This document shows, piece after piece, positions 1 to 64,000 of a stretch of DNA of 64,000 nucleotides (position 1 is the first letter of the stretch; each line of letters starts with the position of its first letter). The notes below the pieces were generated by a model that saw nothing but the letters and a program-made list of their open reading frames with translations, ran no database searches and had not been told where the DNA came from. Origin of the DNA: a virus; the IMG/VR virus record IMGVR_UViG_3300009034_000020, positions 1-64,000 of that record; one strand, 5' to 3'. The translations under genes and the position numbers were made by a program.

Positions 1-39
1 GTAGAGCTGCGTTGGTACCGGGGGACACGCCCCCACCTG

Positions 40-330
40 CTAGTACGGCAATACGCATATCTCACCTCTTATGATGTGTGAGGCCAGGGACTCGCTAATG
101 AGGTACTCCATCCGTAGGTGGGGGTACCGGAAGTGGGTGCAGGAACCCAAAGCCTCCACCGCCAGGAGTTCCCTGGCCGCATTACTCAACGGAGTTACCC
201 AGATAGTACGGCTACCCCATTCCCCACGGCCCAGGACCTGGATACCGTACTTGAGGAGTGATCCGTAGTAGGGGCGGGGAGCTAGGATCCCCCGCCGCAT
301 ACGAATATCTTCCGGGTTCTGCTTGGTCAC
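40..330 (-). CDS. hypothetical phage protein
   Basis: 96-aa ORF whose start overlaps the upstream stop (GTGA), same strand as the operon. Confidence 0.45.
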   Translation of the reverse strand: MTKQNPEDIRMRRGILAPRPYYGSLLKYGIQVLGRGEWGSRTIWVTPLSNAARELLAVEALGSCTHFRYPHLRMEYLISESLASHIIRGEICVLPY

Positions 331-782
331 GGCAGCACCAGTCCTTCCTTTGTCTTCTCCCAGTCCATCGTACCCGGCAGGACAATACCCCGCTCTGCGG
401 TCGGGGGTTCTCCCAAGGGCTCATAGCGATTGGCCGGCCGTACGTAAACTGAGCCATCGAGCTGGGGTTCTATCTCACAGCCCCAGCCTAAGAACAACCC
501 CTTCACGAACTCCCACCGCAGCTCCTTGGAGAAGCTATTGATGAAGTCCATGATGAAGCCAACGATGAATGCCTCGTGGGTGTAACCCATCTGCCGAAGT
601 GTCTCCGCGCACGCCTGCGCCCAGCACTCCCAGTCGGTCTCGGCCTTCACCTGGAATACCTGGTCGATGTGCCGGTGGACTGGGCGGGTCTCGGGCGTGT
701 GGATCTTCACCCGAATAGTGGGCTGCTGGTTCTCACAGCTCGGGTGAGTACCACCACGGCGGCGCTTCTCACCTTTGCTCAT
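327..782 (-). CDS. hypothetical phage protein
   Basis: 151-aa ORF, ATGA-coupled, purine-rich RBS. Confidence 0.6.
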   Translation of the reverse strand: MSKGEKRRRGGTHPSCENQQPTIRVKIHTPETRPVHRHIDQVFQVKAETDWECWAQACAETLRQMGYTHEAFIVGFIMDFINSFSKELRWEFVKGLFLGWGCEIEPQLDGSVYVRPANRYEPLGEPPTAERGIVLPGTMDWEKTKEGLVLP

Positions 783-943
783 GACTTCTTCCTCCTGGCC
801 CGCCGGGCCTCTTGTCTACGCGCATCTTGTAGGATCCCATCGGATCTTGGGGCGCGGTCAAAGCTCCAGGATGTGTGCTCAGCTAGAAGTCGCTGAATGA
901 TGCGAAGCTCCAGCATAAGTTGTCTAAACTGCTCGTTCGTCAT
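779..943 (-). CDS. small basic hypothetical protein (54 aa)
   Basis: Translated by hand (MTNEQFRQLMLELRII...RRARRKKS); fills the gap with ATGA overlaps at both ends. Confidence 0.55.
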   Translation of the reverse strand: MTNEQFRQLMLELRIIQRLLAEHTSWSFDRAPRSDGILQDARRQEARRARRKKS

Positions 944-1188
944 GACTTCTTCCTCATGCAGTAGATGCTAGCTGCCACGCAGACGGCCGAGAAGGTGTTA
1001 GCTACCATCCCAGTCCACCAGCCGGCGAGGGCCGCACCCGCCGCCAGAGCCGTGACTGCAACGAACAGGCAGCTCCAAGCGAAGAGGTTGAAGCCCTCCA
1101 CCCGCGGCGCCCTGATGAGCGAGTAGAGCTGCGGCAGGTAGAAAAACATCAGCCCAATGCTCCCGATGAGTCCTAGTAGTTCTACCAT
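940..1188 (-). CDS. PQ-loop / SemiSWEET-like small membrane protein
   Basis: MVELLGLIGSIGLMFFYLPQLYSLIR: PQ motif after TM1, three hydrophobic segments, GGAGG RBS. Confidence 0.7.
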   Translation of the reverse strand: MVELLGLIGSIGLMFFYLPQLYSLIRAPRVEGFNLFAWSCLFVAVTALAAGAALAGWWTGMVANTFSAVCVAASIYCMRKKS

Positions 1189-1190
1189 GG

Positions 1191-1601
1191 TTACCTCCGA
1201 AACTCCGGCATCTGGTCCTTCTTGAACACTACCCTGTGGTTGCAGTGGGGGCAGGCCCAGAGAACCGCGAACTTTCCCTTGAGTTGTTCCCTCCAGTCGG
1301 GCGGGGCGCCGACGATCTCGACATTCGGTTGTTCGAGGACCCACGTGGCGCTTCGTTCACCGACTAGGCGGAAGGTATCTTCACCGCAATTCCAGCAGGT
1401 GACACCGGTATCCACACTGTCCGTCAGGAGAGCACGCTGGTCCGGCTCTACCGGAGTAGGATCTTCGGTGATGTCCAGCTTCACGTAGGTCCACGGGCTC
1501 TCGGGTATGGCATCCTCGTCCCGCGGGTCGTGGCCTGGGCGCCAAATGTGGTGCCGCTGGATTGCCCGCTGTTTCTGGCTAGGATGGATCTCGCCGGGCA
1601 T
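1191..1601 (-). CDS. zinc-ribbon protein
   Basis: CWNC and CPHC motifs. Confidence 0.6.
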   Translation of the reverse strand: MPGEIHPSQKQRAIQRHHIWRPGHDPRDEDAIPESPWTYVKLDITEDPTPVEPDQRALLTDSVDTGVTCWNCGEDTFRLVGERSATWVLEQPNVEIVGAPPDWREQLKGKFAVLWACPHCNHRVVFKKDQMPEFRR

Positions 1602-1844
1602 CTACTCCACCAGCCACTTATCGAAGACAGGACTCTCCCAGGCACCAGGGGGCTTCCAATCGCAGGCAGCCGCCAGTACGGCCGCCAGGGCCTTCTCCAC
1701 GCGCTCATTCGGCAGCGCTAGCGCCACGTCAACTGGCACACGCACGACGATCTCGTTGTCCCCCTCCGCACGTTCTGCGCGGATGAAAGTAAAGAGATCA
1801 CCCACATTACCTCCTAAGATACTCTTCGGACGTTCTCCTGTCAT
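1602..1844 (-). CDS. hypothetical protein
   Basis: 80-aa ORF tightly packed in the operon, GGAGG RBS. Confidence 0.55.
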   Translation of the reverse strand: MTGERPKSILGGNVGDLFTFIRAERAEGDNEIVVRVPVDVALALPNERVEKALAAVLAAACDWKPPGAWESPVFDKWLVE

Positions 1845-1845
1845 G

Positions 1846-3045
1846 TCAGTCCTCCGTCTCTACATAGGTCTGGGGATTCAGGGTGATCCCAGACCGGCCC
1901 AGGTGAGCGATAGGGTAGCCGAGCTGGCATAGGACCTTCAGCTTGTGCTCTAGGGGAATATGTACGTCGCCCACGGTCGCCAGCATATCCCCATCGTCGT
2001 GGCCCTGAAGTATAGCTCGTTCCCACCAACGGTTGCTAACATCGTGGGCGTCTTGGGCGCCTTCACCTATCAGGCTCACCAGCGCCACCTCGATGATGTC
2101 CTGTACGGTACCAAAGACCCGCTGGCGGAAGCACTCGCTCACTGGGCTAGGGTACTCGGTCCAGCGGCCATAGCGTGTCTCGGAGCGCTGCTGCTCTCGA
2201 TACACCGTGCTCTCTAGTGCACACCAAGCGCGAATTGCTGGGAGTTTCTTGTCCAGGACATCCCGCACAAGCTGCTCCGGCTCCGCTGGTAGCGGCCCGA
2301 TGTCACCCAGTCGGTACAGTACTCCCTCATCCTGGTCTAGTACTACCCAAGCCAAGAACGGCAGTACCTCGACATGGGGAATACCTAGCTCATTCGCCAA
2401 GTGGTCCACTGGATCCTCGTCCGGCGTATCCACGAAGAGGCGATAGAGCGTCGGGTCACCAGTAAGCGAAGCCAGCACACGGAGGAACAGGTGGTCATAC
2501 TTGACCTGCCACCTCCGCCCCTCCCCGTCCGGCGGTTGGAGGGCTATGTGCCGGGCTAGTGGTAAGCTGACACTTGTGTAGTACTCCCCCAGGTCAACGG
2601 TGAGCTGCGGCTCGATAACAGCGCAGTCCAAGGCATCCTGTGCGGGGGTACTGAACGCGGCCTGGCTGCAAACAGCATAGCCAGAGCAGTACTCCAGGAG
2701 CATGAGGTCTCCTACGAAGTGCTCGGCTATAGCTCTCCGCTCTGGTGTATGCATCCCAGGCTCGTAAGTGCCGAAGATGACATCGAGCAACTTGGGTAGC
2801 ACGGAGCGGATACTGCGCGTCACCAAGAGCGGGCCTTCCCGGCCAGTCAGGAGGCCCTTCAACATGGCCGCGCGCACCTTCCACAGCGCAACGGACGGTG
2901 GTAGCTCCACCAGCCAGGCCGCGTTCTTATTGGCAAAGCCCATGCGGTTATCGTCCCACAGGGCGAAGCCGACTGTTTCTTGTGTCCGAAGCCAGTCGCC
3001 CAGCTCCAGGATACTTATCTGATCGTTGACGGTGGCGACTTCCAT
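1846..3045 (-). CDS. degenerate family A DNA polymerase paralog, predicted inactive
   Basis: YDHLFLRVLASLTGDPTL resembles motif A (DWSQLEVWVLGYQTGDPTL in the phage PolA); LPAIRAW...ETRYGRW and VFGTVQDII match the fingers/palm; catalytic Asp residues absent. Confidence 0.7.
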   Translation of the reverse strand: MEVATVNDQISILELGDWLRTQETVGFALWDDNRMGFANKNAAWLVELPPSVALWKVRAAMLKGLLTGREGPLLVTRSIRSVLPKLLDVIFGTYEPGMHTPERRAIAEHFVGDLMLLEYCSGYAVCSQAAFSTPAQDALDCAVIEPQLTVDLGEYYTSVSLPLARHIALQPPDGEGRRWQVKYDHLFLRVLASLTGDPTLYRLFVDTPDEDPVDHLANELGIPHVEVLPFLAWVVLDQDEGVLYRLGDIGPLPAEPEQLVRDVLDKKLPAIRAWCALESTVYREQQRSETRYGRWTEYPSPVSECFRQRVFGTVQDIIEVALVSLIGEGAQDAHDVSNRWWERAILQGHDDGDMLATVGDVHIPLEHKLKVLCQLGYPIAHLGRSGITLNPQTYVETED

Positions 3046-3263
3046 CAGTCTACCTCAGCGTAGGAGAACCCTCCGCCCTTGACTAGCTCGTTGAAAGCCT
3101 TGCCCAGTGAGTCGGCGAACAGGATCTCAGTCACGAGCCCCGCCGGTATGTCCTCGTAAGCGTACACCCGGCCATTATTGAACTCGACCAGCAAGACGTG
3201 CTCGTCCTTGTGGTACTCGAACGAGGTAATCATGCTGGACTCAACCGCTAGCTTCTTCGCCAT
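3045..3263 (-). CDS. KTSC domain protein
   Basis: VESSMITSFEY...LLVEFNNGRVYAYEDIP...ADSLGKAFN is the KTSC signature. Confidence 0.85.
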   Translation of the reverse strand: MAKKLAVESSMITSFEYHKDEHVLLVEFNNGRVYAYEDIPAGLVTEILFADSLGKAFNELVKGGGFSYAEVD

Positions 3264-3855
3264 GGTCAACCACCTCTCCTTCTACTACCTCTTCTTCGTC
3301 CTCCGGAACAGGGTCTAGGAGCTTCAACTCCTGGAACTTCCTAAGCATCGTCGGCGGGATCCTGGCGTTCGGGTCGGCCTGGATCATAGCCAGCGCGATC
3401 TTCTCGGCCAGGTTCAGGTGCGTCACGTCCACATCGACCTTCCTTCTTTCGACGATGAGGCCGCCCGCCTTCAGTAGGAGCTCACCCACCTTCAACCTGA
3501 TGGCATGATCGGGGACAGTAGTCCCCCAGGTGAACTTCTCGCCACAGAATGGACACTTGATCTCCTCCTTGATGCCCTTCTCTGCCTTTGCCGCGGCAGT
3601 GATGAGGCCGGTAGCCTCCATGGCGGCGAACTCCAGGGCCTTCTTAGCCCCCTCGGTCATGCTACCGAAGAGCTTGCTGTAGGCTGCTATGAAGCCGTTA
3701 TCCGTACGTATCCACCGAGACGCCCGCTGCGGCTGGATACCTGTTTCCGCGCACGCCTCGTGCCAATCGCCACAACGTATCAGCGCCTCCAGGAAGGCAC
3801 GCTGGGCCGGAGTCAGTCGATCAGCGTCTCGCCTCCGCGCTGGCCCAGTCACCAT
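3241..3855 (-). CDS. HTH DNA-binding protein, terminase small subunit-like
   Basis: LTPAQRAFLEAL...ACAETGI...RW N-terminal HTH, CPFC motif, C-terminal ERRKVDVDV and acidic tail. Confidence 0.5.
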   Translation of the reverse strand: MVTGPARRRDADRLTPAQRAFLEALIRCGDWHEACAETGIQPQRASRWIRTDNGFIAAYSKLFGSMTEGAKKALEFAAMEATGLITAAAKAEKGIKEEIKCPFCGEKFTWGTTVPDHAIRLKVGELLLKAGGLIVERRKVDVDVTHLNLAEKIALAMIQADPNARIPPTMLRKFQELKLLDPVPEDEEEVVEGEVVDHGEEASG

Positions 3856-3856
3856 G

Positions 3857-4111
3857 TTAGGCTCCGCCGATGATATGCCAACGCAGGAACCGGAACTCCC
3901 AGCCGACCAGCTTCTGGCTGTATAGACCAAATGGCCCAAGCACGAGCATGAAGCCAGGCTCTTCGCCACCGAAGTAGGAGAAGAACAACCCGACCCCATA
4001 GCACTCCATGCTGTAGCCGAAGATGAAGCCGAAGGCTATGGCTCCCGGAAAGAAGTCCTCCCCGACTGGTTCGGCGCCGTATACCACTGCTGCTGGGGGT
4101 ATCGTTCGCAC
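3857..4111 (-). CDS. hypothetical Gly/Phe-rich protein
   Basis: 84-aa ORF filling the gap downstream of polA. Confidence 0.45.
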   Translation of the reverse strand: MRTIPPAAVVYGAEPVGEDFFPGAIAFGFIFGYSMECYGVGLFFSYFGGEEPGFMLVLGPFGLYSQKLVGWEFRFLRWHIIGGA

Positions 4112-4115
4112 CTCT

Positions 4116-6716
4116 CTACACCTCCTTGTCTAGTGTAACCACGTTTCCATTAGCTGTCAAGACCGTCGTCTGCTCTCCCAGAGAACGTCCCCAGGAGACC
4201 TCGACCGGGCATTGCCAACCTAGTTTCGTGCCATCTGGTAGTATAGTCTCTTTCGCTACCCGCTCCCAGAGGTTCTTGATGAGCCATGCTGTCTCCAACG
4301 TGTACTCTGGGCTTGGAGCCTTAGCCTCAAAGACCAGCGAGTCATGGACCTCTAAGATAATGTTGGCACGGCCCTTCAATTCCTCCGCGCCCTCGGTCAC
4401 CACATGCGCGCGGCCGTGAAGGTCATGACCACCACTCTGGATGGGGAAGTTGTAACCCTTCCGAATGAGCTTCTGTAGGTCGTACTTGTACCCCAGGATC
4501 TGGAGTATCGGGATCTCCGGGAAGTGCCGCCATCTACCGAACTTGTTCTTGATACGGTAGTCGGTCAACATCCCCCGCTCTATCTCCTTGAAGTAGGCCG
4601 GGAGGGTTGGGAAGATGTCGGTCACGTACGCACCCATCAGAGCATGGGACTCATTCATCCCACACCCCAAGCGAGACGCAGCACCCTCATCGGTGAGCCC
4701 GTAGTTGATGCCGAAGGTGAAGACCTTGGCCTTCCCCCGCAGCTCGCCGAATTCCTGGCGCCAGTCCTGGTCATCCATGCCTACCCCCACATTGGGGAAC
4801 AAGTCGCTAATCTCTAGCTCGCCCAACTTACGAGCCACATAGGTATGGACATCCTCGCCACCCAGCAGCAACCCCATCAAGGTCGGATCCCCCGTCTGGT
4901 AGCCCAGCACCCACACCTCTAGCTGGGACCAGTCAGCGTTCATCAGGACACAGCCAGGCGGGGCGATGAAGAGCTGCCGGAAGGCATCCTTTAGCCCTAG
5001 TTCCGGGATGTGTATGTCCTTCGGTGGGTTCTGGAGGTTCGGCTTCTCGTATGAATGCCGCCCTGTGTCGGCGAAGCTCACCTTGACGTGCGCGTGGATG
5101 CGGTTGTCGGAGCAGATGTAGCGCCCGTAGCCACCAGTATCGCCACCGAGGTAGGTACTATAGAACTTGGTGGCACCCTTCAAGTCCAGGATTATCGGGA
5201 TGGCAGGATGCTTGTGCTCGGCATAGAGCGCCTCCAGCACCGCCTTATCTGTCGTCACATGGTCGATACAGGGATGCTCTTTGGTGCACACCCCGCAGCC
5301 CTTGGCACCGTCTGTCCGCTCATTAGGGATGGGGAACCCAAGGTCCTTGAACAAGTACTGCTGGAGCCCCGCCGGGGCCATGCTGACCTTCTTCCCGGCT
5401 ACCTCTTGGAGCTGCTTCTCGTACTTCTTGGCGACACCCGTGTAGTGGGTGCAGAGCTTCTTGAATAGCTTCGTGTCCACCAGGACCCCGCGGCGCTCCA
5501 TCTCCCAGCAGGCGCGTACAAGGGGCGTGGTGATGTTGTCTAGTAACCAACCGCTACCCTGCTCATTGACCTTCTCCTGGAGCTGCGGCGCAATGCGGGC
5601 AACTACATCCGCATCCGCCGCGCCATACTTCCACGTGATGATGTCTGGCACGTCTATCATGCGGCGCTTCCGCTGCGACAACTGCATGACCTCCTCCTCG
5701 TAATAGGGGAGATCAGTCCAGAAGGCGGTCAGATCTGTCAAGTGGTGCGACACGTTCTCCTGGAGGGCACGGCTGAGGAACAGTGTGTCTTGGTCCAGGT
5801 TCTCTACCCGTAGACCGAATGCTGTAGCAGCGGTGATGATCTCTTCGTCCTGGCGGCGCTCCAGGAACCGAACGTCGAAGTGTGCGTTCTGCCCCTGCTT
5901 CGGCTTATCGGAAGCGAAGATCTCACGCAGCAGGCAGATTACCTCAGCCCACTCGTTGTCGTTCCAAAATGGCTCCCAGCCCTGCCGGAGGATGGGTACG
6001 ATATAGCCAACGCCACCCTCATTCGGTGAGAAGGTGATGCATATCAGCTCGTCCCGCATCCAGTCTAGGCCCGTGGTCTCGGTGTCGAAGGCGAATGACT
6101 TGACCTCCGGCCCCACCAGGTAGGTCCGCAAGGCACGCAGGTCCGGCAGGGACAGGATAGGGGCGTAGTCGCCCATGTTCTGGCTACCTACCCCAGACTT
6201 CGCTAGACGAGCGGCCTTCTGCATGTGCGCCACGACCATCGGTGTCGCCGCCCACCTCCGCATGACGAATGCCGGGTGGTATGTTGGGACTAGGGGGATC
6301 CCAGTATCCTCCTGAACGAGGGTCTGTCCCGCCACGTCGCCGAGGACCATACGCCGGTAGAGCGTAGCTAGAGCCGGCACGCCCAGAGTCACGATGACCT
6401 TGGGCTGCACCCGCTTGATGATCTCGATGACGTTGGGCCGGCAGTTGGCCAGCTCTTCCGGCCTAGGCGTCCGGTTACCCGGCGGCCGGCAGAAGCAGGC
6501 GTTGAGTAAGTAGATCTCAGATGGCTTGAGACCCGCCTGCTTCACTAGCGTTGCTAGGACACGCCCAGCCTTGCCGACGAACGCCTTTTCCTGCTCGTCC
6601 TCTTCCCGCCCAGGAGCCTCTCCCAGGAAGAGGAGGTCGGCATGAGCAGGGCCTCGGCCCTTGACGATCTTAGTCCGGCTCTTGACCAGGCTCGGACACT
6701 TCTGGCATGTGGTCAA
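4116..6716 (-). CDS. polA: DNA polymerase family A with N-terminal family-4 uracil-DNA glycosylase and 3'-5' exonuclease domains
   Basis: UDG motifs GEAPG, CRPP.NRTP, YHP; exo FDTETTG; pol motifs NADWSQLE, RGKAKVFTFGINYG, EVHDSLVFE. Confidence 0.95.
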   Translation of the reverse strand: MTTCQKCPSLVKSRTKIVKGRGPAHADLLFLGEAPGREEDEQEKAFVGKAGRVLATLVKQAGLKPSEIYLLNACFCRPPGNRTPRPEELANCRPNVIEIIKRVQPKVIVTLGVPALATLYRRMVLGDVAGQTLVQEDTGIPLVPTYHPAFVMRRWAATPMVVAHMQKAARLAKSGVGSQNMGDYAPILSLPDLRALRTYLVGPEVKSFAFDTETTGLDWMRDELICITFSPNEGGVGYIVPILRQGWEPFWNDNEWAEVICLLREIFASDKPKQGQNAHFDVRFLERRQDEEIITAATAFGLRVENLDQDTLFLSRALQENVSHHLTDLTAFWTDLPYYEEEVMQLSQRKRRMIDVPDIITWKYGAADADVVARIAPQLQEKVNEQGSGWLLDNITTPLVRACWEMERRGVLVDTKLFKKLCTHYTGVAKKYEKQLQEVAGKKVSMAPAGLQQYLFKDLGFPIPNERTDGAKGCGVCTKEHPCIDHVTTDKAVLEALYAEHKHPAIPIILDLKGATKFYSTYLGGDTGGYGRYICSDNRIHAHVKVSFADTGRHSYEKPNLQNPPKDIHIPELGLKDAFRQLFIAPPGCVLMNADWSQLEVWVLGYQTGDPTLMGLLLGGEDVHTYVARKLGELEISDLFPNVGVGMDDQDWRQEFGELRGKAKVFTFGINYGLTDEGAASRLGCGMNESHALMGAYVTDIFPTLPAYFKEIERGMLTDYRIKNKFGRWRHFPEIPILQILGYKYDLQKLIRKGYNFPIQSGGHDLHGRAHVVTEGAEELKGRANIILEVHDSLVFEAKAPSPEYTLETAWLIKNLWERVAKETILPDGTKLGWQCPVEVSWGRSLGEQTTVLTANGNVVTLDKEV

Positions 6717-7164
6717 CGTAACCTGCTCCTAGCACAGCCAATACCTCTAGAGCCTCCTCGTCCGTCTCGACGATGAGCGAGCAGGCTTCCTTGACAAAGA
6801 TATGGCTATGGATGTTGTTCGGCTCCATGAGCACTAAGATGTACTTCCCATGATCATGCGCCCGCTGGATCTCCATGCAAGTGCCAATGGACACCTGGTC
6901 AGCGCCCAACAAGCGAGCGAAAAGGACATCGCACGTACGTACGTCGAAGCAATCGCGGCCATAGACGCCCTTCTGGGAGCTGACTGGGTGCTGTTCATAG
7001 CCCTCGGTAGTGAACTTCCGCACACGCTTCAGATGTTCCTTACCACGCATGGGGGACACGGCGGTATGACCTAGCTGGTGGAGTTGTGCGGCATACTCCT
7101 CACGCCACTCGACAGCACCCTTGTAGGTCTGCCCCGCAATCGGTCCTGCTAGATAGATTCTCAT
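6670..7164 (-). CDS. nucleoside 2-deoxyribosyltransferase family protein
   Basis: IYLAGPI, D..DV..CD, SIGTCMEI..A motifs. Confidence 0.8.
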   Translation of the reverse strand: MRIYLAGPIAGQTYKGAVEWREEYAAQLHQLGHTAVSPMRGKEHLKRVRKFTTEGYEQHPVSSQKGVYGRDCFDVRTCDVLFARLLGADQVSIGTCMEIQRAHDHGKYILVLMEPNNIHSHIFVKEACSLIVETDEEALEVLAVLGAGYVDHMPEVSEPGQEPD

Positions 7165-7490
7165 TTCCTCGGCCTCCTACTGAGCCGCATGATCTCCTTG
7201 CGGAACTTCTCCTTCTGGTCGCCGGTGAAGTAGCGGCTGTACTGCTCCTCCCGAATGTCGTTGATGAACCGCAAGCAGGCTTCCCGACCTACAGCAGCAG
7301 GGTCCTCGCCGGACATGACTTCACTAGGGCCGTTGCACGAGCAGCCGATGCCATACCAAACGCCTACCTCGCCACTAATGCTGATGCCGACAGCTAGGTA
7401 CTCCCACTCGTAGCCGCCGCCTAGGTCGCCTAGCTCACCAAGCGTCAACGTCCATCCTTCTGGGGGCTCGAAGTCGAACTCTGGTGTCAT
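7161..7490 (-). CDS. hypothetical protein
   Basis: ATG at 7490 coupled to the ruvC stop; GGGYEW and GCSCNGP motifs. Confidence 0.55.
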   Translation of the reverse strand: MTPEFDFEPPEGWTLTLGELGDLGGGYEWEYLAVGISISGEVGVWYGIGCSCNGPSEVMSGEDPAAVGREACLRFINDIREEQYSRYFTGDQKEKFRKEIMRLSRRPRK

Positions 7491-7975
7491 ACTGCACCTC
7501 CAGCCTTGGAATCGAAACAGGCGATGCACACCGCATCGTAGAAGTCCTGTGGGTGATCGTCCTTCAACCCCTTGAAGTGGGCAAGCGCCCACCTCTTGAT
7601 GTCTTCCTTCGAAGCATGTCCATCCCCGAGCACAGCACGCTTCCACGTTCCTGGGTCCACAAGGGTATGGTTCTGCCCGCGCAAGTACAGGAGCGCACGG
7701 ATAGCACCGACGACGATAGACTGATCGATGATGGCCTTGCGATTGATCTTGCGTGCGCCGCCACCCACCACCACAGGTCGCTCCACGTAGATCCAGTCAC
7801 ACGTGTCGAACTCTGGGATGGCGTGATAGAAGAGGTCTACGAGCATACAGAGCCGGTCTTCTGCCCGGCGCCCCTTCGCCTCTACTCGGCCAACGTGCAC
7901 AATACCTGGGGCCTCCGTGTCGGTGACGGCCCAGGTGATGGCCTTTGTATCCGGGTCAATCCCTACGACTCGCAT
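7487..7975 (-). CDS. ruvC: RuvC-like Holliday junction resolvase
   Basis: VVGIDP, YVERP, P.TWK..V.G.GHASKEDI, D.YDAVCIA. Confidence 0.85.
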   Translation of the reverse strand: MRVVGIDPDTKAITWAVTDTEAPGIVHVGRVEAKGRRAEDRLCMLVDLFYHAIPEFDTCDWIYVERPVVVGGGARKINRKAIIDQSIVVGAIRALLYLRGQNHTLVDPGTWKRAVLGDGHASKEDIKRWALAHFKGLKDDHPQDFYDAVCIACFDSKAGGAV

Positions 7976-8300
7976 CTTCTTCCCCACCTCTCTCTTGTGG
8001 GTAAGGACGATCATCCAACTCGGGATGCTGGGCGAGATACTCCAGGAGAGCAAAGGCGCACCAGGCCACGGAGGCTAGGTGATGCTGCCCATCCTCGCCA
8101 TCTAGTTCCTCCCCGCCCCACCATTTCCAAGCGTGTCTCTGCATCGCCGCGAAAATCCGGCCGAACGCGATGCCCTTCTCCCAGTTGCGGTCGGTGTACT
8201 TCCTTGCGCCCATAGTGTAGACGTATACCAACTGAGCCAGTGGACCAGGGGGGAGTAGATCGTACCGGAGTTTCCCGTCGTCACTCTTATCGCCGGCCAT
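7956..8300 (-). CDS. dATP/dGTP diphosphohydrolase domain protein (DUF5664-like)
   Basis: K.D.GKLRYDLLP...GARKY..RNWEKG...AMQRH...GEELD.E.G.HHLA. Confidence 0.85.
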   Translation of the reverse strand: MAGDKSDDGKLRYDLLPPGPLAQLVYVYTMGARKYTDRNWEKGIAFGRIFAAMQRHAWKWWGGEELDGEDGQHHLASVAWCAFALLEYLAQHPELDDRPYPQERGGEEDASRRD

Positions 8301-9133
8301 CAGAACGCCCTCTCTACGATGGCTAGGATCTCGTCGCGGGTGTAGGTCACCGCGCTGGGTGTCTTCCCCTCGTAGACATCACTCGGGGGAGCGTCACTGA
8401 CACCATAGCGCCCACGGGCAGTACTGTTGTGGGCTACATAGAGGCCCACACCCTCGCAAGCGTAACGCCAGCACAGGATAATCTGAGCCAGCGTGTCCTG
8501 GTAGTCCATCCCCCCGTACATCTGTATGACTGGGTAATACGGGGCAGAATGTAGAGTCTTGAAGCACTCGTCGAAGGTCCTCTGGATGAAACCGAACGAG
8601 TGGTCGGGGTAGAATGCTTCAGGGTAGACCATAGGCATCCACCCATCTATGCCTGCCCGGACAAAGCCCTTCTGGTAAGGCTGCTCCGGGCGGCTACCGC
8701 GGGTATCCACGCACGCATAGATCCGCCCCGCCGGCTTGGCGTCCCGGAAAGCCCGTACTAGACGGATAGCATTCTCGTAGCTCTGGACGCGGCCGGCAGT
8801 GTAGGTCGTGCCTTCCCATTCCACCTCGGCGTTCACTACTGCGAAGTCGGCGCCCTCTCGGCAAGCACGAGCTAGTACCTGACCTTCGGCCTCCGGCTTG
8901 CGGCCATAGGCATAGATCTCAGCACCCAGCTTGAAGCCGTTCGCCTTCACAGCGTAGACCACGCTCTGCCACGGTACGTGCTGGGAGCTCTGGTAGTTGT
9001 AAAAGGTGGCACCGTTACCGCACTTGGCGATGATGGCGTCACACCGGAGGAACCTGGCAATATACACCAGCTCCCGCAGGTTCTCGTTGGTGGGGTAGAT
9101 GTACGCCCACAGCGCTCGTTCAAACTCTTGCAT
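8300..9133 (-). CDS. glycoside-hydrolase-like TIM-barrel protein, candidate endolysin
   Basis: IIAKCGNG, VVNAEVEWE and WMPMVY segments resemble GH25-like muramidases; inference only. Confidence 0.45.
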   Translation of the reverse strand: MQEFERALWAYIYPTNENLRELVYIARFLRCDAIIAKCGNGATFYNYQSSQHVPWQSVVYAVKANGFKLGAEIYAYGRKPEAEGQVLARACREGADFAVVNAEVEWEGTTYTAGRVQSYENAIRLVRAFRDAKPAGRIYACVDTRGSRPEQPYQKGFVRAGIDGWMPMVYPEAFYPDHSFGFIQRTFDECFKTLHSAPYYPVIQMYGGMDYQDTLAQIILCWRYACEGVGLYVAHNSTARGRYGVSDAPPSDVYEGKTPSAVTYTRDEILAIVERAF

Positions 9134-9136
9134 CTC

Positions 9137-9307
9137 CTACTCCTTCGTGTCCACATGGAAGAACAAACGTCCGACGATGAATGGCAGGATAAGGGGAACT
9201 CCCCATATCTGCCAGATGACCACGCAAGCCACGGTCAAGATGAGGCCGTTGACTAGGAGCCCCACCGGCTTGAACGTGAAAGTGAGTGGCCCTTTTGTTA
9301 GCCACAT
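9137..9307 (-). CDS. small membrane protein (56 aa), candidate holin
   Basis: Translated by hand: MWLTKGPLTFTFKPVGLLVNGLILTVACVVIWQIWGVPLILPFIVGRLFFHVDTKE; RBS GAGGGG. Confidence 0.5.
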   Translation of the reverse strand: MWLTKGPLTFTFKPVGLLVNGLILTVACVVIWQIWGVPLILPFIVGRLFFHVDTKE

Positions 9308-9308
9308 C

Positions 9309-10580
9309 TTAGTCCCCCTCTTCCTCTTCTATGCTGTACTCGTAAGTCACACCTTCTACCTGGAACCGGCCGCCGAACGGCTGGACCAGGGTCGGGTGCA
9401 CGGCGCCCTCGATGATCTGGCTATAGGCGAAGCCATGCTGCCAGTCAGCAAAGGCATCATAGTCCGGGCTCAACTGACATAGGCAGCCCATCACTGTCCA
9501 GCTCTGGGACTGACCCTTGTCACCTAGCCAGGAGTAGATCTGGTTGCGGTGGAAGTGGCCGCAGAGGCCGCTAGAACGGACCTTCTCGCCCATCCACTTC
9601 GCGCAGTGCTTGATGTTGGCGTTCATGCGGAATGGACCATGCGTCACGATGAACCCAGCGTAGTCGATCCGGCCAGGGAAGGGCATGTGCATGATGCCCC
9701 TCTTCTTGAGACCGAGGATCGAGTCAATCGAGAGCATCGGGTCGCCGTCCTCGTTACGCAGGTTCGTCAACTCAGGACCTCGACTCCAGAGGTAACGCTG
9801 GAGCCGGTGCTCGTGGTTACCATCGACCCAGATCTGCTCAGCGTTAGGGACTGCCTGCCGGTGATAATCCAGCATGTGCCGGGTCCCGGCGAACTCGCTC
9901 TCCAAGTCGAAGAACCGCGTCGGGTTCTTGATGAAGACGGAGATCGTATAGGCGTCCATCTTGTCTCCGCAATAGAAGATCTTGTCAGGCTGGAAGTCGA
10001 TGAGCGCCCGCTGTACAGCCATCCACAATCCCTTCTCTTGGAAGGGGTAGTGAAGGTCAGCGATGTAGAAGGCGCGCTCGCCTTCCCGGACATCAGTCAG
10101 TACTGCTACCAGGGGCTTCTCCTTGATAGCGAACAACCCCTGCTCATAGCGGACCTGGCGCCGGGCGGCATTGTGGGCAGCCTCCGCGCACTGAGGATCG
10201 CAGAAGATGTTGGTGTCGGCCCGCGGCTTGAACTTCTTCCCGCAGTAGGTACACTCCCGTTCGTCCAGCGGGACAGCCCCACGAGCCGCAGCCTGAGCGG
10301 CCTGGCGCTTGCAGAGTATCGAGCAATACTTCTGGTTCGCCGGGCGAATCGCCGCCAGCTTCCGAGAGCAACCGTCTCGGGCACACTTCACGCGCTTCTG
10401 CTTCTGGTGACCAGTCCGACGCTCGTCATTCTCGACCCCACGCCGGCACCTAGCAGAACAGTATGCCTTGTTAGGCAGTGCGTCCGCAGGGAGCTCGTTC
10501 TTACATTCCTTGCGCCTACAGATCCGTGATCTCTTGTGTGAGCTGTCTACCATGTCGTTACTCTCCCTCTCCTGGGCCAC
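9309..10580 (-). CDS. calcineurin-like metallophosphoesterase with three N-terminal zinc-finger repeats
   Basis: ADLH, GDKMD, GNHE, THG, GHFH motifs; repeats of C..C...(Y/F)C...C. Confidence 0.85.
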   Translation of the reverse strand: MAQERESNDMVDSSHKRSRICRRKECKNELPADALPNKAYCSARCRRGVENDERRTGHQKQKRVKCARDGCSRKLAAIRPANQKYCSILCKRQAAQAAARGAVPLDERECTYCGKKFKPRADTNIFCDPQCAEAAHNAARRQVRYEQGLFAIKEKPLVAVLTDVREGERAFYIADLHYPFQEKGLWMAVQRALIDFQPDKIFYCGDKMDAYTISVFIKNPTRFFDLESEFAGTRHMLDYHRQAVPNAEQIWVDGNHEHRLQRYLWSRGPELTNLRNEDGDPMLSIDSILGLKKRGIMHMPFPGRIDYAGFIVTHGPFRMNANIKHCAKWMGEKVRSSGLCGHFHRNQIYSWLGDKGQSQSWTVMGCLCQLSPDYDAFADWQHGFAYSQIIEGAVHPTLVQPFGGRFQVEGVTYEYSIEEEEGD

Positions 10581-11229
10581 GCAGCCTCTTGATAAGAGTC
10601 ACGCCACCCGGCTTCTCAACGAGATACGTAAGGTCCGCTGCATCAGCCATCTCAGGCTCATGGCTAACCAGTGGTGCTACTTGGAGCTCCAGCCGCTTAG
10701 TCATCTCCTGTAAGAGCTGGCATAGGGCGGGCCGGTATTCAGCGCTAACGTGCGAGAACGGCTCATCCAACAGCAGCAGCCGCCGGAGTGGGGGCCGTAC
10801 GCTCAGCGTCAGCAAGATACGCAGCAGGAAGTCCATGACCTCTACCAGGGAGCCCCCATCTGCCTTCAAGGGGTCCTCGATCTTGAGGTCTCCGTCGTAC
10901 AAGATGATCTTGCTGCTGCTCACGCCCCGGACCAGCTTGGTCTCCACCTCAATGCGGAGCGGACGGCCGAACACAGTAGTCAGCCCCTCGCTAACCACGC
11001 CGGCTAGCGACTTCTCGAAGGCGCCGCGCCATTTCTGCTCTAGGCTTTGGAGGATAGCCAGAGCCGCCTTGTGGAGCTCGGCACCAGTTGTCTCACGCAG
11101 GAAGCAGTCGTGGGCCTCCCCTATCTGCTGGTCTAGGAGGTCAGCCTGGCCCCGCCAGCGCTCTAGCTGGGCCTGTGCTGTTCTCAACGTGAAGGCAATG
11201 ACCTTAGTCTTCTGATCCAGCAGTACCAT
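10558..11229 (-). CDS. Rad50/SbcC-like ATPase, C-terminal half
   Basis: Coiled coil, signature-like ADGGS, Walker B LLLLDEP, H-loop VSHE; no Walker A. Confidence 0.8.
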   Translation of the reverse strand: MVLLDQKTKVIAFTLRTAQAQLERWRGQADLLDQQIGEAHDCFLRETTGAELHKAALAILQSLEQKWRGAFEKSLAGVVSEGLTTVFGRPLRIEVETKLVRGVSSSKIILYDGDLKIEDPLKADGGSLVEVMDFLLRILLTLSVRPPLRRLLLLDEPFSHVSAEYRPALCQLLQEMTKRLELQVAPLVSHEPEMADAADLTYLVEKPGGVTLIKRLRGPGEGE

Positions 11230-11470
11230 CAATCTCCTCCAGAACTCCATCCAGGCGCGTGGCGATACCATCCACTACCTCCTCGGCATCCCGCAGCATG
11301 GTATCTGCCTGCTCTTGGAGGTCCTTGTGTATGTCGAAGCCGAGGTCGTTGAGCTCTTCCGTCAAGGCAACAGCAGCCTTGTGGGCCTCGCCTTGCCGGG
11401 CCTGGAGCTGGGCGAAGTCTCGCTCAGCCGCCCGTAGCTTGTCACGTAGGGCTACTAGCTCGGTGTTCAT
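11204..11470 (-). CDS. small coiled-coil protein
   Basis: 88-aa heptad-rich ORF coupled between Mre11 and the Rad50 C-half. Confidence 0.65.
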   Translation of the reverse strand: MNTELVALRDKLRAAERDFAQLQARQGEAHKAAVALTEELNDLGFDIHKDLQEQADTMLRDAEEVVDGIATRLDGVLEEIDGTAGSED

Positions 11471-12483
11471 AACCCCGCCTCCTCAAGGTAGTGCTTAGCG
11501 AGCTGGGCAGCACTAGACTTGCTATCCCCGAGCTCGGCTAGCACCTCATCTAGCGTCATTTCTTCTGCCTGAAGACCGCCCGCTATCGTCCCGACGAATT
11601 GCTGGATCTCGTCGGAGACGCCTTCCTCGTCCAGCGGGCGGTCTTCAAAGACTTCTCCAGCGGGTAGGACCTTTGACAGTCCATGTCGAGTTAGCTTCAC
11701 ATGAGCCCCGTAGGATGACGCCTCGTCGATCTCGTCGTCCACCTCCAGCAGGAGGACATGGAGACCCCGCGAGAGATTAGATTGGGTACGGGAGATCCTA
11801 GAGATGCTCCCGATGTTGGCGAACAGCTTGTGCGTTGGAGCCTTCTTCGTCTTCCGGATCACGGTGACGCCCAGGTCCTCGTGGATATGGCCGGCCAACA
11901 CTACGTCGATGCCGTCTAGCGGCAACGCAGTGACGTTCACCGAGTCGTACTTCCGTTGAGCACCAGGGGGGAGGATAGGCCCATGCGCCACCAAGATGAC
12001 AGCCGGGCGCACCCTGAACTTGTTGATGATCTCCTCCTCTTCTTCTGCCAGTACGTAGTACTCTGGGTCAGAAGACCGCTCTGCGTCCCACGGGCGCCCT
12101 ATCAACACCGTGTTCTTGAAGACGACGGGGCCAACGAGTGGAGTGATGACCCCAGCCTTAGCTAGTACCCCCAGCGGCTGCTTGCTCAGGCTATCCAAGC
12201 CCTCAGAGCTGAGATCATGGTTGCCGGGGACCACCCAGTGTGGATGCTCGTCCGGCCAAGAGCTGAACAAGTAGATGAGCTGGCCCACTAACCGGTGGCT
12301 GACCCGATTCGGGCGCTTCTGGTGGAAGATGTCGCCAGTGCAGAGGGTAGCATTCGTCCGCCACTGGAACGCCATCTCCCTAATCTCCAGCAGCTTCTCG
12401 TAGATGCTGGTCGTGTAGTCATCGACGCGCCCGAGTGGAGGCTTGTCGGCGATGTGTGGGTCGTTGTAGACCAAGATCCTCAT
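11467..12483 (-). CDS. Mre11/SbcD-like nuclease
   Basis: NDPH, TGDIFH, PGNHD, AHG, GHIH motifs; flanked by Rad50 halves. Confidence 0.9.
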   Translation of the reverse strand: MRILVYNDPHIADKPPLGRVDDYTTSIYEKLLEIREMAFQWRTNATLCTGDIFHQKRPNRVSHRLVGQLIYLFSSWPDEHPHWVVPGNHDLSSEGLDSLSKQPLGVLAKAGVITPLVGPVVFKNTVLIGRPWDAERSSDPEYYVLAEEEEEIINKFRVRPAVILVAHGPILPPGAQRKYDSVNVTALPLDGIDVVLAGHIHEDLGVTVIRKTKKAPTHKLFANIGSISRISRTQSNLSRGLHVLLLEVDDEIDEASSYGAHVKLTRHGLSKVLPAGEVFEDRPLDEEGVSDEIQQFVGTIAGGLQAEEMTLDEVLAELGDSKSSAAQLAKHYLEEAGL

Positions 12484-12659
12484 GGCAAGTACTCCAGTGG
12501 GCTAAGGAAGCGTCGTGCTCCACAGCATGTACACTCAGACCACCCGGTAGGTATCCGCAGGTCCTTCTCTTCGAGGACCCACTCAGCCTCCCATCGGTGC
12601 TGCCCCTTGAGCCAGCACAGTACATGCCCTGCTGCTACTTGAATGGGCAGTGATCGCAT
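12480..12659 (-). CDS. small Cys/His protein (59 aa)
   Basis: Translated by hand: MRSLPIQVAAGHVLCWLKGQHRW...CTCCGARR; ATGA-coupled to Mre11. Confidence 0.5.
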   Translation of the reverse strand: MRSLPIQVAAGHVLCWLKGQHRWEAEWVLEEKDLRIPTGWSECTCCGARRFLSPLEYLP

Positions 12660-13561
12660 ACCTTAGCCCCCTCACATGCACGCGCGTAGTCCCTGCGCAG
12701 CTTCTTGATAGCGAATGTAGTATTCGCTACTAACTGGTCCACTGTGTCTGCCTCCACACGTGCGCGCGCGTACCTTATTATAAGGGGTTCGACATTCACC
12801 AAGAGGTCCAGGCGGCGGTTGGTCTCCTCCAGGTCTTGCCCGATGGGATCGAGGTCAACTGACGCTAGCTTCTCCAGCTCGACTTGAGCTGCGGCTATTT
12901 CTTGAACACGTGCCACGATGTCCTGCGCCTTAGTCGCTAGCTCCAGCTCCTCCCCAACCCCATCGAGCTGTTCCTGGAGCTTTTCGAGGGGCGGGAGTGC
13001 ATCCCGCTGTGCCTTCAATTCGCCAAGCAGGGCCTCCTTGGCCGCTGCCTCTCGGCGGTGCTGGTCCCCTACCCGCTTGCACTCCATCTGGGCGACGACC
13101 ACAGTATCCGCCCGAGTGACCTTGCCGAAGATCTTGGCCTGCCGGGACCCGCTCTCGCTCAACACGAAGATAGGGTCAAACTGAGAGGCAAGCTGGGGGG
13201 TAAGTGCGGTGTCCTTGTCTACTTCTAGCTCCCCTATCGCCAACCGTTCCCGGATCTCAGCCGGTACCTCGTGCCCTACCTTGGTGAACATCTTCCCGTC
13301 GAGGCCATAGGTGGCGCTCTTGCCCCGCGGCTTTGTCCAGGTCACACAGCAGTCGTCGAACTCCAGGACGACAGTGCACTCCTTCTCACCCTGGCGTATG
13401 AAGTCATCGCCAGTAGCATTCAAGAGAGCGCACCGAATAGCCCGGACAACAGCGCTCTTGCCGGCCCGGCCAGGGCCAACGAGCACTGTGAGCTGCCCAA
13501 GGTCTAGCTCAGCGTGCTCGATACTCTGGAAGTTGGTGACCCTAACTGCCTTCAGGCTCAC
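12635..13561 (-). CDS. Rad50/SbcC-like ATPase, N-terminal half
   Basis: NFQS, Walker A GPGRAGKS, Q-loop ASQFD, coiled coil ending in CDHC. Confidence 0.85.
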   Translation of the reverse strand: MSLKAVRVTNFQSIEHAELDLGQLTVLVGPGRAGKSAVVRAIRCALLNATGDDFIRQGEKECTVVLEFDDCCVTWTKPRGKSATYGLDGKMFTKVGHEVPAEIRERLAIGELEVDKDTALTPQLASQFDPIFVLSESGSRQAKIFGKVTRADTVVVAQMECKRVGDQHRREAAAKEALLGELKAQRDALPPLEKLQEQLDGVGEELELATKAQDIVARVQEIAAAQVELEKLASVDLDPIGQDLEETNRRLDLLVNVEPLIIRYARARVEADTVDQLVANTTFAIKKLRRDYARACEGAKVCDHCPFK

Positions 13562-13748
13562 GTTTGTCCCCCAGTACGAGGTGGGCCTCGTCCATCACTG
13601 CCAGGAAATCCGCCACCACAACGTTGTCGAACATGATGTCATCGTACTCACGGCAGTAGGTCTCAGCGTCCGCATTGAGGTCCACGAGCGCTCGGAGTAC
13701 CTTCCGCAACGCAGCAGCATCTGCTAGTGCATCATCCTGTTTGCTCAC
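13542..13748 (-). CDS. hypothetical protein
   Basis: 68-aa ORF overlapping its neighbours. Confidence 0.5.
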   Translation of the reverse strand: MSKQDDALADAAALRKVLRALVDLNADAETYCREYDDIMFDNVVVADFLAVMDEAHLVLGDKREPEGS

Positions 13749-14775
13749 GGGTCTTCTCCTTCGGTAGTGGGATCTCCCAGTCAGATGGTGACTTGGCTAT
13801 CAGCTTCTGGAGTTCCTTGTCTGCCTCCAGGATAGGGCCGAAGTCCGCATGGCGGAACTTCCTGCCTTTGTAGTCGTACCATCCCTTGTTCTCCACGATG
13901 ATGCCAGCCTCTACAGCGCAATCGAGGGATGACCCTACCTTGTCGATGCCAGTCTGAAAGTCGATGTCGAATAGGCACTCGCGGTAGGGGTTGTGCACCG
14001 TACTCTTCACGATGTGCGCCTTGACCTTGATACCAGTCGGCCTCTTCGGGTTGGCCCCCAGCCGTTCTACCTCCATCAGGTGGACCTTCAAGCTGGACCA
14101 GTAGTTGAGCGTCTTCTCCCCAAGCATCGTCATCTCGTCCTTCTTCCACCTAGAGAAGTCTACCTTGTGGCGGAGCTGGTTGACGAGTACGAGAGCAATG
14201 CGCTCTCGTGCGATGAGGGGGTGGAGTTTGCGGAGCGCTCGGCTAAGCTCTCGGGCATGTGCTGCTACGTTGGTCTCGCCAAAGTCTGCCTCTACGTCGG
14301 CCTTCGATGGAGAGCCAGCGATAGAGTCGTAGACGATGGTAACCAACCGGTCAGGGAATTGCTTCCGGGCTACCACGATAACGTCCCTGATCTGACGCAG
14401 CACATCTTCTAGTGTCTCGCCTTGGAGCTGCATGAGCAGCTCATCCGTGATGCCCAACCGAACAGCACGGTCCATCCAATAGCGCCGCTCACTATCCGCC
14501 AGCACAGCGATACCTCCGCGCCGTTGTGTCTCGGCCAGGAGGTGGAGGCCAACGGTTGACTTACCGCTGGCCTCCGTGCCAATGAGAGTAGTGAGGCGGC
14601 CTACAGGTATACCAGGGTGGCCGAACATGTAGTCCAGCACTGGGCACTGGGTACTCACGTACTCAGTGACCTTGGAAGCAAGCTGAGCGCCAGCGCCGAC
14701 GATGATCTTGTCGTCCCCAAGGGTCTCTTGGAGCGACTGAAGTTCCTCGACCTGGCGCTTGCGGCTACTCGGCAT
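13732..14775 (-). CDS. recA: RecA/UvsX-like recombinase
   Basis: GIPVGR, GTEASGKST, IVYDSIA, VNQLR. Confidence 0.92.
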   Translation of the reverse strand: MPSSRKRQVEELQSLQETLGDDKIIVGAGAQLASKVTEYVSTQCPVLDYMFGHPGIPVGRLTTLIGTEASGKSTVGLHLLAETQRRGGIAVLADSERRYWMDRAVRLGITDELLMQLQGETLEDVLRQIRDVIVVARKQFPDRLVTIVYDSIAGSPSKADVEADFGETNVAAHARELSRALRKLHPLIARERIALVLVNQLRHKVDFSRWKKDEMTMLGEKTLNYWSSLKVHLMEVERLGANPKRPTGIKVKAHIVKSTVHNPYRECLFDIDFQTGIDKVGSSLDCAVEAGIIVENKGWYDYKGRKFRHADFGPILEADKELQKLIAKSPSDWEIPLPKEKTREQTG

Positions 14776-15805
14776 TCGATACAGCCTTCCGCAACCGCTT
14801 CATTGCGGCCCCGCCATCCGCCTCGGCATCCTTCTTCGGGCGGCCACCACGCTTCTTCTTCGGGGCCTCTTCAGGCTCGGCCTTCGGGGCCTTGGCCGTG
14901 GGGTCAGGTTCAGAAGGTGTACCAGCAGCCATGGCCTCCGGGAGTGCCGCGCCAATCTTGGCGAGCTCCTCCTGGATCTCTGGGCTGGGGTCCTCTTCCT
15001 CGTCCTCGCCCTCGGGTACCTCCCTGTACTCGCCCTCGATAGCCTCTGCCTCCTCCCCGTCTACCGGGATGGCCCCTCTCTTCAGGCGGGGCGTCTCTTC
15101 ATCTCCATCGACCTCCGTGAACGGGTCGCCGGTGCCCCGGCCCTCGATCAACGCTTCTACTTCACCCTCACTCATGAAGGTGACTAGCTCGGTCAAGTCG
15201 TACCGGGTCTCAAGGATCTCTTCCTTGCCGGGGAAGGGACAGGGGTCGGTCACGGTGATCTTGTACTCCGAGTGCAGGTCCTCTCGCAGGCGCCGGATGA
15301 GGACATTGCGCCCCGTCTCCATGTGAGTCAGGTCACCCGCATGCTCAAACTCGTCGTCGAGTGCACGCAAGACCTTGGGGCGGATGGCCATCACGTAGAC
15401 GAGCTCGTCCACCAGCTCGCCTTCGTCGTCCAGCTTCACCACGTTGGCGTAGCTGTTCCACGTGGGGCGGAGGCGGTCGGCCTCATCCTTATTGCCGGCA
15501 TTCCGCAGGCGGTAGGAGAGCTGACACACGGGGCAGTCGCCGATCTCCATCTTCTTCAGGCAGGCGATAGTGCGCTGCGCACCGGGGGGACCCACGTTGA
15601 AGTGGACCGCCACCGGCCAGTACCACGTGTGCTTACCCGTCTCCGGGTGGACCATGTTCTCATGCGGCGGCAGGATGCGAATGAAGTTTGGAAGGTACTT
15701 CGTCTCGCCACCTCGGAGCTTGAAGAACCGAGGCCCGGCCTGCATCTTGTCTCGGAACCTCTCCGAGCTCTCCTGGTCAGCGGTAGGGTAACTGTAGTCG
15801 CTCAC
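14765..15805 (-). CDS. single-stranded DNA-binding protein, T4 gp32-like
   Basis: IRILPP, H...C...CPVC, D.ETGRN..I, acidic C-terminal region. Confidence 0.75.
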   Translation of the reverse strand: MSDYSYPTADQESSERFRDKMQAGPRFFKLRGGETKYLPNFIRILPPHENMVHPETGKHTWYWPVAVHFNVGPPGAQRTIACLKKMEIGDCPVCQLSYRLRNAGNKDEADRLRPTWNSYANVVKLDDEGELVDELVYVMAIRPKVLRALDDEFEHAGDLTHMETGRNVLIRRLREDLHSEYKITVTDPCPFPGKEEILETRYDLTELVTFMSEGEVEALIEGRGTGDPFTEVDGDEETPRLKRGAIPVDGEEAEAIEGEYREVPEGEDEEEDPSPEIQEELAKIGAALPEAMAAGTPSEPDPTAKAPKAEPEEAPKKKRGGRPKKDAEADGGAAMKRLRKAVSNAE

Positions 15806-15823
15806 TGATGCACCTCCTAGTGA

Positions 15824-16744
15824 TCATTGGTTGCAACCTAACTGTACCATAGGCTGGCGTGCCTTGTCAAGAGCCTCCGCCACTTGCCGGTCTGTAGCGG
15901 AGCAGGGATCCTCCCCCTCTGGGAGTTGGGCCACGTAGACCTGGAACCCTGATGCCATCAGAGTATCGGCATCCCTACGAGCGGCGGCGCGGCCAGCCTC
16001 GTCGCCGTCTCTCATCAGGATGATACCACGGAAGCCATGTGTACGCAAGAGGTTGACCTGATGGTCGCTCAGCACCGTGCTCAGTGTCGCTACCGCATTC
16101 TCCCGGAGCCGGAGGGCATCGAGTACTCCCTCGACCACGATGCATAACGGTGGCGTCACGGTGGATAGGTTGAACAGGGCCTGACTAGCTTTGCTGTGCT
16201 CGGGCATCAGGACCTTCTTCTCCATGGTAGGGAACATGGCACGAGCGATGAATGTAATGAGCCGTCCATCTGTCCACACGGGTATGATAAGGCGGTAAGC
16301 ATACAGCCCATGCAGGCAGTACCCAATCCCATAATGGGGAGCCAGGGAGGGGCGGAGGCCCCTGCTCTGCAAGTAGCGAGCTGCCATGTCGTCCACCCCA
16401 CTCGATGGGATGAACTCTTTAGGCAGCTCCACCTCTACCTGTGTTATCTCCGCTGGCGGACGTACTACCTCGCCACCCTTCCGCCGCTCGCCAATGATAC
16501 GCCCAGCTAGCATGTAGGCATCGAACCTACCCATGTCCAATAGCTCCCTGAAGAGCTGGGACAAGCTACCCGACTCGTCGCAATGGAAGCAGATCCAAGC
16601 ACCATGTTCAGTACTGATGTATAGATGGCCGGTATCGTCGCCGCAGGTATCGTGCACCATGACAACCTCGGTCTCACCAGAGGCGAGGCGTGGCGCAAAC
16701 CCGGCACCCTCTAGCGTGTCAAGCAGTAGCTCAACATCAATCAT
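15824..16744 (-). CDS. DNA primase (Zn finger + Toprim)
   Basis: WICFHC, YLQSRG, RLIIP, VVEGVLDAL, DGDEAG, LPEGEDP. Confidence 0.9.
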   Translation of the reverse strand: MIDVELLLDTLEGAGFAPRLASGETEVVMVHDTCGDDTGHLYISTEHGAWICFHCDESGSLSQLFRELLDMGRFDAYMLAGRIIGERRKGGEVVRPPAEITQVEVELPKEFIPSSGVDDMAARYLQSRGLRPSLAPHYGIGYCLHGLYAYRLIIPVWTDGRLITFIARAMFPTMEKKVLMPEHSKASQALFNLSTVTPPLCIVVEGVLDALRLRENAVATLSTVLSDHQVNLLRTHGFRGIILMRDGDEAGRAAARRDADTLMASGFQVYVAQLPEGEDPCSATDRQVAEALDKARQPMVQLGCNQ

Positions 16745-18080
16745 GGTGTTCCTTGAAGGGGTCGCTCTCTCTCTTCTTGAACCAGGGGTAGCCAGTGTCG
16801 GCATCACGCCCAAAACCGACTGTCATCTCGCAGCCCTTGCCTCTGGAGGCATGTAGGCTGTCCTTGAGGACGTAGAGCTTCATGACAGGGCCACGTGGAT
16901 CGTCTGTCTGCTCCTCCCTAGTCTGGGACAGGCCCAGGACAATGTGCGCCCGGCGTACCTTGTCGAAGCAGTCACCTACTTGGCGTAGGCTGACTACTCC
17001 CTTGTCCACCGCATCCTTCGTAGCCTGGGTGCTAGTCCAGATCGCCACCTCTAGCTTGCGCGCCACGTCATTTCGCAGCGCCGTGTAGATCTGCCCCTGC
17101 GCCTCGTACCGGTTCTTCGTCTGGCCCAGCGCACGTAGGTCATCGGCGCTGTCGAGGATGATAAGGTCAGGCTTGAGGCCCGCCCGGTCCAGGTCCTGGA
17201 CGGCAGCGATTAGCTCTGGTACGGTCTCCACGTCCTGACGCACGTCGAAGAACGCTTTGTCCAACCCCTTCCGTTCTCGCCACGCCTTCAGCACCTCCAT
17301 CAGCTCCTTGCCCTTGGGTAGCTTGGTGATGGGCTGCCTCAAGATGGCAGCGACGATGCGCCGGCTAGTCTGTGTTGGGGTGAGCTCAAAGGTGTATACG
17401 AGCACCCGCTTGTTGGCGAGCCATGCCTTCGCCGCCAGGTAAGCTAGCGTCATGGACTTCCCAACGCTGGTGGCGGCGAGGACTACTGCAAGGTCATTGG
17501 GGTGGAGACCCCCGTCTATGTGGTCGTCAAGGTCGCCGCTACCTAGGGGTAGGCCAGTAGGGATAGCGCTCGGCGCTCTACTCACCCACTCCATGCGCTC
17601 ACCCATCTCGGGCAAGAACCCTACCGTGGTGATGCGCGTGTCCTCTTCGTCCCGGAGCTGGCGTAGGGTAGCTAGCTTGTCCGCCGCCTCCTCAACATGA
17701 CCTCGCTCAAGCAGGGTCTGTGCCTCATCAGCGGCTCGGTACACCCACCTCCCACGCAGCCACTCGGCAGCCTGGTCACGGACAGCAGGTAAGGACCCAC
17801 CCTCGGCCAGGTTCTCATGCATGATCTGGAGGTAGAGGCTGAACAGTGCCTGACCCTGCTCCCGTGGGTACTCCTCCAACCGGGCCTTGACTGCCTGTGG
17901 GTAGAGGATACCATGCTGCCGCTTCCAATAGTCGAGCGCCAGCTTCGCCAGCTCCTTGAGCAGGCCCCGGTCACCAAAGTCTTTGGGCTCAATTTGCTTG
18001 GCATGTGCCTCCATGAACTCTACATCCGAGAAGAGGAGGGCGGCGCACCATAGGAAAGGTTGGCTCAGCTTGCTAGCCAT
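16737..18080 (-). CDS. DnaB-like replicative helicase
   Basis: IPTG...GGL, AATSVGKS, TFEL, IILDSAD, WTSTQ. Confidence 0.9.
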   Translation of the reverse strand: MASKLSQPFLWCAALLFSDVEFMEAHAKQIEPKDFGDRGLLKELAKLALDYWKRQHGILYPQAVKARLEEYPREQGQALFSLYLQIMHENLAEGGSLPAVRDQAAEWLRGRWVYRAADEAQTLLERGHVEEAADKLATLRQLRDEEDTRITTVGFLPEMGERMEWVSRAPSAIPTGLPLGSGDLDDHIDGGLHPNDLAVVLAATSVGKSMTLAYLAAKAWLANKRVLVYTFELTPTQTSRRIVAAILRQPITKLPKGKELMEVLKAWRERKGLDKAFFDVRQDVETVPELIAAVQDLDRAGLKPDLIILDSADDLRALGQTKNRYEAQGQIYTALRNDVARKLEVAIWTSTQATKDAVDKGVVSLRQVGDCFDKVRRAHIVLGLSQTREEQTDDPRGPVMKLYVLKDSLHASRGKGCEMTVGFGRDADTGYPWFKKRESDPFKEHHD

Positions 18081-18083
18081 GGC

Positions 18084-18353
18084 CTACTCCTTCGGTTCGA
18101 ACATAGGACAGGCACCACAGCGGTTCACCTCCCGGCAGAAAGCGAAGGGCTGGTCGCCAACGTACTGACCACCGAGGTCATTCACCCCGCCAAACCCTTC
18201 CTTCCCCGTGACGAAATCAATGGCGGGTGGTCGGGGCGCAGCCGCGCACATCTGGTTCCACCATGTGTACCGATGGTAGTCCATGAACCATCGGCCAGTA
18301 TCAACGAAACGATGGTGGCGACAGTCGTGACAGATAGTTACTGCTGCGGCCAT
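18084..18353 (-). CDS. Cys-rich hypothetical protein
   Basis: CHDCRH...C...CREVN..GAC. Confidence 0.55.
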   Translation of the reverse strand: MAAAVTICHDCRHHRFVDTGRWFMDYHRYTWWNQMCAAAPRPPAIDFVTGKEGFGGVNDLGGQYVGDQPFAFCREVNRCGACPMFEPKE

Positions 18354-18703
18354 GACCCTAGCTCCTTCATCTGCTTCTCAATGCGAGTATGCAACACCCA
18401 GAACAACACGAACGGTTGTTCCTTGCCCTCCATCTCCTCGCGGAAATTTCTAAAGAAAAACAAACACATCTCCTGGAGAACATGTGTTCCGTACTTCTCC
18501 AGTGCCTTCTTCCCCAGCCGGTAAGCGACACCATGCGAGCCGCCGTAGATACCTCGGCTATTGCAGCGCTCGAACCACCAGCGTACGAATCTTTCCAGCG
18601 GCTTAGGCCCAGTCACTGCTGTGGTCCCCGCCGGCACCTCTACGTCCTCATGGAGATAAAGGGTGCCGCCACCATACTTGTCGAGGAGCCTAACGCTACG
18701 CAC
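18338..18703 (-). CDS. hypothetical protein
   Basis: GTG start overlapping the upstream stop. Confidence 0.5.
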   Translation of the reverse strand: MRSVRLLDKYGGGTLYLHEDVEVPAGTTAVTGPKPLERFVRWWFERCNSRGIYGGSHGVAYRLGKKALEKYGTHVLQEMCLFFFRNFREEMEGKEQPFVLFWVLHTRIEKQMKELGSWPQQ

Positions 18704-19697
18704 TAGACACAGCCCTCTTGTAGCTCCACTCGGTATTGCAATCCAGACAACGGAACTTCGGGGCAAACCCACCACAGGTAGTAGCAAACCCACCACAGGT
18801 AGGGCACCGCGTACCGCCCGCCCGCCAATGACACAGGCCCACGAACTCGTCCCGGAGTTGTTTTGCAGTCCTACCATCCGGTGTACCCAGTGTCACCGGT
18901 ACCTTGAACTTGCGGCGTAGCCAGTCGGCAGTCTTCTCCTGCTCCTCTAGTGTACTACGGACATGGCTGTAGTACAAGTGCTCCAGCTCCATGTGCTGGC
19001 AGCGGAAGCCATCTTCGTGAAGGCCAGTAGCACCCCAGCCTACCACCGCAGCAAGCACCTGCTTCGCCGCGCCGGTGTCTTCCCCGGTGAAGATGGTATT
19101 CTTCCAATCCCAGTGACCGTACAGCCCGCACATGCACTGGTTCTTCTTCAAGTGCAGCCGCGCAGCCGCCCTCCGCACCGCTTGGTGCTCCTTCTTGACG
19201 ATAGTAGAACCACCGTTCATACTCAAGCACATCGCTGTCTGATACCGGCCGTTCCAGATACGGCCGTACTGGCCACAGAGGTGTGGCAGTCTATGAACGG
19301 GCTTACCAGTCGCATTGTCGATGAATATCCGGTCCGTGACGTAATCGAAGGTACGCCACCCACGACATGGCTGCCCTTCTTCCCACACCCCCTCTGGGAG
19401 CACCGAGGGCAACTTCCGGAAGCGAATGACAATCGTCGCTTCTGGAACCAGCCTGAAGTACTCATTGCTGGGCCGCGCGAAGTCCAGGTCTACCGAGAGG
19501 ATCTCGTTCCGGTCCCCGATGATCTCCTGCGCCTCGGCTTTGAGGACATCGAGGTCGAGCCTACCTGCGCCTGGGTCTACCTTTATTAGCAGGTAGTTCT
19601 CCGTAATGCTGGCTCCGCCGGCCCTGTCTATCTTCGTATCGTGCGTTACCCAAGCCTTCTCGATGATGTGCAGCGCTTCCCCACCCTCGTCAACCAC
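18696..19697 (-). CDS. hypothetical protein with GWR...CxCGLY...GWG..GLH.DG.R domain
   Basis: C-terminal domain paralogous to 41710..42294. Confidence 0.65.
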   Translation of the reverse strand: MVDEGGEALHIIEKAWVTHDTKIDRAGGASITENYLLIKVDPGAGRLDLDVLKAEAQEIIGDRNEILSVDLDFARPSNEYFRLVPEATIVIRFRKLPSVLPEGVWEEGQPCRGWRTFDYVTDRIFIDNATGKPVHRLPHLCGQYGRIWNGRYQTAMCLSMNGGSTIVKKEHQAVRRAAARLHLKKNQCMCGLYGHWDWKNTIFTGEDTGAAKQVLAAVVGWGATGLHEDGFRCQHMELEHLYYSHVRSTLEEQEKTADWLRRKFKVPVTLGTPDGRTAKQLRDEFVGLCHWRAGGTRCPTCGGFATTCGGFAPKFRCLDCNTEWSYKRAVSSA

Positions 19698-19818
19698 AGC
19701 GCACCTCTACCTTCTCGCGCACGGGGGCAATGGGCACCGTGATGGGCGTAGCGATGAGCGGCGCCTTCAAGGGCTTGGGTACCTGCACTGTCCGCACGTG
19801 CTCTCCTATCTGAGTCAT
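19690..19818 (-). CDS. Pro/Val-rich peptide (42 aa)
   Basis: MTQIGEHVRTVQVPKPLKAPLIATPITVPIAPVREKVEVRCG; overlaps genes on both sides; resembles 41583..41726. Confidence 0.6.
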   Translation of the reverse strand: MTQIGEHVRTVQVPKPLKAPLIATPITVPIAPVREKVEVRCG

Positions 19819-20561
19819 TCGGCCATCTCCCATGCTGCTCTCTCGAAGTCCTTGGTCTTCAGCTTCCATACTACCCGCTTACCCTGGTTAGTGTACAGGT
19901 ACGGGTTGGTGCGGGCAACGATGCCCTCGGCCATGACGTTCTGGTGGTGCTCCTCACCGTGGTCCTGCCAGGCTACCGCGGAATACATGCACCCACCTTC
20001 TTGCACCACACCCACAGCGAAGTCCGTGTCGCAGTTGTCGTTGAGGACCGGCACGGTCTTGATGCCCAGCTTGTTGGCGATGTCCTCCACGTCGGCCCAC
20101 TTTAGCCACCACTGCTTGTTCTCGTCATCCTCGACCACCACGTCGAACAGGCGGAAGCTGACGCCTTGCCGGTAGTTGCCTCCACCCTTCTGGATGCGCT
20201 CCCCGTAGCCCTCGCCGAAGAGCCACAGCCTCTCGATGTCGGTGTGGTCCCCGAAGACAGGCCCGAATGCCTCTGGCGGGAACATGGCCTTGAGCTGGGC
20301 CAATAGGAACGGTGGTATCTCTGCCTTGTCGGTCTTGCCGAAGAACTCTACCTCCGTTGGCATGTAGCCTCCGGGTGCTATAGGGGGCAGCATCAGCGAC
20401 CTATTAGGCGTCACGCACACCCGGATGTTGGTGCCGTCTATCTTCTCGGTGATGAACCACCGGTCGATGAGGCCGAACTCAGGGCACCGCAGTTGGCCGG
20501 GGATGACCTTATGCGTGTCCTCGTTCCGGTCGAACAGGGTCTCTATCTTAGGGTATTGCAT
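19815..20561 (-). CDS. RNA ligase (Rnl2-like nucleotidyltransferase)
   Basis: YPKI, TEKIDGTN, FGEGYG, FRLFDV, EGIV, KLK. Confidence 0.88.
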   Translation of the reverse strand: MQYPKIETLFDRNEDTHKVIPGQLRCPEFGLIDRWFITEKIDGTNIRVCVTPNRSLMLPPIAPGGYMPTEVEFFGKTDKAEIPPFLLAQLKAMFPPEAFGPVFGDHTDIERLWLFGEGYGERIQKGGGNYRQGVSFRLFDVVVEDDENKQWWLKWADVEDIANKLGIKTVPVLNDNCDTDFAVGVVQEGGCMYSAVAWQDHGEEHHQNVMAEGIVARTNPYLYTNQGKRVVWKLKTKDFERAAWEMAE

Positions 20562-20877
20562 TAGGGTTGCACTCCTCCTCGGGTAGGTCCTCGATACCAG
20601 TTTCACAGATGCACTCGGTGTCAGCGATGACGTGCACCGGGTCTGTCACGTAGGTTACCCGCTCGCCTATGACCTTAGTCACCAGGCCAAACGGGCTAGT
20701 CTGGGGCGGCACATCGCTCTGGTGTACCTGGCCCCGGCTATCCATCACCCCGTAACAATGCCCGTCTAGGGGGGTGGAGTCACTGGCAGTAAAGACCAGA
20801 ACAACGGTGAACATGAGCAAGGCGAGGAGACCCACGCAGAAGCTGATGATGGCCGTTTCCATCCATGCATTTCTCAT
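20548..20877 (-). CDS. membrane-anchored hypothetical protein
   Basis: N-terminal hydrophobic helix. Confidence 0.5.
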   Translation of the reverse strand: MRNAWMETAIISFCVGLLALLMFTVVLVFTASDSTPLDGHCYGVMDSRGQVHQSDVPPQTSPFGLVTKVIGERVTYVTDPVHVIADTECICETGIEDLPEEECNPNAIP

Positions 20878-21116
20878 GATCCTGCTACTCCTTTCTTCTT
20901 GATATTGATGAATAAGGGGCACTCCCACACTGGTAGTACCAGGTTCTCCCGCATACAGACAGCGTACACCAGGTTCGCTATCGGGCAATTCAACTCCCTG
21001 TCCTCGGGGTGGAAGAACCCACATTGCCAGCACAGGCAGAACTCGCGGTGCTTGCCTCGTAGGTCGGAGCGGACAGCCACCTCTCTCCCGTAGTGCTCGT
21101 AGTGCTCAATACACAT
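20874..21116 (-). CDS. Cys-rich hypothetical protein
   Basis: CLCWQC...CPIA...WECP. Confidence 0.55.
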   Translation of the reverse strand: MCIEHYEHYGREVAVRSDLRGKHREFCLCWQCGFFHPEDRELNCPIANLVYAVCMRENLVLPVWECPLFINIKKKGVAGS

Positions 21117-21124
21117 GACCCTAC

Positions 21125-21364
21125 CTATCCTCCTAGGCCGAGGCAGTCCTCTATCCAACGCACTGCCTCTTGCCAACTAAGGCCCAGCACAGGGCCGATG
21201 AACTCACAGGTCTCGTCGTTGTAGACATCTCCATGCCAGCCGCCAAAGGGACCACACTTCTCGCTGCCCCTTGTGACTGGCTCCCACATGAGGCCAGCTA
21301 GACTCCAACCCTTGGCCTCGACTGCCTCCCGTATCTTACGCCTCGCCAGCGTCTCCCTCACCAT
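21125..21364 (-). CDS. hypothetical protein
   Basis: ATG with GGAGG RBS. Confidence 0.55.
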   Translation of the reverse strand: MVRETLARRKIREAVEAKGWSLAGLMWEPVTRGSEKCGPFGGWHGDVYNDETCEFIGPVLGLSWQEAVRWIEDCLGLGG

Positions 21365-21376
21365 GACCTTATCCTC

Positions 21377-21694
21377 CTAATCTGCGCCGGCTACGTCACC
21401 GAACACGTCCGTCAGGGCGATGATTTCGACGGCCTCGTTCTGGTCTACGTCCCGGTACTCATGGCCTGTCCACATAGTGAGGTGGACGTGGCCTTCTGGC
21501 TCATCCCCCCTGTTGCCGGTGCAGAAGAAGATATGCAGGGTACCATACTCCTGGTCCCGACGTGAAGCAACTGCCTTGAGCATCAGGTCCATGAGCTTGT
21601 CGCTCGGCATCTGAGGCGGCACGTCCAGCTCGTACTTGCCCGTGTAGGGGATGTTCTGGAGCTGTATTGGGGTCTCTTCTCTTCTTGTCACCAT
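21377..21694 (-). CDS. hypothetical protein
   Basis: ATG with AGGAG RBS. Confidence 0.55.
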   Translation of the reverse strand: MVTRREETPIQLQNIPYTGKYELDVPPQMPSDKLMDLMLKAVASRRDQEYGTLHIFFCTGNRGDEPEGHVHLTMWTGHEYRDVDQNEAVEIIALTDVFGDVAGAD

Positions 21695-21876
21695 GACCTT
21701 CTCCTATCTATCCGCAATGCGGATGAGTGCTACGAGCACAGTGAACCACACCAGAGCAATACCGGCCGACAGTACGCCGGGACAACCAGCCATCCACAGC
21801 CCCCACCCAGCAGCGTAGAGCCCATGGCCGGCAAGCTGATGACTCTGTATAGTTCCTGTAAGTCCTCCAGCATGAC

Positions 21877-22257
21877 CTACCTCTTCTTCCTCGTCTCGAT
21901 AGTGTGCGCGTGGCCCACTTCATTCGGGGCCTCACTGAACCAGCGTTTCCCTACCAACCCTATCCGGTGCATGTGTACACCCGGCTTCGTTGAGGTGTAC
22001 TCCGGGCCGGACGAGACGGTCCCATCCTCGGTGATGTGGTTGTGGAAGAAGCCACCAGCTACTGGTTCATACAGCTTCACCGCCTGCTCCTTCCCTATGG
22101 CAGCAGAGAGCGTGTCAATCACCAGTCTAAGCTCCTCGGTAGTGCAGGTGATACTGTTAGCTACGTCCTCTCCTCCGTAGGCGGCGCCGGCGAGGTCCCG
22201 GCACGTCCGCCGCACCTTCGGCGGTACCTCGACTCGTACTAGATCCTCCTTATTCAT
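21877..22257 (-). CDS. hypothetical protein
   Basis: MNKEDLVRV start with GGAGG RBS. Confidence 0.5.
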   Translation of the reverse strand: MNKEDLVRVEVPPKVRRTCRDLAGAAYGGEDVANSITCTTEELRLVIDTLSAAIGKEQAVKLYEPVAGGFFHNHITEDGTVSSGPEYTSTKPGVHMHRIGLVGKRWFSEAPNEVGHAHTIETRKKR

Positions 22258-22374
22258 CTCTCTTGTCCTCCTGCCCAGCTCACGGCTAGTACCCCAGCCA
22301 ATGCGCCGGCAATGATGGCTACCGCCATCACGAATGCCCAACCGATACCCACACCCATGACCCTATCTATCCTC

Positions 22375-22752
22375 CTACTTCCCCCCATGTGCCTTCTTCC
22401 TCATGTCCCTGATGATGTCCATCAACGTAGCCCACGTCTCCCCGAAGAAGAAGCGCTTCGATATGGGGAGCGGGATGAAGAAGAGAGCACCGGGGTCCAA
22501 GGTGTCAGCATACTCTCGGAGCTGTGCCCCAGTCAGTATGATGCGAGCACGGCCCTTCATCTTGTTGCAGGCAGAGCACGCCAGTACTAGATTCGCTGGG
22601 CTGTTCGCGTAGTCAGCCTCCTCATCAGAGATGGAGGGGTCTACGTGGTCCAGCTCCGTGGCGACGGCGCCACAGTAACGGCAACGTCCGTGGTCTCGAC
22701 GGTACACACTGTCTCTAGATTCACGACGGACGTACCTGTACTTGTCTGGCAA
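22375..22752 (-). CDS. HNH endonuclease
   Basis: RD..RCRYCG...ELDHV.P...NLVLACSACNKMK. Confidence 0.9.
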   Translation of the reverse strand: MPDKYRYVRRESRDSVYRRDHGRCRYCGAVATELDHVDPSISDEEADYANSPANLVLACSACNKMKGRARIILTGAQLREYADTLDPGALFFIPLPISKRFFFGETWATLMDIIRDMRKKAHGGK

Positions 22753-22913
22753 TTTCCTTACCCCTTTACCCTTACCCCGGAAAAAAGAGAGAAGAGCAAC
22801 ATTTCCGGCGGGCGGGCATCTTTCCTGGTATGTCTTCCTATATCTATACTACCTTCAGCTTCGGGACCCCAGATTCGGCTATTCGGATTTTCCCCTTACC
22901 GGGCACCCGTTAT

Positions 22914-22989
22914 CGGGTCCCCGCTAAGGGTAATTGGCGAACGGGTCCCCGCTAAGGGTAATCTGGGACTATTCCGCATTACCCTTAGC
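22914..22989. repeat. iteron-like repeats: two 21-bp direct copies and one inverted 12-bp core
   Basis: CGGGTCCCCGCTAAGGGTAAT at 22914 and 22942; ATTACCCTTAGC at 22978. Confidence 0.8.
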
Positions 22990-23217
22990 CCGATGGCGGC
23001 GGTGTGCGGGGTCTGCGAAGATGGCCCGCACTTGCAGCTCGTCTACCGGCCGGTGCGCTGCCTCGAACACTGCGTCCGGTTCGAGTAGGGCAGCAGCACA
23101 CCACATGTGGAAGTGGGGGTTGTCCATCCGAATGAACCGCCAGTCCTGCCCTTTGATGCCTGTCCAGATGACGGTCATGGCGAGGATTTCCAATGGCCCC
23201 CTTGTGAGGTCCTTCAT
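22969..23217 (-). CDS. hypothetical protein
   Basis: 82-aa ORF coupled to the upstream gene. Confidence 0.5.
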   Translation of the reverse strand: MKDLTRGPLEILAMTVIWTGIKGQDWRFIRMDNPHFHMWCAAALLEPDAVFEAAHRPVDELQVRAIFADPAHRRHRAKGNAE

Positions 23218-23408
23218 GTTAGCGGGTCTCCCCCCAACCGCCTGATGGCAGTGTCGATATGGTATATCGCCTTGGATGCTGGTACCACAAAGTGATAGAA
23301 GCCTTCGGGGTCCTCGAACTTGGGACCTGCATTGCCCATAGCTACTCGGGCTACAAGTACCCGTCGCCTCTCTTTCAATAGTCGTATCTTCTCTTGCGTG
23401 GTGGTCAT
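23214..23408 (-). CDS. hypothetical protein
   Basis: 64-aa ORF, ATGA-coupled to the helicase. Confidence 0.5.
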   Translation of the reverse strand: MTTTQEKIRLLKERRRVLVARVAMGNAGPKFEDPEGFYHFVVPASKAIYHIDTAIRRLGGDPLT

Positions 23409-24844
23409 GCTAGTATCTCCTTGACCTTGGTGCGCACCACGGTGTACACCTCGCCCGCTTGGTAGGTCCGCAGCCTAGCGGCTGAGTGCCTGCCTAGGTA
23501 CTTGCCGGTGTCTTGGAAGTCGAACACTGTCAGGCGGTCCTTGCCCTCAACGTGCCTCATGCCTCGGCCTACCCGCTGCACTAGCACGTGGCCTGCCTTC
23601 CCACCGCCGGCGATGAATAGGTGCCGGATGTTCGGGATGTCCAGGCCCTCGTCTGCTATGCGGCTGGCCACGAGGCACGGTAGCTTGCCGTCCCTCATCG
23701 CCTGCCACGTCTTGTGGCGTAGGTTGCTGGCGTCATCCCCGCTTAGGAATGGGCAGTGCAGGGCCTCGCTCAGTATCTTGCCATGAGCTAGGCGTTCGAC
23801 TAGGATGAGCGTGGGACCCCTCTTCTGGAGGATGATGGCCAGGCCCACGATGGCCAGGTTGCGTGCCGTGTTGAAGATGATGCCCGAGCGGTAGGCCCTC
23901 TGCCAGTTGCTGTCATCGGGCATGTCCATATCCTCGTCTAAGAAGAAGATGTCCGCTGGTACTAGGCGCCCATACTCCACCCCCTCCTTCGGAGGTAGGG
24001 CGTGGATGATTGGGCCTGTCCAGCCTACTACCCTAGTGTATGCCTCGTTGTCGCCCTTACTCTTGAAGGGCGTGGCTGAGTAGCCGAACCGATAGCGTGC
24101 ATTCTGGATGTGCTGCATCACCCGGCCGAAGGTGGTGGCCGGTAGGTGCTGCACCTCATCCACATGCACCTGACCTATCTCGTTGAGCCAGAGCTTCATC
24201 TGTTTCGGGTGGTCCTGGATGCGGCGCACGATGGTCTGGAACGTGGCTACCGTCACGGTGTGTGGCTTCCACTTCCCGTCGCCCCCTTCGCCGATGATAC
24301 CAGGCGAGCCCGGCCACGTCTCCCTGAAGCGGTCACGTGTCTGCCGTAGCAGGTCCGTGCGGTGCACTAGCACCAGGGCCTTGCGCCCTATCTGCCGGGT
24401 GAGTTCGATGAGTACCACTGTCTTGCCTGCGCCAACTGGATGGTGGATGATGCCTCGTTCATCCTTCCTGGCCTTCTCGATGGCTGCCTCTTGATAGGGT
24501 AGCAGCTCGACGTTGGTGCGGACTATCTCTGCCCGGAGCAGCGGGTCCACGTCCAGGCCCTCCCGCATGTCGGCAATGGGCAGCTCGATATTGTCGGCCC
24601 GTAGCTTAGCTATCACGTGCGGCACTAGCCCCGCCGGGAACCGCCCGGTGTCCATGTTGACCACGTGCACCCAGCCATCCCAGCGGTGTTCCTTGTAGGC
24701 TGTGCTGAACGAGTAGCCCGGCTTCCGATAGGTCAGCATCTGAGCAACCTTCGTGCGCAGTGGCCCATGGATGGAGGCGTAGACGTTGCCTACCTTGATG
24801 AAGCTATCGTTGCTCAAGTGCGATGTCGCCCTTCTCGCCGACAC
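23405..24844 (-). CDS. superfamily 2 DExH helicase (UvsW-like)
   Basis: YQ..A, PVGAGKT, VDEVQH, SATP, EGLDIP, QRVGRG.R. Confidence 0.92.
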   Translation of the reverse strand: MSARRATSHLSNDSFIKVGNVYASIHGPLRTKVAQMLTYRKPGYSFSTAYKEHRWDGWVHVVNMDTGRFPAGLVPHVIAKLRADNIELPIADMREGLDVDPLLRAEIVRTNVELLPYQEAAIEKARKDERGIIHHPVGAGKTVVLIELTRQIGRKALVLVHRTDLLRQTRDRFRETWPGSPGIIGEGGDGKWKPHTVTVATFQTIVRRIQDHPKQMKLWLNEIGQVHVDEVQHLPATTFGRVMQHIQNARYRFGYSATPFKSKGDNEAYTRVVGWTGPIIHALPPKEGVEYGRLVPADIFFLDEDMDMPDDSNWQRAYRSGIIFNTARNLAIVGLAIILQKRGPTLILVERLAHGKILSEALHCPFLSGDDASNLRHKTWQAMRDGKLPCLVASRIADEGLDIPNIRHLFIAGGGKAGHVLVQRVGRGMRHVEGKDRLTVFDFQDTGKYLGRHSAARLRTYQAGEVYTVVRTKVKEILA

Positions 24845-25748
24845 AGAGGTAAACCTCGGCAGCGTAGTAGTGCGCGTTGCCCTTGCCCGGTGGGTCTACC
24901 CGTGCATCCGTTGCGCTGATACATAGGAAGCGTGGACCCTTGTTCTCTACGCCAGGCTTCTCGTCGGTGAAGACGTACCACCGTGTGCCTCTATCGAACA
25001 TCCCGTCCTTCAGGTCTACGTCGATACGAGCCCTCCAGGCGTAGTCCGCCGCATCCTTCAGTGGTGATGGTGTGTGGGTGGGTGTGGCTGTGGCCGTAGA
25101 GCTCGGGGTTGCGGTAAAGATGGTGTCGCCCGCAGCCATGGCCAGCCCCCAGAGGGTCAGGGCCAATGCGAAACCTAAGAGCTTCTTCATGTTAGTCCTC
25201 CACGAATGAGACCAAGCCATGGTCGGCGAGCTCTTCGATGCACGCCGTGACCTTGGTCTTGCTTACGCAGCCCGCCAGCTCTTGCAGGTCTGTCATGGTG
25301 GCCTCGTTGATAGGCCAACGCAGCAGCCCGGAGTACAGCCGCCAGGCGGGGTCACTCAGAACGTCTTTCCATGTGGGGTCTTGGACCGGCTGGCCCACGA
25401 TGCACCTCCCACTACCCCTAGTTTACAGGGTCTGCCTGATGATGTCAACTACCCTTGCGAGCTGGGTCACGCCGCCGTCACACACTGGGCAACGCACGAC
25501 CTTGCTCTTGGGCGCTCGTATGTTGAGGCCAGCGGCGTGCGGGCACATGTGTAGCTCGGTTGCTGGGCATGGCTCGCTCGTCTTCGGGTTTTCACCCCGA
25601 CATTTCCACACGTGGTACTGCGGTGCCTTCTTGCTGAAGCCCCGGTACACCATGGGCAGCGGGCGCTCATGGTTGTGGATGACCTCGTTCTGCCCACCCT
25701 TGCGGAAGGGTAGACGCACCTCTTCCTCAGTAGACATCGCCGTTTTCC

Positions 25749-26027
25749 TCACTCCCCTTCACTGGTGAAGGGGAACACGTCCCCGTTTTCATCCGCCTTC
25801 TTCTCTTCGTAGACCACTGCTACCCGGCGGTAGAACTCCTTGCTCACGCAGTCCAGTACACCCATCACGTTGTTGATGGTAGTGTAGGTGAGGCCGTGCC
25901 ACTCTAGGTAGCCCAGCAGCACCTTGGTGATGGCGAAGTTGAGCTCGCCTGGGGTCTCGCACTGGCGTCCTACTCCTTGAGCCTTGCGTTCCTTCTCTAC
26001 CCGCTTCTCTTGTGGGATGTATGGCAT
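25749..26027 (-). CDS. conserved phage hypothetical protein
   Basis: MPYI...GELNFAIT...EFYRRV...YE..K..ENGDV pattern, recalled from other phages. Confidence 0.6.
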   Translation of the reverse strand: MPYIPQEKRVEKERKAQGVGRQCETPGELNFAITKVLLGYLEWHGLTYTTINNVMGVLDCVSKEFYRRVAVVYEEKKADENGDVFPFTSEGE

Positions 26028-28191
26028 GTTAGACCCCCTTTTCCTTGTAGCCCTTGGCCTCTGCCCAACAGTCATCGCATAGGTGCGCTAGGTCGTCGGC
26101 GGCCCCCTCGTTGAGGCACGTCGCCTTGTTGCACTGAGGGCAGGTCCATAGCTCCCCGTCTTGGCAGTTGACATGGTTCTTGGACTGGCACCCTGGTCGG
26201 TGGTAGCTCAGTAGCTCAGGCATCTCTTCCTCTCAGTCTACTCCCTGCACGTGCAGGTCTGGGTTGTCCTCTTCAGCCATCTTCTTCAGCTCGAAGGCAG
26301 TGCGTAGCAGGGTTAGACCTGATTGCCCCTCACCTAGTCGATTGCGCAGGATGGCGTACATCCTGTCTATCGACAGGAGCACGACGGGCTTACTCAGTGT
26401 CCCCGCTTGGTTCGCTAGCTGTACCATTGGTGACCTTCTCCTCCTTCTTGACCAGAGGGGGAATACCGAGAAGGGCACGCCCTAGCTCTGTCAAGTTGTA
26501 GCTCCGTATCGGCTCGCGCTTGTCGCTAGCCACCAGCTTGTCCCTGACCAACCCGACGACGACCGGGGTAGGGACAAAGAGTTGCTCGCCCCCGCTTCGC
26601 CGCAGGTAGTAGTCGCCGCCTGGTACTGTGCACACCAGGGCAAAGCCTTGTCGTATGCGGTCTAGTACTTGTGCTCTCCTCATGACTTCCTCCCCTGCTA
26701 GACGCCTACTAGGATACGGCAGACGCGCTTCCTGGTCCCGCTACCTCCTCGGTAGCCTTCCTCATAGATGTCGTAGGGGTCGCTGAGTAGAGTGACCCAA
26801 TCTGCGATTAGCCGAAGCTTCTCCCCGTCCTCCGTGAGTCGGATAACGACTTGCGTCCCAGCAGGCGTCCTTACGGTCAATTCTTCGTCCTTCGTGAGTT
26901 CAAGTTCCATTGTCCTCTCTCCTTACACTCTCACCGGGCCGTGCCCGTAGCTATCTGCTGACTCAGCTTGGCGTGCCCGCTTCCTCTCGGCTGCCTGCCG
27001 GCGCTCTATCTCCTCTGCGGACACCCTCGGCTTGGGCCAGCACTTCTCTTCGTGTGCTGCCTTTGCATTTCGGCAGTGCTCCGAGCAGAACATGGGCTCA
27101 TCCCTGGTGTGCTCCTGGCGTATGGTCAGGTCTACGTCTGTCCTGGCACACCATAGGCACATCCAGATGGTCACATCGTAGGCCACGCAGGCAGCACGCT
27201 CCTGCCACCTGTTGTAGTGCGCTTCGAGCTCCTTCTTGTCTGCCTCTGGGCCGGGGGTATTAGGCAGTGGTCCCCTAGCCTCGTCCATGGATGCCGCCCC
27301 CCTCGCCCTCTTCCCCATTCCCTAGGTCGATGTCGCCGAGCCCCATCCGCTCCAGCTTGTCGCTCTCTTTGGCCTTCTCTTCCTTAGTGGCCTCGCGCAC
27401 CACCTTGAAGCGGATGGCTGCGCCCATCAGCAGGGCGCCGAATATCTGGGCGAACATCAGGACGTTCGGGCGCAGTGAAGGCGGGAAGCTCTCCAGGAAG
27501 AGGCCAACCCCGTGCTGCATACGCTCGTCGAACTCGATGAGCTGTTGGACAGTACTGGCGTACCTCTGCGCTTCCTCCATTACCCAGTGCGCCGTCTCCT
27601 CAGTGCCGCCCTCGCCAGTGTGTTCTTCTTCTCCCATGTTACTCCTCTCTTTCTAGGTCGATGTCGTCGATGAGTGCCCAAAGCCTGACCATCTTCGGGT
27701 TTGCGTTCTTGCGGTCCCACCTGGGTAGGCCACGGATGGCGTAGGCGACCGCACGCACCTCGTAGCGGAGCCTCCTCAGCTCCCTTACCGTGGTGCTTGG
27801 ACCTCCCCCTCCCAGCCCATCAATGATGTTGTCCAGCTCCACGAGCCTGGGCTCTGCCCCGAAGTCGCCATCCAATTGGGGCCAGTCGGTGTCTTCAAAG
27901 ACGCCATCTATCACCGCTGCCTCTCGCCACTCCTTTAGCCGCTCTAGTCCTGTCATTCGTCATCGCCTCCTTCTACCGTATACGACTTTCCTTCTGCCAC
28001 AAGGGCATCGACCAACCGTTGGTTGATGGCCGCCCTTGTCTGCGTCCCGAACTCTTCCATGTCTTGGGGCATGACGCCAGTTTGGTGCCACTCCTTCACC
28101 TCATCAGGTGTCGGCACATGCCTGGCCTCCGGGGAGCGCCTGATGACTGTCATCCCCCGCTCCTCATCCCAGTAGGTCCGTCCTCTTGGGC

Positions 28192-28659
28192 TCATTGTAG
28201 TTCCCTCCTCACCCAGTTATACCGCTCTAAGTCTAACTGTTGTAGGCTGGCCTTGTCCAGGTTGTAGAGCGCACAGCTATTGGCGAAGTCCTCCAATGGC
28301 GTCGGTCCCCACGTCCACACTGTCCCGACCGGGAAGCGGCCCTCCCAATCTTGACCTTCGCTCGTGTCGTACCACTCACGCAGGTCTAGCGTTGGCTCCT
28401 GGCCTAGCTCCTCCAAGATGACGGCGTGTTGGTGTGCATGGCATAGTTCATGCAGCACGACAATACTCCCGGCCTGAGTGTGCACCACTACCTCACGTAG
28501 CGGGGCGTAGTAGTAGTTAGCCGAGTGCTTGCCGAAAGGGCATACGTTTGTCGAAGTGCAGCCGGTGTCTGTCCGATGCACATGTACGCCATCGGGTAGG
28601 CTCATACATCCAGCCAGCAGCACAGCGGCCATGCTTAGGGCCGGCGCCAGCAGCTTCAT
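28192..28659 (-). CDS. lipoprotein with zincin HExxH motif
   Basis: Signal peptide with lipobox LLAGC; HELCH...EDFA. Confidence 0.7.
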   Translation of the reverse strand: MKLLAPALSMAAVLLAGCMSLPDGVHVHRTDTGCTSTNVCPFGKHSANYYYAPLREVVVHTQAGSIVVLHELCHAHQHAVILEELGQEPTLDLREWYDTSEGQDWEGRFPVGTVWTWGPTPLEDFANSCALYNLDKASLQQLDLERYNWVRRELQ

Positions 28660-30343
28660 GCCGCGCCCCCTTGTGGGCCATAGTCGATGTGGAAGCCCTC
28701 GAACACGGCGATGACTAGCTCTTCTGCTCGCCAGTCGGGGTCAAGGGCAATGGCGTTGGCGATGGCCCCCGCTGGGTCATCGGCCTCGACCCCCTCGACG
28801 TAGGTCCGGCCTTGTAGGTCAGCGTCGTCGCTGCCCGCAACCTCCGGGTCGTAGTCTATCGTCAGCCCGACAACTGTGTACTTCTTCATGCTAGTCCCCC
28901 CTCTGCTGCCTGCCGCCGTGCCTCATCTGGCACGAGGTCACTGGTGGCGACGGTGCGTGCGTCTACGTTGCAGTACGCCAGCAGGCGGTCCACAAACGCA
29001 CACGCCTCGTCCCTTGTGTCGAACTCACCGAGGGGGTCGGGCAGCCCGATGTCGTGGTACTCATCGGCCTCCTCGTCTATCTCCTCGATGGAGACCCATA
29101 CCTTATACGTCGTCATGCTGGTTCCTCCTATCAGAAGCAGTCTACCAGGAAGCTCACGTCCCACTCGTACTGTTCGAGGACAGCCAGAGCCTCCTTCCAG
29201 CCTTGGGGGTCTCGTTCCTTTAGCTTGGCCGTGAATGCTTGACGCTTAGCCTCGCCTTCTATGCTGATGCGGAAGGTGAACGTGTACTCATCGTCCGCAT
29301 TGAAGCCCATCTCTACAGCGATGTCGTAGAGGGCCTCGGACAGGTGCCGCCCCTTAGTTGCTATGTCTACGATAGGAATGGCGGTGATGGTCATGCTACT
29401 CTACCTCCAATCCGATGAATGCCTCCAGGTGCAGCCCCTCTATCAGCTCGAATGCTGTGAGGTTGCTGCCCCACGGTCCTGTGATGAGGCGGTCGAAGTC
29501 GTCCTCGTTCGCTGCCTCGATGGCCTCGATGCACGGCCCCACCCACACCTCACTCACTGCCGGGAAGTGATTCACTGTGAGGTGGTAGCGCAGTGCTGTT
29601 TCAAGTGTGGCGTGTCCCTCCCGCACAGACTCGGCCATGCCTATCGCTCTCATCGTGCCCATGCTATACCTCCGTCTCTTCCCCTGTCTCTAGGTCCGAT
29701 ACGTTGTCCACCTCCCAGGTGCCGCCGACCTCCTCGAACTCCTCGGGTTCGAGCTCGGCTGCCCGCTCGCAGATGTACGCAAGCAAGTCCTCTCCGTCAG
29801 CCAGGATGGAGGCGTACTCCTCCTCGGTCAGCTCCACGGTGGCGGTCTTGACTCGGGTCTCCTGTACTGTGACCTCGTACTGTCGTGCCATGTCTGCCCT
29901 CCTAGATACCGCTTCTGAGGCCGAACGTCTCGCCTCGCTGCTCTGCCTCGTGCCTCGCCCCTTGGAGGCAGCCCCGGTGCACCAGCAAGTACTTCTTGTG
30001 ATATACCAGCGCCTTGGTGGCGTCAACCCTCCGACCAGGGCAATGCTCGTAGTCGCACTTGTATCCCATGCTATCCTACCTCCCCCCGGACCAACCTCCG
30101 CAGTGCTACTATTGCTACCTGGAGCTGGTCGATGGCGTGGTACTTGCCCCAGTCCCCGTACTGATAGGCGTCGTAGAAGATGTCCTCTTGTGCGCGTGTG
30201 AATATCTCCTCGACCAGCCCTTGAATGGACTGCGGTAGTGGCGTTGAGCACTCGGCGCAGCACGTCTCGCCGTCCGCAGGCTCAAACTCCCGCTCTTCGC
30301 ATAGTGGGCACTTCTCCATGATTCCTTCCTCCTTCTACTCTAA

Positions 30344-30374
30344 GTATCGGCACCTCACCGAGATTCTGAACCCC
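30344..30374 (-). promoter_or_regulatory. sigma28-like promoter
   Basis: GGGGTTCAG-N14-GCCGATAC, intergenic, upstream of an RBS. Confidence 0.6.
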
Positions 30375-30379
30375 TGACC

Positions 30380-31075
30380 TTAGCTCTTCTTCGGTGGCTT
30401 GGAGTAGAGGGACACGTATCCCTCATCTCCCATGATGCTCAGCCGCTCGTACCCGATGAGGATACGGCGCCCATCCTCGTGTAGCTCCCTTGCCTTGTCG
30501 GCGATGACCATAGCTCCCTCAGTACCGGCTACCCTCACATCGTAGAGCTCACGCTCCCAGCCATCGGCCTCTGGCTCGCCGACGTTGAAGAACATCCCGA
30601 AGAGTGCACCTTCACGGAAGAGTTTCTCCATCTCGCACTCGAACCCGGCGATGCCCTCGTCCTGGAGCACCTCTTCGACGCACTGTAAGCACACCATCTC
30701 ACACTCGTCGATGATGCGGTAGTACGTCATGTGTCCCCGGTCCTCTGCTATCTGACGCTCGCACCGCTCGCAGTTGAACGTGCCCTCGTCGAGCCCGCCC
30801 TGGTCCCAGCAGTGGACGCAGTAGCGGAACCCGGTGCCGCTCTCCTCGTCGTCGAAGGGCGAGAAGTAGTAGCACTGTTCCGTTAGGTCATCCTCTAGTG
30901 TCCACTCCTGGCAGCCGTCGCATTCCGCTTGTTCCTCACCTGCTAGCAGGCGGCAGGTGGTGCAGCGGTCCTTGAGTACGTTGGTGTAGGTGTCGGTCGC
31001 CCACGGTGGGCGAGGGCAGCCACAGCCCACGCATACCGGCTGCTTCTTGCCTTCTAGGGTTGTCTGTGCTGGCAC
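30380..31075 (-). CDS. multi-zinc-finger hypothetical protein
   Basis: Six CxxC pairs. Confidence 0.6.
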   Translation of the reverse strand: MPAQTTLEGKKQPVCVGCGCPRPPWATDTYTNVLKDRCTTCRLLAGEEQAECDGCQEWTLEDDLTEQCYYFSPFDDEESGTGFRYCVHCWDQGGLDEGTFNCERCERQIAEDRGHMTYYRIIDECEMVCLQCVEEVLQDEGIAGFECEMEKLFREGALFGMFFNVGEPEADGWERELYDVRVAGTEGAMVIADKARELHEDGRRILIGYERLSIMGDEGYVSLYSKPPKKS

Positions 31076-31550
31076 GTCTAGTCCTCCTTCTGACCATACT
31101 CCCGCTGGCACAACGTGCACCATGGGATAGGCCGCTTGGGGTCATGGCGGTGGTGATTCACCTCACACCCGGCCCTCTTTTTCAGTGCATACCCCGAAGC
31201 TGGCTTGTCAGACATCCTCGCACCTCCATTGTACTTGACGCTTACCTACACGACGGCGGAGCTCCACCCCTCTCCGATAGCGCCCTCACTCGGGCTGCAT
31301 AAGCGGCGTTGCTCGCCGATACTCGCGGACCTATTGAGCATCCATGAACATCCATGAACGCTTTTTCACGCTCTAACCCTAGGCATCGGGTGATTTGCCG
31401 GGCCGCTTGCTCATCCAGCAAGCACACCTGCCGGGAGTACCACAGCCGCCAGCAATGCACGCAGTCGGCGTTGTTCGGGCGCCCATCGGCCCAGTGTGTA
31501 TGCGGCCCGTCATCGCCTCGATACCATGGATGTACTTGACACTGCATGAC

Positions 31551-32051
31551 TTACCTTCCCTCTAGCCAACAGGCCGAACTCGGCCACGTGCCAGCCTTGA
31601 ACGCCTCATCGATGCACGCCTCCGCTTGGGCTAGCCACTCTCGGGCGATGAGCCGTCCGCCCCGCTCGCTTGACACCGGCATCCAATACTGCACGTATCC
31701 CACCAGCCTCTTCGGAGGCTGGTCGCAGACGAAAGCCCTGACCTCCCCCGGACAGTTGGTCCATCGTAGCACCAGCGCCCATGCTAGGGCCTCTTCCTCT
31801 AGCGTGTGATGGCCCTTCTTCTTGTATCGCCTGAACGCCTCATCCCGTTCTGGTAGGTCAAGTGCGGCGTGTCCGAACTCATGTAGCTGCGTCATCTTGT
31901 CCGCCCACTCATGCCCGATGGGCAGTTGCAGGTGGTCGCAGTCTTCCCCGATGGCTAGCTTCCATGCGTACTCCTCGTTCACCATCCCTAGCCTAACTGC
32001 TCGTCCCATGCAGTGATACTCGCCTTGACCTTCGGTGTATCGTACCTCCAC
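31551..32051 (-). CDS. HExxH metallopeptidase-like protein (ImmA/IrrE-like)
   Basis: LHEFGHA...EEEALAW. Confidence 0.6.
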   Translation of the reverse strand: MEVRYTEGQGEYHCMGRAVRLGMVNEEYAWKLAIGEDCDHLQLPIGHEWADKMTQLHEFGHAALDLPERDEAFRRYKKKGHHTLEEEALAWALVLRWTNCPGEVRAFVCDQPPKRLVGYVQYWMPVSSERGGRLIAREWLAQAEACIDEAFKAGTWPSSACWLEGR

Positions 32052-32313
32052 TGCTACGTCACCTCCTAGGCTCGCCGGGTGGAGAGTAGCACGTTCCCAT
32101 CATACCACGCCTCGATGTAGTCCACCGTTTTAGTGAAGCGCTGCGCTAGGGTGTCGATGATACCCTGCACTTCCAGGGTCTCGGCACGCCCGAGTGCCAG
32201 TGGTAGACCTAGCTTCTCCAGCATGGCCGATAGGCCGGTCACCCTCTGCGAGCCGTCGCGCATCGTGCTACGTATGGTCCAGAACTCCAGCATGTTCAAT
32301 CCCTCCACTAGTA

Positions 32314-32344
32314 GTATCGGCACGTCGCCGAGAACCTGAACCCC
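32314..32344 (-). promoter_or_regulatory. sigma28-like promoter
   Basis: GGGGTTCAG-N14-GCCGATAC upstream of GGAGG-ATG. Confidence 0.6.
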
Positions 32345-32653
32345 TATCCTAGCAACTCCACCTCGGAGTGCATCACCCGTATGTACACTGTCTCTTGGGC
32401 GAAGCAATCCTTCACTCGCGCCCGTATCGCGTCCGCCTCCAATTGAGGCTGCCCGGCGAAGCCGATGTAGTAGGGTATCACTTGCTCAGCACCCCATTGC
32501 TCGGTCATGCCGAAGCATTGCGGGCCTAGAGTGAATCCGCCATAGAGTGATAACACCCACTTCTCGAAGTCCGCTTGACTCAGCTTCCACCACCTCGCTT
32601 CGACAACTGGCACTAACACCTTCGCCTCGTACCTCATGCCTAACCTTCCCTTC

Positions 32654-33349
32654 CTAGACTTCACGCAGCACAGCATGGGGCTCCGGCCACCCTCTAGTAC
32701 TATCCCATAGCATCCACTGGGCGGCGAAGCATGAGACTCCAAGCTGCACACTGAGGCGTCGAATCTTCGCCTCGATTCTAACGTAGGTCCGACGATTGAT
32801 AGCCTTCCCTATGTTCTTGCCAGTGAAGAGGCGATAGAGCCATGAGTCAACGCAGCATACGTCCGATGCTACAGGGTCCGCCAGTGCTACAGCGAACCGA
32901 GCCTTAGCTATCCCGAGACCCTTGACCCTATCTTCTAGCCTGTCAGCCCACTCTTTATGAGTAGAGCCATTGCGCCCGTAGGGTGTCGAATCATACGCCC
33001 AAGAGCGGGCGAACCTAGACAGGTACCTAGCTTTGCTCTTGTAGTACATGATAGGCGGCCGTATCTTGTCCAACACTGAGGCGATAGCGCGCCAGTCTAG
33101 GCGCTGTAACTGCCGGGCACCTAGGCTCCGCATTGCACGGTAGGCTGATATGTTCGCCTCTATCCTAGTGTTCACACTGAGGATGCTGAACACAACCCGC
33201 CAGAACACTAGCCTATTGGATGGTTCATGCTGGATGGCCGCTGTGTATTCTCGGTATCGCCCGAGCGCTACGTCCGCCAGTGCCAGTGCAGACTCCTCGT
33301 CGAATCGTACTAGCTTGGGCGTGCCATCCAGGGTCAACTGTAGAGCCAT
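32654..33349 (-). CDS. helix-hairpin-helix DNA glycosylase (Ogg/EndoIII superfamily-like)
   Basis: FSILSVNT, KARYL, VKGLGIAKARF, VCCVDSW. Confidence 0.7.
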   Translation of the reverse strand: MALQLTLDGTPKLVRFDEESALALADVALGRYREYTAAIQHEPSNRLVFWRVVFSILSVNTRIEANISAYRAMRSLGARQLQRLDWRAIASVLDKIRPPIMYYKSKARYLSRFARSWAYDSTPYGRNGSTHKEWADRLEDRVKGLGIAKARFAVALADPVASDVCCVDSWLYRLFTGKNIGKAINRRTYVRIEAKIRRLSVQLGVSCFAAQWMLWDSTRGWPEPHAVLREV

Positions 33350-33846
33350 GTTCCCTCACCTACTCCGAATCTTGGAGCCTAGCAGGGTTGCGCACCTTCT
33401 AGGCTCTGAGGCTAGGAGTAGGAACGATGCTGACGTTATCCGGCGAGCCCACAGCCCTTGTACTTAGGGCTCACCCATGCTAGCACTCGGTTCCTGAACG
33501 CAGCATCATGCACTGCATCCAGTGGGTCAACGCTTCGCCGGTAGATAGGGCATGTCTCCGCATGGGCTCCGCGGCGTAGGGCGAACCGTGTCTCCGATGG
33601 TAAGCCCTGAACGTAGCACGTGCACCTGTTGTCAGTCATAGCTCACCGTCCTTCGGCTGCTAGCACCGTTACGATGTAGGATGCCAGCCGGTCTACATCG
33701 GCTTGCCTGACACCGGTCTCTACTAGGAAGTCGTCCATAACTGGCTGCGTCAGGCCCTCTAGCACATTGACTAGGCGCTCGGCGTCTAGTGCTGCTAGCT
33801 TCAAGGTAACAGCTTTGCGTTGCATTGATTCTACCCTCCAACTGTA

Positions 33847-33878
33847 GTATCGGCACGTCGGACGAGGGTCTGAACCCC
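33847..33878 (-). promoter_or_regulatory. sigma28-like promoter
   Basis: GGGGTTCAG-N15-GCCGATAC upstream of GGAGG-ATG. Confidence 0.6.
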
Positions 33879-34133
33879 TACCTGTAGGGTCCGCCCTTCC
33901 GAATCCTAGGAGCCCTACCCTTCGGCACGCCTACTAGCCTAACCCGTCCAGTGTGTCGGCGCTTGTGTGTCCCATCGGGCTCAGGCTCATGCATCCGCCG
34001 GTTGATACTCGCCCGCTCTGACCTTAGCTTCCCCATAGTGAACGCCTCCCCTGTAGGTGTCGCAGGATACCAGCATCCTCGACTCGGCCTAGGTAGCATC
34101 ATCAGCATCGACTCGCCTCCAATGGTCTCACCA

Positions 34134-34541
34134 TCATCATCGACACAGTAGTACCCACACAGTAGGGCGTCAAGTGCAGAACCTAGGCAATTCTAGGTGT
34201 CTAGACTCAGGCTAACGCGGGCTCCTGCATCGTGTTGCTAGGGTTAGGGTTGCGCCCTTGACCTCAGCTTCCCCCTGTATACCTTCCTCGCATCTGTCGA
34301 TAGTGTTCGGCAGCTTTGACAAGCCCAACGAAAGGCTGCCGGTGCCGTGAATCTGGGGAGTCCGCAGAGTAGACGTAGCATTTCGATTGCTTCTCGTTCC
34401 ACCATCGGCTTTCCGCAACATACCGGCATGGCTGTGCCTCCGAATCTAGCCTCGCTTCTACTCTCATCATCGACACAGTAGCACCCACACAGTAGGGGCG
34501 CAACCTCAGAACCTAGGCAATTCTAGGTGTCTAGACTCAGG
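34134..34541 (-). repeat. two 78-bp direct repeats, each containing a leftward sigma70-type promoter
   Basis: 34134-34211 vs 34464-34541, 7 mismatches; TTGACG/TTGCGC-N17-TACTGT plus ACCTAG-N6-CTAGGT palindrome. Confidence 0.85.
34244..34429 (-). CDS. small zinc-ribbon protein
   Basis: MPVCCGKPM...CQSC, GGAGG RBS, located between the repeats. Confidence 0.55.
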   Translation of the reverse strand: MPVCCGKPMVEREAIEMLRLLCGLPRFTAPAAFRWACQSCRTLSTDARKVYRGKLRSRAQP

Positions 34542-35011
34542 AGAACCTGCACTCGTGGGCCTTGACGCTAGGGTTAGGGTAGGTGCCAGTTGACCGGCGA
34601 GGCGACCACCGATGGCACTCTCCAGATACGATGCATCTGTGCCCGGTGTCTCTTGTCTAGAGATTCTTGAATCGGGGTCAATTCGCTTGAATAGGTGGAG
34701 GTTTGGGCAGATATGCCTAGTATTCTCTAGATTTGCGTAGGTTTGTGAGTATGCGCGCGCAAAACCAGCACGATGCTAGGAGCAGATGTGGCACGACGCC
34801 ACATTCATTTCCGAACGGGCACGTCTTCGCTAACAACGCCTCGACTATTACTTTGATCCCGGTCTCCGCGGCTGAAAATTGGAAAAATTGGAGCATACGA
34901 GCCCTTGAAAATGCCCCAGACTCGATTTGAAGCTACGGAAAGCTGTATCCTGACCCACCGTATATCGGGAAAACACCGGAATGCTGGGGGTCAGAAAACA
35001 GGAATTGGACC

Positions 35012-35040
35012 TTGACAGCTCGGGATCCGCGTGTTATCCT
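35012..35040 (+). promoter_or_regulatory. sigma70-type promoter
   Basis: TTGACA-N17-TATCCT. Confidence 0.7.
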
Positions 35041-35090
35041 AAAGAAGGTGTAAAATCCAGCTCTGAGAACCATAAGTAAGGAGAGCCCCA

Positions 35091-35423
35091 ATGCCTATCA
35101 AGCCAAAGCCGCCTGGACCAATCGTCTACCCAGTTGCGGATACCCCAACGCCGTTCGACGTGACCCTGGCGGTCGCGGCGACTGCCGAAGACCTGGTGAC
35201 AGTACCTGCCCTCAAGAAGGGCCGGGCGATCTCCATTGTCAACGAGGGGCCGGGGGATGTCGCTGTTGCGTTCGACGCGGACGCAGTGGTGACGGATCTA
35301 CTCCTGTTGGAGGGAGACGCCTACGACGACCACGATCTGGAGATCAGCACTAAGGTGTCGTTCATCAACGTGACTGCGGCTGCACAGCCGCGGCTGCGTG
35401 GTATCCTCTGGAGCGGTCCCTAA
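35091..35423 (+). CDS. hypothetical protein
   Basis: 110-aa ORF with AAGGAG RBS after the promoter. Confidence 0.65.
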   Translation: MPIKPKPPGPIVYPVADTPTPFDVTLAVAATAEDLVTVPALKKGRAISIVNEGPGDVAVAFDADAVVTDLLLLEGDAYDDHDLEISTKVSFINVTAAAQPRLRGILWSGP

Positions 35424-35639
35424 TGCCCATTAGGCCAGGCCGCAGCCGGAAGGACAAAGATGACCTTCTGGCGGCTCTGCTGACCATCGCCGATACGCAG
35501 ATCCCCGGCAGCAGCTCCGTCAAGGACCGGGAGGCGTCGGTGCGGCTGTGGCAGGAGCTGCGGGATCTGCTTGCTAAGGAGGACCCCTAGACACTATTCT
35601 CTAGATATGGTATCCTAAACTGAAAGGGGGTGAGCACGA

Positions 35640-35801
35640 ATGTGCAACATCCATGTTGGCCGCTATGCCGACCCGCAGACCAGGAAAGACTGGCAGGGGT
35701 GGATCGAGCCCGACGACAAGTCGTGGATCGCGTTTGTGGCGGCGGATGGCCGGCCGGTCGTTTTCCTAGATCGAGACCCGAAGACCGGCGCGGTGTGCTA
35801 G
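35640..35801 (+). CDS. small hypothetical protein
   Basis: Translated by hand: MCNIHVGRYADP...WQGWIEPDDKSWIAFV. Confidence 0.5.
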   Translation: MCNIHVGRYADPQTRKDWQGWIEPDDKSWIAFVAADGRPVVFLDRDPKTGAVC

Positions 35802-35922
35802 GGGATTCCCGGTGGCGGGACGAGCCGCCTGCTCCCCAAACTCCTAGACACTAACCCCCAGACATGGTATCCTTGAATTGGCCTGGAGCAAATGCCCAGA
35901 GCGATGAAAGGAGCGAAAGCCC

Positions 35923-36171
35923 ATGCAAGCATTCACCGTCTACATCACCGTTAGATCCACGGAGCAGCTACCTAGACCGGATGATGATTCCGTCTTGGTG
36001 AAGGCCACCACGCAGGGGCTGAGAGAACCGTACTCTGTCCTACAAGGTGGCGATACGAGCTTGTTCTTTATTTGCCGGTCGCAGTACGCGCCACAGGCCG
36101 GCGATGCGCTAGAGGTGACCATCAAGGCGCACGGCCCGGCAGGAGAAACCGAGTCAGGAGAAACCGAGTAG
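35923..36171 (+). CDS. hypothetical protein
   Basis: AAGGAG RBS, downstream of a promoter. Confidence 0.55.
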   Translation: MQAFTVYITVRSTEQLPRPDDDSVLVKATTQGLREPYSVLQGGDTSLFFICRSQYAPQAGDALEVTIKAHGPAGETESGETE

Positions 36172-36245
36172 GGGCCTTGCTCCAGGCCCTAGACACTATT
36201 CTCTAGACATGGTACTATGGAGGTGACACTTGAGGAGGTGCATTA

Positions 36246-36517
36246 TGGCAGGTCTTAGCCATGGTCCCATTCGGGACTCAAAACCAGAACGAATCGAGCT
36301 GACGCTTAGGCTGGAGTACCGGCCTGAGCACGCGCCCTACGTGTGGGGCGCGGAAGTAACGAACGGCTTCACGAATGGCGCCGGTGGCGGGCAATCGCCC
36401 ATCGAGGCCATCAGCATCGCGCTGGGCGGCCTGGAGAGTAGCATCCTACGCATGGACGACGACCTGAAGTACCAGGTGATGACTTACCGCCCGCCCAGCC
36501 TGGACGAAGATCGCTAG
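36246..36517 (+). CDS. hypothetical protein
   Basis: GAGGAGG RBS; start position approximate. Confidence 0.5.
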
Positions 36518-36527
36518 GAGGTACATC

Positions 36528-36902
36528 GTGGCAGGTGCACTATTCAACCCATTTTCAAATGCCCCAGGATACGGCCGGGGCGCAACCCCGAAACAACCGC
36601 CGAGCAGTCCTTTCACCGTGGACGACTGCATTGAGTACATCAGGCAGTTGGACCTACGGCTAGCTAACGCCGAGCTCGCGCTGACGCGACACGCTATGCT
36701 CACGAGGCCAATGAACTACCGGGAGCACCTGATAGAAGAGCTGGCGGGTGAGCTGGAGTGCGCCGACTGGAGCGACATCGAGGAAGCGCTCACCAACATC
36801 CTGCGTGCCCTGGCGCCTGGGTTAGAGGTGGAGCGCATCGATCTCAGTGCGCACCAGGAGAACATAGTCCAGCAATTCGAAAAGGAATACCGGGAGGTGT
36901 AA
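36528..36902 (+). CDS. hypothetical protein
   Basis: GGAGG RBS, GTG start. Confidence 0.55.
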   Translation: MAGALFNPFSNAPGYGRGATPKQPPSSPFTVDDCIEYIRQLDLRLANAELALTRHAMLTRPMNYREHLIEELAGELECADWSDIEEALTNILRALAPGLEVERIDLSAHQENIVQQFEKEYREV

Positions 36903-36903
36903 T

Positions 36904-37410
36904 GTGGGCGACTTGGTTGGTGCAGAAGTACGGAATGCGCTGGGCTACTTGGCGGACCTGGTGGGGAAGCTTCAGAGCCAGGTAGATTACCTGGAGAAGG
37001 ACCGAGACGAGCTGGTAGTGCGCGCGGCGATCTTGGAGACACAGGTAGAGGCCCTGGAGGAGCGCACGGGTACGGCGACCCCGACTTGGACGTTCTACTC
37101 GCCTCCCCCGGCACCGTACGTCGGCGGCGAGCTCGAGGCAGTAACTGGCTTGGCCGCGGAGGCGTTGTACCAGAAGCAGCTCCTGGATGCGCTGGCAGAT
37201 CGGATAACGGAGCTGGAGGAGGGCGCCGACGAGTCGGCGAGGTACAACGAAGAGGTGGACCGGTTCAACGCGGAGGTCGAGGCCGACCTGGTTCCGAGAG
37301 AGCTGGCGCAGCGGATAGCGGACCTGGAAGACGCGCAGTGGCTGCACCATGTAGAGGATGGCTCGTGTGCTCGGGTCCCGATTCACCACAAGGTGATACG
37401 GGATGACTAA
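36904..37410 (+). CDS. coiled-coil hypothetical protein
   Basis: Heptad-rich 168-aa ORF. Confidence 0.55.
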   Translation: MGDLVGAEVRNALGYLADLVGKLQSQVDYLEKDRDELVVRAAILETQVEALEERTGTATPTWTFYSPPPAPYVGGELEAVTGLAAEALYQKQLLDALADRITELEEGADESARYNEEVDRFNAEVEADLVPRELAQRIADLEDAQWLHHVEDGSCARVPIHHKVIRDD

Positions 37411-37648
37411 GCTGCCCGAGGTCTGTTCCTGGTCTATAGAACCCGAGGCCCGCTGGTTCTCGCGTTGCCGGTGCTGTAGGCGCTTGCGAGTGCGTACCTA
37501 TTACTTCGAGGTATATGGCAAGCACTGTGGGATCCACGGATCGTGCTGGTGGTACGAGTGCCTGTGGTGCTTTGTGAGGACCCTCACGGGTGTGCTCGAA
37601 GTAGAGGCAGGTTCTCCAGAGGATCCTTTCCTGGACAAGGACTGCTGA
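37403..37648 (+). CDS. Cys-rich hypothetical protein
   Basis: CRCC...C..H..C...CLWC. Confidence 0.45.
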   Translation: MTKLPEVCSWSIEPEARWFSRCRCCRRLRVRTYYFEVYGKHCGIHGSCWWYECLWCFVRTLTGVLEVEAGSPEDPFLDKDC

Positions 37649-37704
37649 ACGTGCTACACTGGATTAGTAAGGGTCCCATGTTCTATCCACTGAGTTACCG
37701 GGAG
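37646..37704 (-). pseudogene. degenerate 5' portion of a tRNA (Arg-like D arm), or anti-tRNA sequence on the + strand
   Basis: Minus strand reads CTCCCGG-TA-ACTC-AGTGGATA-GAAC-A-TGGGA...TCCA...GCACG-TTCA, with no 3' half. Confidence 0.5.
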
Positions 37705-37892
37705 GAGACCATGAAGACGAAGGGGAGAACGCCGTGAAGCTGACCATCTGTAAAGAATGTACCGCGAAGCGGCACAAGATCGTTGCGCATGAGGAAGGCA
37801 AGTGCGATGCCGAGGGCACGCGCGAGGTAGCGGCGATCTTGAAGCTCCGGCCGAAGGAGAAGAAGTAGCACGAGCGCAGTTGGAGGTGCATC

Positions 37893-38147
37893 ATGGCAGA
37901 AACGCGAATCGCGTTCATCCTGTTGGGAATAAACGAGGATAGGGCTCTGGAGATCCTAGCGACTTCTAGAGTCCTCGACCGGGACCTGCTCGACCGGGCG
38001 GCTAACCTATTCCGGTGTCGCATAGCCAGCGAGTTCCACATCCTGCGGGTCCTTGACAACACGAACGGGATGCTCGGCAGCGCTTTGCTGCCAGTGGAGA
38101 TTACAGTCACCGCTACCGTCTCGGAAGAGGCGCGCGGGGACCTCTAG
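37893..38147 (+). CDS. hypothetical protein
   Basis: GGAGG RBS; stop abuts the RNA cluster. Confidence 0.55.
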   Translation: MAETRIAFILLGINEDRALEILATSRVLDRDLLDRAANLFRCRIASEFHILRVLDNTNGMLGSALLPVEITVTATVSEEARGDL

Positions 38148-38227
38148 GGGGCGAAGGTTCGACCGGCAGTAGAAAGCCCCACGCTAGGGACTCTGTTGGG
38201 ACGGGGGTTCGAGTCCCCCCGCCTCCA
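38147..38227 (+). ncRNA. minimal tmRNA-like RNA (tRNA-like domain only)
   Basis: Acceptor GGGGGCG/CGCCTCC-A with G3.U70; stemless D loop AAGGTTCGA; helix 2a; GAC; T arm GGGGG-TTCGAGT-CCCCC. Confidence 0.75.
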
Positions 38228-38274
38228 CTGATAACACCAGCGTTTGCGCACATTCGCTGGTAATTCTATCCCGT

Positions 38275-38362
38275 GGAGGGGTGGCCAAATGGCAAGGCGC
38301 TGGCTTCGAAACCCAGTGAGGCGCTACGCGCTATGGGAGTTCGAATCTCTCCCCCTCCGCCA
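38275..38362 (+). tRNA. tRNA-Ser(CGA)
   Basis: Cloverleaf with long variable arm, G73, encoded CCA. Confidence 0.9.
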
Positions 38363-38365
38363 CAA

Positions 38366-38456
38366 GGCTGGGCCGCGGAGATTGGCGAGCCGCGCCGGCC
38401 CGTAAAGTCGGTGGCCCTTGAGGTCTGAGCATGTTCGAATCATGCCCCAGCCACCA
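38366..38456 (+). tRNA. tRNA-Tyr(GTA), atypical C8 and C33
   Basis: GGCTGGG/CCCAGCC-A-CCA; loop CC-GTA-AA; long variable arm. Confidence 0.8.
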
Positions 38457-38457
38457 T

Positions 38458-38531
38458 GCGCGACGAGTCGGACGGTAAGACATTTGCGTGCCATGCAAAG
38501 GGAAGGAGTTCAATTCTCCTGTCGCGCACCA
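38458..38531 (+). tRNA. tRNA-Gly(GCC)
   Basis: GCGCGAC/GTCGCGC-A-CCA; TTTGC-GTGCCAT-GCAAA. Confidence 0.8.
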
Positions 38532-38532
38532 T

Positions 38533-38608
38533 AGGGGATTAGCTCAGTTGGTAGAGCGCTTGGTCTACACCCAAGATGTCGGGGGTTCAAGTCCCTCATC
38601 CCCCACCA
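38533..38608 (+). tRNA. tRNA-Val(TAC), atypical C33
   Basis: CTTGG-TCTACAC-CCAAG; canonical D and T arms; CCA. Confidence 0.85.
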
Positions 38609-38609
38609 T

Positions 38610-38684
38610 GGAGGCGGTAGTGTAACGGCAGCACGGTAGGTTGTGGCCCTGCTAGTTCGAGTTCGAATCTCGACCGTCACCCCA
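38610..38684 (+). tRNA. tRNA-His(GTG)
   Basis: G-1:C73, loop TT-GTG-GC, CCA. Confidence 0.9.
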
Positions 38685-38685
38685 T

Positions 38686-38760
38686 GGGGGACTAGCTCAC
38701 CTGGGAGAGCACCGGTCCTGCAAACCGGAGAACAGAGTTCAAGTCTCTGGTCCTCCACCA
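38686..38760 (+). tRNA. tRNA-Ala(TGC), atypical C33
   Basis: G3.U70, CCGGT-CCTGCAA-ACCGG, CCA. Confidence 0.9.
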
Positions 38761-38787
38761 ATTATGCCGTGACAGCGGGTCGCCCCC

Positions 38788-38816
38788 TTGACAACCGGCG
38801 CCCGAGGTGCTACTAT
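38788..38816 (+). promoter_or_regulatory. sigma70-type promoter
   Basis: TTGACA-N17-TACTAT. Confidence 0.7.
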
Positions 38817-38919
38817 GAGAGCAAGGACTGGGGGACAATACAGTCCATTAGCCGGTGGGGTGCCGAGGCAACTAAATCACGTGAACCCCCGGCATCAGTC
38901 CTAGCCGAAAGGAACACGC

Positions 38920-39195
38920 ATGAGTGTGTGCAGAGGGTCCTCTGGGGATTGTACCCATTGCGCTACAGCTAAGGTATCTCTAGAGGCACGGGTCGCACAG
39001 GCTGAGCGCCGCCTTGCGCAGCTTGAAGAGGCACACACCAGCCTAGCTAAAGCCCTGACTGAGTACCATGGTCAAGTTGGCTCAGCTATTGGGCTCCTCT
39101 CCATGAACCTCAACGAGCTCCTGGACCGCATGACCGAAATGGAGGAGAGGCACGACACAAGTCTCCTCGGCGCAGGAGAAGATCGGCAGCACTAA
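38920..39195 (+). CDS. coiled-coil hypothetical protein
   Basis: AAAGGA RBS; followed by a terminator. Confidence 0.5.
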   Translation: MSVCRGSSGDCTHCATAKVSLEARVAQAERRLAQLEEAHTSLAKALTEYHGQVGSAIGLLSMNLNELLDRMTEMEERHDTSLLGAGEDRQH

Positions 39196-39224
39196 CAAAC
39201 GGCCTGGCAGGGGCGATATTAGAG

Positions 39225-39253
39225 AACCCCTCTCGTAATACGGGAGGGGTTTT
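39225..39253 (+). terminator. intrinsic terminator hairpin
   Basis: AACCCCTCTCG-TAATA-CGGGAGGGGTT followed by T run. Confidence 0.7.
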
Positions 39254-39380
39254 GGCAATGGGGGCCAGGTCAATTCCGCCGGACTATTGTCGCGCCGCCC
39301 GGCGTAGAGGCGCGCGATCCCGGCCCCCGCCCACCTCGCCGCCGATGGCGCCTTTGTGGTCGAGCGAGGGGGGCATTACT

Positions 39381-39409
39381 ATGATAGCGGGTCCGCCATG
39401 TTTTGTCAA
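39381..39409 (-). promoter_or_regulatory. sigma70-type promoter facing a non-coding GC-rich segment
   Basis: TTGACA-N17-TATCAT on the minus strand. Confidence 0.6.
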
Positions 39410-39682
39410 GCTGGGGTGTATTAGACATTACCACGTACCATGTGGTAAGATATGGATGTGATGATGACGTTAGCTCCCTTGTTGCTGCTAGTCCTTGTGG
39501 GCCTCATCATTAGAGAGGGTCTGTTCTGGAGTGAGGTGCATCGTGCCCGGAAAGCTACGCTGTCCAATTTGCTATCGCTGGTGTGGTAGGCCCCAGCGGC
39601 GGATGAAGTTCGCCAGCAAGGCAGCGCGCCGCGCCTACATCACCGAAATCAAGAAGCTCGGGGTCGTGGTTCTGCACGCCGA

Positions 39683-40237
39683 GTGTCAACGATACATCGA
39701 CATGTTGAAGGAGGCTGGCTCGTGGTGAGGAAGAGATGTCCTACGTGCGCCGATGAGAAGGGTGACGACGCGCGTATGGAGAGGGTCAAGGCCCTGGTAG
39801 AACCACTGTTGTTTCGGCTCGGTGTCGCCCAGCAGTATTCAGTCCGCATTTGCTTCCTTGCGGCCCTAAAGTCGGAGAAGAATGCCCTCCCTAATGGAGG
39901 TCCACGCATCATAGCTGCGCGCGTGTCCGAGGACTACCCGTACCGCGTGATGCTTATCGAGCTGAACCGCGCCTTCTTCGACAACTCCTCTGACTACGAT
40001 GTCGTTAGGACCGTTGTGCACGAGATCCTGCACATCACGCCCTTCGGCCCCCTCCACCGTTACGCTGGGAAACTTCTGGGGAAGCCCCCGCAGGAAGACG
40101 AGATGTGGCTTTGCGAGGAAGAGGAGTCGGTGGACTTGCTGGCCCTGTGGATCTCCAGGCTTTGGGTGGACTACAAGGAAAAGGTGGATGAGGCTACTCC
40201 TCCCCCGCCGGCTCGTAGCCTGAAGCGGAAGAGCTAG
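39683..40237 (+). CDS. HExxH metallopeptidase-like protein
   Basis: VVHEILH...EEE; true start probably near 39724. Confidence 0.6.
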   Translation: MSTIHRHVEGGWLVVRKRCPTCADEKGDDARMERVKALVEPLLFRLGVAQQYSVRICFLAALKSEKNALPNGGPRIIAARVSEDYPYRVMLIELNRAFFDNSSDYDVVRTVVHEILHITPFGPLHRYAGKLLGKPPQEDEMWLCEEEESVDLLALWISRLWVDYKEKVDEATPPPPARSLKRKS

Positions 40238-40533
40238 AGCGCCCCTACCGGTGGGAAGTGCTCAACTAGGTGGTCGTGGGGGACGAAGCGGATCTTGACT
40301 TCCTTTCCGCACTTCCTGCGGAGGACTATGAAGATGTCTTCCTTGAGCTGGTCCAGGTACGACGAACCCCAGCGGAGTATGATAGATACCAGCTCGTCAA
40401 GGGTACCAGCGCGCCTTTGTTCCAGCAAACCCGGTGTCCAGCGCTCAAGATTGACGCCAGACGAAGCCGTGGCGATAGCTAGGTCGCGGTCGATCTTGGA
40501 CAGGTCAAATAGGAAAGCGGCGTAGGTCTGCAT
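40234..40533 (-). CDS. hypothetical protein
   Basis: MQTYAAFLF start with GAGG RBS. Confidence 0.5.
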   Translation of the reverse strand: MQTYAAFLFDLSKIDRDLAIATASSGVNLERWTPGLLEQRRAGTLDELVSIILRWGSSYLDQLKEDIFIVLRRKCGKEVKIRFVPHDHLVEHFPPVGAL

Positions 40534-40621
40534 CAGTGATCCTCTCCTCTGTAGCGGTACATGCTGTAGGCGATGAGCAGGGCCAGTGGAATCAAGATGG
40601 CTGCAAAGCACAGCCAGGCCG

Positions 40622-40984
40622 CTAGCTCTCCACCCATTCGACTTTGCTCTGGTCTGGGCTGAATCTTGGGCAGCCGCAGTACATCGAGGCGCGCGATAGG
40701 GCGTGTAGACATCGGCTAGAGGGATCTACATTGTCCCAGTCAACGTCATCCTCATCGTCCTCGTCGTCGCCGTCGAATGCTGCCCTGACCTTCGCTACCT
40801 CTCCAGCCAGCAGCGCGATGAGCACTGGGATCTGGAGAATAGCTGCTAGACGCCGGTAGCGTCTCGGGATCATGGGGTCGAGTGGCGTGGAGCCCTCCTT
40901 GGACAGGGCCAACTGGACGCACTCGCTGAGCTGGACAGCGTTGGTGAAGGCGGCGAAGAGGCTAGCGATTGTTTGGAACCTCAT
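40622..40984 (-). CDS. membrane hypothetical protein
   Basis: Hydrophobic helix and acidic tract. Confidence 0.45.
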   Translation of the reverse strand: MRFQTIASLFAAFTNAVQLSECVQLALSKEGSTPLDPMIPRRYRRLAAILQIPVLIALLAGEVAKVRAAFDGDDEDDEDDVDWDNVDPSSRCLHALSRASMYCGCPRFSPDQSKVEWVES

Positions 40985-41396
40985 CCTCGTCCTCCGTGCA
41001 CCGGTCGATGGCTTCCTGGACGGTCTCGCAGTCTCCGCCAGGACCCACGACGCAATCGGGCGTTTCTCCCTTATCTTCGAACCCGATACCTGAGAAGGTG
41101 CGCGTCACGTCGAGGTTTATGACCCCGAGCGGCGTGCTGATGAAGAGAGACCCGCCACCGTAGCCGTAGCGCCGGTCTATGTCCATATCGACGCTCAGGC
41201 CGAAGCCGCAGAGCGTCAGGAAACCGGAGACGTAGATCTCTTCTATGCTGACGCGCACGGTGACGCCGAGGTCACACATGGTCGCGCTCTTGGCGATTTC
41301 CTTGATCCCCTTGTTCCGCCAGCCTTCGAGACGAACAACGAGCTCGCCGTCTATCTCTGTAGCCCTCGGGTCCATTCGACCGAATGCGAACTTCAT
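40962..41396 (-). CDS. hypothetical protein
   Basis: MKFAF start, GGAGG RBS, ATGA-coupled. Confidence 0.5.
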   Translation of the reverse strand: MKFAFGRMDPRATEIDGELVVRLEGWRNKGIKEIAKSATMCDLGVTVRVSIEEIYVSGFLTLCGFGLSVDMDIDRRYGYGGGSLFISTPLGVINLDVTRTFSGIGFEDKGETPDCVVGPGGDCETVQEAIDRCTEDEDEVPNNR

Positions 41397-41572
41397 GTCG
41401 TGCCTCCCTTGACGTGAATGGCTGCCGTAGTTGTGATTACGAGCTCCATGGGCTGGAGATCGTCGTTGCACCGCGGCGACTCGCAATAGAGTAGTTCGTG
41501 CCGCTGGTCTATGCTGCGCGTCCGTTCAAGGACGGCACCGCACTTGGGGCATTGGTAGTCGTACCGGGGCAT
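41393..41572 (-). CDS. FmdB-like zinc-ribbon protein (59 aa)
   Basis: Translated by hand: MPRYDYQCPKCG...CESPRC; GGAGG RBS. Confidence 0.7.
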   Translation of the reverse strand: MPRYDYQCPKCGAVLERTRSIDQRHELLYCESPRCNDDLQPMELVITTTAAIHVKGGTT

Positions 41573-41582
41573 GACGCACCTC

Positions 41583-41726
41583 CTACGCCGGGACTGTTAC
41601 AGGCTCCTTCATCGGGGCTACTGGCGCAGGCGCCTTTGCCGGCTTCTCCACTTTCTTCGGTTTCTCGATGATGATGGGCTTAGGGTCGCTCTCCTCAACG
41701 TAGAGCGGCTTACCGATCCTTGTCAC
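41583..41726 (-). CDS. Pro-rich peptide (47 aa)
   Basis: MTRIGKPLYVEESDPKP...APAPVAPMKEPVTVPA; AGGAGG RBS. Confidence 0.6.
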   Translation of the reverse strand: MTRIGKPLYVEESDPKPIIIEKPKKVEKPAKAPAPVAPMKEPVTVPA

Positions 41727-42294
41727 TGGATTCCTCCTGGTCGAGCCAACCGTTGGCTTCTTGACAAGCCCGGCAGGCATTGGGGTCGGTCTCTGGGTCG
41801 AGCAGCGGAACGCCGAGCTCATCAGCGATCCGACCTAGTACGTCTGTGAGTTTCTCTAGCTTCCACCCAGTAGGAGTGCCCTCTTCACTTAGCTGGTCCA
41901 TGGTGTAGAGGACGGCGTTGACTTTAGGCACGGCGATGAAGTCGATTCGGTACTTCGACATCCGGCCACCCTCGGTATGCAGCGCTACCGGGCCGATGCC
42001 GGTTACGTGAGCAACTGCGGTCTGGTGGCTAGAGACCGGCCAGAGGCGATGGAAGTAGAACCCACAGGTGCAGTCTAGTATCATGCTGGTGTGTTCGGGG
42101 ATCTCCCCCTTCATGTGGCGCTGCCGTTGCTCGGGTGTTACGTGGTCGGCGTACTGTAAGAAGCCCCTACACTTGGACTCTGGCGATACACCAGTATGCA
42201 CGTGCATCCCATTCAGCCCGATGAGCGTGGGCCTTTGGGTCTTCTTGCAGCGACCGACAGTGTAGGCTCGCCAGCCGTGAATCCGTGTCGCCAT
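41710..42294 (-). CDS. hypothetical protein with GWR...CxCGFY...G.G...LH.EG.R domain
   Basis: Paralog of the C-terminal domain of 18696..19697. Confidence 0.65.
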   Translation of the reverse strand: MATRIHGWRAYTVGRCKKTQRPTLIGLNGMHVHTGVSPESKCRGFLQYADHVTPEQRQRHMKGEIPEHTSMILDCTCGFYFHRLWPVSSHQTAVAHVTGIGPVALHTEGGRMSKYRIDFIAVPKVNAVLYTMDQLSEEGTPTGWKLEKLTDVLGRIADELGVPLLDPETDPNACRACQEANGWLDQEESSDKDR

Positions 42295-42303
42295 AGCATC
42301 TCT

Positions 42304-42368
42304 ATTGTACCTGGCCTGCTGGAAGCTGTCAAGTCCCCCTTGACATGCGCGTGTACAGGGGGTATAAT
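42304..42368. promoter_or_regulatory. back-to-back divergent sigma70 promoters
   Basis: Minus: TTGACA-N17-TACAAT (42304-42332); plus: TTGACA-N17-TATAAT (42340-42368). Confidence 0.8.
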
Positions 42369-42409
42369 GATCAGGAGAGTAGGCACTTTAGCCTCTAAGG
42401 AGGACGTGG

Positions 42410-42760
42410 ATGATTCAGACCATAACCAAGAAGGTGACCATCGCCAGCGGCGCCCAGTTATCGACTGCTTGCGAGTGCCAAGGGCTGATGCTGGTGGCCA
42501 TTCAGTTTACGGCCTTCACCGGCACCGCCCTAACGTTCCACGGCAACGTCGATAACTTCGACGGGACCTACGTCGAGATCCTCGAAAGTGGCGCCGGCGG
42601 CGCGGTTACCTGGGTTGTAGCCGCGAACAAGATAGTTGTCCCGGCTGGCAGTACGGCTCTCATTGCGGGCCTTTGTGGGCTCAAGATCAGGAGCGGTTCC
42701 TCCGAAGGCGGCGACCGGATAGTGACCTTGCACTTCGTCAACACGAACCCGGCGATATAG
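42410..42760 (+). CDS. putative virion structural protein
   Basis: First gene of the structural operon; beta-rich composition. Confidence 0.55.
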   Translation: MIQTITKKVTIASGAQLSTACECQGLMLVAIQFTAFTGTALTFHGNVDNFDGTYVEILESGAGGAVTWVVAANKIVVPAGSTALIAGLCGLKIRSGSSEGGDRIVTLHFVNTNPAI

Positions 42761-43309
42761 GTGGGACTGATGCTAAAGTTTCTACATCGTCTTGCCTTTA
42801 CGGCACGCGCCATCCCGGCTGGGCTGCGCGGAGAGTTGATGGTAGGCCACGCGACACTGGCCCTCAAGATCACACGCGCTGATGGCACAGTCGAGGACAA
42901 GGGAATTGTGTCCCGTAAGAAGGTCACACGCGCCTGGGTCAACGACCTCGTGGATGCCATGTGCGATGCAGCCGGGTCCGGTGCACTAGCGACCTTCAAC
43001 GACTACATCTACCACGGTGCCGGCACAGGCACCACCGGGGAAGCCAACACAGACACCGATCTAGAAACGGACACTGGTGAAACGCGGGGTACCGGCACCC
43101 GAGTGGACAATAGTACTGCCGCGCAAGGGATCTACCAGAGCGTTGGCGTGGTTACGTTCACGGGCGCCCACACGATAGCGGAGCACGGGCTCTTCAATGC
43201 TATTACCGGGGGTACGCTCTTGGACCGTTCTGTACACGCCGGCCAAGCCGTCAATTCTGGAGACACCGCGACGTACACATACATAGTAACACTCGATCCA
43301 GAAGCCTAG
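42761..43309 (+). CDS. putative tail-associated protein
   Basis: G.GTG....DT.L...IAEHGLFNA..GGTL..R tail-fibre-attachment-like motif. Confidence 0.6.
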   Translation: MGLMLKFLHRLAFTARAIPAGLRGELMVGHATLALKITRADGTVEDKGIVSRKKVTRAWVNDLVDAMCDAAGSGALATFNDYIYHGAGTGTTGEANTDTDLETDTGETRGTGTRVDNSTAAQGIYQSVGVVTFTGAHTIAEHGLFNAITGGTLLDRSVHAGQAVNSGDTATYTYIVTLDPEA

Positions 43310-43318
43310 GGGGTAGTA

Positions 43319-44326
43319 ATGGCGTTTACATCCGGCGTTTATGTGGGCAACGCTGCTGACGACACTGCTATTACCGGCGTGGGCTTCCAGCCTAATGTCG
43401 TCATTATCCACGGATACTCCAACTCCTTTGCCCTCTGGCGGCAGACGGGGATGGCCGCGACTAAACCTATCGACAGTACTATTGCCGCTTCCTACGCCGA
43501 TGGTATCAAATCTTTGGACGTAGACGGCTTTACAATCGGCACGAACATCTACGTCAACGCGGTTGGGGTTTCCTTCTATTGGATGGCCTTCATGGACGAT
43601 GGAGCCGCTGATTGTGAAGTCAAGTATGGCTCCTACATGGGGGACGGCGCCGACAACAGAGACATCTCGGGAGTTACTACCCCAGTGTGGGTCTTCGTCG
43701 GCACGCTGGACCAAGCGAAGAGGCCGCGGCACCGCATCAAGAACCTAAACCCGGTGTCGGATACGTCTTGGCCGTGGGATGATCCCGCCGCAGCCTCAAA
43801 CTGTATCCAGAAGCTGGGGGGTGATAACCCAGCTCAGGCGGATGGGTTTGAGATTGGCTCGCACACCGATGTGAATAAGTCAGGCGATACGTACCATTGG
43901 TTCGCTTTTCAAGCTAAAACCAATGTGCTGGTGGAGAACACCTACGATGGTAACGGGGTAGACAATCGTTCTATTGCTGGAGTAGGCTTCGCGCCGGAGA
44001 TGGTCTGGGTCCATGAGATCGGTGGTGGGAAGAGCTGGTGGTTTACGGATTCTCACCCCGCAGACTTGACATTGGGGGGTCAAGTTGGCTGGGGGATAGC
44101 TGATGCGATCCAAGCTCTCGAAGCAGATGGCTTCCAGGTCGGCACCTACAATGAAGTCAATCAGAATCTATACACGTTTCGCTACTTGGCTTTTGGTGTC
44201 GGGGCGGTGGACTACCCAATCGCCCTCGCTGGCGCTCTTAGCGCTGGCTGGGCTGCGGGTACCTTGAGCGCGGCTTACGTGCTTAGACGCCAGATCGCCG
44301 AGCGTATCCGCAGGTTCTTCAACTAA
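43319..44326 (+). CDS. putative tail fibre / receptor-binding repeat protein
   Basis: Three repeats of Y.G.G.D.R.I.GVGF.P...DGF.IG. Confidence 0.6.
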   Translation: MAFTSGVYVGNAADDTAITGVGFQPNVVIIHGYSNSFALWRQTGMAATKPIDSTIAASYADGIKSLDVDGFTIGTNIYVNAVGVSFYWMAFMDDGAADCEVKYGSYMGDGADNRDISGVTTPVWVFVGTLDQAKRPRHRIKNLNPVSDTSWPWDDPAAASNCIQKLGGDNPAQADGFEIGSHTDVNKSGDTYHWFAFQAKTNVLVENTYDGNGVDNRSIAGVGFAPEMVWVHEIGGGKSWWFTDSHPADLTLGGQVGWGIADAIQALEADGFQVGTYNEVNQNLYTFRYLAFGVGAVDYPIALAGALSAGWAAGTLSAAYVLRRQIAERIRRFFN

Positions 44327-44336
44327 GGAGGAGACT

Positions 44337-44687
44337 ATGAGTCTTTACAGCGAGCGGAGCCCAGCGCAGGAGCTGACTCCCGATATGAACGTGCCCTCCT
44401 TCCCTGTGCCGAAGGAGTACTCGGAGGATCTTCCCGGCTTCCTCCAGGTCCTCATCAGTCAGTACGATGAAGTCAAGGATGAGCTGAGTAGGATCTGGGC
44501 GGACAAGTACAAGTCCCCTTCCCCGATAGGGACAGTGCACGAGAAGTCCGATGTCCGAAAGCGGATGGAGCGGGACAGGCACGAGGAGGAGCTGGAGGAG
44601 AAGGAGCAGGCGCTCCTAGCTCAGATCCGTGAGCTGCGCGCTCTGATCCCACCTAAGCCGCCGGCTGACCTCAGCTCGAAGAAGTAG
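44337..44687 (+). CDS. hypothetical protein
   Basis: AGGAGG RBS. Confidence 0.6.
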   Translation: MSLYSERSPAQELTPDMNVPSFPVPKEYSEDLPGFLQVLISQYDEVKDELSRIWADKYKSPSPIGTVHEKSDVRKRMERDRHEEELEEKEQALLAQIRELRALIPPKPPADLSSKK

Positions 44688-44724
44688 CGTGGAAACGCTA
44701 GGCACAGCGGGAGGAGTACCGGCC

Positions 44725-44964
44725 ATGAACAAACGGCGTGAGGTTATCAGCGAGAAGGCCCGGCGGAAGGGGAAGGACGCGGCTCGTGGCAAGATGTCTA
44801 AGGGCGCCCAAAAGCGCATCTCGGAAAAGATCGAGCACCTGATCGAGAGCGGCGAGTTCCCCAACACCCCGAAGGGCCGAGCACGGGCTGCCGGAATGGC
44901 CTACTCGATGGAGCGTGCGGGGCGCTTGCGGCGCGGTGGAAAGTACGTCAGGAAAGGGAAGTAG
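44725..44964 (+). CDS. small highly basic protein
   Basis: Arg/Lys-rich, AxxMAYS motif; GGAGG RBS. Confidence 0.55.
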   Translation: MNKRREVISEKARRKGKDAARGKMSKGAQKRISEKIEHLIESGEFPNTPKGRARAAGMAYSMERAGRLRRGGKYVRKGK

Positions 44965-44965
44965 T

Positions 44966-45559
44966 ATGGCCAGACGACACTTAGGCGGCCGCCTACCGAG
45001 CCCGGATGCACTCCTGGGCCAGAAGAAGACCTCCGCCCAAGCTATCCACGAACGTAACATCCGTGCCGAGCAGCGTGGTGCTGCCATCAAAGCGGCCGCC
45101 CGGACGCTCATCCGTAAGGAAGCCGCGGCAGGCCGTGGTATGGGCATGGAGGCAGCGGGTGCTCGTCTACGGGACATTAGCGGGCAGCTCAAAGCGGCGG
45201 GGAAATATGCTCAGAAGCGCTTCACTGGCGGCCTACCGACAGAGAAGGGCCGTCAGTTGTACTTCCAGGTTACCGGTAAGGCGTTGAAGGTCGAGAGGCC
45301 CATCGCGGAGTTGGCTCTTGGCCGCTACATGACGGGGGTTCGTAAGAGCTTCCCAGTAGAGCCCGAGCGTATTGGGCGAGAGGCTGCCCGGATGCGGCTT
45401 CGGACCCCGACGACGAGCCGGGTCTCAAGCATTGCGACACCACCTGGTCCTGCGTTGCGGGCGCCTAGGGCGTCTAAGAAGCGGGGCATAGGAGAACGAG
45501 TTCTACATCCGAGTCTTGGAGACATCAAGAGTTTCTTCAGGTGGACTGTGGGACGCTAG
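44966..45559 (+). CDS. basic hypothetical protein
   Basis: MARRHLGG start right after the upstream stop. Confidence 0.5.
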   Translation: MARRHLGGRLPSPDALLGQKKTSAQAIHERNIRAEQRGAAIKAAARTLIRKEAAAGRGMGMEAAGARLRDISGQLKAAGKYAQKRFTGGLPTEKGRQLYFQVTGKALKVERPIAELALGRYMTGVRKSFPVEPERIGREAARMRLRTPTTSRVSSIATPPGPALRAPRASKKRGIGERVLHPSLGDIKSFFRWTVGR

Positions 45560-45594
45560 AGGGAGGCGTGCTGTGAAAGAGGAAGGAGGCAGCG

Positions 45595-45711
45595 ATGGAA
45601 TGGGAGACTGTCCTGATTCTAGTCAACTCCCTCGATACGCTGCTGGGAGTCGGCATCCTTGCCTTTGCTGGGTATGTCGCATATCGCCGATGGTGGAAGC
45701 GTGACAGCTAA
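45595..45711 (+). CDS. single-TM peptide (38 aa)
   Basis: MEWETVLILVNSLDTLLGVGILAFAGYVAYRRWWKRDS; AGGAGG RBS. Confidence 0.5.
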   Translation: MEWETVLILVNSLDTLLGVGILAFAGYVAYRRWWKRDS

Positions 45712-47434
45712 TGTACCGGTAAAGGAACTCTTGTTCGGCGGGATCGACCCAGAGAGCGATCTGCACAAGATCCTCCTGGACCCGACCCCGGAGTGGACGC
45801 AGAAGTGGATCGAGTCCTTCTTGAGCATCGACTCGGAGCAGGGCGCTATCGTTTCTTTCAAGCTCTACCCGCAGCAGGTCCAGATGCTCTACGGTGGGAC
45901 CGGCCGCGACGTTACCATCAAGGGCCGCCAGACGAGGGCTTCCTCGTTGTTGCTGGCCCGCAACCTCCGCCGCATGACGACCGGCTCGGGGTTGAAATGC
46001 GTGGTAATGACGCAGGACGACCAGACGACAGCTACGTTCCGGGAAAGGCTCAAGCACCACCTGCGTGACCTGGCTACGCACGGGCTGGAGTACATAATCG
46101 CCCTGGACAACGACAACGAGCTGGTGATTGGCGACCTGGAGAACCGTTACATGTTCACCTCGGGTGAGCAGCGAGTCGCTGGGCGAGCCATTACCGGACA
46201 CATAGTCCATCTCTCTGAGGTGGCCCACTATCCGATGGACAAGGCGTACACGCTCCTCGGCGGTATTACGCCGTCCGTGCCTGGGCCGCCCTATGGGCAA
46301 TTCGACATGGAGAGTACACCAAAGGGGGCGGAGGGTGTCTTCTACGAGCACGCGATAGGTGCCAAGCCGATGAACCCAGAAGACGATTGGACGGTCCACC
46401 TGTACCCCTGGTGGTTAGAGCCGCGTTATGTCGTGGGTACCGGAACTGCGGTAGATAAGAAGGTAACGGAAACGGAACTCGCTCGGCGAATCGCCGAGTT
46501 CGAGCCTAGCCCGGATGAAGCGAAGCTCATAGAAGAGTTCGGGCTAAGTGTCCCACAGATCTTGTGGCGCCGAGTCACCTGGCGGGCGATGGCGAAGACT
46601 GATACGCCGTTCCTCCAGGAGTTTGTCGAGCGGATCGACACGTGCTTCGTAAGCGCGAGCGAGAACTTCTTCGCTAGCCCGGATGGCGTGGACCACCTGG
46701 CCTACTACCGTGTCGGGCTGCGGGAGCCGGTCATGAAGAAGGAGACGCTACCTTGGGCTGGCGGAGACATCAGTTTCTTCGGGTCGAATCTGTCGATCTG
46801 GGAGTTCCCACAACCGGGTGAGGTATACGTCGGCTGGATGGACTGTGCCGGCGGTGGCCTCGATGAGAGGAGCGACTTCACAGCGTTGACGGTGCTGAAC
46901 GTGCAGACGATGCACCACGTGGCTACCTTGCGGTTGAAGGTAGCGCCGACTGAGGCGGCAGCCATGGCCGCTGCCGTGATGAAGTACTACAATTCGGGAG
47001 CCCTAGGTGGCGAGCGAGATGCATACGGCGCGACCTGCGTGAGCACTCTAGAACGGATAGGCTACCGGAACCTGTGGTACTACACCGATCCTACGAGGAA
47101 TGTGGAGCCGCAGGTATGGGGCCACCCGACACAGGTGCGGGACAAGATCCTGGAATCCCTACGCAAGCAGGTCTTCGAGCATAGCCTCGTGACCTCAGAC
47201 AGGATACTCCTCCAGGAGATGGGTTCCTTCGGTTGGGCTAAGGCTCGCGGTACGCGGAAGGCAGTAGGAAAGCAGAGTCACGATGACCTTGTGTTATCTA
47301 TGGCGGGGGCCACGTATATCGCGCCCTTCTATCGCGCCCGAGCTAAGGCCCCGGATGAGCCCATATTGATCGATAAGCACGGGCTGGTTATAAGAAAGGG
47401 GTCGCGTAAAGGCCCCCAGCCGTGGATGAGGTAG
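45701..47434 (+). CDS. terL: terminase large subunit
   Basis: YPQQ, KGRQ, VHLSEVA, MESTP.G, nuclease MDCAGG..SDFT, HDDLV. Confidence 0.9.
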   Translation: MTANVPVKELLFGGIDPESDLHKILLDPTPEWTQKWIESFLSIDSEQGAIVSFKLYPQQVQMLYGGTGRDVTIKGRQTRASSLLLARNLRRMTTGSGLKCVVMTQDDQTTATFRERLKHHLRDLATHGLEYIIALDNDNELVIGDLENRYMFTSGEQRVAGRAITGHIVHLSEVAHYPMDKAYTLLGGITPSVPGPPYGQFDMESTPKGAEGVFYEHAIGAKPMNPEDDWTVHLYPWWLEPRYVVGTGTAVDKKVTETELARRIAEFEPSPDEAKLIEEFGLSVPQILWRRVTWRAMAKTDTPFLQEFVERIDTCFVSASENFFASPDGVDHLAYYRVGLREPVMKKETLPWAGGDISFFGSNLSIWEFPQPGEVYVGWMDCAGGGLDERSDFTALTVLNVQTMHHVATLRLKVAPTEAAAMAAAVMKYYNSGALGGERDAYGATCVSTLERIGYRNLWYYTDPTRNVEPQVWGHPTQVRDKILESLRKQVFEHSLVTSDRILLQEMGSFGWAKARGTRKAVGKQSHDDLVLSMAGATYIAPFYRARAKAPDEPILIDKHGLVIRKGSRKGPQPWMR

Positions 47435-47436
47435 CT

Positions 47437-48024
47437 ATGCCAATCAAAGGGGAACCACTTTCGGAAGAGATGCGCCGGGTATTCTACGGCCGTACGGCAC
47501 CGAGTACCTACAAGCTACACGCTACCGAGAAGGTGAAGATCCGACAGCGCCTCAAGGCGTTCGAGAAAATCAAGCAGCCCGAGGAACTTCAGCGGCGAGA
47601 GACCTACCGTTTGCGCGCTGCGCGGGAGGGACGGGTAATGCCTTTGGGACGCGACGTTGGTGGTGCCCGCCGGGGTCTAATACCCGGCTTGCCGCCGGGG
47701 CCAATGAACATCTTCGCGGGGATGGGCCTTGCCGGCTTGGGAGCTAAGATCGCCGCACCGGGGGCAGCGAAGGGGCTCTTCTACGTCGCTAGGCGGGGAG
47801 CATTCTACAAGCTCGCACAGGCCCTCGGTGGTGCTATGGCATCTACGAGACAGCCTGCCCAGCCAATAGAGACTCCGCACTCAAGGGTAGAGTACATCAA
47901 GGAAGCAGCCCGGAAGGTTGTGGGTAAGGTCCCCCGAGACATACCACAGGGAGCAATGCGAACTAGCCCCCGACGTGAGTCTATCGCAGAAGAAGTCAAG
48001 CGGATGCGCGGGAGGGTGCGGTAA
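47437..48024 (+). CDS. basic hypothetical protein
   Basis: Lies between terL and portal; GAGG RBS. Confidence 0.55.
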   Translation: MPIKGEPLSEEMRRVFYGRTAPSTYKLHATEKVKIRQRLKAFEKIKQPEELQRRETYRLRAAREGRVMPLGRDVGGARRGLIPGLPPGPMNIFAGMGLAGLGAKIAAPGAAKGLFYVARRGAFYKLAQALGGAMASTRQPAQPIETPHSRVEYIKEAARKVVGKVPRDIPQGAMRTSPRRESIAEEVKRMRGRVR

Positions 48025-50000
48025 TGACCGAAGTCATGTTCCTGGAGGGCGGTGAGGCCGCAGCAGTCATGCAGACGGTCTCGAAGCGCCTCCAGTACGC
48101 CCGGCACTACTGGAAGCCTCTGCACATGCGGCAAGACTACTGGATGTCGATGTACACCTTGCTCGACACGATCCAGCAGTCCAAGCCTCTGGGCTATCGC
48201 CGGTTCGTCTCCAACGAGCCCAAGACTTCTGTCGAAGCCGCCCAGGCGATCCTCACTAGGAATGAGACCAAGTGGCGGATTGACCTCACTCGTGACGAGA
48301 CCGAGACTGATGAGGAGCGTCTTGTCGTAGGCAAGGTCGAGCGCACTCTCGCCGGCATCATCTACGATGTCGATGAGATGTTCTCCATGCGAGGCGAGAT
48401 GCCCTTCTGGAAGCGCATTGCTATGCAGGCGCTGCTACGTGGGTGGATCTGGGCGAAGGTCCACGTCACCACAGAGGCTCTCAACTACCGAGAATCCCCC
48501 CTGATCGCAGACGTGTATGACTCGCGGACTGTCTACCCGCTCTTTGACCAATATGGCCTCAACTGCGTCATCATCCAGCGCCTGACCACACTCGGCGAGT
48601 TGGTCATGCTCTACCCAGACCGATTCGGCGACTTCGAGAATAAGCAAGACTACAACCCATGGGCGCCGGCAGTGAAGGTAGAGTACTGGAGCAACGCCCG
48701 CGGAAACCAGCCAGGTATTACGTGTACACTCGCCACAGTAGGTGAAGCCTCAAGAGGAGGTAGCTACCATCTCTTGGAGGCCCCGCTCGGTGCGGGCACC
48801 CGGTGGGTTATCCCGCCCTACTTGCATGGCTACCCGCCACAGGCACTCCCTGTCGTGGGCGTGCCCTGCAACGGTATCAACATCGAGGCTAAGCCCGCCC
48901 TAACTGGTGTGCTGGAGCAGCGCCTCACGGAGCGCGCCGACCTCATGGCGATGCAGCTCATGAGCTGGCATGGTCCTGGCACCGGCGTGGCTGACACGGG
49001 GCGGAGCATCCTGAGCTCTGTCGAGGAGCAGATGCCGCAGTACAACGAGCTCATTGCCACCATCTTCCAGCACTTCACCATCGGGACCTATGGCACGTGG
49101 GTGTTCACTACACCTATGGGCGAGATCCCCGAGTGGGAAGGTGGGATCGAGGCTAAGATCGCCATGCGACCTGGTGAGAGCGCTAAGCGCTATGAGCCGA
49201 CCCCCATCAACCAGGACGCCTACCGCCTAGTGGACATCTTGACCAACGAGCGGGAGAAGGGCGTGCTGAGTAGCATCCTTAGCGCCGTTGGTCCCTTCCA
49301 GGGCACCGGTGTGCTGTTCCAGCAGATCACGAACTCCGCGCTAAACGCGCTAGAGCCGTTCGTCAGTGGCATAAAGCAATTTGGTACCCGTGTAGGTGGA
49401 TCAGTCCTGAAGCAGATGCAGCTCGCCGCTGGTGAGCTAGAGCCCTTCGAGGTGACTTCGCCTACCTACTTCCGCATCGAGTTCAACCCGAAGACAGACC
49501 TAGACGCTGGCCGGCGCTACCGGGCTGTCCCGGTAATGAAGCCCGCACTGCCTGACGACCTTACGGTTCGCCTTACAGCAGCCCGTATGGCTCTCGACCC
49601 GCGGCGTCCGATGCTGTCGTTGGTCACTGTCCTGGAGACAATCCTCATGTCGGAGGATCCCGAGGGCGAGGCGGACAGGATCTGGGAAGACATGGCGAAC
49701 ATGGACCCGGTTATCATCGTGGACCAGATCGCCGACGCCATGGAGCGCTTGGGCGAGCCAGAGATGGCGGCCCGAATGCGCGAGCAGGAGTACCGTATGA
49801 GGCTCATTGAGGACATCAAGTTCCGTCAGATGACGGGCAACATGCCCGCTCAGCCTGGACGTGCGGCTGGTGCTCCGCCGGAAGCCGGTTCTCCCGAAGC
49901 CACGCGCCGCACCGGCGAGGGCCGGGAGGGCGCTGGTGCTGGCATGAGTGATGAAGGGCTTCGGATGATGGGCGCCATGGGTGAGAGGACTGGAGTCTAA
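48024..50000 (+). CDS. portal protein (putative)
   Basis: 658 aa, position after terL, helical C-terminus. Confidence 0.7.
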   Translation: MTEVMFLEGGEAAAVMQTVSKRLQYARHYWKPLHMRQDYWMSMYTLLDTIQQSKPLGYRRFVSNEPKTSVEAAQAILTRNETKWRIDLTRDETETDEERLVVGKVERTLAGIIYDVDEMFSMRGEMPFWKRIAMQALLRGWIWAKVHVTTEALNYRESPLIADVYDSRTVYPLFDQYGLNCVIIQRLTTLGELVMLYPDRFGDFENKQDYNPWAPAVKVEYWSNARGNQPGITCTLATVGEASRGGSYHLLEAPLGAGTRWVIPPYLHGYPPQALPVVGVPCNGINIEAKPALTGVLEQRLTERADLMAMQLMSWHGPGTGVADTGRSILSSVEEQMPQYNELIATIFQHFTIGTYGTWVFTTPMGEIPEWEGGIEAKIAMRPGESAKRYEPTPINQDAYRLVDILTNEREKGVLSSILSAVGPFQGTGVLFQQITNSALNALEPFVSGIKQFGTRVGGSVLKQMQLAAGELEPFEVTSPTYFRIEFNPKTDLDAGRRYRAVPVMKPALPDDLTVRLTAARMALDPRRPMLSLVTVLETILMSEDPEGEADRIWEDMANMDPVIIVDQIADAMERLGEPEMAARMREQEYRMRLIEDIKFRQMTGNMPAQPGRAAGAPPEAGSPEATRRTGEGREGAGAGMSDEGLRMMGAMGERTGV

Positions 50001-50950
50001 TGCCTGAACCACCGATACCAGAAGACATTCCTGCAACGGATAGCCCGCTGTGGGAAATCGGGCTACGCTCGCTCCTCTACTGGAAGATCTGGCAGCAGCA
50101 GGAAGGCAAACTGACTGCTGAGGGAGAAGCGGCGTGGGAGGATACAGCGGAGGCTTATTACCAGAGTGACCCCGACCGGTTCATGGCGGTAACAGGAGAA
50201 CTAGGCGCCGACTTGCCCCCAGAGGCCAAAGAGTACATCGGCCTCTCCACGGAGGGGGACATCACGCAAGCGCTCATCAACTTCCTGGGGGCTCCCACTG
50301 CTACGACTACTACGGGGAGGCGGGTAACTGTGGAGCGCCGGGCTAGGTACATCGACATCCCAACTGAAGAAGGGTGGCTGGCAGGTGCCTCGAACCTGGT
50401 GGATTCCTTCACCCGCTCCTTCCTGGGCTACATCTCAGAGATGCGCCAGGGAGGCCAGCTCGTTGAAGCACAGGCCACGTGGCTCCGCCAGAACATCGGT
50501 GAGTTCTACAGCGCCTATCAGGCTGAGCTTGCCAAGCGCGCCGAGGCTGGTGAACTAGAGTTCGGGGTTACTGGCATCCCCAAGGATATTACCGAGCTAG
50601 AGAAGGTCGGCGTCCGGCCTGGGGAAATCGTCTCCCAGGACATCGAGTCGTACATCAGCAGCATCGAGCAGCGGCTGGCCGACCCCGAGGGCCTTACGCC
50701 CGAGCAGGTCGCGCAGCTCAAGCAGACATCCACCAGGATGGAAAGCATGAAGGAGGAGTTCTGGGGGACAGAGGAGCTTATCACTCGTCCTCGCCTAGAG
50801 GTGACAATGGGGTACACGCCCACGGAGTTCCTCAAGGAGTTCTACGACGAGGGTGCGCTCAAGGCGCGAATCGCTGCCAAGCGTCCAACTACTAGGCCCG
50901 GTACTGCACCGGGGGCTATTGGCGCGGGCGGTAGGCCGCGGAGGATCTAA
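50000..50950 (+). CDS. hypothetical virion protein
   Basis: TAATG-coupled in the head operon. Confidence 0.6.
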   Translation: MPEPPIPEDIPATDSPLWEIGLRSLLYWKIWQQQEGKLTAEGEAAWEDTAEAYYQSDPDRFMAVTGELGADLPPEAKEYIGLSTEGDITQALINFLGAPTATTTTGRRVTVERRARYIDIPTEEGWLAGASNLVDSFTRSFLGYISEMRQGGQLVEAQATWLRQNIGEFYSAYQAELAKRAEAGELEFGVTGIPKDITELEKVGVRPGEIVSQDIESYISSIEQRLADPEGLTPEQVAQLKQTSTRMESMKEEFWGTEELITRPRLEVTMGYTPTEFLKEFYDEGALKARIAAKRPTTRPGTAPGAIGAGGRPRRI

Positions 50951-51123
50951 TGGGAGTAATCTCACGACGAGCTGACAGGTTTGTACGGAACAGGATTGGA
51001 CGCCGATCATCGGCGGTCGAGCCTAAGCCGCGAGAGAAGAAACGGCGTGCTAGAGTTGCTAGCCTCTTCACCGACCTGAACGTACGTCGTCGGAAACTGC
51101 AAAGGCTTAGGAGGGGATTGTAA
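50950..51123 (+). CDS. small Arg-rich protein (57 aa)
   Basis: TAATG overlaps at both ends. Confidence 0.5.
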   Translation: MGVISRRADRFVRNRIGRRSSAVEPKPREKKRRARVASLFTDLNVRRRKLQRLRRGL

Positions 51124-51671
51124 TGCCTAGAGATGCAGGTGGTGGAAGCCCTCTATCTAACTTGGCCGCACGTCGTCGCATGATCCAGAAGACGCGCGAG
51201 AGCCTATTCGGTCAGGGCGAGCGTGGCGTTGAGCCCGTACAACGCCCTATCCCCGGTCGCGTACCGGCGGAGCCCAAGAAGGGAGCCCCCGCGCCCGTAG
51301 CCGGCGAGGAGGAAGGGATTACCGACGAGCAGCGCCAGGAGATGATTCGTGAGACCATGACGACCATGGCCAAGATGCAGGCGGGTGGTCGCCCAACGAT
51401 GCCGCAGAAGCAGTACGAGCCGCAGGCACCAGGACAAGCTCCGATGGTCCCGCGCCTCCAGGAATGGGGTGCTGAGAAGCTCTCTCCCGAGATGCAATTC
51501 TACCGGATTGCCGGCAGGAACCCGTCTCCGCGTGAGCTGGCGGTCTTCAGCTCCCGGATTGAACTAGAACGGGAGCTTGGGCGTGTGCCCACTCGCTCCG
51601 AGCTGAAGGCGTACATCGCCCGTGGAGTCCCGATGAGCCCGGCGCATCCACGCGCCTTTGAGGCAGACTAA
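51123..51671 (+). CDS. hypothetical virion protein
   Basis: TAATG-coupled. Confidence 0.6.
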   Translation: MPRDAGGGSPLSNLAARRRMIQKTRESLFGQGERGVEPVQRPIPGRVPAEPKKGAPAPVAGEEEGITDEQRQEMIRETMTTMAKMQAGGRPTMPQKQYEPQAPGQAPMVPRLQEWGAEKLSPEMQFYRIAGRNPSPRELAVFSSRIELERELGRVPTRSELKAYIARGVPMSPAHPRAFEAD

Positions 51672-54600
51672 TGGGCAGTCCTTGGGACGTAATCAAGGGA
51701 GGTGCTCAGAAACTGGGCGACGTTGTTGAAGATGTCGCCCTATTCCCCGTCAAGGCTTCGACGAAGATCTGGCAGCATACAGGCTGGCTCTTCGGAGTTG
51801 AACCCGGCTTCCTGCCTAAAGAGGAAGACATCAAGATACAGGCAGAGGCTGCCTTGGAGGCCAAGTCGCCAGAGCAGGCCCGTGAGATCATCAACTCCTA
51901 TATCGGCCACGAGTCTGGTGACGCTGCTATTGTGCGGATGATGCAGCGGCAGGGGCTCCTAGAGCGCACGCTGTTCTCTACAGAACCCGAGGACGCCTAC
52001 CTATCTATAGACCCCTTCAGCAACACAGGCCGGACCTTGTTCGCCTCGGGAGCGCTGGGAGATCAGTACGGCGGCATTGACCCCTGGATGTTGTCAGATA
52101 CAACCTTGCAGGGGCTGATGGAGGAGAACCCCCGCATGATGTGGTTGTACATGCGGGAGAAGGATCCTCTTGCTATGATGCCCGTTGTCGCCGAGACAGA
52201 CATGGAGAAGGTCGGGCAGGGCCAGTCTGGCAAGTGGTACGACTCCATCTTCGACCTTGGAGGCAGGATCCTCGGTGGTGGCAAGGACATCGGTATGCGC
52301 ATTATCATGGTCCCCGAGCGGTTCGAGGAGATGGCCGGCTGGTACTATTACAACGACATCCCCGATGCACACATGCGCCTCCAGATGGCCCACCAGATGT
52401 ACGAGTACAACCTCAACTTCTGGGACTGGGACAAGACACACGAGGCCGGCGCCCGCAATGCCATGGACGAGATCACGGCTAGGGGCCTGCGTGGCGAGGA
52501 AGCCGCGGAGGAGCTGGCAAAGTACATGGCGACAGACAACATGGGCCTGGCCGGCTCGGTAACAGATCTCGTCGGTAAGATCCTCTACGATCCTTTGTGG
52601 CTGGTACCCGTTGGGAAGGTTGCCCAGTTGGGGGTAGGTATGCCGCTGCGTGCAGCGACAGGCGCCCCGAAGATCTCGCGGCTTCTTCGCTTCTTCGCTC
52701 CGGCTACGCGCCGGGCGATGAAGGACGCCCCGAGGGGGACCTACACCTGGAAGAAGATCTACGAGATGGACGCCCTCACCCATGCAGACTTCCGGGCAGC
52801 GAGTGCTGGGAAGGGGGCGCTCGCTTTCCTCGCCGAACGAGACCCCGGAGCCTTCGGCCGGCTGGTCGCCCGCCAGATGCAGTACAAGATCTACCCACAC
52901 ATGGACGATATTGCGCGTGACCTCGGTGTGGGTGGGAAGATGATGGATGACCTGCTCCGCACTTTCCAGACAGGTAAGCTCCAGGGCTGGGTGAAGCAGG
53001 GTATCCCCGACCTATTCGACGAGCCTACAGAGGCTATAGCGAACTTCTCTCGTCGTGCCTGTTCCCAAGGCGAGTTCACCATGGGCGTGAACCAGAAGCT
53101 GAGCGACATCGCAGAGAGCCCCTTCTGGTCCGCCTTCAATCGCTACGACGAGATCGCTTCAGAAATCGGCGAGCATGTCACTGCTCCTGGGGTACTGAGT
53201 GCTGGGACCCGAACCACGATACGGAAGTTGGCCGATGACGTTGTGCGCCTGGCGGCGCAGGGCGAGAGGCCCAGCCCGACTCTCCAGCGGCTAGGGCAGA
53301 ACCTCCATGAGGCTGCGCGGACTGGCAATAAGGTTGCTATCCGACAGCACTCCGATGAGCTACTTTCGACAGTACGGCTTGCGCGCAGCACTACCATCGA
53401 GACCCATTTCCTCGACCAGGCCAACAATGCTATGGTCACTGCCCAGAAGGCGGTCTTCCGTAACTCCGCCGCGGGCCGGATCTTGGTGGATAAGTGGATG
53501 CCTATAGTCGGTGGGATGCGCCAGGCGATTGCCGGCATTACCCTGAACAACCCCGGCTTCGTCTTCCTGAACATCATGAGCAACATGGCCCGGCACATGT
53601 GGACCTTCGCTCGGCACCCAGGACTGGCCGGTCGAACCTACTCCCAGTCCCTATTCGCCGAGATGACAGCAGTCTTCCCGAGAGGCGGCAAGTACCCGGC
53701 ACTCTTCCTGCGGAGGTTGGGCGGGCATCCGGGCCTGACGCCACGTCGAGTAGAGCACTTCATCTCCAGCCAGACCGGTATCCATGAACTCCTCGCTCAG
53801 CGTGTCGCCCGAGGGGAGCTCGGGCCATCGGAGATGATGGAGCTCCTGGCGAAGGAATCTCAGCAGCCGATCAAGCACTTGTTTGAAGCTCCCCGCAAGG
53901 TCTTCGGCCTCAACCAGGATAAGCTCATGTTCCCCGTCTACCTGGCGGGCCGCATGGACTCTGCCGCCCGGCGTGGCGCCTTCTTCGCCTCGCTCAATGA
54001 GCAGGCCGGGCTAATGGCTGTCCCCTCGTGGGTTGGCCGCGGGCCTGGGCGTGCACTAGCCGACGACTTGGCGCGGATGGGCGTCGAGGGATCGACAGCA
54101 CGGCGTATCGAGTCCCAGCAACTTGACGATCTCCGGGCCATCATGACTGGGGAACTAGAGGTTCCCGCCGGCAAGACGGCCGAGGGGTTCTTCCTGGAGC
54201 GTGCTCTGGTACGGGCCGACCAGATCGAGCAGGGTGTAGCCACAGCAGGAGGCTTCTCCGTTACTGACGTTGCCTGGCGCTGGGCAAAGCTAGGCGAGCC
54301 GCAGGGCCTCGGGCTCCTAAGCGATGATGCTGCCCGCGCAGCCTTGCGTGACATCTGGCCGCTTGCCGACCAGCTACATGTCGAAGTTCTGGAGCCATAC
54401 CTGGCAGAGGTCATCGCTGGGAAGCGTACCCTTCGCTCCTTGAACCACATGATCGACGCGCGGGTCATGCCGTACTACGGGGAAGCAGACATCATGGCCC
54501 AGCTTAGCAACATGCACAACATGATCCGCAACCCGACCACTTACCTGGATGGCCTACGATTGAGCAATCGCGCAATCGTTGCGGAGATGGCGGATGATGC

Positions 54601-57598
54601 CCTCCATCTCCACCGGCACATGCAGCGAGTGCTTGTGGGCTGGGAAGGGAACCCCAAGAACTGGAAGCGGATCAAGGAGTTCAACCGACTCCAGGGCGAG
54701 GTTACCGCAGAGCAGGGCCGGCGCCTGACGGACATCAACGAGAGATTCTACCAGAAGGCGGCCCGCGAGGGCCTAGAGTCCGTAGAGTATACCGATGACC
54801 TTGCTCGCGCGTGGGACGAGTACTTCGAGATCAAGGACAAAGCCTACAAGGAGCTCCACAACTTCGTGCGCACGGAGACAGGAAAGGTCCTAGGAGACGA
54901 CCAGGTGCGAGTCGTTGACGAGTGGTACGACGGCCTGCGGAAGACGCACCAGCAACACCGGGCTAACATCCAGGAAGCCGCGAAGGAAGGTACCTTCGAG
55001 GCGTGGGGTAAGGCCGGTGAGAAGAACAAGATCCTCTACGAGACCAACGCGAAGCGCCGTGCTGGGATCTTCGGACATGGTGTAAACGACCCGCCTGCCG
55101 CACAGCAGATAATGGATGCTTCTGGGCCGCTGGCGAAGGAAGTTGACACGTATGCTCAGTACCTCAAGGCCGAGCTCCGGGCAGCCTTGCCTGAGCTCAA
55201 GACCGGTAAGCGCGCGCTCGCTGCCCCGCTTCGGGGGAGCGCTGCGGAGGAGATCCGCGCGAACGCCAAGCAGGTCATGAACAACTGGAAGGCGGCTAGC
55301 CAGGAGGTCGTAGGCACGGCGATGGCTAAGACCGACTTCATCATGCTCAACTACAACAACCAGTACGGCTTCGACCGCCTGTTCCAGGCGTTCATGCCCT
55401 TCTTCTTCTGGCCGACACGAGACACAATCCACTGGGCCGTCCGCGCAGCCCGCCAGCCCGGCGCCTTCGTTGGTGTGTGGCAGGCCATGTTGTGGCCGAA
55501 AGCCTACTCGGAGCAGTACGGCCTTCCCGAGCGCCTGCAATTCAACATCCCGGTCTACATGCCGGGGTTGGGCGAGGCGCTGTCGAAGACACCTATTGTC
55601 GGCGAGATGCTCAGTGACGCTAGCTTCAGCCCGCTCTACTTCATCGACCCCATCCGGCTGATGTTCCCATTCACGTCCTGGCGTGATCAGTACGACAGCC
55701 CGATGCGCCGTGACACTCCGGCTGGCCGTACACTTGACTTCATGGAGAATTGGTTCCCCATGATGTCCGTCAACCCATTCGCCAAGATCATCGGCGCTGA
55801 GACTGGGCTGCTCGACAAGGATGCCTGGTCGAGCGTGCAATTCTCCGGCGGTCCCTACGGGATCCCGCTATCGGCTACCGGCCAGGCTGCCGGCCGCTGG
55901 TTGTACGGCGGTGACCTTGATGCCATCCCCGAGGAGGAGATGTACAGCTACACCGAAAAGGGATACTTCAGCATCCCCTTCCTGGGCCGGGCCTTGAATC
56001 TTGAGCCCGACCGCTTCGACATCTACCGAGCCGAGCGTGCTACCTGGGCGCTGGCCGCAACAGACGACCTCCTACCTGGTGAGCCGCACGATGTACAGGC
56101 CAAGGCGGCCATGCTAGCCGTGCGGGACCACAAGGGCAAGGCATGGGCTACGGCTGTGCGCGCTGCGGAAGGCGAGGACTTCCTGCGCATGGCTACCAGC
56201 TACATCGGCTTCCCCTTCGGTGGATTCAAGGGGATGCAGGAGGGCGAGCGCATCTGGTACGGGCTCCGCGGAGCCTACTCCGAGTACGCTGAGGAGGGCA
56301 AGATCGACGAGTTCTTCGAGAAGTACCCCGAGTTCCAGGTGCGAACCGCAGTAGTACGCGGCCTCAGCGACCCGGATGCAAAGCGCCGGGCCATCGACAC
56401 ATCGCTCTTCTACGATGACGTAGAGAAGATCGTAGAGGCGCCTTATGCTACACAGATCGCCCGGATCCAGTCCGAGTTGACCACTCTCGCCCACCTCACA
56501 CAGACAGACTCGGTGAGAGAACAGGTTAGCTTCCTCAAGAAGGAGCTGGGGGCCATCCGAGTCGAGCAGAAGGGCCTACGCACACTAGTCGAGAACATGT
56601 ATCCATACCGAGATACCACCATCTCGCTCCGGCACCCGCCTCGGGACTACGCGCTGCGTGCTGTAGACGATGAGTGGTACGCGCTGAGCACGACGTGGTA
56701 CGAGAGCGACGGTGATGCACTAGCCGACTTCGAGAGCCTGGAAGAGGCGCAGGAAGCATGGCTCTCCCAATTCCCAGCCTATGGCACGGGTGGGAGCTAC
56801 ACCGAGAAGGACTGGCAGGATGCCTTCAACGACTACGCCAACCTCACACTGAAGTACGGGAAGGCTATGCAGTCGGCCGCTCGGGATGAAGAGTGGGAGC
56901 TCCGTGATTCACTGAAAGAAGAAATGAACGCGAAGCTAGAGGCTGCGCACGAGCGCTGGGCGCAGGGGCTCTCACGCCGCGACGTGGAGAGCTATCTCGC
57001 CTCGCGCAAGCGCCCGAAGACGCCCGAGGAGGTCGAGTTCCTGTACGCGCGCGACCTACGTGAGATGTGGATGAGCCTCGTAGCACGTGGCTCGCCGTTC
57101 ACCAGCAGAGAGAAAGGTGACATCAGCGACTTCTTCCGGTCCATGCCGGTAATCCAGAAGCACTACCCATTCAAGGCCGCGCCTCTGGAGAACTTTACCA
57201 TCGAGCAGCGGTTCGCCATGTTCCGCCGAGACGAGATCTGGGACCGCTATTACGCCTTCAGCGATCCAGGCGTGGCGGTGGACTTCATGAAGGTCGTTGG
57301 TGAGGAGCTGAACACGATCAACGAGTTCCTGGGCCTACCCCCTATGCGGCTCATCGACTACCGTCAGCCCCCGCCTGAGCTGGGCGCCGGCGACCCCTTC
57401 CTTGCGCTGATGCAAATGCGACTCGCAATCCTGCGTGAGGCTGGCCTGGAGGAGGACGCGAAGGAAGGGGAAGAGCCCATGGACGCCGAGACGCTCCAGT
57501 ACTATTCGGAGCTCCTGGCGGCAGATCCCGATGACCCTAGCCCGCTGAGCACTAGCGACGTTGACTGGCTTATAGCGCAGTGGGCCGATCCTGATTAG
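51671..57598 (+). CDS. very large protein, putative internal virion/ejection protein
   Basis: 1975-aa mostly helical ORF; ...NY......FMPFFFW segment resembles large phage internal proteins. Confidence 0.6.
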   Translation: MGSPWDVIKGGAQKLGDVVEDVALFPVKASTKIWQHTGWLFGVEPGFLPKEEDIKIQAEAALEAKSPEQAREIINSYIGHESGDAAIVRMMQRQGLLERTLFSTEPEDAYLSIDPFSNTGRTLFASGALGDQYGGIDPWMLSDTTLQGLMEENPRMMWLYMREKDPLAMMPVVAETDMEKVGQGQSGKWYDSIFDLGGRILGGGKDIGMRIIMVPERFEEMAGWYYYNDIPDAHMRLQMAHQMYEYNLNFWDWDKTHEAGARNAMDEITARGLRGEEAAEELAKYMATDNMGLAGSVTDLVGKILYDPLWLVPVGKVAQLGVGMPLRAATGAPKISRLLRFFAPATRRAMKDAPRGTYTWKKIYEMDALTHADFRAASAGKGALAFLAERDPGAFGRLVARQMQYKIYPHMDDIARDLGVGGKMMDDLLRTFQTGKLQGWVKQGIPDLFDEPTEAIANFSRRACSQGEFTMGVNQKLSDIAESPFWSAFNRYDEIASEIGEHVTAPGVLSAGTRTTIRKLADDVVRLAAQGERPSPTLQRLGQNLHEAARTGNKVAIRQHSDELLSTVRLARSTTIETHFLDQANNAMVTAQKAVFRNSAAGRILVDKWMPIVGGMRQAIAGITLNNPGFVFLNIMSNMARHMWTFARHPGLAGRTYSQSLFAEMTAVFPRGGKYPALFLRRLGGHPGLTPRRVEHFISSQTGIHELLAQRVARGELGPSEMMELLAKESQQPIKHLFEAPRKVFGLNQDKLMFPVYLAGRMDSAARRGAFFASLNEQAGLMAVPSWVGRGPGRALADDLARMGVEGSTARRIESQQLDDLRAIMTGELEVPAGKTAEGFFLERALVRADQIEQGVATAGGFSVTDVAWRWAKLGEPQGLGLLSDDAARAALRDIWPLADQLHVEVLEPYLAEVIAGKRTLRSLNHMIDARVMPYYGEADIMAQLSNMHNMIRNPTTYLDGLRLSNRAIVAEMADDALHLHRHMQRVLVGWEGNPKNWKRIKEFNRLQGEVTAEQGRRLTDINERFYQKAAREGLESVEYTDDLARAWDEYFEIKDKAYKELHNFVRTETGKVLGDDQVRVVDEWYDGLRKTHQQHRANIQEAAKEGTFEAWGKAGEKNKILYETNAKRRAGIFGHGVNDPPAAQQIMDASGPLAKEVDTYAQYLKAELRAALPELKTGKRALAAPLRGSAAEEIRANAKQVMNNWKAASQEVVGTAMAKTDFIMLNYNNQYGFDRLFQAFMPFFFWPTRDTIHWAVRAARQPGAFVGVWQAMLWPKAYSEQYGLPERLQFNIPVYMPGLGEALSKTPIVGEMLSDASFSPLYFIDPIRLMFPFTSWRDQYDSPMRRDTPAGRTLDFMENWFPMMSVNPFAKIIGAETGLLDKDAWSSVQFSGGPYGIPLSATGQAAGRWLYGGDLDAIPEEEMYSYTEKGYFSIPFLGRALNLEPDRFDIYRAERATWALAATDDLLPGEPHDVQAKAAMLAVRDHKGKAWATAVRAAEGEDFLRMATSYIGFPFGGFKGMQEGERIWYGLRGAYSEYAEEGKIDEFFEKYPEFQVRTAVVRGLSDPDAKRRAIDTSLFYDDVEKIVEAPYATQIARIQSELTTLAHLTQTDSVREQVSFLKKELGAIRVEQKGLRTLVENMYPYRDTTISLRHPPRDYALRAVDDEWYALSTTWYESDGDALADFESLEEAQEAWLSQFPAYGTGGSYTEKDWQDAFNDYANLTLKYGKAMQSAARDEEWELRDSLKEEMNAKLEAAHERWAQGLSRRDVESYLASRKRPKTPEEVEFLYARDLREMWMSLVARGSPFTSREKGDISDFFRSMPVIQKHYPFKAAPLENFTIEQRFAMFRRDEIWDRYYAFSDPGVAVDFMKVVGEELNTINEFLGLPPMRLIDYRQPPPELGAGDPFLALMQMRLAILREAGLEEDAKEGEEPMDAETLQYYSELLAADPDDPSPLSTSDVDWLIAQWADPD

Positions 57599-57604
57599 TA
57601 GCCC

Positions 57605-57633
57605 TTGACAAGCTAAGGGATAACGTGTATAAT
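57605..57633 (+). promoter_or_regulatory. consensus sigma70 promoter for scaffold/capsid genes
   Basis: TTGACA-N17-TATAAT. Confidence 0.85.
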
Positions 57634-57670
57634 CAAGTTAGCATTACCAGTAGGAGGAGGAAACTGAGAC

Positions 57671-58621
57671 ATGGCTGGTGAAGTCAAGACCGACGAAGAG
57701 GGGACTAAGTATCAGGAAGTGACACCGGGCACTCCCGATGACCCTTTCCGCGACAAGTCCAAGGACCCTTCGCCGGCAGCTTCGGAGACACCACCGGAGA
57801 AGCCAGCGGAGACCCCAGCGGCTAGTCCTGGAGAAGGCACGGAAGGCGAGGGCGCTCCTACTAAGCCCACTCCTGCCCCAGCCAAGGACCCGGCCGGGGC
57901 GGCGCCGGATGCCGAACCTACTCCCGAATCTGAGGCTGAGGCCGCAGAGGCTGCAAGGGCAGCGGAAGCAGAGAAGCAAGCGGCGATAAAGAAGCTAAAC
58001 GACTACGCCGAAGAGCAGGCCCGCGAGAAGGTAGAAGCGGTGCGTCGAGAGGCGCAAAGTACTGCCGACAAGCGGGATGCAGCTCGGCAGGCGGAGATCG
58101 AGCGGCTACAGCAGGAAGAGCGGAAATCCAGGGATGAACTCCGCGAGCTGAAACTGTCGGGCCTTAGCGACGAGGAAAAGGCAGCCATGCGGAAAGCCTG
58201 GGAACAGGACGACCGCAAGGAGGGCCTTGACGCTTACGCTAAGTTACTCGAAACCCAGCATCAGGAGCTTGTGGTGACGCTCTTGGTACGGGACTACGGG
58301 GAGTACGGTGTCACTGCCAAGGACCTGGCGGAGCTTGAATCTCCAGAGGAGATGGAGCTCTTCTGTGCGGAAGTGAAGTCGGCCTACCTCGAAGAGATGC
58401 TGAAGCAGGCCCGCGAGGGCAAGGCACCCGATGGGAAGCCTGCCCCAGCAACACCAGCACCGGCTGAGAAACCCGCTCCCGCTGGAGCACATGCTCCGAG
58501 CGATGCCGGTGGTGGGGGCTCGCCACCACCTCCGAAGGAGCCTCGAAAGGACCAAGGTCCCGAGGCGCTGGAGGAGAACCTGCGCGGACTGGAGTGGGAG
58601 AGCGTTCGAAAAGAAAAGTAG
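57671..58621 (+). CDS. capsid scaffolding protein
   Basis: Pro/Glu/Ala low-complexity ends with coiled-coil core, directly before the MCP. Confidence 0.7.
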   Translation: MAGEVKTDEEGTKYQEVTPGTPDDPFRDKSKDPSPAASETPPEKPAETPAASPGEGTEGEGAPTKPTPAPAKDPAGAAPDAEPTPESEAEAAEAARAAEAEKQAAIKKLNDYAEEQAREKVEAVRREAQSTADKRDAARQAEIERLQQEERKSRDELRELKLSGLSDEEKAAMRKAWEQDDRKEGLDAYAKLLETQHQELVVTLLVRDYGEYGVTAKDLAELESPEEMELFCAEVKSAYLEEMLKQAREGKAPDGKPAPATPAPAEKPAPAGAHAPSDAGGGGSPPPPKEPRKDQGPEALEENLRGLEWESVRKEK

Positions 58622-58642
58622 TAACCAAGGAGGTTACCTGAA

Positions 58643-59854
58643 GTGTCTGGCACGATGGAAACCCAGCGTGTCGCTGGTACTGTCGGCGGTTACCCCGCGG
58701 AGATCGACAGCACGTTGAAGGTGCGGTGGGTAGCACCACTGCTCGTCAACATGGCTGAGCGCTCCACGGACCTGCTGAAGTACTTCGGCGGCGTAGAGGC
58801 TTTCCAGTACAACAACACCAAGATCGAGTGGGTAGAGGATGACCCCTGGAACCGGCGTGTAACCCTTGCCGCCAACATGACTGCTGCTGTGACAACCATG
58901 CAGATCACCGGCGCAGCACACCGCTTCCCAGTCGGCACCATCTTTCACAACTCGAACCCGAATAGCGCCGGCGTTGCCCACAACGAGTTCTGCCGAGTTA
59001 CGGGCCACGTGGACGCCAACAACCTGACCGTACAGCGCGAGATCGCTGGTGGTGGATCCATGACCAACGAAACATGGGCGACCACGGATGAGGTCTTCGT
59101 GTCCGGCTTCTCCATGCACGAGAACGACAACTGGGTCTTCCGGCCTACGGCCGTCTTCACGATGCCGTACAACCACTCCCAGGTTCACTCGGTCGGCGTG
59201 CAGGAGTCCTTCCGCCGGATGGAGACTGCCATCTACGGACTCCAGGGAAGTGACCTAGACAAGCAGGCTGCCGACACCGTTGCCGAGCAGTTTGTGTTGA
59301 TGGAGATGGAAGCCGCGCACGGCGCCCGCTCCGCAGGTACTTCCAGCATTCCTTCCATGTTCGGTGGCGTCAAGTATTACGTGACTGCGGCCAACGGCGC
59401 GCAGATCACGGACTGCGGCGGCGCTGCGCTGGCCAGGAAGGACATTGATGACCTTCTCCAGGCTCTGTACTACTCTGTGGGCGGCGACAAGATGGCCCGC
59501 ACCATGGTAGTTTCGGCCTGGGCGAAGAGGAAGATCTCGGCGTTCTTCTCCACGGCAGAGCGCTTGGGTCCTGGCACTCAGGACGCAGGTGTAGTCGTGG
59601 ATCGGTTGAACACCGACTTCGGTGTCATCGACATTCTCCTGCACACCGCTGTGCAGCAGGATGAGATCCTGTTCCTACGGCGCGAGAACCACAAGCTCGG
59701 GCATCACGGTACGCTGGGAGCTCCGCAGCTTCGCCAGTTGCCGCCTAGCTCGGCCGGTCCCCGCGTGCAGCAGGCTTTCTACGCGGACCTGTCCATGATC
59801 AACAGTGCGCCGCGTTCGGAGGGTCGGATCAGTAACTTCAGTACCACGAGCTAA
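58643..59854 (+). CDS. major capsid protein (SU10/DUF5309-like)
   Basis: NTKIEWVED, N.SQ, ME....G, MFGG, TDFG.I motifs. Confidence 0.8.
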   Translation: MSGTMETQRVAGTVGGYPAEIDSTLKVRWVAPLLVNMAERSTDLLKYFGGVEAFQYNNTKIEWVEDDPWNRRVTLAANMTAAVTTMQITGAAHRFPVGTIFHNSNPNSAGVAHNEFCRVTGHVDANNLTVQREIAGGGSMTNETWATTDEVFVSGFSMHENDNWVFRPTAVFTMPYNHSQVHSVGVQESFRRMETAIYGLQGSDLDKQAADTVAEQFVLMEMEAAHGARSAGTSSIPSMFGGVKYYVTAANGAQITDCGGAALARKDIDDLLQALYYSVGGDKMARTMVVSAWAKRKISAFFSTAERLGPGTQDAGVVVDRLNTDFGVIDILLHTAVQQDEILFLRRENHKLGHHGTLGAPQLRQLPPSSAGPRVQQAFYADLSMINSAPRSEGRISNFSTTS

Positions 59855-59884
59855 GGCCCGTAAGCTGAAGAGAGGAGATAGCTG

Positions 59885-61300
59885 ATGTCCGACAATCCCA
59901 TTACTGGGTTCAGAGAAATCCGGGAGGGTCTCGCCGACCAGACCGGCGGCCTCCCTGAGCTAGATCTTGACGTTACCATTGATCTCGGCGCCGGGTCCAT
60001 CGACACAGATGAGATTGCAGACGACGCGATCACGGGACTCAAGACCGTAACTACGGCTATCGGTGACTATCAGAAGGGCACCGAAGTCGCTATCGATCAC
60101 GCGGACGGCCTTGCGGCTCACGATCTGTTGGCCGCCGACGCTTCCCTTGATCGAATCGCCCTTGTTCTGGGTGTGGCCACGGAAGCCGCCGCTGGCGGCC
60201 CTGACTTCGATGTCGGTTCCGAGACCACTGACCCTGCCTCCTGCATGGAAGACATTGCGGCTGGCGCGTGGGAAGAGGGCGACAAGTTCGTAGGCATCTG
60301 CCTTCTGCCGGCAACGGAGAAGTTGGTCTGCACGATTGCCGCCGCAGGTACGGCTGGAGCAATCACGTTCCACATCCTGACCTGTGAGGCGAACGTCGAG
60401 ACTGCGCAGATCGCCGACCTCGCGGTTACCACTGCGAAGATCGCCAACGATGCAGTCACTGGACTAAAGACTCCGAAGTCCGCGGTCGGTGAACTAGCCG
60501 AGAACGTCGTCACAGAGCAGGCAGTTGACCACGCTGATGGTGGCCCGGTTACCCTGTTGGCAGCCGATGCTACTATGGCGCGGGTGGTCCTCTGCTACGC
60601 AGAGTGCACGGAAACCTTCGCTGGCGATATCACCCATCCCGAATTCGACGTAGGCTCCGCGACTACAGCCACCGATGGCATGTTCAACGACATCGGCGCC
60701 GGTGACGCTGAAGACGGAGACAAGATGGTCGGTATCATCGACCTTCCCGCTGGGGAAGCGTTGGTCTGCACGATCAACGACGCAGGTTCTGGTGCTGGCG
60801 CTGCTGGCGTGATTACCTTCCGCTGCGTACCGATCCTCATCCAGAAGCTAGAAGGCACCAACCTGACCGACAAGGCTGTTGGTTACCTTGAGCTTGCTAC
60901 CGCGGTTACGATTGACCATGGCGACGGCGCTGGTCCACACGACCTCCTGGCCGCTGATGGCTCTAACGCGCGTGTATGCCTAGTCTACGCAGAAGCTACC
61001 GAAGCTCCTACAGGCTGTGAATGGGACGTTGGTTCTGAGACAACGGCTCCTAACGCCTGCTACGATGACCTCGGCGCTGGAGCGTGGATAGTAGGTGATC
61101 GTTTCGTCGGTATGTGTGACCTACCGGCGGGTGAAAAACTCCAGGTCACGTTCAACACCGCTGGCACTACGGGTACGATTCTCTTCCGTGTGGTTGTGCT
61201 AGGCGCAGACCTTGAGATTCAAACAGGTCAGATCGCCGATGCATCTATCACCGGAGCGAAGATCGCGGCCCACGTGCACAGAAGCCCCGACTGGTTGTGA
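59885..61300 (+). CDS. repeat-domain virion (decoration-like) protein, N-terminal part
   Basis: Three repeats of DH.DG..LLAAD...DVGS.TT...DIG.G...GD...LP..E.L. Confidence 0.7.
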   Translation: MSDNPITGFREIREGLADQTGGLPELDLDVTIDLGAGSIDTDEIADDAITGLKTVTTAIGDYQKGTEVAIDHADGLAAHDLLAADASLDRIALVLGVATEAAAGGPDFDVGSETTDPASCMEDIAAGAWEEGDKFVGICLLPATEKLVCTIAAAGTAGAITFHILTCEANVETAQIADLAVTTAKIANDAVTGLKTPKSAVGELAENVVTEQAVDHADGGPVTLLAADATMARVVLCYAECTETFAGDITHPEFDVGSATTATDGMFNDIGAGDAEDGDKMVGIIDLPAGEALVCTINDAGSGAGAAGVITFRCVPILIQKLEGTNLTDKAVGYLELATAVTIDHGDGAGPHDLLAADGSNARVCLVYAEATEAPTGCEWDVGSETTAPNACYDDLGAGAWIVGDRFVGMCDLPAGEKLQVTFNTAGTTGTILFRVVVLGADLEIQTGQIADASITGAKIAAHVHRSPDWL

Positions 61301-62384
61301 GTGGGATGTCGGTTCCGATACTACGGACACCGATGCCTGCTTCGACGACATCGGTGGAGGCGCGTGGGAAGTTGGAGACCGTCTTATCGGTGTATGTGAC
61401 CTGCCCCCGAGTGAGGCACTGATCGTTACATTCACTACCGCCGGTACTGCGGGTACCATCAACTTCCGAATAGTTGACCTTCTTGGTCAGACTAAGTTGA
61501 CTGGCGACAACCTCTACAACACGGCTGTCAACTCCCTCGACAACCCAACTGCGGCTGGAGTCGAAGTAGACCACGGGGACGCTTCTCCGGTTCAGGTCCT
61601 CGCGGCGGACGCTAACTACGACCGGTTCGTCCTTGTGACCGCAAGGTGCACCGAGTCGTATGCTGGCGCCCCAGACTGGGATCTGGGCTCCGCTACTACG
61701 GATCCCGATTGCATCTTCGATGACATCGGTAGTGGGGCGTTCATCCTGGGACGCCGGTTCATGGGTGTTGGCTTCCTACCCGCGACCGAAGCACTAGTGT
61801 GCACGCTCAACGTGGCGGGTACTGCCGGTAAGATCATATTCTATGTCGATGTTGTGGAGTCACGACCGATTGAGCGCGACATCGGTACTATCCAGTTGGA
61901 TATTACCTCGGCGCGCGAGATCGCCGCCAACGCTATCCAGAACCTGGCCGCACACGGCGGTATCATGGCTCAGGACAGCGTGCCGGACCTCAACCGCGTG
62001 AACGCGGCTGTGGACAAGGCGCTACGGTTGGAATGGGCAGCCAACGAATTGGATGAGATCCAGTTCGGCCCTATCGCCGTTCCGGCGGACTTCGACGATA
62101 GCCAAGACATGACCATCCACCTGATGGGTAACATGTCTGCTGCCAATGATACCCCGGCTGTCGATGTGCACTTCTACGTTGGTGTAGGTGACACTGAGTG
62201 TGGCGGAAACACCACGGCCTTCGGATCGACCTTGGCTGAGGAGACTGTGACAATCGCTAACGGCGACTTGGCCGCAGCTCCTAGCTTCTGGAACATCTCG
62301 TTGATCCCTGGTGCGCACGCCAACGACGCTCTGTACATCTACGCTGCGTGGATCGAGTACAAGCGAAAGCCGAGCACCTGCTAA
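61212..62384 (+). CDS. repeat-domain virion protein, C-terminal part in +1 frame
   Basis: Same repeat resumes at CTEAPTGCEWDVGS near 61275; no clear start or RBS. Confidence 0.6.
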   Translation: MRFKQVRSPMHLSPERRSRPTCTEAPTGCEWDVGSDTTDTDACFDDIGGGAWEVGDRLIGVCDLPPSEALIVTFTTAGTAGTINFRIVDLLGQTKLTGDNLYNTAVNSLDNPTAAGVEVDHGDASPVQVLAADANYDRFVLVTARCTESYAGAPDWDLGSATTDPDCIFDDIGSGAFILGRRFMGVGFLPATEALVCTLNVAGTAGKIIFYVDVVESRPIERDIGTIQLDITSAREIAANAIQNLAAHGGIMAQDSVPDLNRVNAAVDKALRLEWAANELDEIQFGPIAVPADFDDSQDMTIHLMGNMSAANDTPAVDVHFYVGVGDTECGGNTTAFGSTLAEETVTIANGDLAAAPSFWNISLIPGAHANDALYIYAAWIEYKRKPSTC

Positions 62385-62393
62385 GGCTACTGA

Positions 62394-62424
62394 CTTGGGG
62401 GGCCGGTGACCCCGGTCCCCCAAG
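62394..62424 (+). terminator. GC-rich hairpin (processing/attenuation site or weak terminator)
   Basis: CTTGGGGGGCCGG-TGACC-CCGGTCCCCCAAG; no T tail. Confidence 0.45.
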
Positions 62425-62439
62425 AGGAGAGGAGAGCAC

Positions 62440-62883
62440 ATGAGCGACAATCCAATTAGTGGCCGAAGCGCAGTCCAAGAGGGTGCACGTAGCCCTGTTG
62501 GTGAGAGAGAAGCAGTGGTTCGCGCCGTCGTAGCCATGTACGCCGTTGGCGAACATGGCGGTGCGGTTGGCACCGTCTACCTGGACAAGAAGCTCCCACC
62601 GGGAGCAGTGGTGTTTGCAGGCGGAATGCGCGTGATCACCAGTCCTGTAGGTGGTGGCGCAAGTGTCGGCGTGAACCTTGAAGGCGCCAGCGATATTGTC
62701 GCTTCTGCCGCAATTAGTGGAGCTCCTTGGAGCACCACCGGCAACAAGGACATTATCCCTGACGGCACCGGTACAGCGATGGTGAGAACCACCGACTACC
62801 GGCAACTAGCAGTAACGATTAGCGCGGCAGCTCTCACGGCGGGCATCTTCATCGTGTACCTGCTGTACGTGCTAGAGGAATAG
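62440..62883 (+). CDS. putative capsid decoration protein
   Basis: LPPGAVV...V.T...ALTAG...V.L.Y jelly-roll-like pattern. Confidence 0.6.
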   Translation: MSDNPISGRSAVQEGARSPVGEREAVVRAVVAMYAVGEHGGAVGTVYLDKKLPPGAVVFAGGMRVITSPVGGGASVGVNLEGASDIVASAAISGAPWSTTGNKDIIPDGTGTAMVRTTDYRQLAVTISAAALTAGIFIVYLLYVLEE

Positions 62884-62896
62884 GAGGAAGAAGAAG

Positions 62897-63328
62897 ATGC
62901 CTGTTGGAGGTTTCGAACCACAGACAGACATACGCCTCGCTGTAGTCCCTGCTGAGGCTGCTGTTGAGGGCACTCCGACTATCGCAGAGCTCGGACTGTT
63001 GGCTGTTCCTGACGGCGCCAACTTCCAGTTGGAACTCGTGTCGGTCGGTTGCGTGATGCACACCCTGCCCATCGACGCAGGCGGTGTCACAGTTGACATC
63101 GAGTGGTGCGACGACTCGGCCTCGGATGCAGTGACCGACCTGTTGGCGGGGTATGACCTGACCGCTGGTGGATCTACTGTCCTGGTCTACAACCAGATCT
63201 GGCGTGGTAGTCAGATCCTGGATCCAGGTGACGCTGTAAACGCCGAGTTCGCTACGGACGGTACAATCAGCACACCGGGTCAGGGTCTCGCGTTCATCGT
63301 CGAGTTCCGCGTGCTGAAGCACAGCTAG
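62897..63328 (+). CDS. virion protein, paralog A
   Basis: MPVGGFEPQT...; similar along its full length to the next gene. Confidence 0.65.
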   Translation: MPVGGFEPQTDIRLAVVPAEAAVEGTPTIAELGLLAVPDGANFQLELVSVGCVMHTLPIDAGGVTVDIEWCDDSASDAVTDLLAGYDLTAGGSTVLVYNQIWRGSQILDPGDAVNAEFATDGTISTPGQGLAFIVEFRVLKHS

Positions 63329-63339
63329 GAGGGGAAGAC

Positions 63340-63765
63340 ATGCCTTATGGAGGTTTCGAACCGCAGACAGCGGTACAGGTAGTAGTCATTCCCGCGGACG
63401 CGGCGCTTGAAACGACGCCCACCATCGCAGAGCTCGGATTGCTAGCTTGTCCAGACAATGCCGGCATGAAGTTGGAGCTCCTAGCGGTCGGTGTTGTCGC
63501 CGAGACCATCCCGGTAGATGCCGGCGATCCCGCGACGGTTGACATCGAGTGGTGTGACGACTCGAACTCGGATGCAGTAGCGGACCTGGAGGCGAGTTTC
63601 AACTTGCTGACCATCACGGCCAAGGTCTACAACGAGATCTGGCGTGGTAGTCAGATCCTAGATCCAGGTGACGCTGTGAATGCCGAGTTCACGGTCACTA
63701 CACCCGACACGGCGGCCGAAGGCATTGCGTTCGTCGTCGAGTTCCGCGTTTTGCAGCGCAGTTAG
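63340..63765 (+). CDS. virion protein, paralog B
   Basis: MPYGGFEPQT...; shares IWRGSQILDPGDAVNAEF. Confidence 0.65.
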   Translation: MPYGGFEPQTAVQVVVIPADAALETTPTIAELGLLACPDNAGMKLELLAVGVVAETIPVDAGDPATVDIEWCDDSNSDAVADLEASFNLLTITAKVYNEIWRGSQILDPGDAVNAEFTVTTPDTAAEGIAFVVEFRVLQRS

Positions 63766-63859
63766 TTTAGCAGGCTCGGGCGGGCGGAGGCAGAGCCTCC
63801 TTCCTCGATGCACCTCCGCTGCTTCTGCCCCCCTGGACCTAGCCAAGAAGGAGGCTACC

Positions 63860-64000
63860 ATGATGCAGGATGAGAGGCTATACGAAGGTCCTAGGACGGA
63901 AGAGCGTCAAGCTGCTGAGGAAGCGACTCAGGCAGTCACCGCATCCGCCAAAGAACTTGCGGGACAGCCAATAACAACTATGCCCGAAGAGGTAAGGCAG
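63860..64000 (+). CDS. start of a gene truncated by the window edge
   Basis: AGGAGG RBS and ATG, open to the end. Confidence 0.5.
   Translation, partial: MMQDERLYEGPRTEERQAAEEATQAVTASAKELAGQPITTMPEEVRQ

Follow-up and report, generated by a model that had tools for sequence, protein, structure and literature searches.

Comparison with described polymerases

Replication repeatedly makes use of inactivated polymerases as structural components. The examples that we found all belong to family B, namely a module of Pol epsilon, the archaeal inactivated PolBs, poxvirus F12 and the polinton helicase fusion, and the passages of the literature searched contain no inactivated polymerase of family A. 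The roles of the family-B modules are often structural. In phages, second and divergent PolAs, named divPolA1 and divPolA2, were described as having a truncated or absent thumb and an inactivated or missing exonuclease; in the passages concerned they keep the catalytic residues of the palm and are predicted to be active polymerases (PMC11348598). The UDG-PolAs, reported as the N4-like cluster 17 among 19 PolA clusters and as unclassified UDG-PolAs, have a three-domain architecture, and no catalytically dead PolA subfamily appears in the passages of the source that deal with them (PMC10201439).

The window studied here, meaning the whole stretch of 64,000 nucleotides of viral DNA, carries on the minus strand (1846..3045) a gene for a thumbless, catalytically dead Klenow-like protein of 399 aa, P0001, which we call the pseudo-polymerase. 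The frame begins with ATG and is intact, as the original prediction had it, and the peptide strings quoted there for this protein and for the resident PolA were all found in the two translations. Like the Pol I large fragments (Klenow, KlenTaq, Bst LF and M. smegmatis Pol1), the protein has a colinear series of exonuclease-like domain, palm and fingers (Z 22-24 over ~340 residues), and past motif A it shares with them the segments LRVLAH..GD..L, T-L-x-G-R and G-T-x-x-D. However, these fragments have roughly 540-600 aa, whereas the pseudo-polymerase is without the thumb or the motif 1/2 region; its motif A and motif C carboxylates, its O-helix Arg/Lys and its ExoI pair are replaced, and it stays below the Pfam DNA_pol_A cut-off. 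It resembles divPolA1 and divPolA2, as these are described in part of PMC11348598, in that its gene is a PolA-like addition to a genome with an ordinary DNA polymerase and in the state of its thumb and exonuclease, but its family has lost the palm catalytic residues throughout. No divPolA was matched by tblastn with P0001 at E<=1, though the phage records searched include at least one divPolA1 genome (MW353176). With the inactivated family-B modules, as far as the sources cover them, the pseudo-polymerase has in common a polymerase fold without catalysis that is apparently kept for a non-enzymatic, often structural role, and it may be regarded as their family-A analogue; it differs from them in family, in the absence of homology and in its hosts and viruses. 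The described UDG-PolAs find their likeness in the three-domain resident PolA and not in the pseudo-polymerase (PMC10201439).

Fold and origin of the pseudo-polymerase

The AF2 model of P0001 was of high confidence (pLDDT 93.4, pTM 0.92). Its residues 1-398 aligned with residues 299-871 of the Bst Pol I large fragment, a segment that starts with the exonuclease-like domain (1xwl; Z 22.5, rmsd 3.5, 339 aligned), and the model also matched M. smegmatis Pol1 (6vdd; Z 23.9, rmsd 4.1, 345 aligned). Foldseek, which the original prediction had proposed as a check against Klenow, likewise found structural similarity (1kfd, E 1.1e-10). The structural alignment thus gives a Klenow-like fold with an N-terminal exonuclease-type domain, a palm and fingers. 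Residues of about 1-150 (2596..3045, minus strand) were assigned to a 3'-5' exonuclease-like domain of DnaQ type from the model alignment to Bst, the secondary structure and the column counts; residues of about 151-399 (1846..2595, minus strand) form palm and fingers without a thumb, according to the HMM alignment to Taq 609-818 and the family columns. In the exonuclease-like domain the ExoI pair is gone and an ExoIII-like D137-A-x-D140 is retained. The second part contains the motif A remnant W179-x-V-K182-Y183-x-x-L-x-L-R-V-L-A..G-D-P-T-L together with T-x-Y-G-R294 and F-G-T-V-x-D316-I motifs. The protein is acidic, with a net charge of -23.5 in P0001 and a median pI of 5.6 in the family.

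Sequence profiles agree with the model and the structural alignments that this is a homolog of the family-A polymerases. The family profile matched Taq Pol I with 45.2 bits (E 5.4e-11), its columns 185-387 spanning 211 Taq residues, that is, the C-terminal palm and the fingers at nearly full length. When scores were compared at equal database size, Pol theta reached 21 bits and the Pol I of Bst and M. smegmatis 17-19 bits, whereas the resident UDG-PolA obtained 8.5 bits (E 7.4); the PolAs of related phages obtained 5-7 bits. The original prediction had seen a paralog of the phage's own PolA, colinear with it by eye. The colinearity holds with respect to Pol I in general, given the Taq profile match and the end-to-end alignment of the model; a paralogy with the resident enzyme in particular is not supported, because the profile favours Taq Pol I, and the pseudo-polymerase does not look like a recent duplicate of the resident PolA. 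Judged by these alignments, the similarity between the two proteins of the phage is real yet marginal and is confined to the stretch from motif A through 'YGR': BLASTP aligned residues 183-334 of P0001 with residues 596-767 of the resident PolA (E 0.004, 23% identity), and hhalign, comparing the family profile with one built from 8 resident-type PolAs, aligned columns 187-302 with 597-733 (E 9e-5, probability 59%). The by-eye matches in the exonuclease part had no significance by sequence. The pseudo-polymerase seems to descend from the large fragment of a cellular-type Pol I, or else to go back to a very old split. A word-indexed protein search returned a single relative in the near length range, and in the longer range its sole match was a eukaryotic Pol I-like protein (E 3e-4). 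The protein was also considered as an RNA polymerase or as part of a split polymerase, and this was rejected, the top structural matches including the exonuclease domain of DNA Pol I, no catalytic acids being conserved and the resident PolA being complete.

Loss of catalytic residues and of the thumb

Residue columns were counted over 48 aligned family members, P0001 included. The column of the motif A Asp (Taq D610) has Lys in P0001 and is acidic in 3/48 members, the commonest residues being T (18), S (8), V (5) and A (4). For motif C the alignment of the hairpin is weak and the exact columns are uncertain; the column under Taq D785 is acidic in 14/48 without a consensus, that of Taq H784 shows a gap or W, and no conserved acid was found anywhere in 328-352 among the 48 members. 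In the dNTP-binding columns of the O-helix, Taq R659 corresponds to W (42/48) and Taq K663 to G (35/48). The likely ExoI columns, which were assigned by strand position and not by residue-level structure, are acidic in 1/48 and 2/48 and hold A (33/48) and R/K/W. The ExoIII Asp was kept (34 D and 5 E of 48) but the ExoIII Tyr was not. P0001 accordingly lacks the motif A Asp, the motif C His-Asp, the O-helix Arg/Lys, the thumb and the full DEDD set of exonuclease residues. The loss of the ExoI, motif A, motif B and motif C residues had been claimed for this single protein, and it now extends across the 48 aligned members.

The deletion of the thumb was also correctly foreseen. The spacing from the ExoIII-like Asp to the motif A Tyr is 45 residues in P0001 and 44-63 (median 48) in the family, against 228 in the resident PolA, and at the position of the thumb the model has one helix only (154-169). 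About 180 residues are absent in comparison with Pol I large fragments, comprising the thumb and the N-terminal palm with the motif 1/2 region. Since the side chains for polymerisation, for dNTP binding and for proofreading are all gone, synthesis and editing of DNA by the pseudo-polymerase are, as judged from its residues, impossible.

Genomic context

The carriers are a clade of uncultivated phages with genomes of roughly 70 kb and SU10-like capsids. Directly upstream of the pseudo-polymerase lies a gene for a KTSC-domain protein of 74 aa (3045..3269, minus strand, probable start ATG 3263; Pfam PF13619, E 7e-15), and a homolog stands upstream of the pseudo-polymerase in 10/14 related loci. 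The TGA stop of the KTSC gene shares bases with the ATG of the pseudo-polymerase (TGATG). The next gene, w252 (3241..3999, minus strand, start probably M48 at 3858), encodes an HTH protein that was characterised by alignment A8 and by an AF2 model (pLDDT 73), with homologs in 9/14 loci; its DNA-binding domain is of the small-terminase type, and it has a CxxC hairpin and a C-terminal tail that is acidic and conserved. By this arrangement the pseudo-polymerase is made in tight translational coupling with the KTSC and HTH proteins. The w252 model matched the SF6 small terminase in Foldseek (E 1.1e-3) and two structures in VIA over the HTH only (Z 7.0 for 2ao9, 6.1 for 3hef). w252 is at most a candidate for the phage's true small terminase, as these matches are weak and the gene lies within the replication operon.

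On the downstream side, an ORF of 80 aa (1602..1844, minus strand, from the ORF list) starts 1 nt past the pseudo-polymerase stop and had no phmmer match in the related loci. It is followed by w136 (1191..1601, minus strand), a Cys4 zinc-ribbon protein with a conserved CxxC...C in alignment A7, which is a conserved downstream partner with homologs in 11/14 related loci. The last member of the cassette is w151 (327..782, minus strand), a conserved protein with homologs in 7/14 loci and without a match in Pfam, PHROG or NCBIfam. The order w252, KTSC, pseudo-polymerase, w136, w151 is kept in every related locus that is long enough to show it. Our finding defines a five-gene cassette together with a sizeable protein family that the libraries do not name.

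The cassette occupies the distal end of the replication operon, beside or near the gene for UDG-exo-PolA. In the window this resident polymerase (4116..6716, minus strand, 866 aa) joins UDG, 3'-5' exonuclease and PolA domains (Pfam PF03167, PF01612, PF00476), provides the sole PF00476 match of the 72.8-kb record and is apparently active; 8 resident-type PolAs show no variation in the ExoI, ExoII, ExoIII, motif A, motif B and motif C residues. UDG-exo-PolA is directly upstream of the cassette in the window and in six related loci (L002-L007), its identity in L003 and L006 being supported by Pfam. The upstream distance grows to 3.5 kb in L008, with ClpP-like, LAGLIDADG and deoxyribosyltransferase genes in between. 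Since PolA need not adjoin the cassette, the tightest association of the pseudo-polymerase is with w252, KTSC and w136 and not with PolA. The surrounding operon, on the minus strand, codes for a DnaB-like helicase (16737-18080), primase (15824-16813), SSB (14765-15805), UvsX/RecA (13732-14775), SbcCD-like proteins and RuvC. No clamp or thioredoxin-type factor was recognisable in these phages here. A MazZ-like domain suggested a diaminopurine (Z-base) genome; this was rejected when no adenylosuccinate-synthetase-like (PurZ) match appeared among the scanned ORFs. Taken by its place and its maintenance, the pseudo-polymerase is an old and selectively maintained component of the replication operon.

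Proposed role

As a dead protein has been conserved beside a working polymerase across this phage group, the pseudo-polymerase probably fulfils a new function in DNA replication, one that is not enzymatic. The explanation that we prefer, at a probability of about 0.45, is a thumbless and dead Klenow-type body, long a component of the operon, that likely serves the replication machinery without catalysis, either as a scaffold or as an accessory subunit. Such a rigid, acidic, polymerase-shaped body would bind replication proteins, possibly the resident PolA, the helicase-primase, SSB or its cassette partners, and would organise them. A further-reaching version holds that the ancestor of a widespread clade of uncultivated podophages captured the large fragment of a cellular-type Pol I, which was stripped of thumb and active sites and became an obligatory subunit; without catalysis of its own, it would assemble or regulate the replisome together with the KTSC, terminase-type HTH and zinc-ribbon proteins. 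We regard this version as doubtful. If it were true, family A would here have its first equivalent of the inactivated family-B subunits. A family-A polymerase that is dead yet conserved and selected, in the replication operon of a phage, would carry the principle of inactivated polymerases over to the best-studied polymerase family. It would also offer a compact Klenow-shaped scaffold whose partners could reveal how a replisome is organised without recognisable clamp or thioredoxin-type factors. Complex prediction of the pseudo-polymerase with w252, KTSC and w136 (scores 0.00 and 0.00, against a mark of 0.32) was evidence neither way. The small-terminase-type HTH of w252, as seen in alignment and model, might speak for a part in DNA recognition or packaging and not in the replisome.

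The same HTH leads to the reading that survives best among the alternatives, in which the pseudo-polymerase binds nucleic acid without chemistry: its palm-fingers cleft, aided by the HTH and zinc-ribbon partners, would recognise a DNA or RNA structure, for example an origin, a primer-template, a concatemer junction or a pac site. Fingers and C-terminal palm are nearly of full length, the neighbours w252 and w136 would fit such a function, and basic residues compatible with nucleic-acid binding are strongly conserved (R294 in 48/48, K/R189 in 47/48, K/R266 in 42/48, and K/R165 also conserved) and basic tails occur in some clades, namely an N-terminal extension of ~100 aa in one clade and a C-terminal tail in P0003. 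However, the thumb, which grips duplex DNA in PolAs, is deleted along with the motif 1/2 region, and the core is acidic. Moreover, the column of Taq Q754, a Gln that we take to read the minor groove, has F, L or M instead and an acidic residue in 0/48. We consider the nucleic-acid-binding reading unlikely.

Family extent, selection and homing elements

The pseudo-polymerases are a genuine and sizeable protein family that is named in no library searched. In a representative library at 50% identity, the family search gave 67 matches at E<=1e-3 and 44 at E<=1e-10, and in the Atlas the closest clusters with proteins of about 400 aa comprise 101 and 146 members, every one viral. P0001 had no match in Pfam (E<=1), its exonuclease model PF01612 included, or in PHROGs (E<=0.01), and P0001 and five relatives (6/48 aligned members) had none in NCBIfam or PADLOC (E<=0.01). 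Weak matches to DNA_pol_A were found in 9/48 members (best E 0.0044), with 17.9 bits for P0056 and 13 bits for P0050, below the curated cut-off of PF00476 (34.3 bits). Neither single queries with P0001, P0004 and P0008 against viral contigs nor alignment A4 against viral and genome contigs gave a match, and no prophage or host was found in these searches. Among 50,697 phage records, tblastn with P0001 at E<=1 met only one ordinary PolA of 891 aa (E 0.09), which is not a family member. For annotation this calls for caution, since a match to a PolA-like fold in a phage genome need not mean a polymerase.

The dN/dS test that the original prediction had suggested indicated purifying selection on the intact frame, with values of 0.12 (L002-L003, dS 0.41) and 0.19 (L005-L006, dS 0.40). 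In the same pairs the neighbours gave 0.06 and 0.11 (PolA), 0.09 (KTSC) and 0.08-0.10 (w252). This bears on the idea, also raised by the original prediction, that the protein is an anti-defence decoy or inhibitor whose polymerase shape titrates or blocks host sensors of the family-A polymerase fold. Anti-defence genes are usually patchy and fast-evolving. The pseudo-polymerase gene is single-copy, is under selection that resembles that on its core neighbours, and matches none of the PADLOC families. The decoy reading is quite improbable, because conservation runs deep, with members down to about 21-25% identity, and the gene keeps its fixed position within the replication operon. It finds some encouragement in the STAND sensor Avs19, which, in the passages of the report concerned, responds to the core polymerase domain of family-A polymerases from phages, whereby the catalytic aspartate is not required; by that same report, however, a protein with a polymerase fold would be a trigger and not a shield (PMC13581612).

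Very improbable, too, is an enzyme with a different chemistry, whose site would have been rebuilt, for example from the conserved acids of the exonuclease-like domain. D113 (43/48), D137 (39/48) and D140 (38/48) are well conserved as acids, the ExoII-like D78 column is acidic in 30/48 (D in 28/48), and D197 and D316 are acidic in 48/48. However, the ExoI carboxylate pair is absent and P0001 has Ser at the ExoII column. D197 and D316 belong to the segments 'GDxxL' and 'G-T-x-x-D', for which Taq has the equivalent segments in the alignment, and we take these two acids to be structural. That the gene is a decaying remnant without function, as the loss of all catalytic residues might suggest, is hardly credible and already contradicted by selection and conservation: the frame of 399 codons is intact, dozens of clusters with a mutual identity of just 21-38% likewise retain whole frames of about 340-490 aa, the dN/dS values are low, the fold is predicted with confidence and the synteny is conserved.

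Inteins and homing elements typically enter conserved, indispensable replication genes. Two members of the family carry independent inteins, one at the motif A remnant and one at the EPQ..YY..LP motif, and these sites are the two most conserved motifs of the family. An HNH gene adjoins the pseudo-polymerase gene in L003, and the homing elements near this gene are a circumstantial sign of its essentiality.

Homology to DNA polymerase I and loss of catalytic residues

The ORF at 1846-3045 on the minus strand was confirmed as real; it begins with ATG and encodes a 399-aa protein (P0001, the pseudo-polymerase). The original prediction had read it as a dead paralog of the phage's own PolA (P0002, 4116-6716, minus strand, 866 aa), which contains a family-4 UDG (Pfam E 3.5e-30), a 3'-5' exonuclease (E 1.4e-14) and DNA_pol_A (E 3.5e-47). 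The peptides quoted in support were all found in the translations of the two proteins. In BLASTP, residues 183-334 of P0001 matched residues 596-767 of the resident PolA (E 0.004, 23% identity), and the match of the family profile to that of eight resident-type PolAs (hhalign E 9e-5, probability 59%) was confined to the stretch from motif A to 'YGR'. The resemblance seen by eye held in this stretch, while the matches in the exonuclease half were not significant by sequence. Taken alone, the sequence likeness to the resident PolA would be only just above chance.

The homology of the family to Pol I large fragments is firm. When 1.84 billion representatives were searched in full with HMMER, we obtained 67 relatives at E<=1e-3 (query counted), 44 at E<=1e-10 and nine at E<=1e-30, most of them 340-490 aa long. 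By features, the nearest entries in the ESM Atlas were unnamed viral clusters of ~400 aa with 101 and 146 members. We aligned 48 proteins, 47 from the scan and P0003 from a separate search; fragments, the two proteins with inteins and rows that were weak or repetitive were excluded (P0039, P0044, P0045, P0050, P0052 and P0055-P0069). The resulting profile matched Taq DNA polymerase I at E 5.4e-11, with positions 185-387 aligned to 211 Taq residues from motif A through the C-terminus. The AlphaFold2 model obtained from the alignment (pLDDT 93.4, pTM 0.92) matched 166 PDB chains at E<=1e-3 in Foldseek, the 45 of them listed all being family-A polymerases, and Klenow (1kfd) was matched at E 1.1e-10. 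In VIA-align, the model superposed on M. smegmatis Pol1 (Z 23.9, rmsd 4.1, 345 aligned) and on the Bst large fragment (Z 22.5, rmsd 3.5, 339 aligned), model residues 1-398 covering chain residues 299-871 of the latter, from the exo-like domain to where the palm ends. Together with the profile matches, these structural results therefore bear out the colinear, whole-length relation to PolA that had been proposed.

Residue losses were scored by alignment to Taq and by column counts across the 48 members. The motif A Asp (Taq D610) is K in P0001 and mostly T or S elsewhere (acidic in 3/48), and the second motif A acid (E615) is replaced by L, W or F and is acidic in none. In the O-helix, R659 has become W in 42/48 and K663 has become G in 35/48. 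The column under D785 is acidic in 14/48 without consensus, no conserved acid was found in positions 328-352 of the 48 members, and the Q754 column holds F, L or M. The likely ExoI columns are Ala in 33/48, and R/K/W; ExoII is Asp in 28/48 and Ser in P0001; the ExoIII Asp is retained (39/48 acidic) and its Tyr is absent. In contrast, ExoI-III and motifs A-C were invariant across the eight resident-type PolAs. The ExoIII-like Asp and the motif A Tyr are separated by 44-63 residues in the family (median 48) and by 228 in the resident PolA, and the model places a single helix between them, so the thumb and the N-terminal palm (motifs 1 and 2) have been deleted; the fingers are retained at almost full length. 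Judging from these sequence losses, the protein cannot serve as a polymerase or a DEDD exonuclease, and the description 'dead PolA homolog' was well founded.

The family is otherwise strongly conserved at D137-A138-x-D140, E-P-Q...Y-Y156..V..P162, W179..Y183..L186..R-V-L-A..D197-P198, W233, G237, D239, L-P253, D265-K266..P269, T-x-Y-G-R294 (R294 in 48/48), G312..D316, G348, L375 and P378. Members of one clade (A3; for example L006:9734-11191, P0011 and P0013) have a basic N-terminal extension of ~100 aa (KRK..RKR), probably disordered, and P0003 has an Arg/Lys-rich basic C-terminal tail of ~70 aa on an otherwise acidic core.

Origin of the family and comparison with known polymerases

The claim that the protein is a paralog of the phage's own PolA was not upheld. 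At one search-space setting (Z = 177,635), the family profile scored 45.2 bits on Taq Pol I, 21 on Pol theta, 18.9 on M. smegmatis Pol1 and 17-18 on Bst Pol I, but 8.5 (E 7.4) on the resident PolA and 5-7 on PolAs of related phages (4 reported of the other 7 searched). Structure-based identity of the model was 19-20% with Taq and 13-15% with Bst and M. smegmatis. These values suggest that the family derives from the large fragment of a cellular-type Pol I or goes back to a very ancient split; a recent duplication of the neighbouring gene does not fit them. The one longer relative that a word-indexed search returned was a eukaryotic Pol I-like protein, and within the 72,816-bp virus record the resident PolA was the only PF00476 match.

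Among published phage proteins, divPolA1 and divPolA2 come closest; they are extra PolAs whose thumb is truncated or missing (PMC11348598). However, these retain their catalytic residues and our family does not; tblastn of P0001 against 50,697 phage records, a divPolA1 genome included, found no family member. The passages covered from the 19-cluster PolA reclassification deal with UDG-PolAs, split exo/pol genes and 'broken-thumb' subfamilies, and contain no dead PolA subfamily (PMC10201439). Inactivated polymerases in the literature searched all belonged to family B. By these comparisons, the family adds an undescribed case to the known exapted inactivated polymerases; both its polymerase family and its setting are new for them.

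The cassette and the replication operon

The pseudo-polymerase is one of the distal genes of a minus-strand operon (~33 kb), which also encodes a UvsW-like helicase, RNA ligase, DnaB-like helicase, primase, an SSB, UvsX/RecA, SbcCD-like proteins, a metallophosphoesterase, a MazZ-like dATP/dGTP pyrophosphohydrolase domain, RuvC, a nucleoside deoxyribosyltransferase and PolA. Its neighbours were compared by phmmer with all ORFs of 14 related loci, six on viral contigs of 7.9-75.6 kb (four of 70.8-75.6 kb) and eight on metagenome contigs. Homologs were found for w252 (3241-3999, minus) in nine loci, the KTSC protein (3045-3269, minus) in ten, w136 (1191-1601, minus) in 11 and w151 (327-782, minus) in seven; order and strand were constant wherever they occurred, and most of the missing ones are explained by contigs that stop short of the site. 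For the 80-aa ORF at 1602-1844, phmmer gave no counterpart in the 14 loci. In the window, the stop of KTSC and the start of the pseudo-polymerase share the sequence TGATG, the end of w252 reaches past the KTSC start, and the next ORF begins one base past the pseudo-polymerase stop.

Immediately upstream of the cassette, L002-L007 each have a UDG-exo-PolA of 883-888 aa, checked by Pfam in L003 and L006 and, in the others, by an alignment that shows 45-46% identity to the PolA of the window. L008 belongs to a different clade; there a 947-aa PolA lies 3.5 kb upstream, and the interval holds a 399-aa ORF, a ClpP-like protease, a LAGLIDADG gene and a deoxyribosyltransferase; the 399-aa ORF (L008:5276-6475, without Pfam match) and the protease (6491-7363) directly follow PolA.

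The true start of w252 is probably M48. An HTH at its N-terminus is followed by a long helix, a hairpin with CxxC and a conserved acidic tail (…V-V-E-G-E-V). The model of w252 (pLDDT 73) weakly matched small-terminase DNA-binding domains (SF6 3zqq, E 1.1e-3; 2ao9, Z 7.0, and Sf6 3hef, Z 6.1, these two over ~55 residues). This weak small-terminase-type fold sits in the replication operon, away from the packaging genes. w136 is a Cys4 zinc ribbon, and the KTSC domain receives passing mentions, without established function, in the portions of the literature covered.

Possible role

P0001 has a net charge of -23.5 and the family median pI is 5.6. The protein is a folded, acidic, Klenow-shaped body without thumb, catalytic or dNTP-binding residues, co-expressed from a replication operon with small DNA-binding-type proteins. 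We tentatively propose (probability roughly 0.45) that it is a non-catalytic accessory subunit or scaffold through which replication proteins, or the partners in its cassette, would be organised; inactivated family-B polymerase modules, as far as the sources covered describe them, offer a parallel. It is rather unlikely that it binds nucleic acid without catalysis, together with its HTH and Zn-ribbon partners. A decoy against polymerase-sensing immunity is improbable: Avs19 reportedly recognises the PolA core whether or not the catalytic Asp is present (PMC13581612), but the deep conservation of the gene at a fixed replication-operon position argues against it. A new enzymatic activity through the conserved acids of the exo-like domain seems slightly more improbable still. 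That the gene is a remnant without function is hardly credible, for the dN/dS proposed as a check (Nei-Gojobori, own script, two unsaturated pairs of related contigs) was 0.12 for L002-L003 (dS 0.41) and 0.19 for L005-L006 (dS 0.40), indicating a maintained gene; in the same order, the values were 0.06 and 0.11 for PolA, 0.09 and 0.09 for KTSC, and 0.08 and 0.10 for w252.

Two family members carry inteins, inserted independently in the two most conserved sequence blocks of the family. In P0050 (652 aa; locus L014:1814-3772) the intein comes immediately after the Tyr in the remnant of motif A (…W-W-V-S-Y, then intein C…H-N, then T-D-L-W-L-R-V…), and in P0045 (672 aa) E-P-Q-H precedes the intein and C-N..Y-Y..V..L-P comes after it. 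An HNH endonuclease ORF adjoins the gene in L003 (L003:9473-11197). With the LAGLIDADG gene (L008:7564-7980), homing elements cluster at this locus in the relatives.

Other features of the phage genome

The structural genes lie on the strand opposite to the operon and include an SU10-type major capsid protein (58643-59854, plus; PF17236, E 9e-26) and two tandem SU10 adaptor paralogs (64448-65059 and 65064-65672 of the full record, plus), indicating that the phage is an SU10-like podophage in structure. Almost none of the other structural ORFs had a PHROGs or Pfam match; a 1975-aa ORF among them (51671-57598, plus) had none at all. The far end of the minus-strand operon, outside the window, holds a 345-aa phosphofructokinase (PF00365, E 5e-63; 71717-72754 of the full record, minus; L017:7717-8754), which looks like an auxiliary metabolic gene for glycolysis.

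The N-terminal UDG of the resident PolA retains GEAPG-type and HPAF-type motifs. This UDG, a nucleoside 2-deoxyribosyltransferase-like protein (6670-7164, minus), a MazZ-like dATP/dGTP pyrophosphohydrolase N-domain (7956-8300, minus; PF18909, E 1.5e-32) and an Ogg-type glycosylase (32654-33349, minus) may point to base modification in the phage DNA; the ORFs scanned included none that resembled PurZ. Finally, the SbcC/Rad50-like ATPase seems to be split into an N-terminal ORF (AAA_23/AAA_15; 12635-13561, minus) and a C-terminal ATPase ORF (10558-11271, minus), with an Mre11/SbcD-like phosphoesterase (11467-12483, minus) between them.

Follow-up and report, generated by a model that had tools for sequence, protein, structure and literature searches.

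The window, the whole 64,000-nt stretch of DNA analyzed here, belongs to a virus record of 72,816 bp (100% complete according to CheckV) and carries at 38147-38227 on the + strand an 81-nt RNA gene, a TLD-only ('mini') tmRNA whose bases are as described in an earlier note made from the sequence alone. A 7-bp acceptor stem with a G.U at position 3:70, A73, the T arm and a stemless D-loop are all present (Table 1). Helix 2 comprises 7 bp, two G.U pairs among them, and only 23 nt lie between its strands. Within these a single small hairpin (3-bp stem, 38178-38180 with 38187-38189) stands in place of the pseudoknots PK1-PK4, which are absent according to the RF00023 alignment and the MFE structure, and GAC then joins helix 2 to the T stem. 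The mRNA-like domain is absent as well: the sequence has no resume codon, tag ORF or stop codon, and 296 model positions are deleted. CTG directly follows A73, so that CCA is not encoded, in contrast to 6 of 6 neighbouring tRNAs. The folding energy of -35.8 kcal/mol is unremarkable (z = -0.57; 55 of 200 shuffles were at least as stable), and support for the element therefore comes from homology and covariation and not from stability.

Table 1. Features at and around the mini-tmRNA, in window coordinates
Feature	Position	Strand	Details	Basis
Sigma-70-like promoter match, nearest upstream	37632..37660	+	9/12 with TG	consensus scan
84-aa ORF	37893..38147	+	stop codon overlaps nucleotide 1 of the RNA; no family match	
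Acceptor stem, 5' strand	38147..38153	+	pairs with 38220-38226, G3.U70 included	sequence, MFE structure
D-loop analogue, stemless, 9 nt (AAGG + TTCGA)	38154..38162	+	3-nt deletion	tmRNA consensus alignment
Helix 2, 5' strand (CCGGCAG)	38163..38169	+	pairs with 38193-38199	sequence, MFE structure
A-rich internal loop and small capping hairpin	38170..38192	+	replaces pseudoknots and tag ORF	sequence, MFE structure
Helix 2, 3' strand (CTGTTGG)	38193..38199	+		sequence, MFE structure
T arm, 5-bp stem and TTCGAGT loop	38203..38219	+		sequence, RF00023 match
Acceptor stem, 3' strand, and discriminator A73	38220..38227	+		sequence
Six tRNA genes (Ser-cga, Tyr-gta, Gly-gcc, Val-tac, His-gtg, Ala-tgc)	38275..38760	+	directly downstream; all encode CCA	ARAGORN
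tRNA-Ala(tgc), normal	38686..38760			ARAGORN

The Rfam tRNA model backs five of the six downstream tRNA genes called by ARAGORN, Tyr being the exception. Between the nearest upstream promoter match and 38760 we observed no terminator-like site on the + strand, and the promoter match is a possible start of one transcript carrying the mini-tmRNA together with the tRNAs; no RNA runs were listed with 37600-39300. As SmpB, RF-1/ArfB-like, Pth and CCA-adding domains were all absent from the 72.8-kb virus record, the RNA would depend on host factors. Few relatives of the phage itself were found. Its DNA polymerase shows at most 24% identity to that of any isolate, its major head protein had no match among phages, and the exact 23-nt 5' stretch of the element had none in viral contigs. 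The protein encoded at 45659-47434 led to one viral contig (L039; 80% identity, CheckV 50% complete) and to one 2.3-kb metagenome contig (L266), neither of which contains the mini-tmRNA region; L039 begins too late for the locus and has no match to R1, our own family model. Searches with the proteins encoded at 36904-37410 (viral contigs) and 43319-44326 (metagenome contigs) gave no relatives.

When we applied the Rfam tmRNA model RF00023, it matched 38147-38230 from end to end (model positions 1-374) with 61.8 bits (E 1e-21; gathering score 47 bits), 12 nt standing for 296 model positions, and in the Rfam scan this was the sole tmRNA match in the entire virus record. The tRNA model RF00005 reached 15 bits on the element (E 0.115), under its cut-off of 29 bits, and the mt-tmRNA model RF02544 had no match at E<=10 anywhere in the record; an ordinary tRNA, which the earlier note had named as the fit that would speak against it, is thus no better description. 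Models of permuted and two-piece tmRNAs (RF04321, RF01849-51) gave nothing at gathering threshold in the window, whose gene order is standard, while the genuine permuted tmRNA of phage SM1 was detected by the same method. ARAGORN made no call on the element. R1 gave 57.7 bits (E about 5e-11), a score among the lowest in the family. For the corresponding element of mycobacteriophage DS6A we obtained 61.7 bits with R1 and 43.2 bits with RF00023, the latter under the tmRNA cut-off that the window copy passes. The window element has the traits of the DS6A type (a self-closing RNA of about 80 nt with TLD and hairpin-capped helix 2, no tag ORF, encoded by a phage). Judged by sequence and predicted fold, it is a phage-encoded tag-less tmRNA consisting only of TLD and capped helix 2, of the same class as the 'TLD only' RNA of DS6A. 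It had been stated beforehand that described phage tmRNAs carry a tag ORF, which does not hold, as the TLD-only form of DS6A was reported in 2009 according to excerpts of two later papers (PMC4131195, PMC11915505).

To find relatives we used a relaxed pattern whose only constraints are the D-loop end, a gap of 15-45 nt and the T arm. It matched at least 120 viral stretches in IMG/VR phage contigs, and 137 viral loci were collected, which correspond to 110 unique sequences among the matches listed. In 106 of these 110 listed sequences an acceptor stem with at least 6 of 7 pairs lies 2-15 nt upstream. Among these 106 listed relatives G3.U70 is present in 104, A73 in 105 and an encoded CCA in 33. 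More than 100 distinct relatives in IMG/VR phage contigs are 64-95 nt long, as the homolog search proposed beforehand was meant to find, and they covary as described below. The GC contents of family members range from 0.31 to 0.67, and the tmRNA-specific features (no anticodon arm, TTCGAC D-loop end, helix 2, G3.U70 and A73) are kept throughout; the layout of internal loop and hairpin recurs in most relatives. Against this background the window element is, judged by its relatives, not a one-off deletion. It does have the shortest D-loop analogue of the family, with a spacer of 4 nt before TTCGAC compared to 6-11 nt in 105 of the 106 relatives among the matches listed.

Applied to genome contigs, the relaxed pattern matched at least 120 stretches, of which 119 were parsed. 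Only five of the matches listed were mini forms with a 7/7 acceptor stem beginning with GGGG, each on a contig of less than 18 kb from a MAG or a low-coverage assembly, and the other listed matches mostly resemble 3' ends of ordinary tmRNAs; outside viral data the relaxed pattern thus lacks specificity. ARAGORN tmRNA calls overlap five relatives (L028, L048, L091, L101 and L130), and the call of a permuted tmRNA in L028 was discarded because it receives no support from Rfam. Cellulophaga phages phi14:2 and Calle_1 were likewise rejected as relatives, since their similarity is limited to the 3' end; Calle_1 carries a full-length tmRNA of 360 nt.

The relatives occur in very different genomic surroundings. 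In the Streptomyces phages LuckySocke, Shaeky and BRock (63.6, 63.2 and 61.1 bits with R1) the copies are unannotated and lie in gaps of tRNA clusters, like that of the window. Streptomyces phage Riptide combines a diverged mini form (45.8 bits with R1, 83298-83374) with a full-length tmRNA (92.9 bits, 94862-95130). No tRNA was found in the locus of 81 of the 106 relatives among the matches listed, and in many relatives the element is situated within operons on the coding strand. Based on one annotated representative per cluster, the major head protein gene follows the element in 11 loci and a head maturation protease gene immediately precedes it in 10; in 8 loci the element comes after a gene for the large terminase subunit, and in at least three of these (L008, L017 and L029) the portal gene follows immediately; in 9 loci a DnaB-like helicase gene lies downstream of the element. 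An all-against-all comparison of the ORFs within 3-4 kb revealed no conserved protein partner shared with the window, only lineage-specific synteny.

Next, we analyzed covariation in alignment A5, whose 85 distinct rows comprise the window, DS6A, the three Streptomyces phages and 80 of 84 newly found loci. Of the other alignments, A2 was built from nine sequences with equal D-loop length, and A4 leaves out two phage SM1 non-members. In A5 we observed 95.0% pairing compared to 38-52% when the partners were slid, and 478 double-change cells compared to 55-119, pair counts that lean toward the structure as A4 and A5 were fitted to our own model. On four of five measures none of 500 shuffles reached the observed value; the fifth, 'further pair types', was reached by 127 of 500 and is not significant. 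The first sequence set gave the same covariation picture. Within A5, pairing reaches 100% in the T stem, where three pairs show 27-58 double changes; in helix 2 it amounts to 96.7% over the first five pairs, of which four positions carry 45-56 double changes, and in the helix of the capping hairpin to 75.8%. G3.U70 occurs in 85 of 85 rows, while the acceptor pairs 4, 5 and 6 show 26, 39 and 28 double changes; an invariant G3.U70 beside covarying pairs is what selection on alanylation would be expected to produce. The anatomy read by the earlier note (the TLD of a tmRNA with AlaRS identity elements and helix 2a, but without mRNA-like domain and CCA) is thus borne out by Rfam as well as by family covariation.

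The same note had offered an SmpB/AlaRS decoy and ribosome rescue without tagging as functions, and these two are still the leading hypotheses. In our view the whole is best explained by a DS6A-class tag-less tmRNA that competes with host tmRNA on stalled ribosomes, to which we assign a probability of roughly 55%. For the window element we infer that it is expressed, processed and charged, binds SmpB, enters the ribosome and benefits the phage; charged with Ala and dependent on SmpB, it would probably compete with host tmRNA and uncouple ribosome rescue from tagging for proteolysis. The mini-tmRNA would be co-transcribed with the tRNA cluster and excised by RNase P and 3' processing enzymes, CCA would be added by the host CCA-adding enzyme, and host AlaRS would charge the RNA with alanine via G3.U70 and A73. 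Bound by host SmpB and brought by EF-Tu to ribosomes stalled on non-stop mRNA, it would vie there with host tmRNA and accept the nascent chain, offering no resume codon or tag ORF. As a net effect, stalled products would remain without the ssrA degradation tag during infection, and host trans-translation would be suppressed or bypassed. Given its shortest D-loop, its low scores and the unencoded CCA, the window copy may be a variant that is weaker than the others or is not charged.

Experimental background comes from DS6A. Mao et al. 2009, cited for this in both PMC4131195 and PMC11915505, found that the DS6A-type molecule inhibits E. coli tmRNA, and the cited experiment reportedly showed this inhibition to be independent of charging (PMC4131195). 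If inhibition does not need charging, as excerpts of that source have it, the conserved AlaRS elements are unexplained by inhibition alone. In an in vitro trans-translation model, the peptide is accepted by Ala-TLD.SmpB, which then translocates.

These observations bear on a second reading, which coincides with competition at each step until peptidyl transfer and which we consider rather unlikely, though it is the best placed of the alternatives. Here the chief benefit would be extra rescue capacity and not inhibition: the Ala-charged mini-tmRNA with SmpB would free ribosomes, the peptidyl-Ala-RNA would exit via drop-off and Pth or via ArfA/ArfB-type release, and phage proteins would stay untagged without loss of ribosomes, a role assumed for CDS-less organellar tmRNAs. 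The nearly invariant AlaRS set, needless for a pure sponge, argues for such a productive rescuer, and so do organellar tmRNAs without tag frame (excerpts of PMC11915505). Riptide, with a full-length tmRNA in addition to its mini form, argues for it too and is awkward for any model that has the mini form merely turn trans-translation off. Since numerous phages encode full-length tmRNAs, boosting rescue is a habit already known from phages. However, the lack of a stop codon leaves such a rescuer without a release step of its own, the window phage encodes no ArfB-like or Pth protein, and the lone experimental report, per the two citing papers (PMC4131195, PMC11915505), describes inhibition of tmRNA in E. 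coli.

We regard it as improbable that the RNA sequesters host SmpB by binding only, never being charged and never entering the ribosome. CCA is unencoded in the window copy next to six CCA-encoding tRNA neighbours, and the low number of relatives encoding it among the matches listed would suit such a sponge as well. Yet many bacterial tRNA genes normally do without an encoded CCA, which the CCA-adding enzyme then supplies. A sponge would moreover have no need of AlaRS determinants, while G3.U70 and A73 are conserved next to pairs that covary, and in Riptide it would exist alongside the full-length tmRNA of the phage. A passage of Hudson et al. (PMC4131195) counts in favour of this reading.

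It is still less probable that the element serves processing or punctuation or another non-translational purpose, for instance as an RNase P/RNase Z signal splitting polycistronic transcripts, its likeness to tmRNA being an ancestral leftover. The many relatives lying on the coding strand inside operons of head, terminase/portal and helicase genes would agree with this, as would the majority located apart from tRNAs (81 of 106 among the matches listed); but any tRNA-like fold would suffice for such a signal, whereas tmRNA-specific features are kept across the whole GC range. Decay or artefact, be it that a full-length phage tmRNA recently lost its interior, that the assembly is wrong or that integration into host ssrA left an attP remnant, is hardly credible: no close relative covering the locus was found for comparison, the window copy is low-scoring with a short D-loop and ssrA serves phages as attB site (excerpts of PMC10865867), but the 64-95-nt architecture recurs in more than 100 distinct sequences with compensatory changes, both acceptor strands stand in standard order where an attP core would hold the 3' part only, the virus record lacks a tyrosine integrase, which counts against an attP remnant, and a 223-nt contig from one sediment-metagenome DNA run equals 38105-38272 with zero differences, although this run may be the source sample and the contig is then not independent proof against misassembly.

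Competition with host tmRNA, if correct, would concern a central process, since trans-translation is the main ribosome-rescue and quality-control pathway of bacteria and an antibiotic target. A compact natural tmRNA competitor present in many phages would be a ready-made probe or inhibitor of trans-translation and would also signal that steering what happens to stalled ribosomes is routine among phages. DS6A-type RNA had already been described, and judging from our matches it is a type that many phages carry. The breadth of the TLD-only phage tmRNA family appears to be unreported: in the literature we found no such family beyond DS6A, though the tables in the tmRNA database paper may contain further entries from phages. 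A wider proposal, which we put forward tentatively and consider less probable than the competition reading itself, is that TLD-only tmRNAs are a widespread, mobile and positively selected class of phage genes acting as Ala donors on the ribosome, with the window element as a member. Members are found in tRNA clusters, head-morphogenesis operons and replication modules. Ala donation is suggested by the AlaRS set, which almost all members have retained; such donation could result in degron-free rescue or, in repeated rounds, in the addition of short Ala tails. If true, phages would in this way control what becomes of the products of stalled ribosomes, a strategy different from mere SmpB titration. 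A practical gain is R1 with its member list, as ARAGORN missed the window copy and the Rfam gathering threshold that of DS6A. The presence of the class in cultured, tractable Streptomyces phages makes the choice between inhibitor and tag-less rescuer directly testable.

Finally, we compared the window element with known systems. The closest is the TLD-only tmRNA of DS6A, listed in Hudson, Lau & Williams 2014 (PMC4131195) and again in the 2025 tmRNA database paper (PMC11915505). Like the window element it is phage-encoded, about 80 nt long and in standard 5'-to-3' order, with a G3.U70 acceptor stem, A73, a stemless D-loop and a helix 2 capped by an A-rich loop and small hairpin, and without tag ORF and encoded CCA. 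It differs in its location between hypothetical gp33 and the DNA polymerase III gene, outside a tRNA cluster, in its D-loop end GGTCGAC and in having CAC where the window has GAC; DS6A infects a Mycobacterium. With R1 the two elements score close to each other. Bacterial one-piece tmRNA (RF00023) and full-length phage tmRNAs, for example of Streptomyces BE-cluster phages and Calle_1, have in common with it the TLD, G3.U70, A73, the D-loop and T-loop motifs and the start of helix 2. The window element lacks about 300 nt of a standard tmRNA (pseudoknots, resume codon, tag ORF and stop codon) and measures 81 nt compared to 269-360 nt in these phage examples. tRNA-Ala has the same G3.U70, A73, acceptor and T arms, whereas the window element has neither an anticodon arm nor a D stem. 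The two-piece tmRNAs of Pseudomonas phage SM1 and OM43 phage Melnitz likewise include a short acceptor-bearing, tmRNA-derived RNA in phages, but the order in the window is unpermuted and the RNA closes on itself. According to excerpts of PMC11915505, jakobid and oomycete mitochondrial tmRNAs and the ~65-bp forms of Mallomonadaceae plastids are also reduced to the TLD without tag frame; two plastid tmRNAs of ~65 bp appear CDS-less, and the mitochondrial tmRNA without tag frame is found together with imported SmpB and presumably assists where mRNAs are incomplete. These organellar molecules are the sole tmRNA of their compartment, whereas the phage form would act beside the full-length tmRNA of its host.

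The earlier note described the 81-nt RNA gene at 38147–38227 (+) base by base as a mini-tmRNA, the tRNA-like domain of tmRNA without a tag ORF, and this description agrees exactly with the sequence. Applying the Rfam models proposed there, we observed that the tmRNA model fits the element from end to end (61.8 bits, cut-off 47, E 1e-21), with 12 nt of the element standing for 296 model positions, and that no other tmRNA match occurs in the whole record. The tRNA model reached 15 bits, under its cut-off of 29, the mitochondrial tmRNA model gave no match at E<=10 and ARAGORN made no call on the element. Six tRNAs were called by ARAGORN, the first one 47 nt downstream; all six encode CCA, but the element does not. 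Structure prediction gave the expected fold, with G3.U70 in a 7-bp acceptor stem, a D-loop analogue left unpaired, a 7-bp helix 2, an A-rich loop with a 3-bp hairpin, the T arm and A73. In folding energy the element does not stand out from shuffled sequence (z = -0.57).

The record, whose first 64 kb make up the window, is 72,816 bp long (completeness 100% by CheckV), has a GC content of ~0.60 with a skew switch near 34–35 kb and belongs to a tailed phage by its PHROG matches. A consensus scan returned 8 sigma-70-like promoter matches compared to 1.7 expected. One of them lies on the minus strand; the rest form a plus-strand run at 35012–39451 (T(A/T/G)GACA, then 17–18 nt and TATCCT, TACTAT or a similar sequence, each site TG-extended), which resembles a set of early or middle promoters of a phage. 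Because one match precedes the element, the next one follows the tRNAs and no plus-strand terminator-like site was found between the two, we infer that the element shares the transcript of the tRNAs and their mode of processing. The Rfam tRNA model did not match the tRNA-Tyr(gta) gene at the gathering threshold or at E<=10; this may be an unusual tRNA. In the DNA run X1 from a sediment metagenome, one contig joins 38272 to 38366, skipping 93 nt that make up the tRNA-Ser gene, and other contig joints skip 37527–37682, 38362–38603 and 39188–39273. These joints may represent population variants of differing tRNA content or assembly-graph joints.

Features of the phage record and mini-tmRNA copies in cultured Streptomyces phages (R1, covariance model of the phage mini-tmRNA family built in this analysis)
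Feature	Sequence	Position	Strand	Details
DNA polymerase, DnaB-like helicase, UvsX-like recombinase, helicase	Phage record	left arm	-	PHROG
Nearest promoter match upstream of the element	Phage record	37632–37660	+	sigma-70-like
tRNA-Tyr(gta), 91 nt	Phage record	38366–38456	+	ARAGORN; 7-bp acceptor stem, encoded CCA, long extra arm
Next promoter match, after the tRNAs	Phage record	38788–38816	+	sigma-70-like
Major head protein	Phage record	58.6 kb	+	PHROG
Mini-tmRNA	LuckySocke OR725497	17977–18054		unannotated; R1 63.6 bits
Mini-tmRNA	Shaeky MT701595	42932–43010		unannotated; R1 63.2 bits
Mini-tmRNA	BRock NC_048650	97143–97220	-	unannotated; R1 61.1 bits

A first search pattern, with both ends of the tRNA-like domain fixed and a free middle of 15–45 nt, found 34 viral contigs with 73–86-nt versions, and all 16 metagenomic versions given to Rfam were above the tmRNA threshold (model positions 1–374). 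As this pattern forces G3.U70 and A73, a second, looser one was run that constrains only the TTCGAC D-loop end, a gap, GGAC and the T arm. It is matched by at least 120 viral stretches, and at least 110 unique sequences over at least 137 viral loci were collected. Among the matches listed, 106 of 110 unique sequences have an acceptor stem 2–15 nt upstream in which 6 or all 7 of the pairs can form (7 of 7 in 104). These 106 listed sequences are 64–95 nt long (mode 79); G3.U70 is present in 104 and G3-C70 in 2, A73 in 105 and an encoded CCA in 33. The window element has the shortest D-loop spacer among the matches listed (4 nt; 6–11 nt in 105 of 106 others), and its closest relative there is only 79% identical. 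In the cellular genome collections the same pattern recovered mostly 3' ends of ordinary tmRNAs; mini forms were only 5 of the 119 parsed matches among those listed, all five on contigs <18 kb.

The model R1, built from nine sequences and a hand-drawn structure, matches 80 of 84 newly found unique loci of the second set, the misses being L054, L093, L112 and L121. The first set (27 sequences) is 95.0% paired compared to 43–56% with slid partners, with 113 double-change cells compared to 12–18. An alignment of 85 distinct rows, composed of the 80 second-set loci, the window element, the mycobacteriophage DS6A and three Streptomyces phages, is likewise 95.0% paired (38–52% slid) with 478 double-change cells (55–119 slid), both alignments being fitted to R1 itself. 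None of 500 shuffles of the 85 rows reached the observed value on four of five measures, although related sequences inflate such tests; the fifth, 'further pair types', was reached by 127 of 500. The pairs G1-C72, G2-C71 and G3.U70 are invariant (85 of 85 each), acceptor pairs 4, 5 and 6 show 26, 39 and 28 double changes, and covariation is heavy in helix 2 and in the outer pairs of the T stem. The middle region is alike in most members: helix 2 of 6–10 pairs, a purine-rich 5' loop (often AAAGCC or AAGACC), a 3–4-bp hairpin and 1–3 unpaired bases. The homologue search in phage metagenomes suggested in the earlier note has thus yielded a large covarying family, and by these alignments the element is a member of it and no accident. 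One viral contig, L105, carries two copies 1.3 kb apart (5–81 and 1317–1392; R1 55.4 and 51.5 bits).

The host loci range from 0.31 to 0.67 in GC content. Of the 106 unique cases among the matches listed, 21 have a tRNA no more than 500 nt away, and 81 have none in the fetched locus. By ORF clustering, with one representative per cluster annotated by PHROG, we observed several lineage-specific settings, the mini-tmRNA always being on the coding strand. In 11 loci it precedes the major head protein gene, and in 10 a head maturation protease gene stands immediately before it. In 8 loci it follows a terminase large subunit gene (with the portal gene next, at least in L008, L017 and L029), and in 9 it precedes a DnaB-like helicase gene, some of these 9 having endonuclease VII and primase genes farther along. 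No protein common to these settings, or to any of them and the window, was found by this clustering. In L143 a 615-aa ORF (5798–7645, -) just upstream of the mini-tmRNA matches phrog_14859 (RNA ligase) in its C-terminal part (E 2.8e-50) and, weakly, head maturation protease families; RNA ligase genes also occur near the tRNA and mini-tmRNA clusters of LuckySocke and BRock. L022 contains a HEARO RNA (RF02033, 794–1003 (+), 170.6 bits) 5.3 kb upstream of its mini-tmRNA.

The tRNA-like domain of tmRNA pairs with SmpB. By homology with this known pair, helix 2 and a D-loop end of the tmRNA type make it likely that the mini-tmRNA binds SmpB; a trans-translation model with the tRNA-like domain and SmpB is reviewed in passages of PMC3929946. 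Nearly all members conserve the AlaRS identity set beside pairs that covary freely, which points to a role for charging. Neither smpB nor an ArfB-like RF-1 domain, Pth or CCA-adding enzyme was found in the phage record, so that any activity must, on this gene content, rely on host factors. We consider it most probable (about 0.55) that the mini-tmRNA, charged with alanine and dependent on SmpB, competes with host tmRNA at stalled ribosomes. It would carry out the tRNA-like step and offer no tag, and for this reason the products of stalled ribosomes would stay unmarked for proteolysis. An E. coli result cited for a DS6A-type molecule in passages of PMC4131195 and PMC11915505, namely that tmRNA was inhibited, speaks for an inhibitor. 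It thereby weighs against a tag-less rescue, in which the ribosome is freed rather than blocked after the tRNA-like step; this we regard as a possible but clearly weaker explanation, favoured by the conserved charging determinants, which suit a productive role, by organellar precedents and by Streptomyces phage Riptide, which owns both forms. An uncharged, pure SmpB sponge would account for the missing CCA, though not for the conserved G3.U70, and is improbable. A mere processing signal fits poorly and is very unlikely, a decay product or artefact even more so. An attP remnant was also considered and is unlikely, because no tyrosine integrase was found in the phage record and both acceptor strands are present.

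The interpretation in the earlier note is supported in part, but its claim of novelty was not borne out: a TLD-only phage tmRNA is already known, and the window element is a further member. 'Mycobacterium phage DS6A (TLD only)' appears in the list of Hudson, Lau & Williams 2014 (PMC4131195, in part), and the 2025 tmRNA database paper repeats the entry, in the passages concerned, beside mitochondrial tmRNAs that lack the tag and two plastid forms of ~65 bp (PMC11915505). Our literature search, with supplements outside its reach, found no paper describing such a breadth of TLD-only phage tmRNAs, and the family is absent from main-text passages of a structured-RNA survey of IMG/VR from 2023. In Pseudomonas phage SM1 (NC_041877; L037) a permuted, two-piece tmRNA lies at locus positions 1418–1809 (RF04321 118.6 bits, beta_tmRNA 111.2 bits), where the record has no annotated feature. 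The DS6A element (28478–28557, R1 61.7 bits) is unannotated between gp33 and the DNA polymerase III gene, scores 43.2 bits with the Rfam tmRNA model, under the gathering threshold, and has nearly the same middle as the metagenomic member L025. Using BLAST with two family members and then R1, we found the Streptomyces phage copies. In Riptide (PV654398) a full-length tag-encoding tmRNA (94862–95130, 92.9 bits) accompanies a diverged mini form (83298–83374, R1 45.8 bits) that keeps G3.U70 and A73 with altered D-loop end and GGAC motifs. In LuckySocke, Shaeky and BRock only the short form passes the Rfam tmRNA threshold (57–64.5 bits). To the known DS6A case our analysis adds a large covarying family, a working search model and cultured phages for testing, among them LuckySocke, Shaeky and BRock, whose copies, like the window element, each lie in a gap between clustered tRNA genes.
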